This document shows, in pieces, positions 1-34,180 of a stretch of 34,180 bases of DNA. The notes under the pieces were generated by a model. That model was given only the letters and a program-made list of their open reading frames with translations. It did not search any database and was not told where the DNA came from. The translations under genes and the position numbers were made by a program. This stretch comes from Chrysochromulina tobinii (taxonomy: Eukaryota): contig JWZX01002778.1 of assembly GCA_001275005.1 (NCBI GenBank), forward strand, positions 1-34,180, written 5' to 3'. Each line of letters begins with the position of its first letter. Position 1 is the first letter of the stretch.

Positions 1-377
1 AACAACCAAAAAACCGACCCCTCTGCATGGCCACGGAAAACATTTTCTTCGAACCTACTCGAAACCTACGCCGACCATATGATCTATTCTTGGAAACCCG
101 CGGAGGCCGGAGAGAGAGCGTCTAGCTATATTTGTGAAAGAAAGATGAAAGTGTTGTGTATTTGTTCATTTTTGTGCTTTGTATGTCACCGACTCCGCGA
201 GCGGTTTGGCTTGCATGCATCGCATGCGGCAACTTCGAACTTGCATGCTTCGAAAAAGTGGCGCGGACGAAACGCCCAGATTTGGTTCGCAAGCTGCTCT
301 GCAAGGCGACGGTCCAGAACGATGGCGCAACCGTCTGTCGAGGCTGCGGTCCCACACGTCGACTTGGTTGTAGAATC

Positions 378-2105
378 ATGAATGACCGGCCGAGCTACCG
401 CCTGGTCCCGTCGCTCGGCACCTATGAACTGATGACTATCGCACCTGCTCAGAACGTACTCATCGGCCGCAGCGCTGTGGTCCCTGTCCCACCCTCTGGC
501 CAACTGCCGACCTTCTATGTGAGGATTTCAGATCCGACCATCTCGAAGCAGCACGCGCACCTCGCCCTCTCTGCCGACGGCACAGTGCTCACGCTCACCG
601 ATGTGTCTACCAACGGCACCTTTGTCGATGGTTTGAGGGTGCCTCGTGGCAGCGCAATGGAGCTCGAGAGCGGCGACGTGCTCTCCTTCGCCACCACCGA
701 CCAGCAATCTGTCACGCTGCCATTCTTCAAAGTCATGTTGGTCACCAAAACGCCGGAGCCGGTATCAGAGCCAGCCCCGCCGCCCGAGACCCATATGGAT
801 AAACGAGACAGTGTGCCCGTCGAGAACGTAGCCTTCACCCTCACCTTGAAAATTGGCGAAGTGACCGTCGAAAGTGCCAAGGCCATCGGCGTGGCCACAG
901 TCGACAGCGTCAAGGCCGTCGGTACAGCGACGGCGGGCGGAGCCGCCTATGTCGGTAAGAAGAGTCTTGAAGGCGCCAAGGCCTTCGGCGACGGCGTCAA
1001 GGCCACCGGCAGCCTCGTGGCAACAGGGCTAGAGAAGACGCTAATGACGCTCGGCGTCACCGCGGCCTTCCAGGCAGTTTTTGGCGAGAGCATCGACAAG
1101 TCGGACGTGGGCCTGGAGGCGGCCTTTGCCAAGTTGGACACGAACAAGAGCGGCAAGATCAACTGCGCCGAGATGAAGGCGTACATCTCCAGTGTGTACG
1201 AAGAGGGTAACGACGACGACACAATCATCGCCGAAATGATGGCGAGCGCGGACATGAACCTGGACGGCGAGATGGACCTCGATGAGTTCAAGATCATCAT
1301 GCGCTCAGCGCCCATGAAGTCAGACGGGGCCCTAGGCGGCGCCGTCGATGCTACTGTCGGAGCAACTGTGGGTGGCATCAAGGCCATTGGCGATGGCGCC
1401 GCCTTTTTCGTGTCAACCCCCATCAAGGCCGTGTCAACCCCCATCAAGGCTTGGCTTGCACAGCGTGAGGTGGAGAGCAAAGATGGTGGCGACTCTATGG
1501 ATGAGAATCTAGATGCGAATCTGGAATCGGAAGATCCGGAGCCCGCAACGCCGAGCGTAGCACGCAAGTCGGGCACGAGGACGCCGGAGACGCTCGTGTC
1601 TGAGATCGTTGCAGACTACTTATGGAGAGCACGTAACAGCGAGGGCATCTTTGATGGGGTCCTTGAGGAGCGTCATGAGGAGGTGCCGCCGTCCACGCAC
1701 AGCCACAGCTTGTCGTCGCGTATCTTGCTATGGCTTGGCAGGGGGGTGCGCAGCAGGAAGCGCAGGAGCACGAGCACGAGCACGAGCGAGTCGTCCAACT
1801 CCAAAATCATGGACAAAGTGCGATCGGCGCCGCTGAGCGCCGCGCTGCGGCGCTCAGCTTCCTTTCACGCCCGAGAGTCCGCAAAAGCACGCGAGTCGTT
1901 CGCTCGGACGAGACGCACTGAAGTCCAACTAGTCTTAGCCTCTCATGAACGGGCCCCTCATGAACTGGCGTCCGCGGCAGAACGGGAGGCCACTGCGAAG
2001 ATGGCCCAGATCCAGAAAAGCATCGCGGAAGAGCAGAGGCAAGATGACTGGGTTCAAGGCCCCATGTACAATCAGCCGAGGATTGAGAGGATGGTCCCTC
2101 CTTGA
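378..2105 (+). CDS. FHA-domain / EF-hand-pair protein with 11-mer amphipathic repeats
   Basis: FHA motifs IGRS, SKQHA and STNGTFVDG; two EF-hand loops DTNKSGKINCAE and DMNLDGEMDLDE. First plausible ATG is 378 (MNDRPSY), in frame with track ORF 156..2105. Confidence 0.8.
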   Translation: MNDRPSYRLVPSLGTYELMTIAPAQNVLIGRSAVVPVPPSGQLPTFYVRISDPTISKQHAHLALSADGTVLTLTDVSTNGTFVDGLRVPRGSAMELESGDVLSFATTDQQSVTLPFFKVMLVTKTPEPVSEPAPPPETHMDKRDSVPVENVAFTLTLKIGEVTVESAKAIGVATVDSVKAVGTATAGGAAYVGKKSLEGAKAFGDGVKATGSLVATGLEKTLMTLGVTAAFQAVFGESIDKSDVGLEAAFAKLDTNKSGKINCAEMKAYISSVYEEGNDDDTIIAEMMASADMNLDGEMDLDEFKIIMRSAPMKSDGALGGAVDATVGATVGGIKAIGDGAAFFVSTPIKAVSTPIKAWLAQREVESKDGGDSMDENLDANLESEDPEPATPSVARKSGTRTPETLVSEIVADYLWRARNSEGIFDGVLEERHEEVPPSTHSHSLSSRILLWLGRGVRSRKRRSTSTSTSESSNSKIMDKVRSAPLSAALRRSASFHARESAKARESFARTRRTEVQLVLASHERAPHELASAAEREATAKMAQIQKSIAEEQRQDDWVQGPMYNQPRIERMVPP

Positions 2106-2609
2106 AGGTTCGAGAGCACAGCATTCGAGCATGCAAGGACGCAAGGAGACGGCTCGCTCTGCCGGCTGCTGGTCCTGCTCTCGATACTCGAAGTGTAAAT
2201 CGACTATAGGGTCGGCCGGTGTTAGGCCGGTGTGCGACAACTTTGCTAAACATTGAAGTCTGCCCATGGTCCGATACATCCGCGCACAGCTTGGGTCCGC
2301 GCACGGGCGCACGGCACAGCACGGTCGACCAGTGGCCACAAGGTCGACCACGGGTACTTCGTCTTCTCGTATCTCGATTATCGATCGATTATCGCCTCAA
2401 ATATAAGTAACTCTAACTGTCTTCACATACACATTATTCACGTGAATCTCCGGATACTAACCACACGAGCATGAAATGATGGCACACTGAATAGACTGAT
2501 AGAACGCATGCCCTATTGCCGTACACACCGGCGGCGGCGCCGCCTCGAGCGCACCCCTTGAGTCTTGACCCAATTGTCTTGCCCGCCACGCGAACCCCCA
2601 CATGCCCCC

Positions 2610-2896
2610 ACTGAGTTCAATAATCTTCAAAATCAGGTGGTGGGGATAGTGTGTGAATCCAGAAAGAACCTCCCCCTACCCCTTTCCCAAAGGCCCTTTG
2701 GGTCAACCACTGAGTTCAAAATCAGGTGGTGGGGATGTGTGTGAATCCAGAAAGAATAGTGAATACCTCCCCCTATTGAATTCATATCCCTTTATGGATC
2801 ATACAACCCCGGACTGAGTTCAAAATCTTCAGGTGGTCTGGGGATAGTGTGCACGTGCGGTGTGTGAATCCAGAAAGAATTAGAATACCTCCCCCT
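2610..2896. repeat. Three degenerate direct repeats of ~66-84 bp with ~100-bp period
   Basis: Copies at 2610-2677, 2709-2774 and 2813-2896 share ACTGAGTTCAA..TCAGGTGGT..GGGGAT..GTGTGAATCCAGAAAGAA..ACCTCCCCCT. Confidence 0.9.
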
Positions 2897-3347
2897 CGCC
2901 TGTGTGAGCCCTGGTAACTAACCTGTACCCCTTTAGGTGGCGCGCGGTCAAAAGAAAAGCCAGACGTCGCCAAGCCCCCGCCCCCCCCCCGGCCCCGGCC
3001 CCGGGCGCCGGGGCGCCGGCCCGGGCGGCGGTGAGAGCTTCTCAGCTTCAGCCTGCGCTGTTGTTCACGGATTTGAGACAATTCCGGTATAACCAACGCA
3101 GGTTAAACTGGGGTGGGACACAATGCCCATCCACCTCACTCAGGGGAATGTGTTAATGGCGCTACACATTCTAATACACATCCTGTGTGGGGCCACATGG
3201 CACATTCTCGCCCCGGTGTCGCTATGTGCAACTATGGCCATGGCTCACGTCCGTGGCACGTCGCCCGCGCTCTCCGCGGCCACTTCAGGTTCCGACGGCG
3301 GCGACAGCTCTGCCAGGCGGTCCTGCCGGCGTCCGCCCGCGCGCCGC

Positions 3348-4460
3348 CTAGTCCATCGGCTCGGCCTTCTGCACCGACGCCTCCTCCCACAGGTTGGCGT
3401 ACAGAGCCGTAGAGAGGTACCGCTCGCCAAAAGAAGGGATGATGCACACGATGGTCTTGCCGTTGTTCTCGGGGCGCGCGGCGAGCTGCTTGGCGGCCCA
3501 CACGGACGCGCCCGACGAGATGCCGCACATGACGCCCTCGGTCGTCGCCATCATGCGCGCCGTCGCCATAGCGTCGTCATCACTCACCAGCATCACCTCG
3601 TCGAACATCGACACATCCGCATTGCCAGGCACGAAGCCGGCGCCGATGCCCTGAATCTTGTGCGGGCCCATGTGCTTGCCGCCCGAGAGCACGGGCGACG
3701 AGACCGGCTCGAGCGCCACAATCTTGCACGACGGCTTCAGCGGCTTGATGTACTGCGCGCAGCCTGTGATCGTGCCTCCGGTGCCAATGCCACCCACCAG
3801 GATGTCGATCTCGCCGTCCGTGTCGGCCCAAATCTCGGGGCCGGTGGTCTCGCGGTGGATCTTCGGGTTGTCGGGGTTGTTGAACTGCTGCAGCATCTTG
3901 GCCTTTGAGCCCATCTCGGCCACGATCATCTCCGCCTTCTTGACAGCGCCGGACATGCCCTTGGCCGCGGGCGTGAGCACGAGCTTCGCACCGAGCGCCT
4001 TGAGCATGACGCGGCGCTCCATGGACATGGACTCGGGCATCGTAAGAATGAGCTCGTACCCCTTGGCCGCGGCCACCATCGCGAGCGCGATGCCCGTGTT
4101 CCCCGATGTAGGCTCGACGAGCGTAGTCACGCCCGGGGTGATGTCGCCACGCTGCTCCGCCTCGGTGATCATCGAGTAGCCAATGCGGTCCTTGACGGAG
4201 CTGCACGGCTCCATCGACTCAAGCTTCGCCAGGATGCGGCAGTTGGGGACGTCGGCGACCGAGCGACCCAGCTGAAGCAGCGGAGTGTTGCCGATCAGCT
4301 CAGTGATCGACTTGGCAATCTTTGGCTTCGTGCGCACGCCAACCATGTCGCCGAGCTTGGAAACTTGCATCGAGACGGCGGGTGCGCGGCCGGCGGAGTG
4401 CAGCGGCGCCGTCGGGCTTACCACGTAGGCCGAGATGAGTGCGCAGGCGAGTGAAAGCAT
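3348..4460 (-). CDS. cysK: Cysteine synthase (O-acetylserine(thiol)lyase), probably plastid-targeted
   Basis: PLP-lysine motif [29 protein letters not shown] and [10 protein letters not shown]. The N-terminus is a signal peptide ([12 protein letters not shown]) plus a transit-like stretch. Confidence 0.95.
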
Positions 4461-4676
4461 TGCGTTTTCGGCGCGACTTGATCAGTGAGTCCTGGTCGCC
4501 CTCGTGATGACTGCATATTCACACTGAAATAGCGGGTCCCCAAAAATTTCAGCATCCGGAAGATGGCGCCAAGGGCGCGCAGTCAAGAAACTGAGTAGAC
4601 TACGGATGTCATGTGCGTATCGAAAAAGCGACGAGCGTCAAATCGAAGTGGCGATCGACGCAACGCGCGACACAAA

Positions 4677-5543
4677 ATGCGGCTTCTAACGCGCGAGCAA
4701 TTGCTCACGTCAGCGACGGCACTGTGCATCCGCTTCCTGGTACCAGCATCGACTGGGCTCATCGTGCCGGACGCCGCGCATGCGGCCGTCAAATTCTCAA
4801 ATGGAGCTGAGGAAATACGAAAGGCGGCCTCGTTGATACCAGGCTATGGGCCACCCGACATCTCTTACCCGCCAGTCTTCCTAGGGCGATGGAGAGTTGA
4901 GAGCCGCATGGTGAACGTGACGACGCCGCTCGGCGAGGACGTGGCGCCCATGGACCAGCTCAAGACCGCACGGCAGCTCATGGCAGCCGAGCGGCCGCTC
5001 AGCTTTGAGCAGCGCTTCGTGGAGGCCGAGGGCGGCGCGAGTGGGGTGGTGCTTGCACGCGAGAACAGCGACTCGCTAGCGCTGTCCCTGAAGAATTATG
5101 GCGGCGGCATGGTGATCGCCGATAGAGCCTTCAATGCAGAGCACCGCGCAGCCGCACAGCCGGGCGCGGCGCCCTTGCAAGACTTCACGGCGCGCTGGGA
5201 GCCGACGAATCCCAATGTGCTGACGCTGGCCTCACGTGGCACCGTGGTCGAGACCAAGGTGACCAAGCGCTCGTTCCAGCAGCCATTCGACGGCGCCTTC
5301 GGCACGTCAGAATACGTGCGGATCGCGGACGCGGGCTCCGAGGGCGTCCTTGGCGGCGTGCCCAACATCAAGGCGTCGCGCGTGCAGATCAAGTACAAGT
5401 GGGACGGCGCGAACCCAAGCGTCATCGAGGCGATCGAGCTCGCGCAGGTCTTCGATCCGACGCAGACGGGGTTCGCCGATCTCGCCGGAGCGACGCCAGT
5501 CTTGACCACGAAAGCGCGGTTACTGTTCACGCGTCAGAAGTAA
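4677..5543 (+). CDS. DUF6816-like protein, probable plastid/thylakoid protein
   Basis: GPPDISYPPVFLGRW, ADRAFN and NPN motifs recalled from cyanobacterial/algal DUF6816 proteins; leader ends in AHA like lumen peptides. Start is either 4611 or 4677. Confidence 0.6.
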   Translation: MRLLTREQLLTSATALCIRFLVPASTGLIVPDAAHAAVKFSNGAEEIRKAASLIPGYGPPDISYPPVFLGRWRVESRMVNVTTPLGEDVAPMDQLKTARQLMAAERPLSFEQRFVEAEGGASGVVLARENSDSLALSLKNYGGGMVIADRAFNAEHRAAAQPGAAPLQDFTARWEPTNPNVLTLASRGTVVETKVTKRSFQQPFDGAFGTSEYVRIADAGSEGVLGGVPNIKASRVQIKYKWDGANPSVIEAIELAQVFDPTQTGFADLAGATPVLTTKARLLFTRQK

Positions 5544-5807
5544 CCTCTCAGATTGAAGATAGGTGCTTGTGTACACGTTGAGTTGAGGATTGAGACACAG
5601 ACACATCCGTCCTACAGTTCGGGGTACACGGGACGGACCGTGTGAGCGGGCTCGCACACATTATGGCGCCAAAGCAAGCGAATGTGCAATGTCCCACTGT
5701 TGCAGCACAAGTGCGGTAACAAACGTCGACCGAGCTCTTTGTCGAGACACCCGAAACCTACCGGTGAATGACTCGCTCACCTCAATCGGGACTCACCCGT
5801 TGTTCAA

Positions 5808-5831
5808 GAACTTGAACTTGAACTTGAACTT
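5808..5831 (+). repeat. (GAACTT)4 microsatellite upstream of the CS/ARM gene
   Basis: gaacttgaacttgaacttgaactt read directly. Confidence 0.9.
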
Positions 5832-5929
5832 GTGAAGTCCTTACAAACTTGCCGTTCGCGGAATAAACATGTGTTCAGGTGCCTCCTGCTTGCGAGGGCG
5901 TGCCGACGCTCGCCACTTGTCAGAGCACC

Positions 5930-7981
5930 ATGATCTCCGGCCGAGTCAAGGAGGACAAGATCAAGTCGGGCGAGGAGCTGCGGTTGGCGCTTGCCGCATC
6001 GTGTGAGAACGAGGCCTTCCGTGCCCTCGACAACGCGATGCTCAACAGGCTGCTCGACTTCGCGCAGATGTCGCGAGACGACCCGAAGCGTGACCCACTC
6101 GAGCTCAAGCAGTCGCTCGCGGCAATCAGCCCTTCGCTCGGCGCGCTCAAGCTCAGGCAGCGCAAGGCGATGATGGTTGCTCTCGAGAACCACATAGCTC
6201 TCGCCAGCCGTCACAACCTGCCGGAGCGGCTGTTCGTCGATGGTGGCTGGCCGCCCAAGGAGCCCGAGCCCGAACCGCCACGCGCGGCCCCCAAGCAGGG
6301 CATGCAGGTGATGATCTCACCCTCGCCGCTCAGCGGCGAGGGCGAGGGCTTCACGTGGACCCAGACAGAGACGGAGCTCACAATCACGGTGTGCTTGCCA
6401 GAGGGTACCCAGAAGCAGGAGGTGGCGATGCAGATGACGCCCAAGTTCGGCCCATCGCAGCAGCTCGTGGTGCGCTGCCGCTTCTGGCCGCTGCCTCTCC
6501 TCTCCGGCGTGCTACACCACGCGGTCGACGCATCGGAGGCTACGTGGCACCTCGACTCGAACTGTAAGGTGACCATCGATCTGCCTAAAATGGTTCCGCA
6601 GCTATGGAAGGGCACGCCTCCCGTGTTCGCGAGCGGCGCGGGGCCCCTCGCCGAGTACGCGCTGCCCGGGCTGCCCGCCGGGAGTGGCGCCGCCGAGGAC
6701 GCCGCCACGGGCGGCGGCGGCGCACCCGACGCGGCCGGCGGCGGCTGCTCGACAGCGCTCATCGCCGGAGTCGCTCCCGAGAGCGTGGTGCAAAAGATGG
6801 GGCAGCGGCCCACCGACCTCGCGCTCCAGCTGCAAGGGTGCGCCGTGCTCGGCGCGCTGCTCGACGCCGACCCTGGAAAGGGCCTCGCCGCCGCCAACGC
6901 GCGCGCCATCCCGGTGCTGCTGCGTATCCTTCGGCTCCATGGGCATCAATCTGAGGTCCAGCTGGCGGCGTGGCGCCCGCTGCTCCAGATGGTGGCCGCG
7001 CACCCGTACCTGCGCAAGGTCCTCCTCGATGCGGGCTGCATGCGGCTTGTGCTCTCGGGGCTCGATGCATGCCGGGCCGACCCGATCGTGCTCACGCAGC
7101 TGTGCCTCGTGGCTCGTTCACTCCTCCCGTCGACGCCGCCGCGACCCTTCGTCGAAAGTGGTGGCCTCGAGCTCATTGTTGAGGCGATGCTGACGCACCC
7201 GGGCTGCGCGCCTCTGCTCGAGACGGGCGGCGCGTGCCTGCACATGCTCTCGGGCGTCAACCACATCGTGCGTCGCATGATCCTGCGCATGGAGGTATTA
7301 CCAACGATGCTTGCGCTCTGTACGTCCGAGCCTTGCCGCGACTGCTTGCATGAGGTGACGCTTGGACTGGTCGCACAGCTCTCGAGAGGGGATGCCTCAT
7401 GCGCGCCCCTCTTCCGCATGCAAGTTCAGGCTGCAGGGCTCCTCGAGGCGCTCAGGCGCTTCCCCGCAGCTCCCGAGCTGCAGGCCGATGGAGCGCGCGC
7501 GCTCGCGACGCTCGTGGGTACCGAAGAGGCCGTGCTCACGTTTATTGCCGAGGGCGGCCTCGAGCACCTGCTTCAAGTGCGTGCAGGCGCGGGCGAGCTG
7601 TCGACGGTCGTCAATGAGGTGGCCAACGTGCTCGAGCAGGCCGTGTGCACCATGTGCGAGGCGATTGATGAGGAGGCTCCTGAAGATGAGCTCGACGCGA
7701 TCTCGATGGCCGAGCTGCTGCGCGAGATGGCGGAGGCGGCGCACGAGCGCCGGCGCCGCGCGGCCGAAGCCAAGCGCGAGGCTGAGGAGCGCGCGCGCGA
7801 AGAGGCCGAGGCGTGCCGCCGTGTGGAGGAGGCCCTCGAGAAGGCACGCGTCGAAGAGATCGAGGCGGCGCCCACGGCGTACGCAGGCTTCAGATGGGGC
7901 TCATCTTTCGACGACCCACGGCTCCTGAGCGCGGGCGACGCGCCCGACCCGCCGCGCATCGTCGAGCTCGACAACGACTAA
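5930..7981 (+). CDS. CS (p23/NudC-like) domain plus armadillo-like repeat protein with C-terminal coiled coil
   Basis: FTWTQTETELTITV...SGVLHHAVDASEATWHL...TIDLPK is a CS signature; repeated helical units such as LQLQGCAVLGAL, LLETGGACLHML and LQADGARALATL; E/R/A-rich tail. First ATG is 5930. Confidence 0.75.
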   Translation: MISGRVKEDKIKSGEELRLALAASCENEAFRALDNAMLNRLLDFAQMSRDDPKRDPLELKQSLAAISPSLGALKLRQRKAMMVALENHIALASRHNLPERLFVDGGWPPKEPEPEPPRAAPKQGMQVMISPSPLSGEGEGFTWTQTETELTITVCLPEGTQKQEVAMQMTPKFGPSQQLVVRCRFWPLPLLSGVLHHAVDASEATWHLDSNCKVTIDLPKMVPQLWKGTPPVFASGAGPLAEYALPGLPAGSGAAEDAATGGGGAPDAAGGGCSTALIAGVAPESVVQKMGQRPTDLALQLQGCAVLGALLDADPGKGLAAANARAIPVLLRILRLHGHQSEVQLAAWRPLLQMVAAHPYLRKVLLDAGCMRLVLSGLDACRADPIVLTQLCLVARSLLPSTPPRPFVESGGLELIVEAMLTHPGCAPLLETGGACLHMLSGVNHIVRRMILRMEVLPTMLALCTSEPCRDCLHEVTLGLVAQLSRGDASCAPLFRMQVQAAGLLEALRRFPAAPELQADGARALATLVGTEEAVLTFIAEGGLEHLLQVRAGAGELSTVVNEVANVLEQAVCTMCEAIDEEAPEDELDAISMAELLREMAEAAHERRRRAAEAKREAEERAREEAEACRRVEEALEKARVEEIEAAPTAYAGFRWGSSFDDPRLLSAGDAPDPPRIVELDND

Positions 7982-8207
7982 GTTCCTGGGGCCCTGGGGG
8001 GTGCAGGTGTACATGTTTGCTACCGGTACATTGTACTGAGAAATTCCGGTACCGGTCATTGTTCGCTATGAAAACTAGAAAATACACACGCGGGCAGTGT
8101 CTGTCGTGTTACATGTAACGTTCACGCCAGTTGGTTCACGCGGCTCCACCCCGGCGCCGGCGGCGCATCCGACCGCCGTGGGCGATCGCGATTGCCACAC
8201 GCGCGAC

Positions 8208-9539
8208 ATGAAGCGCGCGCCCGCCGTCGTCGGCATCATCCTCGTGTGCACTTTCCTGATCGTCCACGATTCGTTGCCGCGTATGGACGTGACGATAGTT
8301 ACACCATCGTTCGGCTCGCTCGTGGAGGGCACCCCGTCGAGTACCAGGATCGACCCACATGTGCTGCCGGCGTCGGCCGGGCTGGCCAACAGCGGCGCCA
8401 TCGCCGCTGCCACCGCGTCCGCCCCCGCCGCCGCTGCCGCCGTACCGCCTCAAGTGGAGCTCGTGCCGCCGCCGCCACCTTCGCCACTCTGCACGGAGCT
8501 CTCGTGCACGAGGAAGCTGCGCAGCCTCGAGCCGGCGTGGGCCAAGCTCGCCTTCCAACCACGCATCAACTGGCAGGCAGGCGGCATCCGTGGCGACTGC
8601 GTGGTGGGCGAGATCGAGTATATCGAGCACAAATACTGCGAACCGACGAGTACCATCCGAAAGCACGATCCAAGGATCAGCTTGTGGCCCTCTGAGGAGC
8701 GGCTCGAGGCGGCGGACGTGTATTCGCAGCCGCTGCCCAAGGCAACGCTGACGGACCTGGCCAACATGCTTCCAAACCAGACACTGCTGATCATGGGCGA
8801 CTCGGTCATGGAGCAATTCTACAACGCGCTCCAGTGCATGCTGCGCAAGGAGGAGCTCGAAGAGCCTCCCGACGACGCGTTCCTCAACTTCATTAAGAAA
8901 AACGAGTACCTGTGGAAGATGGGCAAGCGCAAGATGCCGCCCAAGCTGCCCCAAAAGGCGCGCACGGGCATGAAGATGCTCTTCTCGCGCCAGGTCAACT
9001 ACCAGCCCGAGGATGTCGCCGCCTCGCTGCAGACCGGCGACGTGATTGTCGTCAACTGGGGCTTACACTACGACGACATGAACAAGTACAAGAAAGAGCT
9101 TCATGAGGCGTTTGCGCAATTCGAGCAGCACGCGACGCGCACTGGGAACGCGGTGCTCTTCCGCGAGACGGGCGCGCAGCACTTCAAGGAGGCCGACGAG
9201 CGCGGCGTTGGCATGCTGCGCTCGTCGACGGGCGAGTGGGAGAAGCGAGACAAATCCACTGACAAGAACTGCGCGTGCTCACCTGTGGAGGACTTCAACG
9301 TCAACAAGCAGAACCGCGCACTGCATGAGGTCCTCGGCACGGGCAAGTACCCGCACGTCAAGCTGCTGCCCTTTGCCGACCTGACGCGGCCGCGCTGGCG
9401 CTGGCACTTTGGCAACTGCACGCACCGGCCTAATGGGTGGAACTGGGACACATGCTGCGACTGCACGCACTTTTGTTTCTCGCCTGGCATGTGGAAGGCG
9501 CACTTGTTTGACCTCAAGAACAATCTGCAAGTCGCGTAG
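8208..9539 (+). CDS. TBL/PC-esterase (SGNH) family type II membrane protein, putative polysaccharide O-acetyltransferase/esterase
   Basis: N-terminal TM segment (VVGIILVCTFLIV), Ala/Pro stem, GDS motif (IMGDSVMEQFY), VVNWGLHY and DxxH motif (DCTHFC). Confidence 0.8.
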   Translation: MKRAPAVVGIILVCTFLIVHDSLPRMDVTIVTPSFGSLVEGTPSSTRIDPHVLPASAGLANSGAIAAATASAPAAAAAVPPQVELVPPPPPSPLCTELSCTRKLRSLEPAWAKLAFQPRINWQAGGIRGDCVVGEIEYIEHKYCEPTSTIRKHDPRISLWPSEERLEAADVYSQPLPKATLTDLANMLPNQTLLIMGDSVMEQFYNALQCMLRKEELEEPPDDAFLNFIKKNEYLWKMGKRKMPPKLPQKARTGMKMLFSRQVNYQPEDVAASLQTGDVIVVNWGLHYDDMNKYKKELHEAFAQFEQHATRTGNAVLFRETGAQHFKEADERGVGMLRSSTGEWEKRDKSTDKNCACSPVEDFNVNKQNRALHEVLGTGKYPHVKLLPFADLTRPRWRWHFGNCTHRPNGWNWDTCCDCTHFCFSPGMWKAHLFDLKNNLQVA

Positions 9540-9780
9540 CGCCCGCCCGATTTCCGCAAAGTAGCTCTAGCTGTGAAGGACCGGGGTGACAGACTGACTG
9601 AAAGTGGGACACACACGGGATACACGAACACACACGAACACACGGATCACTCAGACGAACCTGAAAGTGCCGTACCGGTACGTGTTGTCTCAAAAAGGCA
9701 ATCCCTTGCCTCAAAAGTGAAAGTCTTGAAACGGTTGCCGTCCTGTTTGTAGGCTTTGAGGTGTGGACGTTTTTGCTCTC

Positions 9781-10457
9781 ATGGACGGCCATCGCCCCAT
9801 GAGTCAGAATGGGCTCACGGTTTCGGATCACCTCGTACTCCTACGCAATCAGCAGCTCGCATTGGCATATCAGGCAGTCAGCCGGCGCATGCAGCAGGCG
9901 GCAGCGGCAAAGCAGGCCACGACGCTCAACTCGCCTCATCTCCGATACATCGGGCAGCGCAATCGCGGAGCCAACCCGCTACGCATAGGCACCGCGCCGA
10001 ACTGCGCACCGTCGCAGCAAGAAGCAGGCGGCGGCACATCCAGATTTACGGGAGGAGCCGTGGGCAGTGGCGATGGCGGCACAAGTACCCCAACGTTGAA
10101 CAGTGGCACGGTCGTGTGCGCTGGCCCGGCAGCCTCTCACCGCTCCGCCTCATCCTCGGCGCTTCTCGGTAGCGGCCATCAAGGCTTATCGACGGCAGCA
10201 GGAAGTCCAGCGATGGCCTTGCGCCAAGAGCGAGCACGAGCGCGAGCGCTGACCTCGTATGCAGCTGACCCAGAGACGGCGGACACCGCTGCTGGCATAC
10301 TGGCCGCGGCTATGGCGGCGCGCGCACGAATTCGGGCGGCGAAGCACGCGCTCTTCCTTGACCGCCTCGGCGGCGGCGTTGATCCCCGCCACATCGATGT
10401 CGAGCACTATGAAAAGGCGACTAATCCATATGAACAGGCGCCTGTCCATACTTCAGT

Positions 10458-10489
<32 letters not shown>

Positions 10490-11874
10490 CAGCGGCGCGC
10501 CGGCCACAGTCTGCGCTGCCGCTGTCTACGCGCCCACCGTCTGCGCGCCTGCCGCCTACGAAGCCTCCTCACAAGGGCAGCGACGACGAGCTGGCGGCGG
10601 CTGCCCAGAGCGTGAGCGACAGGATCGATCGCGCGGTAGCCGAGCAAATTCAAAAGAAGGTCGCGACCCACGCGAGTCGGCCCGCCTCCGCTTCCGGCAG
10701 CGCCAGCAGCGTCGCACGACCGACCAGCAGTGCGAGCGCTGCGGCGGGCATCGGCGTGGAGGAGCGGCATGGGCGAGAGTTCGACGCGTATGCAGCCGCG
10801 CTTGCAAACGCCGAGGATCGACTCTTCAATCCGTGTGGAGGTGCGGGCTTGGGCGCACCCTCTGTAGAAGCCGCCGCCTCGCCGAGCGCCAGGGCAAGCG
10901 GCACGGGGCGGGCGTGGAGCAGCGTCCGTGCTGCCGCCGCTGGCGACGCAAGTGTGGCTGGCGCCGGCGGCGGTAGCGGCACGCATCGCTCTCATAAAGC
11001 ACTGACGAAGCGCGAAAACGGCTCCGCAACGGACGTGCTGCTGCAGTTTGGCTACCAGTCAGAGAGCCCCATTGCCTCCGGCGCCTTCTCGCAGGTGGTC
11101 CGCGCGCGCCATCTGAGCACTGGCAAGGAGGTGGCGGTCAAGACCTTCCAGACGCGCGCACGCGGCGGCAAGGCCGCGGCCGCCCTCAAAGACGTTCGGG
11201 CTGAGCTTGACGCTCTGACGCGGCTGCAACCGTCGGCGCACGTACACGTGGCGAATCTGGTCGCAACGTTCGAGTCGGAGCATGAGTTGCATGCCATCCT
11301 CGAGTACTGCCAGGGCGGCTCCCTCCAGAAGCACTTGCATGCGCAGGGTCATGGCATGGGGCTTCCCGAGCTCGAGGCGTTCAAGATTGCATGCCAGGTG
11401 GCATGTGCGCTCGGTCACATGCATGCGCTCGGAGTCGCTCACCGGGATGTTAAGCCCGACAACCTGATCTTTGCTGATCGGACGCGCGCGGCGGTGCGGC
11501 TCGTCGACTTTGGCTTCGCCTCGTGCCATGATGGCAAGCGGCTGCGCACCGTATGCGGCTCGCCGGCGTATATGGCGCCTGAGCTGATCGCAAACATGCC
11601 CTACCTCGGTCCACCTGTGGACGTGTGGGCGCTCGGCGCACTTCTCTTTGAGTTACTGCATAACCGCACAGCCTTCCGGGGCGAGTCGATGGCACAGCTG
11701 CACATCCGGATCCGCAAGGGCGCGCACACGCCGTTTGGACCCGAAGCGAGCTCGCGCGCCAAGAAGATCATCAAGAAGGCACTCACAGTCGAGGTACAGG
11801 AGCGGGCGGATGCTATGACAATCGCGCGCAACCTGCACGATTCGGGCATCAAAGTCGATGCGATGCCAAGCTGA
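9781..11874 (+). CDS. Ser/Thr protein kinase, CAMK group (AMPK/MARK-like), with long low-complexity N-terminus
   Basis: SGAFSQV, VAVK, HRDVKPDN, DFG, TVCGSPAYMAPE and DVWALG. Exact start codon uncertain. Confidence 0.9.
10459..10488 (+). repeat. (CAG)9CAA polyglutamine tract in the kinase
   Basis: Read directly; encodes Q10. Confidence 0.95.
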
Positions 11875-12432
11875 CGTTGCCGAGCGAGTGGCAGCCGCTC
11901 CAACGCCCCAGGCGGCAGCGTCGTTGCGCGAGGGCCCGCCCGACTGGGCGCCAGACACGCGCTGCGCGCGCCCCATTCAAGATTTACGTTGTGTGATACC
12001 GTCCCTCGACCGCGGTCGGGTACTCCTGTGCGCGTCTGTTCGTCGTTGTCAAAAATGTCATCCGCTTCGCGTCTTGTTACGTGTGTACGTGACCGCGTCC
12101 GACCTTTCAGTGGAGTACAACCGTCAGGAAACCGTCAGGTACAGCCTCCACAGCGCGAGTTTCAGAGTCGCGCCGCCGCCGCGCGCCGGCCACTATTATC
12201 TATTTCCACACAGCTGTCCACTCGCGTGCGATAAGAAGTGTATGCGGACTCGCGTGATTCGATCCGCATCGCCGGGTACCCGCGCACGTCTTACCTATAC
12301 GTTCCCCGCGCGGGCGTGCCCGCCGGCGGGCCGCGAGCGGCCGTTCATCGTCTGCACGGCACACGAAGGGCGCGTTTATGCACGGAGCTGTGCACCGCCT
12401 TCCGTCTCATGCTCACGCCGCCGTCTCTCCCC

Positions 12433-14397
12433 TCACCGCGGTGGCGGTGGCGCGCCCTGCCGGAATCGCTTGAGGAAGCCAGCTGTCATGGATGGCACCT
12501 GCGAGACTCGTAGCCGCAAGCCGCTGCTCGTCTTCCGGGCAGAGATGGCCGAACAGTCTCCTACCGCCTGCGATGATCCGCCTGCGCCACCACTGCGCGC
12601 GTGACCCAGGTCGACCCATGCAACCTGTGGCACGATCTGTGGGGAATCCAAACCGTCGCCAAATGGCAAGGATCGTGCCGGCCCACGCAGAGGCGGCACT
12701 GGCGATGGTCGAGGCAGTTGAGCCGGCGGTTGAGGCGGTGCACGCGGCGGCGGCGCTTGGCCGTGCACCGGTACGCCATTGCGAAAGCACGAGAACGCCG
12801 CGGAAGCCTCCGATGGTCCGTGTGGCACGCCTACATCGCATGCTGCCGCGGCCGCCGCTTCGAAGAAGCGCGAGGTGGTCGCCCGTCCTTCATTCGGAGC
12901 CGCTGGTGCGGCTCTGGCAGGCTCGTGGCCACCGGGGGCCACGGCAGCGGCAAGGCGCGCCGTAGTGGTGCGGGTCGAGAGCATGCCCCGCTGCGTTGCG
13001 TGCTCGTACTCGTGCTCATCACCATCGGTCTTGAGTGTGCCCGCTACCGGCGCTGGCGCCTCTGCTGGTTGTTGAAACCTTTCCCCCTCGACCGCCTCCA
13101 TCGCCGCCGCCACCGCCTCCACCTCGGCCGGCGCGACTCCGGCAGCTTCCTCCACCGCGGCCGCTTCGGTCGCAGGCACTTCAGCCACGGACGCGAAGGA
13201 CCATGCGGCTGGCGGCAGCGGTTGCGCAGGTGCCGGCAGCGACGCGCACGGCGGCAGCGGGGCGGGTGGCGGCAGACCCTCGAATAGTCTACTCACGTCC
13301 TCGAGCGTCTCCGCATCCACGGTGGCATCGATGCAGATGGCGTGCGCGAGGCCGGCCTCGATCGGCTCGCCGAGGTGGAAGCAGCGTGAGCGCGGCGCAC
13401 CGTCGCGGCGCAGGGGTACCACGCGCGCGCTCGTCGGGTCGTACACGAGCTGGTGCCAAAACGTCTGCCGCACGAGGTTCGCGTTGTCGAGCAAGTCGGC
13501 GAGCAGCTCCGCGCGCTCATGTGCGCGGGCGCCCCCGCCGCCGCTGCTGCATCCGGCGGCGAGTGTGGCTGCCAAACCCCCGCGCTTGTGGAGGGCGGCA
13601 GACAGACACGCCTCGAGGCTCTGATGCTCACGCAGCAGCGCGTGCGCCGTCTTGACGCCCACGCCTGGCACGCCGGACATGTAGTCGCAGCCTGCGAGGA
13701 TGGCGAGGTCTACGAGGAGAGTCTCGGCCCACGCTTGCCACTCGCCTGGCCATGCGCCGTCAAAGAGTGGCACACCGTCGCGCTCGGCGAGGCGCAGGTT
13801 GTCGAAGAGCGCGAGCCGGCCGTGTCCCGACGCATCGAGCTTGAACAGCACGCACGGGCACCCGTACACGAGAAGGTCCGAGTCCTCACTGATAGCTGCG
13901 GCACAGTGGCCGGCACGCACCAGGAAAGCGAGCTGCGCGTCGGCCTCGTAGGGCGCGACGACGAATGCGACACGCTGCTTTCGAAGCGCCGCGATGAGCC
14001 GGCGGCGCATCGCCGCTGTCACGCGGACGGCGCGGCCGAAGGCGGCGCTCGCTTCTGTGCGATGGCCCTCGGCAAGCAGCTGATGACCTTGTGCGAGCGC
14101 CGCCTCGCGCTGCTCTGCGCGCAGCGCGTTGGTGCGTGCCTTCATGACAGCCGGCGCTCCGTCGAAGACGAAGAGCAGCTCAACGCCGTGCTCACGGCAA
14201 AGTGCGATCATCCGCAGCGAGAAGCCCAGGTAGCGCTCAGTGTGCTTGTCTTGCGCAAGGTCGGAGGAGCAAGAGTGCGCACCGCGGTGCAGCCAGCCGG
14301 AGGCATCTACCGCGAGGTACTGCCCGCGGAAGCGCCCAACGTGCACATCCGGCTCGCACGCCGGCCGCACGAAATCGAGCAAGCCGATGATCCCCAT
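12433..14397 (-). CDS. EXO1: Exonuclease 1 (XPG/Rad2 family)
   Basis: Canonical start MGIIGLL at 14397; AVDASGWLHRG, VFDG, APYEADAQLA, SEDSDLL and GCDY..GVG.KTA motifs; disordered C-terminus. Confidence 0.92.
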   Translation of the reverse strand: MGIIGLLDFVRPACEPDVHVGRFRGQYLAVDASGWLHRGAHSCSSDLAQDKHTERYLGFSLRMIALCREHGVELLFVFDGAPAVMKARTNALRAEQREAALAQGHQLLAEGHRTEASAAFGRAVRVTAAMRRRLIAALRKQRVAFVVAPYEADAQLAFLVRAGHCAAAISEDSDLLVYGCPCVLFKLDASGHGRLALFDNLRLAERDGVPLFDGAWPGEWQAWAETLLVDLAILAGCDYMSGVPGVGVKTAHALLREHQSLEACLSAALHKRGGLAATLAAGCSSGGGGARAHERAELLADLLDNANLVRQTFWHQLVYDPTSARVVPLRRDGAPRSRCFHLGEPIEAGLAHAICIDATVDAETLEDVSRLFEGLPPPAPLPPCASLPAPAQPLPPAAWSFASVAEVPATEAAAVEEAAGVAPAEVEAVAAAMEAVEGERFQQPAEAPAPVAGTLKTDGDEHEYEHATQRGMLSTRTTTARLAAAVAPGGHEPARAAPAAPNEGRATTSRFFEAAAAAACDVGVPHGPSEASAAFSCFRNGVPVHGQAPPPRAPPQPPAQLPRPSPVPPLRGPARSLPFGDGLDSPQIVPQVAWVDLGHARSGGAGGSSQAVGDCSAISARKTSSGLRLRVSQVPSMTAGFLKRFRQGAPPPPR

Positions 14398-14524
14398 GGG
14401 ACGGTGACAAGGCGCTCGTGCGCTGCTCGCCTTCGGCGCGGCGGTGTGACACAGCGTTGTGCGAGATCCTTTGTGAGCACTTATGAGTGGACACACGTAA
14501 TTTTTGGAAGTTTGAGACATCGAG

Positions 14525-15433
14525 ATGGCATCGGATTTTTTCCGTTACTCTTCTGTGAACTGTGGCGCAATCGCGATGGTCGTCTTAGTCGCTCCAGCTC
14601 TCTCCACCATTTCCGCGGTCGCCTCCACCGCCTCCGCCGCCGCCTCGTCCGCTGTTTTGAAGTCCTTCGCAAGCGACGGAGTGAACTTCTTCAACTCGCT
14701 GCGAACGCCTGCCGCACTTGTGGCAGCAGCGGCGATCAAGGACGCATTCGCACTGCAGTCGGCACCAGACGACGTTAAAAAGTCCCGTGCGTGGACGGCC
14801 CTTCGAAACATGTACCTGCTGCTTCAGCTAGCATGCTTCAGTAGCACAATCCTGTGCATCTTCATCTCCACCCACGCCATCGTGAACCTCCAGTGCTCAG
14901 CGGGCGTCTCCGGGGTCACTGAGGCCACCTCACTGATCGCAATGATGAGGTCGCACTTCGAGTTCGAGTACGTCTCGGTACGCGCCTCGTTTGGGACCGG
15001 ATTGCTCGCCTTCGTCATCGCACAGGCGCTGCGCGTGCGCTACGAGCTGCGACGGGCCAAAGAAATGTCGTGGGCGGCGATGTGGCTTACATTAGCCTCG
15101 GCGGCTTTCATGGTTGCCTACAACAATTCCAAATCGATCACGTACGGCGGCTACACGGGCTTGGTTGCCCGGTGGGGTCGGCTTTCGGTACAACTTCTGC
15201 TCGAGCGCTCCTCCTTTGCACACCCGATGCCGCTCGTGTGCGCCTTCCTCACCGCCTTCGGCTCTGCGATCGCGGTCCGCGTCGCTCTCCGGCTCGCCCT
15301 CGATCAGCTCGACGAGGACAAGGACGGGTCCGTGAGCTGGAAGGAAGCAACCGGCTTCGTGACGAACCTGCCCGGGCGCGCGTGGCGGCTGATGACGAGC
15401 AAGGATCAAATTAATCAGCAGCCGCAAGCTTAA
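14525..15433 (+). CDS. Multi-pass membrane protein with a single C-terminal EF-hand
   Basis: Four to five hydrophobic segments and an EF loop DEDKDGSVSWKE. Start may be the later Met (MVVLVAP). Confidence 0.7.
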   Translation: MASDFFRYSSVNCGAIAMVVLVAPALSTISAVASTASAAASSAVLKSFASDGVNFFNSLRTPAALVAAAAIKDAFALQSAPDDVKKSRAWTALRNMYLLLQLACFSSTILCIFISTHAIVNLQCSAGVSGVTEATSLIAMMRSHFEFEYVSVRASFGTGLLAFVIAQALRVRYELRRAKEMSWAAMWLTLASAAFMVAYNNSKSITYGGYTGLVARWGRLSVQLLLERSSFAHPMPLVCAFLTAFGSAIAVRVALRLALDQLDEDKDGSVSWKEATGFVTNLPGRAWRLMTSKDQINQQPQA

Positions 15434-15809
15434 GAAGAAGGTCGAGTCCGCGAATTTGATCGAAGTGGACCGCTGCCTGCGTGGCGAAGGAACGATGCAG
15501 CAGGCTGCCGCCGACTCCGCCCGCCGGCCGAGCCTCCACTGTGGCCGTGTCTTGACTGCGATTGACATGTGAAAAGTTGAGCCCTTGTGGGTACCGGTAC
15601 CGGTATGTGTTTTCGTGTCGCGTCGTCTATGGTGTTTTTACATGCACGTTGCAAAACAAATTGCACGATCTCGTCAAAACCGTTTGCTCGCACAACAATT
15701 GCAGCACAAACCGACCGAAAATTCCAGGATGTCGTTGTGGCCAATCTGAGGGCCCGCGGGTGGTCCACACGGTGTTGAGAGCGCAAACAACGGCGGGACC
15801 TTCCGGGCC

Positions 15810-16565
15810 ATGGAGGACTTCAACGCGGGCGCGCTGCCCTGGTGTGAGTTTGGTGACGTGGAGTCGGGATCGGACCGGCCGACGACGAGCGCCACGTTCG
15901 TGTCAGCACAGGAATCGCTCGAGGGTCCCACGACTCCGCGCAACGTAGTCTTGCAGTGGCCACCGGCAGCATCGATTGTTGGCGCACTCATCGAAGCGCT
16001 GGCTGCAGCTACGGCCTGCAACGATGGCGAGGCCATCGCTGCGGCAGTGATGCATCTCGCCGTCCTGCTCGACAGCTCATGTCGAGACGATGGTGCGGCA
16101 ATCGGTGCGGCGATGCGTGCTGGTCCCGCGCTCGAATCGCTTGTCCGACTGCTCGATCATGCCGACCAGCGCGTGACGCAGGCCACTCTCCTGCTCATTG
16201 GGAACCTGTCGACGCACGATGTCGATGAGGCGGCTGACGCCACGCTCCACGCGTTTCGCACGCTCGGCTCCTTCGAGCGGCTTCTGCCACATGCGCAAAG
16301 CACAAGCCCGCTCACGGTCATGTACGCGCTCGGCGCGATCCGGAATCAAATGACGGGCCTGAATGAGGTCACCCTGCTCCAGACGAGTGGCGTCCTTGCA
16401 CAGCTGCAGCAAATTGCGGCTGGGAGGCCCCAAGCTGAAGCCGGCGCCACCTCCATGCCATTCGCCGACGCCTTAGATCACCCGCGGCTACGCCAGTTTG
16501 CGTGCGGCTGCCTCATCAACGTGCGACAGATCATGTCGGCGAACAAAATTGGAAACTGGAGCTGA
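15810..16565 (+). CDS. Armadillo-like helical repeat protein
   Basis: ALESLVRLL..D.RV...TLLLIGNLS, ALGAIRN and ACGCLINV are ARM-type helices. Confidence 0.6.
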   Translation: MEDFNAGALPWCEFGDVESGSDRPTTSATFVSAQESLEGPTTPRNVVLQWPPAASIVGALIEALAAATACNDGEAIAAAVMHLAVLLDSSCRDDGAAIGAAMRAGPALESLVRLLDHADQRVTQATLLLIGNLSTHDVDEAADATLHAFRTLGSFERLLPHAQSTSPLTVMYALGAIRNQMTGLNEVTLLQTSGVLAQLQQIAAGRPQAEAGATSMPFADALDHPRLRQFACGCLINVRQIMSANKIGNWS

Positions 16566-17080
16566 GACCGGACGAATAGCGTTGCGCCGCACGGGTAAAA
16601 CAATTATAGGCGCCGGGATGGCCCGCAAAGAGGCCGCGTGGCCGCCCACATCCTAGGCTTGGCTTTGGGTGCTGTCACAGTTCGGTTACAGGAGTAACAC
16701 GGCCGGGCAGATGGCTGATGGGCACGGCAGATGCGTACGAGCCCTGGAGCTCGGACGGCGCTCGGCGGCGAACGAACCGTACGAGCTACGACGGTCGCGT
16801 TCAAAAGCTCGCGCATCATTCGCGCGAATAGTACATTTATCCAGCTGAACCATCGCCTTGGCGCTACACTCGCACTACTACGTTTACTGCGCTGCTTTTG
16901 AGGTCGTCGTGTGAGCTGTAAAGTCTGACCGGCCCACCCGACCGCACGTCTCTGACCGGAAATGCCACCCGCGGGTGACGAATCCTCGTGACACCCCGAG
17001 TGCGCGTATGGTACACATCTTACGCAACATGCAGGACCAGCTTCCCCACCGCACTTCGTGGGCAGCACAACTCGCACGGC

Positions 17081-17842
17081 TCAGCCGAACATCTTCTTGA
17101 ACATATCTACAGGTCCACCTCCACCGCCGACCGCCGCCGGCGCGTCGAGCCATTCCTCGGCCTTCGATTGCACGAGCTCTGCATGATCCTCCCCAAACGC
17201 CTGCGCAAACGCCGGTCGCTGCGCGCAGCGCAACATGTATGCCGCGATCGCGGGGGTCTTGCTCAGGTCTGCGTTTGGAAAGAAGACGGGCACGTAGTTG
17301 AGGTATGATGCCACAGCCGCGTCAGCGACAGAGAAGCGACCACCAACGAGCCACTCAGATTTGGAAAGGATGGTCTCGAGAGTCGCGACCGCCTTGAGGT
17401 CGGAACGCTCCATGGAGGTGCCGCGAACGCGGTGGTCGCCCGGAATAGCGCCAAAGCAGAGCCCATCCAGACAGGCGTTCGCCCAAAGCACCCACGAGGT
17501 CATTGCGGCCTTCTCGGCCTTAGTCGGTTTGTCGCCCTTGAAGCCGTAAGTATCCATGAGGTAGAGGAGAATCGCCCCAGACTCGAAGACGACGACGCCA
17601 TCGTCGTCCGTGAGGCATGGTACCTGCCCGAAAGGGTGTGGCGATGGCCGGGACGGCGCCATCTCAAAATCAATGCCAGCCTCATAGCAGAAGAAGTTCA
17701 CCAGCGGGGAGCGAGACTGCGGCGACCCGTGCAGTCGAGGCAGGCCCATCGACGGCGGAAATGCCAGCCGTGCTGTGGAGCGTGCTTGTGACGCGATGAA
17801 AGTAGCAGTGAATGATAGAAATGCTGTCAGCGACGCTAACAT
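17081..17842 (-). CDS. Glutathione S-transferase with N-terminal targeting leader
   Basis: HPFGQVPCL, FESGAILLYL and WLVGGRFSVADAA motifs; hydrophobic then Ser/Thr/Arg-rich leader. Confidence 0.9.
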   Translation of the reverse strand: MLASLTAFLSFTATFIASQARSTARLAFPPSMGLPRLHGSPQSRSPLVNFFCYEAGIDFEMAPSRPSPHPFGQVPCLTDDDGVVVFESGAILLYLMDTYGFKGDKPTKAEKAAMTSWVLWANACLDGLCFGAIPGDHRVRGTSMERSDLKAVATLETILSKSEWLVGGRFSVADAAVASYLNYVPVFFPNADLSKTPAIAAYMLRCAQRPAFAQAFGEDHAELVQSKAEEWLDAPAAVGGGGGPVDMFKKMFG

Positions 17843-18017
17843 GACCGCGAGGAGGTGTGTGTTTGGCGAGGTCGACTCTTCGAAACTTTCTCGGAACTGA
17901 CTGGAACATACAGAACTGAAGTGAAGGAAGCTGTTCAGAAACTCTGAACCTCAGCCCGGCGGCTTCTGTGTACAACAAACCGGAACATCTATCTGATTAT
18001 TCACGTCATCAAACATC

Positions 18018-19715
18018 ATGGCTCTTCGACCCGTGGTGTGTGGCCATGCGCTAGCCGACGGTGGCCACGTCGAGTTCTTGATCATCACGACGACACCCGA
18101 TGGCGGCCAGGTGACCTCGCGTCAGCGTTTCTCGGCATTTCTCGCGTTACATCGGGATTTGCGATTCCTCATAGATGTCGGGAGGCTACAGCTTGGCCTA
18201 CCGGAAGTGTTCCCGGTCGCCAAGAGTGTGTTGCTGCGAAGCACGAAGAGTCGAGTTAAGCGGGCAGCCGAGCTGAACGCATACCTTCAAAACGTAGCCA
18301 CGTTGGCGGGAGACTCGCCGCCCAAAGTCCTCCTTAGCTTCCTCAATATGGAAACTTCCAGCATTGGTGAGGTTAAGCAAGCAGTCCCGGTGAGCCCCAC
18401 CTTCGTCACGCGCGCAATGACGGCGGGAAGCGAAAGCCCAGAAGCTGAGGTGGGGGTGTCGCAGTCTACCACGGAAGACATGGACCCTGCCAAACCGCAC
18501 CCCCTGCCACCGCGTGGAACAGAGGAGCTAGAGCTCACGCGCGATGTGTATGCGACGGCGTTTGTTCTGGCATCCAACGCGACTGTTGACATGTACTCGT
18601 TGTCGCCGAGGACAAACCCACAGATGCTTCTGCTCTGGGGTTATGTGCTCTTCATTGTCGCCTCGCAAACCTTTGCGCTCGCCTCGCTTGTCTTCTTCTT
18701 CCCGCCTGTCGTCGATTCGGAGACTCTGTTTGTCGACTGCCTACGACCGAGCGCGGTGGCCATCAAATGGCTCGAGGTGCTCGCCGGCAGCAGGCTTACA
18801 GCCGCTGCTATGCCCACTGGGACTTTCGCCGCCGCGACCCTGGCTCATCAGTGTCTACCATCGGAGGGCAGCGACTGCACGCCGCCCTCGTTCTCCTCCG
18901 GCACAACCCTGAGCAGCGCAGCGCTCGAGGTCTGCATCGGTCTCGACGTGGCTTTCTCTCTGCCGCTCCCCAGAGCGACGGATGGATCGAGCACCGCGGG
19001 TGCGGTCGAATTTCGAAGGCTGGAGCGCGAGACCTTCTTCTACGAGAACGTCTTCGGCGTCCTCGCGCGGCGACAGCCGGGCCAAGGCTTGCCCTTCGTG
19101 CTGACCCTGCTGCAGCTGGTGTGCTGCGTGTGGGTGGTCGTTCATGTCTACTTCGTCGACTTTGCGGCGGTCGAGCGCCTGCTGCGCTTTCGTGACTTCA
19201 ACACGTGGTTCAAGCCGCTCAAGGGCGAGAAGGGCGACAGCAAATGGTGGGTAATTGCGATCCCACTCATCCAATTTGGATTAGGTTCGTCCATCGTGGC
19301 CGTCTCATGCTGCATCACGTGCGCCTGCACCTCTGGATTCGATGCGGTGATGAATTCGCTCGCCTTCACCTTCATCTCGACCGTCGCGGAGGTCTTCAAC
19401 CAGCCGCTGCTCAGCTACTATGCGAGGCTACCCATCGCCAACCTCGACCCGGAGATGTATGGCACCGAGCCGATCTATTATCTCGTCGCGAGCTATGACG
19501 CTAATAACTCATACGGCATCGAGAAATGGGCGCGTAGCTGGTACGTCAGGCAGGAGGATGCAGTCGCCGGCTTGCTCACCGATTTCGAAATTCGTCACTG
19601 CCCGGACGACTACCCGCAGCATTCGCGCAAGCTCATTGAAGTGCTGCGCGTTCTTTTCTTCTGCGTGCCGATCCTCGCGCTCGCCGCCTGCTGTGTGATT
19701 TTTGGCGCTGATTAA
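18018..19715 (+). CDS. PX (phosphoinositide-binding) domain protein with multi-pass membrane C-terminus
   Basis: HVEFLI...RQRFSAFLALHRDL...FPVAK...RAAELNAYLQNV fits a PX domain; about five hydrophobic segments follow. Confidence 0.7.
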   Translation: MALRPVVCGHALADGGHVEFLIITTTPDGGQVTSRQRFSAFLALHRDLRFLIDVGRLQLGLPEVFPVAKSVLLRSTKSRVKRAAELNAYLQNVATLAGDSPPKVLLSFLNMETSSIGEVKQAVPVSPTFVTRAMTAGSESPEAEVGVSQSTTEDMDPAKPHPLPPRGTEELELTRDVYATAFVLASNATVDMYSLSPRTNPQMLLLWGYVLFIVASQTFALASLVFFFPPVVDSETLFVDCLRPSAVAIKWLEVLAGSRLTAAAMPTGTFAAATLAHQCLPSEGSDCTPPSFSSGTTLSSAALEVCIGLDVAFSLPLPRATDGSSTAGAVEFRRLERETFFYENVFGVLARRQPGQGLPFVLTLLQLVCCVWVVVHVYFVDFAAVERLLRFRDFNTWFKPLKGEKGDSKWWVIAIPLIQFGLGSSIVAVSCCITCACTSGFDAVMNSLAFTFISTVAEVFNQPLLSYYARLPIANLDPEMYGTEPIYYLVASYDANNSYGIEKWARSWYVRQEDAVAGLLTDFEIRHCPDDYPQHSRKLIEVLRVLFFCVPILALAACCVIFGAD

Positions 19716-19785
19716 AGATTCTGAAATTCAACCAACACAGCGCTTTGAGGAATTTGCAGGGGCGGCGTCACGTGAATCCTCTGAA

Positions 19786-22136
19786 ATGGCTCACATCATT
19801 GCGCAGGCCGCATTGCTGCTGCGGCAGCTCTCGCCCGCGGACATTGCATCAGATGAAGCTGCCGAGCTACGCGAGGTGGGTCTCGCGCTCTTTGGACGGC
19901 TGGCGATAAAGCAGGCCTACGGTGAGAAGGACGTGGTAGAGTTCCTAAGGGAGCAGGCAGGCCACCGAACGCTGCTGAAGCGCCTGGAAAAATTGCAGAA
20001 GCAGATTAATGCGGAGCACGATCGTCGCTGCGCAGAAGCGCAGAGCGCTGGCATTAACCGTGCGCGGCAGGCAACCATGCAGGCCATCGAGGCCGCATCC
20101 GCCGAGGCCGATGACGAGGCCGCTGTGGAGCTCATCAAACAATCCACAGACCATGCAGGCACCCCTGCACCGCATCCATCGGAGCCGTGCAGTGAGCTCG
20201 TCATGGCTCCGCCGAGTGTCGCGGCACCGCCCTCGGGCCCACCGCGACTGCCTCCGCGCGCGTCGATCGATGCAGCCGTGAGCGACGCGGGTGAGGTGGG
20301 CAGCGCTGTCGCAAGCGCGGCGCGTCTGCCTGTGGGCAGCTTCCGTCGTGCGTGCGGCGTGTGCAAGCGCTCATACGCCGACGTGCACGACTTCTACCAT
20401 CGCCTATGCCCCACCTGCGCCGAATTCAACCTTGCAAAGAGGCTGCAGTCGGCCAACCTAGGGGGGTACGTGGCACTCGTCACAGGCGGCCGTGTGCGCA
20501 TCGGGTGCGCGATCGTCCTCCGGCCTGATTGCCTCAGATTGCGAGCTCTGACGTCCTCTGATGAGCTCTGCTCAAAGGTACGAGATGAGATCGTGCTCAA
20601 GCTGATCTCAAGCTGATGACCTCACTGATGACCTCACTGATGACCTTACTGATGACCTCCCTTGATTGCCATCCCTAATTAGGTACGAGATCGTGCTCAA
20701 GTTGCTCCGAGCGGGCGCGCATGTGATCGCGACGACGCGCTTCCCCTCCGACGCGGCACAGCGTTATGCCCGTGAGCCTGACTTTGGGACGTGGTGTGAA
20801 CGGCTTGAGGTCGTGGGTCCGCTTGAGCTCGCCAACGTCCGACAGGTGGAGGCTCTGAGTGCCTCGGAGTGCCTCGGAGTGCCCCTGAGTGCCCCTGAGT
20901 GCCTCTGATGTCCGGCAGGTGGAGGCTTTTGCCGCGGCGCTGCGTGAGCGCTTCTCGCGGCTGCACATCCTGATCAACAACGCCGCACAGACCCTCACAC
21001 GCGAGCCTGGCTGGTTTCTGCGCATGGATCGTCTCGAGAGCGTCGCCGCCGCCGCGCTGCCAGCTGAGGGGCGCGCACTGCTTGTCCACTCGGAGGCCTA
21101 TCTGCTCAGGACGGCGCTCCGTGCTGGCCTACCCTCCGCCGAGAGTGCTGCCGCGGCGTACGTCGGCAGCAGCAGCGGCGGCGGCGCAGGCAAGGGCGAC
21201 CCTCACACTGCAGGTGGCACTGCATGTGGCGTCCTGCTTCCGGCGGGACGAGCGCACGCGGCGAATGGGTTGGAGGAGGCTCTTACACCAAGTTTGAATG
21301 CACACCAGGAGGCCCTTGCACCGGATGCGCCAGCGGGGGGTTGCCTTGTACACTCCCCCGCCGTCGCCGGTGCGATTGTGATGGCCAAGGGGCTGGGAGC
21401 CGCTGCCGCGCAGTCGGATGACGGTGGCGGACATGGCAGTGAGGTAGGCTTGTCCGCGGCGGACCTAGCCGCCTTTCCCGAAGGCAAGCTCGATGAGACG
21501 TGGCAGCCCCTCGACCTCTCTACACAGGTGATTCCCACTGGATTGCCTCTGGTGTGAATTCACACTTGATTGCCTCTGAATGGGCGCGCCATCTATGTGA
21601 AGCCCCCTTCTCTCCCGGCCTGCTCACACCAGAACTCGTGGTCGCGCCGTATCGGCGAGGTCTCAACCTCCGAGCTGCTCCACACGCTCAGCGCCAACAC
21701 CGTCGCCCCGTTTGTGCTGTGCGGCGCGCTCCGGTCGCTGCTGGCGGCGCCCGAGGACGATCCCGACGCGCCCTACGGACACATCATCAACGTGTCCGCT
21801 CTCGAGGGCAAGTTTTCGGTGGGTAAAAAGGGGTCCGGGCACCCCCACACGAACATGAGCAAGGCCGCGCTCAATATGCTGACGCTCTCAAGCGCAGGAG
21901 GCTTCTTTTCGGAGAGGGTGCTCGTGAACGCCGTCGACACCGGGTGGGTGACCGATATGGCGCCGGGCGGAGTGGGCGCCGTGGCCGCGACGCACGCGAC
22001 GCACGTTGGGCCGCCGCTCGACGCCATCGACGGCGCGGCCCGCGTGCTAGATCCCATCTTCAGCCACGTGCGCGACCCACGCGGCTTTCTGGTGCGAGGC
22101 AAGTTCTGGAAGGACTACTGCGTGTCTAATTGGTGA
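19786..22136 (+). CDS. Atypical short-chain dehydrogenase/reductase with N-terminal CxxC..CxxC; 4 exons (19786-20504, 20683-20845, 20919-21527, 21633-22136)
   Basis: Splicing three GT-AG introns joins four track ORFs in frame, giving TGGRVRIG|YEIVLKLLRAGA, NVRQ|VEAF..LINNAAQT and LDLSTQ|NSW. It also has HPHTNMSKAALNM and VDTGWVTD. Confidence 0.88.
20505..20682 (+). other. SDR intron 1 (178 bp) containing (CTGATGACCTCA)4-like repeats and copies of the next exon start
   Basis: GT at 20505 and AG at 20681-20682; removal restores the Rossmann motif GY. Confidence 0.8.
20846..20918 (+). other. SDR intron 2 (73 bp) with 10-bp CTGAGTGCCY-like repeats, flanked by an 18-bp direct repeat
   Basis: CAG|GT...CAG|GT; removal restores the frame. 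Confidence 0.85.
21528..21632 (+). other. SDR intron 3 (105 bp)
   Basis: CAG|GTGATT...CACCAG|AAC; removes an in-frame stop; contains GATTGCCTCTG twice. Confidence 0.85.
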
Positions 22137-22348
22137 CCTGCCGGAAAGTATCGTGGGGGCGAAATTTGTAGATGCGACCGGAGGAGTGTGGCTGCAAGAT
22201 GGTAGGTCCCATCCGGGGAATTCACAGTTGGAAGTTTCACGCAGTCACACGCATGTGGAGAATAATCGGCCTCCGGACTCAGGGGACGCACCCTCGTCCC
22301 GTTGATTAATGGAGAATCCGATGCCGCCGTCTTCTCTCGACCACGCTC

Positions 22349-25300
22349 ATGACGCGAATCCTGAACGCTGAAGCTATGAACCTCGCGACCCCTGGCAAGG
22401 ACACCTCGAACCCCGACAAGCCGCCGCCAAAGAAAGCGCTCTTCTCATCGCCGCCGGCGCACACGTACACCACTGACAAAAATCTAACACCAAGCACGAC
22501 CGAGAAGCGCAACACTCGGGAGAGCAACTGGGTGCTTCTGCGCGGAGCTAGCATCGACACGAAGCCCGAGCAGAGGGTCAAGGACACGATCGAAGTTATC
22601 GAGACCGAGCCACTGCTCGAGGGCATCATGTTCACGAAGCCGCTTGAGGTGACCTCGACTGCTCTGGTCAAGATCACAACCGGGTCGCTCGACGGCTCCG
22701 CAGTGCACATGCATCAGAACCTCGTATTTCTGAAGGAAGGGCTCCCGAACATGCAGGCGATGCTCGTGCTTCCCAAGACGGCCTGCGTCGGCGCGCTCGC
22801 CTCGCAGCTTGCAGGGTGCTACGGCGTCTACCAGCGCATCCAGCACATGACGCAGAAGGAGAAGTGGGACGAAGCCCGCCTCGCATGGATGAAGAACGTG
22901 GACAAGCTGTTTGATACCGGCACTACTGGCGAGTTCGAGATGAGCTTCGAGCGCAGCGTCGATCGCCACAAGGACAAGATCAAGTATTGCTCTGACGCTA
23001 TGGCTCTTGGCTTCGCGTCGTGGGCGCTCCCGCAGGTGATCAACTCGCTCGTCGCGGCTCTCAAACTCGAGGAGTGGATGGTCGCCGACCCTGATTGGGA
23101 CGCCGCGGACGTTGACGACCCGGCCAATGCGGAAAAGTTGGGGGCTATGCGCAAGCATTTTCACGAGTTTCAGACTGAGCTCAATTCAGCGCTCAAGGCG
23201 CTCGGGATCCAAGGTCCAGAGCGCGACGACGGGTGGGTCGCCTACCCCGTGGACAAGACGGTGGAGATCACGGCGAAGGGGCTAGAGGTGCTGCGCCTCC
23301 CGTCTGGCGACAAGGTCGAGGTGAAGAAGCTCATCTCCACCGAGGAGCTGCTCTCCGGGGTCGATGTCTACGTCGCGCCTCAGGCCGGCATCTTCAACAT
23401 CAAGCGTGCCTTCCGCGAGGGCGGAGACGGACTCGAGGCCGTGATCACAGAGCTGGGCGACGACGTCAGCCAGATCATCCCGCGCATTGAGATGGACACG
23501 GAGGCGACTGGGCTGATCAAGCTCACGCTCCGCATCAAGCTGACGTCGGAGAAGGCCGTCGAGAAGAAGCTGCAGGCGCTCTGCAAGGACTCGCGCAACG
23601 AGCTGACGGAGACCAAGGGCGTGCCGACGAAGCTCGCATCAGGCGACGAGGTGCGCATGATCTGGTCGGGCGACCTGGGCACGGCACGCGTGCGCAACGG
23701 CCTCAATCGCATTGCTGCAATCACGGCCGAGCAAGGCATCAAGAACTCGGAGGAGGTCAAGAAGCTCAAGGGCGAGCTGGAGAAGCAAATCAAGGTGAAC
23801 GTCGATGCCATCCTCGAGCAGGATGCCAAGATCACGGCGTACTCCGCGCACATGCAAGGGCTCATGGACAAGCAGGCCACAGTGATGACCGAGATGCAGA
23901 ACCAGCACGCTTCGGCAATGGATGACCTTCACAAGCAGATGGCGGCGAGTGAGGTGGCGCACACGACGCACACGACGGACCTGCACAAGCAGATGGCGGA
24001 CACGGACGCGCAGCACGCGGCAGCGATGGACGACCTGCGCAAGGTGGTCCTGCAGCAGCAGCAGCAGATGGGCGACATGCAACAGTTGGTCCAGCAGCAG
24101 CAGCAGATGCAGCTCACCTTCACGACGCAGTTTGGCGATCTCTTCAACTTCATGAACGCTGTCACTGCCGAGATGATCGAGCAGCGCAACGCGGTGAAGG
24201 CCTCGGTGATGGCTATCAAGGAACTCAAGGACGGTCAGGCGGCAGGGTATGTGGATGCGATAACACGGCGGCAGTGCGCGGTGCTGCGTCAGGTCTTTGC
24301 CATGCACAAGCGAGTCACCGCTCTTGCATCTCTCGTACGCACAGGTCCGACTGAGAAGCGACTGGTGGAGGACGACGTGATGAGTCAAGACTCCCAGGTA
24401 GGAGAGGGGGATGGGACGAAGGCAGACGAGCAGGCTAATGTCGAGGGCAAGCATGGCGCGAGCCGTGGAGGGGACGTGCGAGCCCGCGAAGGAGACGCAG
24501 CCGTAGGCGCAGCTGCGTGCGCGAGGCTGACCTCGGACACCCGAGGAGCCGATGGACCTAACTGGTCGGCAGAGCCCGGTGGACGAGTGCCCCATGAGGG
24601 TGGACAGAGCATAAACTGTGCCGTGAGAGAGAGCGGGAGCACTCGAGATCACCGATCCGGAGAGAGTCCGCCATGGATCAATCGGCGAGGAGGGGCGAGT
24701 GGCATGTTAGACGGACTGTGTGGCATATCGACTCTGGGCGTGTCATACGTCGAGTTTGTGTCTATGTCTCCATCGATACCTATGTCGGCTTCGAGGATCA
24801 ATTCACTGCCAGTCCGCAGCGTCATAGAGCGTCGAGTCGGGCACGACAAGTTTGGAGTTTTTGCGAGCACGCGTGGTTTTCATGTGATACTCGTTCTACT
24901 TCTCAGCTGCGCGGCACGATGCGAGGCGTTCTCTGGAGTTGCTTCGTGTTGCACGACGATGGAGCTGCGACGCGCGGACGATGCGACTCTACTGTGTCGG
25001 GATACGACGGAGATGCGTTGCTACGATCAGGCGGTGTTGCAACGCTTTGGGATCACAGGGCGTGGGGCCTCGTGCGGCGACGTGGGGTCGGCGTTTTGGA
25101 AATGCTTCGACACGATCGAAGGTAATCCAACACCAACGGCGATCGGCGCAGCAACCGAGCGAGAGGCAGAGCCAGAGCCTAGCCCGAGGTGCATCGCAGA
25201 GCACCCTGCCACGCCGGCCACCGCGGCACGCTCGATGCGCACCTCGACCGTCCCACTATACTCTCGGCCGACGCCAAAGTGCACGCCGATCGGCACGCCG

Positions 25301-25447
25301 CGCACCTCGGCGGCCCTCTGGCCGTTGATGTGCCACGCGAGCACGCCGCCGGCGAGCGTCATGCGGATCCGATCTGGGCACCAGATGGTCAAAATGAGAG
25401 CGGGGAGCGATCGACAGACAGGCAATCATCGACGGATACGCCGATGA
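22349..25447 (+). CDS. Retrotransposon ORF1 (1032 aa) with a long coiled coil
   Basis: Lies upstream of the pol ORF; heptad-rich Q/M/K/E region at about aa 460-640 with three 18-aa units (DLHKQMA). No CCHC knuckle seen. Confidence 0.7.
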   Translation: MTRILNAEAMNLATPGKDTSNPDKPPPKKALFSSPPAHTYTTDKNLTPSTTEKRNTRESNWVLLRGASIDTKPEQRVKDTIEVIETEPLLEGIMFTKPLEVTSTALVKITTGSLDGSAVHMHQNLVFLKEGLPNMQAMLVLPKTACVGALASQLAGCYGVYQRIQHMTQKEKWDEARLAWMKNVDKLFDTGTTGEFEMSFERSVDRHKDKIKYCSDAMALGFASWALPQVINSLVAALKLEEWMVADPDWDAADVDDPANAEKLGAMRKHFHEFQTELNSALKALGIQGPERDDGWVAYPVDKTVEITAKGLEVLRLPSGDKVEVKKLISTEELLSGVDVYVAPQAGIFNIKRAFREGGDGLEAVITELGDDVSQIIPRIEMDTEATGLIKLTLRIKLTSEKAVEKKLQALCKDSRNELTETKGVPTKLASGDEVRMIWSGDLGTARVRNGLNRIAAITAEQGIKNSEEVKKLKGELEKQIKVNVDAILEQDAKITAYSAHMQGLMDKQATVMTEMQNQHASAMDDLHKQMAASEVAHTTHTTDLHKQMADTDAQHAAAMDDLRKVVLQQQQQMGDMQQLVQQQQQMQLTFTTQFGDLFNFMNAVTAEMIEQRNAVKASVMAIKELKDGQAAGYVDAITRRQCAVLRQVFAMHKRVTALASLVRTGPTEKRLVEDDVMSQDSQVGEGDGTKADEQANVEGKHGASRGGDVRAREGDAAVGAAACARLTSDTRGADGPNWSAEPGGRVPHEGGQSINCAVRESGSTRDHRSGESPPWINRRGGASGMLDGLCGISTLGVSYVEFVSMSPSIPMSASRINSLPVRSVIERRVGHDKFGVFASTRGFHVILVLLLSCAARCEAFSGVASCCTTMELRRADDATLLCRDTTEMRCYDQAVLQRFGITGRGASCGDVGSAFWKCFDTIEGNPTPTAIGAATEREAEPEPSPRCIAEHPATPATAARSMRTSTVPLYSRPTPKCTPIGTPRTSAALWPLMCHASTPPASVMRIRSGHQMVKMRAGSDRQTGNHRRIRR

Positions 25448-28400
25448 CCATTACGAATACGGCAGGCGGAGTCGAACTCGCCTTTACGCAACAGTCAGCG
25501 CGCGTGCGGGGAGCATCTTGGCGCGTTACGAGATGCAACAGCACGGTGGCGGTTCCGGACGGCTTGCGACGGCGACGCCTTCGCTGGCACGTCAGCCGAC
25601 GAGCATGGAAGAGGCTAATGAGGTCGCTGCGTGGGAACACAGTTGCAGACATGTTCAACGTCGCGCTCTGGAACGCGCGCGAATTCCATGCGGACGCGTG
25701 TCCTGCTCACGAGGCTTCTCGAGCGAAAGCGCTGTGGATCATGCGAAGGTTACAGGAGGAAGATGTTGACGTCTGCTTCCTGCTCGAAGTGATGGGATCA
25801 CAGGATGCGTTCACAGCTAAGACCTATGGGTTGCGAGCTATGGCGAAGAAGGTTGGCTATGTGGTTCGCTGGATGGTTGGCGAGGGTGGGAGCCAGCGTG
25901 AGCAGCGGCAAAGCGGAGTATCCTTTACCAATGGCATTGCCGTACTCGTTAAGCAAGCGACCTGCGCCATCGAACGACACGTGCGGCTCGAGGAGAGGGT
26001 TCTGGGCGTATGGATCCAAGGTCGGGGAACAAAGGAGCGAATCCAGACGAGGATTGCCGCAGTTCACGGGCTGCATTACGACGGTACCTCGAACTTCGTG
26101 AAACAACTGCAGGCCACGTATGCGTGGGCGGCCGACCCAGCGCAGACCGTGAAAGGATGTCTCGTGGTGGGCGATTTCAATTATGTTGCCGACGAAGCGT
26201 GGCGATCGTCGCACGCAACACTGAGCGCCAACGACCGGGCGTTTCGTGATTACAGCTCGCAGCCGGGGGCTGAATACGTCTTACCTGTTGCTTCACAACC
26301 TTTGGTCGTTTGGACTCGGAAGGGCGGGGACGTTGCCGAGACGAGCAATTCCGAAGGCTTTGGATCCATGCTCGATGGCGCCGTCACGATAGGATCCGAG
26401 TGTGGGTGTTGGAGGAGGACTGTGGTGGATTTCGCTTTCAGCCATGACGGCCCGGCGACGGGCACAGCCAAGCCGCTCTCTGATCACGCGTGGGTCACCT
26501 TCTCCAGAGAGATTCCACAGTTGGAGCTTAGAGGGGAGAAGCGACCTTTATCGGCACTATCAAGAGGTGATGTGCAAGCCAAGGACAGTTATCGAGATCG
26601 CGTGCGAGAAGGCGACGTTGTCGAGGACCTTTTATCGGTGCGAGGATTGGTTCACGCGACTTCCTCTGCGGTTCGATTGCTACGAAGAGCGGCTGAGCAG
26701 GCCGTGGCGGAGGTGCGGAGACGTCGTGAGGATCGGCCGCTGGAGACGGCGCACAGGTGGCGCAGGTGGCTGCAGGAGGCGTATGCGGCGCGGCGCCAGG
26801 GTCTGGCACCGCACGAGGTGCATGGTGGCCTTTTCAACTACCACTCGCGTCTATGGCTCATTCGTGAGAGATATAAGGGAGCTGGAGACGATGTATGTTG
26901 GTCCAAGATCATCAGGCGCTGTCGACGGTGCTGGACGAGGGCGACCCAGAGACTTGTGTTTCGGCAGCAGCGGGAGGATAGGCGTCTTCGCGAGCTATCG
27001 CTGAGCATCGTCGAGGGCAAAGGCAACAAAGACCTTGCGCAGGTGGCGATGCGAGCCTGGAAGGCGATCCGCCCGCAGCGCGTCAGCTTGGCGTTCGATC
27101 GATTTCACCCAAAAGATGACGTTCACAGCGCCCCAACTCTCGCGGCTGACGACCCGGACGCTTTTCTAAGTGGGCTTGCACGTGAAGGCGATCGATTAGT
27201 TCATGGTCTCTCGTCCACTCCGCCGATCATTGAGGCGTTCAAAGCCTTTTGCAAGGTCTTTTGCCCAACCTACGACACACTACGTGGACGTGACGGCGGT
27301 GAGTGGGAACTCTCCAAGGAGCTGACTTTCCCAGTCTTTTTGCAAGTGCTTCAGCGCGTTCCGAGGGGGAAAGCCGTGGGGTACGGCGGCTTTTCCATCG
27401 AACTTCTCATTCACGCCGATCGGGGGATCAAGAGAGCCTTCTATGATTGCCTTATGGCGGATTTGCGGGGAGGAGAGTTCCCACCGTCGTGGCGGAAGGT
27501 CATCTATACGTGCTGCTAACGAAGCCGCCGCCGAGTAATCCCGCACTGATCTCCGAGAGACGAGAAATTGCCTTGATGGCGCAGGACATGAAGCTGATCA
27601 TGCACATGGTGCGTGCAACGGCGTATCGGCTCATTACGGGTAGACTACGATCCGAGCAGTGCGGCTGGCTGCCTGGGTACGGCACTGTCGATGCTGGGCT
27701 CCCGTTGGCAGCCGTGATACAGCAGGCGCAGCGCCTACATCAATCGATATGGATACTGTACGTCGATCTGGCGACGTTCTTTCCTCGTATTGACCGTGAG
27801 GCTCTCACCGTCGCCGAGCTGTTGGTCGGGCTCCCCCCGCAAGTTATTGAGCTGGTTGGGCAAATTTACGGCGCTGGACGAGCGGTGGCAGAGGAAGCGG
27901 TTGAGTGCCAATTCGACACGTCCATCGGACTCAGTGCCTCTTTCCGAAATCACATGGGAGCCTTGATGGGGGAGGTGCTCTCTCCTGATCGAGCGAAAAT
28001 CATTCTCAACTCGATCTTGTGGGCGATCAAATTGCACGTGCACGGGGTGCAGCTCTTTGGGTTTGGGGAGGATGAGGAGGGATGCATTCGTGCGATTGCG
28101 AGCTTGGCCTACGCACAGACGATTGGGCGGGTACGTTTGGCAGCGAGGCGGATCTGAGGCGTGCCTGGGCGATATGGAGCGTTTGGGTCCCGATCTCCGG
28201 CTCTAAGTTGGGCATCAAAGGCAAACTCAAGACCGTCGTCACGGGAGTCATTCGAGATGGGCAGGGCAAGGAGAGCGATATCCCTGACCCGCAGCTTGTC
28301 ACGCTCGATGGCGTCCGCGTGCCTACTCTTTCGCGGAGTGAGGCCTACAAACATCTAGGGGTGCTGCGCGCGGCAATAGGCGGAGATGGGGCGGCGGCCG

Positions 28401-31400
28401 AATCGCTCAAGAAGCAATTGCGGGTCGCGATCGGTCGTGTGGCGCGCATGCACAAGCCGTCCAGACACGACATGGTCTTGGTAACGAATGGCCTCTTTCA
28501 GGGGCTGGCGGGCTTCAAGTGCAGCACGGTGTACTACTCCTTTGAGTGGATGGAAACCGTGGAACAGGAGTGGAGGAGAATGTTCAACAAGAAGGCACGA
28601 CGAGACGCAACTACGCCAGCGTGCCTGCTGTATGAAGGCGGGGGCGGCGCGGCAGAAGGTCGGCGACACCTGTGGGCGATTGGGTGCGCCTCGTTTTACG
28701 TGGCTTTCACCAGAGCACTCTCTGACGCCGCCGACACTTCTCAGCGCGCAGCGGCACGATCGGCGTTGGCGCTCAGCCTGTCGAGGTGGGGAGCGCAGGG
28801 AGACCCGAGGTTGTTCTCTTGGCGCCACCTCACGAGCGCTCTCGAGAGGCAATTACGAGGCCGCCAGCGGTACCTTGGGGAGACCTTCATGCTCATCTCG
28901 AGCCTCCTGCAGGGTGATAAGCCTTCCGGGGAGAATTGGCGGTGGGTGCAGCGCCCTGAAGCGTGGGACCCGCTGCACGAGCAGCGCCCTCACTTTCGTA
29001 CGATGGAGTCGATCGCGCTCTTTGAACCCGAGCAGCAAGGTGGCCTCGGCATCGAGCCTGCGCCCAAGCTTCTCGACGCGCGCATTCGCGTGGCGGGGCA
29101 GATGTACGCATGCAGCGGCATGCACGAGGAATCTAAGCTGATGTCTTTCGATGAGGCACGTCGGATCTATCCGTGGCTGGGCGTTGGAGCACGCACGGAG
29201 TGGGATAGGACGGTGGCGAGTCTCGAAGATCGCCTTGACGCTGGAATGGTGCCGGAGCGCGAAGCGTGCAGGGCTTGGGATCAGCGCGGGCTCTGTGTCG
29301 GCGGCGGAACCGTCAAGCTTAGTGGCAGCAGTGCAGGTGAAGTGTCGAGGACGGATGAGGCGAATGAGCGCACGTTGCACGAGGCCATTCGGCGTGCGCT
29401 TGGTGAGATCAAGCGCGGCGCGGTGCTCACACCTTTCGATTGGGAATCTTCTTTGCGAAGCACGTTTCGGGGGATCAGGAAGCCGAGCGCCGAGGAGTGG
29501 TGTGTTGGGGGTGGCGACACTCAGGCGGATGCGCGGGGGGGGCGAGTTTTCTGTGACATCGACAGCGCAGAGGAGCCACGGGGCGGTGAGGCATCGTGGC
29601 TTTGCCGAGCGGACGTCGACGAACAGGGATTTCTTTTCGGCTGGATGGACCGCGCGGGCGAGATACGAGCACGGTTTCACTTTGACACGGCGGGCTACCT
29701 TTGCTTGCGAGGTGGTCCAAGACTCCAACATCAACACTTAGCACAACTCGACCCCGCGGTGCAGCTAGTGGCACGGGCGCGGCTGGCACTTGGCGACGTT
29801 GACGTCCTCCCGGGGGATGGGACGAAGAGGCAGGCGACACATGTGCAGCTGGCCGCGCAGCGTGGTCTTTGGGAAAAGCTCACGACGTGGTCGGCACGTA
29901 TCAGGGCGACACGTATTTATACGCTGGATGGAGGATGGCGTGACGTCAAGACGGACAAAGGGGTGGTGAAAATCGCCACGAGGGCGGCGATCGACCATGA
30001 GGGAAATGTCCTCGGAGGGCGGATTTGCGAGGAGGACGTGAACGAGGATAACTACATCGCCGAGCTCGCCGCACAACTCGACGCGCTCACTGACGCGGTC
30101 TCGCGAGGGACGGAGGAGAGGGTCATCATCGTCTTCGACGCCACATCACCGGTCAGGGCGATGCTTCGCTTTGGGCGGCTTAGCGCTCGTGCACGTGGGG
30201 ATCGGCTGGCCGCCGAACTCCTCGAGCACTTTGAGCGTCTCCGGCGGCGGGTGTCGGCCTTGGTGCTAATCTGGCAGACGTCGCACGTGGGCGAGCCAGT
30301 CAATGAGTGGGTTGACATGATGTGCGACAAGTTTGGAGTGGATGATGATTACCCGATCCCGCGAGGCAAAATTGCTTTCGCCTCGGTCGTCTTTCCGGAC
30401 CATAGGGGCCCGGCACAGGCGTACGCCATGCGTGGCATGAATCGTGTCGTTGCACAGCGCCTACGCAGTCGGGTGCGAGATACGATACTGCGAGATCCCG
30501 ATGAGCATGTGAAACTGTTGGGAATTACATCAGAGGCTCAGCAGATATGCGACGAGATCGCAGCGCGGCGGTGTCAATACGTCGATCAGCCGTACGCAGA
30601 GCCGCGAGCGCGACGAGTTTTGGCGGCTGAGTGGTGCCCCTTTGGCTGCACTGATCACGACGGGCGGTGGCGAGAGATCCATCCGTCGGCGGTAGCGCGG
30701 CGAAGGGCGCTTCATCTCCCCGAGCTCGCGAGCCTCATTGCGGCTCGTCTTGGGGCGCAATCTGGTGCGACTTGTGAGATCTCGTCACAGGAGCGGACGA
30801 ACTTAGGCGGAAGCGAGGTGCAGCCGGGAGACGCGGTTGGAGGGCGGGGACGGTGGTTCGCGCTTACTGAGCGATCTCCCACCTGGTGGCACTTTCAATT
30901 CGAGTGTACGGGGGCGCCACTGCTGGCGGCGCGGAAAGCATACGCACTTGCAGCGGTGGCGGCGCGGCGATGCATGGTCGCCCTGCAGAAGGGACGCGAG
31001 CTTGTCCCGCACAGCCAACTCGATGATCTCATTTTGCTCATACATCAAGGATTGAAGGGCTGGGAGGCAGAGGACAAGGCTACAGGGTCGGAGGCTCAAC
31101 AGCAGAGCCTCAAAAATCGGATCCAGAGGGGAATCACTGACGCCTGGGAGACAGAGTGGCTACGAGCAGGAGCCGCAGGGGCCGTGCGAATCTCTGGCTC
31201 GAGGGCGGATGCCAACGGACGATGGAGGCTAGCTCTGACGGAAATGGTACTGAGTGGGTGCCAGTTGCAAAAACTAGGCAAGGAGAGCTGCGCGGAGGGG
31301 AGGAGGGCGTTCTGGGAGCGCCTCGGTGACCTTCGCATTCTCGGCAAGATCTTCGCAGCTTGGAGTTCCGCTCTCTTGCGCACCACGACGCTGCGGGCAG

Positions 31401-32578
31401 CGGCGCTGCGAAACCTGCGGTTGGCGAGGGAGTTTGTCACGCGTGTCACGACGGGCGAGAGGCGACGCTTACGCAAGGAGGTCGGAAGGAGGCTGGCCGC
31501 GGTTGACGAGGAGCAGGCTGACAATGCGCCAGGCGAGTGGCTGCAGCTGCGAGCTTGGTTGGCTTGGCGCATGGTGCTCGCGCAAGGGCTAGGCAGAAGC
31601 GGCAGATGCATCGTTCACGGGCCGACGCGCGACTCCTTGTGCGAACAAGTGCTGGAGTCTTCCACGGGAAGACAACAAGAGATTGCGAGGGCTCGCGAGG
31701 GCGTCGCGGCGCTGAGGTCGAGGCAAGGGCGAGCGTGGCGGCGGTGGTTGCGCACGGGCGGCTGGGCAGCGTTTGACCTTTGCTTTCAAAAAAGGGAAAG
31801 GATCATGAGGAATCGATCGCTCGCGGCGCAGCGGGATGGAATGCGACGATGGGCGTGTCTGGCGGATGGCACGAAGTGGCAAATCCTCACTGAAGCTGAG
31901 ACGGAGGAGCGGTTCGAACTTCGACACGAGGGTCTGCGGGCCCTTCTCGAACTCAAACAGGTTTTGAGTGATGGCGAATGGAAGGCTCTGGGCATTCACA
32001 ATCTGCGACTCGGGCATTTTATCAGGGTCGAACACTTGTTCTACGGGCCGGAGCAGGCCCCCTCGTGTCACACGTTGAGTGGGCATGAGGCGATGGACGT
32101 GGGTAACTTAGTGCGAATTGAGATTGAACCCAGATGGGACCCGCATCGAGCGAAACGGCGTCGGCAGGAGGTACTGAGTGCCAGGCGCGACGTTCGACAA
32201 CGCGTGGCGATGGGCCCCGTGGTCGCTGGTCAGGAGGCGGATGATGGAGGACGTTGGGCGGTGCGTCGCATTATGGCGGTGCGCCGTCACGAGGGGCGGC
32301 GCGGTCGCCCTCTGGACGTACTCGTGGAATGGGAAGGCGAGGACTCTGACGGGGACCTCTGGGAGGAATCCTGGGTCAGCGTTACCTATCTCTCGAAGGA
32401 CCTGCGTGACGAGGCGAGACAGCTCGAAGGCGAGCTGTTTGGGGCGCGAGGTGCGCACCAGGCGCCCAGTCGGCGGGCGGCGCAGCGAGACGAGGCGAGA
32501 CAGAGGCAGGAGAGAGAGAGAGAGCGCATGCAATGGAGCGCTCGGCTACGAGATCGGGCGAGAGGGGCACCCGTGTAA
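25444..32578 (+). pseudogene. Retrotransposon ORF2 (~2376 aa reconstructed) interrupted by two +2 frameshifts at 27505-27506 and 28116-28117
   Basis: APE ~25651-26500 (LWNA, LLEV, GDFN, LD, SDH). RT ~27370-28360 (REIAL, QCGW, YVD, GALMGEVLSP, YADD, YKHLG). RNase H ~29912-30330 (LDGG, AELAA, FDATS, SHVG, NEWVD). Chromodomain ~32255-32430. 7135 bp minus 4 bp gives 2377 codons. Confidence 0.88.
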
Positions 32579-32717
32579 CCCCGCAGCTCTCGAGCCGCAA
32601 CCGTGGGTTGACTGGTGGCTTTCATCAGCTTCAACTCCCGTGTTGTTGAACACCGTACACGCTTAGTATGCCTGGGGGAGACCCCCTCGCCACGTGTGCG
32701 CTGCCAGTGGGCGTTGT

Positions 32718-32737
32718 TTACTTACTTACTTACTTAC
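32718..32737 (+). repeat. (TTAC)5 3' tail of the retrotransposon
   Basis: ttacttacttacttacttac, 140 bp after the ORF2 stop. Confidence 0.9.
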
Positions 32738-33125
32738 AGGTTTCAGACTCGTGAACCCTTTTTTCTCGCACGTACCGCTACCGGTACAGCCCGTTCGTCG
32801 CACGAGCCAAGCAAGGTTTGGGGTCTTTCGGTAAGGGGGCCGAGCAAGAGCGGGGCGCAGGCGCTAAGTTCTACAACAGCGAGCCCACGAATGAGCCGAC
32901 GGTGCATGCGTGTGTGTGAAGAGGCGGGGCATACATGTAGGCTCACACCATACCATCCCCTTCGGGGGACGCAGAAACAGCATAGGCGAGGTTCGCACCA
33001 GTGGCCCTACGACCGTTACTGACCCGCTTCTGTGGGAAATTAATTAGAACAGGTTTTCTGTGGGAAATAATAAGACCGGCACACATGACTTCGCAGAGGA
33101 ACGCGGGCCACAGGTTTTCCTGAGC

Positions 33126-34180
33126 ATGCCGGCCAGTACTGCCTGGGGGCAGTGCCTGTGCGTCGCCATCGCTGTCGGGGCCTCGGGTGTTATAGGGGGG
33201 TTCGTTGGGCACGATGCCCCCCTCGACTCCCCAGCCCGAGCGTGCGCGCCAAGCTACGCCATTGCTGAGCCGGCCTCGGGGGTTATAGGGGGGTTCGTTG
33301 GGCACGATGCCCCCCTCGACTCCCCAGCCCGAGCGTGCGCGCCAAGCTACGCCATTGCTGAGCCGCATGCAGTCGTGCTCAGCTCTCGATGGACTTCCAG
33401 CGATCTTCAAAGTGAGACGGGTCGATTCGCTTGCCTCAGCTTCACCAGGCCAAGCCGCGCAAGATACTACAACGGGGGTGATATTCATTTTCATCATCCT
33501 ATGCATGGCCATCATCCCCATCATCCCCATTCTCCACATACGCATACCCCTCATTCGCATACCCCTCATGTACATTACCCTCCGCCACCCTCGCCGCCGC
33601 CGCCGTCTCCGCCACCACCATCGCCGCCACCAGCACCACCATCACCGCCGCCATCGCCCCCGCCGCCTCCATCACCACCTCCTCCTTCGCCGCCACCAAC
33701 GCCGCCTCCATCACCACCTCCTCCTTCGCCGCCACCAACGCCGCCGCCACCGCCTTCCCCTCTGCCACCCGAACCATCGCCACCACCACCCTCTACTCCG
33801 CCACCGTCGCCTCCGTCATCTCCACCCTGCCCATCGCCACCCCCTCCGTCACCGCCTCCCCCGTCTTCGCCTCCGTTGCCTCCACCACCCTCTCCTCCGC
33901 CACCGTCGTCGCCGCCGCCGCCGCCTTCGCCACCACCCTCGACACCACCATCGCCACCACCACCAAGTCCGCCCCCATCCCCACCACCACCACTTCCACC
34001 ACCACCTTCACCGCCACCACCATCACCGGAACCGTCTCCTCCACCACCACCTTCTCCCAGATCACCATCGCCATCACCGCCTCCATCTCCGCCACCACCG
34101 TCCCCGCCCCCGTCGCCACCTCCTCCGTTGCCACCACCACCATCCCCACCGCCACAACCACCTCCTCCGTGTCCACCACC
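33126..34180 (+). CDS. Secreted His-rich, Ser-Pro(n) extensin-like protein (5' part; runs off the window)
   Basis: Manual translation from ATG 33126 gives MPASTAWGQCLCVAIAVGASGVIGG...HFHHPMHGHHPHHPHSPHTHTPHSHTPHVHYPPPPSPPPP..., with no stop before 34180. Confidence 0.75.
   Translation, partial: MPASTAWGQCLCVAIAVGASGVIGGFVGHDAPLDSPARACAPSYAIAEPASGVIGGFVGHDAPLDSPARACAPSYAIAEPHAVVLSSRWTSSDLQSETGRFACLSFTRPSRARYYNGGDIHFHHPMHGHHPHHPHSPHTHTPHSHTPHVHYPPPPSPPPPSPPPPSPPPAPPSPPPSPPPPPSPPPPSPPPTPPPSPPPPSPPPTPPPPPSPLPPEPSPPPPSTPPPSPPSSPPCPSPPPPSPPPPSSPPLPPPPSPPPPSSPPPPPSPPPSTPPSPPPPSPPPSPPPPLPPPPSPPPPSPEPSPPPPPSPRSPSPSPPPSPPPPSPPPSPPPPLPPPPSPPPQPPPPCPP
33179..33365 (+). repeat. 93-bp tandem duplication (31 codons, one mismatch)
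   Basis: Copies start at 33179 and 33272; the only difference is T33188 vs G33281. Confidence 0.95.

Follow-up and report, generated by a model that had tools for sequence, protein, structure and literature searches.

The 34,180-nucleotide stretch of DNA from the freshwater haptophyte alga Chrysochromulina tobinii analysed here (the window) contains a broken copy of a family of non-LTR retrotransposons of ~10.3-10.4 kb. Intact members of this family have no separate ORF2 and code for a single polyprotein (~3,350 residues). This polyprotein carries a conserved chromodomain that, on balance, probably tethers the copying complex to chromatin and so leads it to tolerated sites. Integrase-bearing LTR elements are known to use chromodomain targeting; for a giant single-gene LINE with a C-terminal chromodomain we found no description in this element class, and no report of a LINE-encoded chromodomain in the literature searched, Repbase being outside that search. 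Along the element, the N-terminal domain is followed by APE, RT, RNase H, split CCHC, helical region, chromodomain and (TTAC)5:

22267..22280, forward strand: 5' copy of a 14-bp target-site duplication (3' copy present in L001, absent from the window)
22281..32737, forward strand: whole non-LTR element, 10.4 kb
22376..25189, forward strand: N-terminal third of the single polyprotein, including a conserved domain that belongs to no Pfam family (dN/dS 0.29)
25190..25374, no strand: 185-bp insertion, a piece of a high-depth repeat, absent from other copies
25660..26500, forward strand: apurinic/apyrimidinic-like endonuclease (APE), Pfam Exo_endo_phos E 2e-8, motifs at 25666, 26170 and 26479
27310..28350, forward strand: divergent reverse transcriptase (RT) core, RVT_1 E 1.6e-4, below the cut-off
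29912..30340, forward strand: RNase H with a His-type active site, D-E-D-H-D at 29921/30056/30128/30278/30302, all acidic residues present
30635..30907, forward strand: split CCHC zinc knuckle, CPFGC at 30635 and HFQFEC at 30890, about 80 residues between
30910..32200, forward strand: helical region, first ~330 residues modelled as helices
32255..32430, forward strand: predicted chromodomain, with Trp as the first two cage residues and Glu as the third
32579..32717, forward strand: 3' untranslated region, conserved among copies (76-99% identity)
32718..32737, forward strand: (TTAC)5 tail

The order of the domains, the CCHC and the tail agree with a preliminary description of this DNA, which had also called two frameshifts; both are 2-bp insertions, at about 27508 and about 28114, inside the RT core. 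With the 185-bp insertion, the window copy carries three frame breaks. The 185-bp insertion breaks the frame and thus imitates an ORF1/ORF2 boundary, and the "ORF2 of ~2376 aa" and two-ORF, L1-like layout proposed earlier give way to one ORF with a Dualen-like plan: in the intact insertion L010 (also L011/L015/L023), a single frame of 3,358 codons runs from the 5' end to the chromodomain, eight called proteins span the ORF1/ORF2-like junction in frame, and there are called proteins of 3,330-3,718 aa. The 3' end of the window copy is joined from another copy: compared with the same insertion in L001, the window has 14 differing sites from 32347 on and a different 3' flank, because of which the target duplication (14 bp in L001) is not visible in the window. 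The third lesion and this join had escaped the preliminary description.

The LINE-type RT with APE upstream, variable duplications, simple-repeat tail and 5' truncation identify the family as an APE-type non-LTR element. Target duplications of 13-22 bp flank ten insertions other than the window copy (10 of the 12 distinct sequences examined), eight of these ten share the 5' end (C)AGGGG, and two (L014, L022) are 5'-truncated, full-length copies also being present. No common target sequence was found across the duplicated sites. Microhomology of 1-3 nt occurs at the 3' side of 7/10 junctions, a count made without a chance control. The last ~90 bases of the 3' untranslated region have very high depth and many different 5' flanks. 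No terminal repeats were found in the element and no integrase family in Pfam scans of the window family proteins, and the RT matches those of L1 and R2; thus, the LTRs, integrase and Gypsy RT of chromoviruses (Ty3/Gypsy) are all missing. Close relatives of the element group with C. tobinii proteins, and none of 29 candidate stretches in viral contigs contained a relative. In the X13 RNA contigs, which show neither level nor strand and do not cover relatives below 90% identity, the N-terminal third and the 3' end are covered far more than APE-RT.

Purifying selection was detected on every domain. The N-terminal third, which includes a Gln/Met-rich stretch, read by eye as a coiled coil, and a variable linker with a hydrophobic, signal-peptide-like stretch, is likely to stand in for ORF1p. 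Against PDB, the RT profile matches L1 ORF2p best (E 1e-7) and R2 next, and the RT carries ALMG in place of the QG motif of most LINEs. The APE and the RNase H of the giant non-LTR element that had been proposed are confirmed, the RNase H with a complete active site and a model that superimposes on human RNase H1 (VIA Z 15.3, rmsd 2.7 A, 138 aligned). The insert within the CCHC is a small predicted alpha/beta unit (pLDDT 82-93), and the knuckle is compact in the distant member P0037; neither this insert nor the N-terminal domain has a credible Pfam match. No restriction-like endonuclease (RLE) was found in the helical region after the CCHC, the modelled part of which is helical, and the 50 highest Foldseek or VIA rows for a 680-residue model contain no PD-(D/E)xK nuclease; RNase H and generic helices fill these lists, which therefore do not extend to the other parts of the model.

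We regard the predicted C-terminal chromodomain, also claimed earlier, as real: profile, AlphaFold, Foldseek and VIA all point there, each weakly, no single score clearing a standard cut-off. All eight PDB matches of its profile are chromodomains (E 0.005-0.76), with Swi6, CDYL, MPP8 and HP1 the best; Pfam Chromo (PF00385) gives E 0.0074 and 16.6 bits against a cut-off of 25.1; the AlphaFold model has the three-stranded sheet and C-terminal helix of the chromodomain fold (pLDDT 73), with a chromo box; Foldseek ranks 1-7 are all chromodomains (prob 0.51-0.92, best E 0.077); and VIA reaches Z 4.5-5.1, under 8. Whole-protein Pfam scans miss both Chromo and RNase_H in the window family, for which isolated domains, profiles or folds are needed, and Pfam Chromo also misses three distant C-terminal chromodomains (P0139, P0141, P0144). 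The low single-sequence scores and the window 3' end that comes from another copy might suggest a chance motif or a join with a host or Gypsy gene, a reading to which we give almost no credence and which we rejected: all copies that extend as far as the domain have it in frame, and it lies inside the target duplications, is under strong purifying selection and is kept across a deep clade. Of 33 close homologues, 27 have it and six end upstream of it, and it is retained in members with 25-33% identity outside the RT. Across 36 pairs of nine copies, its identity is 0.93; its dN/dS is 0.05, compared to dN/dS values of 0.15 and 0.25 in the stretches on its two sides and 0.04 in the RT.

According to the accessible part of PMC3350952, Group I (methyl-lysine-reading) chromodomains have three cage aromatics (Y24, W45 and Y48 of HP1), and group II chromodomains, in the part of the literature available, have lost the first and usually the third. 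The window cage, W-W-E, fits neither: positions 1 and 2 are invariant Trp (9/9 aligned members), and position 3 is almost always Glu or Asp, with Phe in P0036/P0102 only. The two Trp and the top sequence matches, which are H3K9me readers, are what would be expected if the domain read H3K9 or H3K27 methylation like MAGGY and steered insertions into heterochromatin, the model implied by the preliminary description. However, the third aromatic is missing, and none of the 10 mapped sites is more than 250 bp from a long ORF, the DNA there being unique and gene-like; even granting that heterochromatic copies would be under-assembled, we consider this model quite improbable.

Alternatively, the chromodomain could be a nucleic-acid or protein-docking module of the retrotransposition complex, comparable to those of GEN1, eEF3 and cpSRP43, with no role in target choice. 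The incomplete cage, the Arg-rich loop RRHEGRRGRP and VIA rows 1, 2 and 10, which are the non-histone chromodomains of cpSRP43, a ribosome-bound eEF3-containing chain and GEN1, are consistent with such a module, as are the RT-level constraint, which fits a core mechanical role, and the lack of target bias beyond intergenic position. Nevertheless, this alternative appears rather unlikely: the sequence profiles favour Swi6, CDYL, MPP8 and HP1, the place of the domain varies by group between the C-terminus and the spacer, and the long relatives P0306, P0151 and P0308, outside the chromodomain clade, have no chromodomain, implying that it is dispensable for the core reaction.

The assembled copies occupy short intergenic gaps, not evidently heterochromatin: 9/10 mapped sites fall outside ORFs of at least 200 aa, even though such ORFs take up 62% of the flank bases (P 0.001). 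This position is equally expected from selection against gene disruption together with assembly bias towards unique flanks. Under the tethering model that we favour, APE would nick the target, RT would use the nick as its primer at the (UUAC)n end, and RNase H would remove the RNA, a staggered second nick giving the target duplication, all as in established LINE biology; the chromodomain would bind the nucleosome surface or a basic, possibly methylated, peptide, and in a gene-dense genome the outcome would be insertion between genes, not at a fixed sequence. MAGGY and Tf1 chromodomains influence integration, as stated in the available text of PMC3350952. A LINE lineage that has retained a chromodomain as constrained as its RT offers a test of whether chromatin or nuclease sequence preference guides target-primed insertion, a question that bears on the evolution of compact algal genomes and on retrotransposon-based gene insertion; L010, an intact natural copy, is a direct starting point.

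Dualen is taken to represent the transition from RLE to APE, and RandI/Dualen non-LTR retrotransposons were reportedly described by Kojima and Fujiwara in 2005. Like them, the window family has one very long ORF with APE, RT, RNase H and CCHC, in the order APE-RT-long spacer-RNase H-CCHC, a microsatellite tail, algal hosts and a habit of capturing accessory domains. Unlike them, it lacks the C-terminal RLE and the Josephin or C48 protease, has short duplications and a separate RT clade, and carries a C-terminal chromodomain and an ORF1-like N-terminal third (RandI/Dualen architecture as given in the accessible parts of PMC5029228, Fig. S6, and PMC9977147). In our RT tree, whose outgroup lacks labelled sequences from L1, Tx1, Ambal, I and R2, all elements with a C-terminal chromodomain form one clade (support 99.8/100), and the window family falls in a 26-taxon group (99.3/100), not nested among the 12 Dualen-type RTs, so labelled by architecture (Josephin, RLE) and not by Repbase names, which group by themselves (97/95); the sister relation of the two has support of 67.6/95 only. 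A profile built from 74 Dualen-type segments detected RLE in 0/24 non-Dualen proteins, the best match (iE 0.006) being to the CCHC only; the positive controls, P0354/P0356, came from its own training pool. The lineage is best explained as a Dualen-like group without the RLE nuclease, and a new non-LTR clade near Dualen is likely. It appears to match no family testable here, L1, Tx1, Ambal, Proto1, I and Tad1 lying outside the comparison.

A chromodomain-like module also occurs between RT and RNase H in the sister group and in many of the Dualen-type proteins found here, which points to a reader module in Dualen that has escaped annotation. When group B was used to seed an iterated profile, this recovered only its two seeds and one marginal match among 92 Dualen-type spacers, and the Dualen spacer module aligned poorly with groups A and B in hhalign (prob 3-6%). 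Because of these spacer modules, the C-terminal chromodomain is not a lone recent capture; it was likely moved to, or re-captured at, the C-terminus in the ancestor of the clade. Of the convergent algal lineage proposed earlier, the algal non-LTR clade that matches no family testable here and has no literature report that we found stands, whereas the lone convergent capture does not.

A wider reading, which we entertain as possible, is that these giant algal LINEs with a single ORF make up a deep clade not yet described, which lost RLE and chooses targets by a chromatin reader: a chromodomain that is C-terminal in one branch, lies between RT and RNase H in a second and has so far gone unnoticed in Dualen itself. 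If true, this reading would provide the first case of target-primed reverse transcription guided by a chromatin reader. It is unlikely, in our view, that the family is instead an RLE-less branch of a catalogued clade (RandI/Dualen, Ambal or another Repbase entry) in which the chromodomain is already annotated. The plan is the same as that of Dualen save RLE (PMC5029228, Fig. S6, as far as available), microsatellite tails occur in RandI (accessible part of PMC3747384), the module is present in Dualen-type spacers, and one survey, in its available portion, lists 823 chromatin-TE fusions. Yet the RTs form their own well-supported groups apart from the 12 Dualen-type RTs, RLE is absent from all 24 non-Dualen proteins, the Dualen schematics in the accessible sources name no chromodomain, and the 13-22 bp duplications differ from the median of 900 bp given for over half of Dualen-4b insertions in the available text of PMC9977147.

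Other known systems differ further from the window family. Ambal and Proto1 are both named in the accessible part of PMC4455052. Compared by description only, these LINEs, which are large or come from protists, share APE, RT and RNase H with the window family, but have two ORFs and are not known to carry a chromodomain. The L1 clade, including RNase H-bearing Ta11 and oomycete L1 (PMC5348765, as far as accessible), has APE-RT-(RNase H)-CCHC in the same order, target duplications near 15 bp and 5' truncation. However, the window family has one ORF, not the separate ORFs of L1 / Tx1, and no poly(A), its RNase H is His-type with a fold nearest RNase H1, not archaeal-type, and its RT matches human L1 ORF2p with 34 bits only. 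The chromodomain LTR elements compared, chromoviruses (MAGGY, Tf1, CRM), Chronos and Ectocarpus Gypsy lineages (available parts of PMC3350952, PMC5348765 and PMC12477816), have LTRs and integrase, whereas the window element has neither and would insert by target priming.

Chromo matches in Haematococcus gene models that also hold an integrase, likely nested Gypsy elements, were set aside. Segments read by eye as Tudor-like (P0308), SET-like (P0141, P0151) and OTU-like (P0141) found no support in Pfam. Other chromatin-type modules do occur in the relatives, namely GNAT and SET/C48 by Pfam, and PHD in Dualen-type matches.

The C-terminal domain that the preliminary description placed at 32255-32430 of the window and read as a chromodomain gives chromo-fold matches by four methods, each modest. 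In isolation it matches Pfam Chromo at E 0.0074, and the same Pfam model matches two of nine aligned members, none at cut-off; a profile built from the nine retrieves only chromodomains from the PDB, eight sequences with E values of 1 or less. The AlphaFold model consists of a helix and three strands (mean pLDDT 73); chromodomains occupy Foldseek ranks 1-7 (best E 0.077, probability 0.91), and VIA superimposes the model on cpSRP43 (Z 5.1, rmsd 2.5 Å, 51 aligned) and on Chd1, SUV39H1 and HP1 (Z 4.6-5.0). Although the individual scores are modest, the concordance of the four methods, drawn from sequence and modelled structure, argues that the predicted chromodomain is real. It is present in 27 of 33 close homologues, with the remaining six ending upstream of the domain.

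Among nine copies, the chromodomain shows a dN/dS of 0.05 and an identity of 0.93, compared to 0.04 and 0.92 for the RT and to dN/dS values of 0.15 and 0.25 for the regions flanking the chromodomain, all of these ratios being rough, with dS near 1.2. This constraint shows the chromodomain to be important for mobility. Of the three cage positions, the first two are invariably Trp and the third is Glu or Asp, with Phe instead in the members P0036 and P0102. We lean towards a chromatin tether that would bias insertion sites through a presumed binding partner; a role in nucleic-acid binding or docking is conceivable and less probable, and HP1-like heterochromatin targeting appears unlikely. A short conserved motif ahead of the chromodomain (window ~31950-32070) is found again in group B, the sister group, within the APE-RT linker (P0348 710-730 and P0321 760-788; iE 2e-5 and 0.03), and may be read as a second mobile mini-module.

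The domain order of the preliminary description holds. The frames in the window, and the run that follows them, are:

22310-25447, + strand, first of four overlapping frames
25183-27519, + strand, second frame
27447-28157, + strand, third frame
28076-32578, + strand, fourth frame
32718-32737, (TTAC)5 run, 3' of the last frame

In these frames, Pfam leaves the N-terminal region as unknown and recognizes APE (E 2e-8) and RT (RVT_1, E 1.6e-4, under cut-off); the whole-protein scan gave no Pfam match in the long C-terminal part. The proposed split into ORF1 and ORF2 has to be abandoned, given that 8 of 15 proteins aligned to the window, as well as the intact insertion L010, cross the supposed boundary in one frame. 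The crossing is apparent from alignment on both sides in P0014, P0015, P0026, P0031, P0032, P0034 and P0035, and was read from the N-terminal extension in P0016. With the C-terminal frame as the query, 33 proteins were found (7,989 candidates scored), and a DNA scan located element copies at 30 loci. One insertion, represented by L010, L011, L015 and L023, contains a single frame of 3,358 codons; the single frames of L018 and L020 span 3,001 and 2,979 codons, respectively, and called proteins on record measure 3,339, 3,370, 3,330 and 3,718 aa.

Three frame-changing differences separate the window from L010 after position 25000. Two of these (+2 at 27508 and +2 at 28114) are the frameshifts already described; the third, +185 at 25190, had gone uncounted. 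The 185 bases at 25190-25374 are absent from the contigs of two runs and, because their summed depth is ~770-900 vs ~40 in the flank, represent a piece of an abundant repeat; this piece lacks terminal repeats, and in other contigs runs on past 25374. The linker before APE contains a hydrophobic, signal-peptide-like stretch (window ~24880-24940; residues 857-875 of P0001, the N-terminal protein of the window) that ends in an A-x-A-like motif and is followed by a Cys-rich patch. The stretch is also found in L018, P0032, P0034, P0041, P0127 and P0308, and makes a candidate site for processing that would separate the ORF1-like part from the enzyme part. In L018, the N-terminal domain (~6000-6800) is replaced by a proline-rich low-complexity repeat, and a similar repeat occurs at the right end of the window (33530-34180) and near several other copies.

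The RNase H has the His and the full set of catalytic residues, and its fold is that of RNase H1 (Z 15.3; Foldseek probability 1.0). The CCHC is interrupted by an ~80-residue insert in the window family and is compact in the distant member P0037; the region modelled after it is helical. A profile built on the CCHC-RLE region of Dualen-type proteins (74 segments taken from 121 proteins, with the PD...E motif in 58 of the 74) detected RLE in 0 of 24 non-Dualen proteins. Dualen-type here denotes the architecture APE-RT-RNase H-CCHC-RLE (P0354 and P0356) and also Haematococcus proteins with Josephin; the Dualen architecture in Fig. S6 of PMC5029228 agrees with these calls.

When 1.84 billion representatives were searched with a profile, 117 proteins scored E <1e-30, and the best 150 were examined. 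P0138, P0139, P0141 and P0144 have a C-terminal chromodomain, and P0306, P0151 and P0308 have none. In a 60-row RT tree, from which 96 of 156 candidates were left out for too short an RT cover, all 11 carriers of the C-terminal chromodomain fall within one 32-row branch (SH-aLRT 92), the remaining rows of which are fragments no longer than 821 aa. In a second tree (47 rows, 331 columns), support was 99.8/100 for the carriers, 99.2/100 for the carriers with P0151, P0306, P0308 and group C, and 99.3/100 for the branch that further includes group B and two more. The Dualen-type RTs (n=12) are separate (97/95) and join the branch of the window at 67.6/95 only, vs four unlabelled outgroup RTs. The window element resembles Dualen in plan, but its family lacks RLE and its RT is placed apart from Dualen-type RTs. 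Other domains in relatives include GNAT (P0151 and P0350) by Pfam, a C-terminal C48 protease and SET in P0355, where RLE is absent, and ubiquitin in P0351; by eye only, we noted a Tudor-like C-terminus in P0308, SET-like and OTU-like domains in P0141, and, within the spacer from RT to RNase H, an insert resembling a family-A polymerase in P0346 (residues ~1550-1760) and P0352 (residues ~1400-1640).

By sequence comparison, the chromodomain appears to extend beyond the clade of the window. In group B, it sits between RT and RNase H, with Pfam E values of 5e-4 and 7e-4 in two of three segments; by title, 39 of 41 PDB rows come from chromodomain-bearing proteins (best E 1.5e-6), and hhalign relates it to the window's group with a probability of 83%. 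The motif [YFW]x[VIC]xW is present in 64 of 92 Dualen-type spacers, compared to 4 in the reversed control, and a profile of 14 hand-picked spacer segments matched 15 PDB sequences (best E 6.5e-4), of which 13 are chromodomain proteins. The Dualen-type protein P0425 combines a Pfam Chromo match (E 0.0018) with the RLE region. Because the Dualen-type module is divergent (probability 3-6% to groups A and B), either one ancestral module or several captures would be compatible with these data. Some Dualen-type spacers (P0354-P0475) show a PHD-like finger behind the chromodomain-like module; many Dualen-type proteins contain a PCIF1-like methyltransferase domain (PF12237), and P0435 and P0471 a DNA methylase (PF00145).

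The family of the window element is real and conserved, and probably undescribed. No LINE-encoded chromodomain was found in the titles and abstract openings from a full-text literature search; the fusion table of 10.1101/2021.11.30.470311 may bear on novelty. PMC6338049 lists the chromodomain as an accessory domain of LTR elements and PMC11288735 describes a centromeric LINE without a chromodomain; further related literature comprises PMC5348765, PMC9977147, PMC3747384, PMC4455052, PMC9998398, PMC12477816, PMC5890265 and PMC3350952.

Target duplications of 13-22 bp were found in 10 of 12 sequences examined, L012 and the window having none. Eight of the ten duplicated insertions start with (C)AGGGG, and L014 and L022 are 5'-truncated; comparison by eye revealed no common target sequence. 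Taken with established LINE biology, the anatomy of the element indicates insertion by target-primed reverse transcription. ATG-ORFs of at least 200 aa account for 62% of the 81,972 flank bases. Nine of ten insertion sites lie outside them (P 0.001), and all ten lie within 250 bp of such an ORF; this intergenic pattern can also be expected from selection and assembly bias.

L001, the window's insertion with its own 3' end, has the same 5' flank as the window and is 99.8% identical to it. The two differ at 14 sites between 32347 and 32709; beyond the tail, L001 runs into the duplication, where the window continues into other DNA. The 3' end of the window therefore comes from another copy, which we attribute to a mis-join or recombination. 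At the 3' end of the element, the final ~90 bases (window 32648-32737; also L017 and L018, 1-55) reach a summed depth of 1,700-2,200, and many contigs start at 32648-32651 with differing flanks; these bases likely belong to a SINE-like family, short and non-autonomous, or to many copies with tight truncations, which the element would mobilise. The bodies of L002, L003, L007, L017, L020, L025 and L028 contain inversions and deletions of a strikingly uniform 690-750 bp, and one insertion is represented both with such a rearrangement and without it (L017 and L018). These changes may be an artefact of library or assembly, or may reflect a genuine rearrangement process. At L025 482-862, 4 kb upstream from a full-length copy, an older copy survives as a decayed 3' fragment in which the chromodomain is broken; decayed 3' fragments also occur in L002, L024 and L027. 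The distant member L030 (37% identity) keeps the chromodomain and has a (TTATG)n-like rather than a (TTAC)n tail. P0019 is 82% identical to the window protein, and its 90% cluster includes two C. tobinii proteins, which points to Chrysochromulina as the likely host; part of the stretch was found in 16 of 19 runs listed, labelled mixed-culture or freshwater metagenome.

To the left of the element, positions 1-22136 are host DNA that is dense in genes and contains long single frames; the following were recognized there by eye:

3348-4481, - strand, cysteine synthase
9760-11874, kinase
12433-14544, - strand, exonuclease 1-like
17081-17950, - strand, GST-like
ending ~130 bp ahead of the element, short-chain dehydrogenase

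In an RNA run, the short-chain dehydrogenase gene shows a GT-AG intron at 21524-21630.
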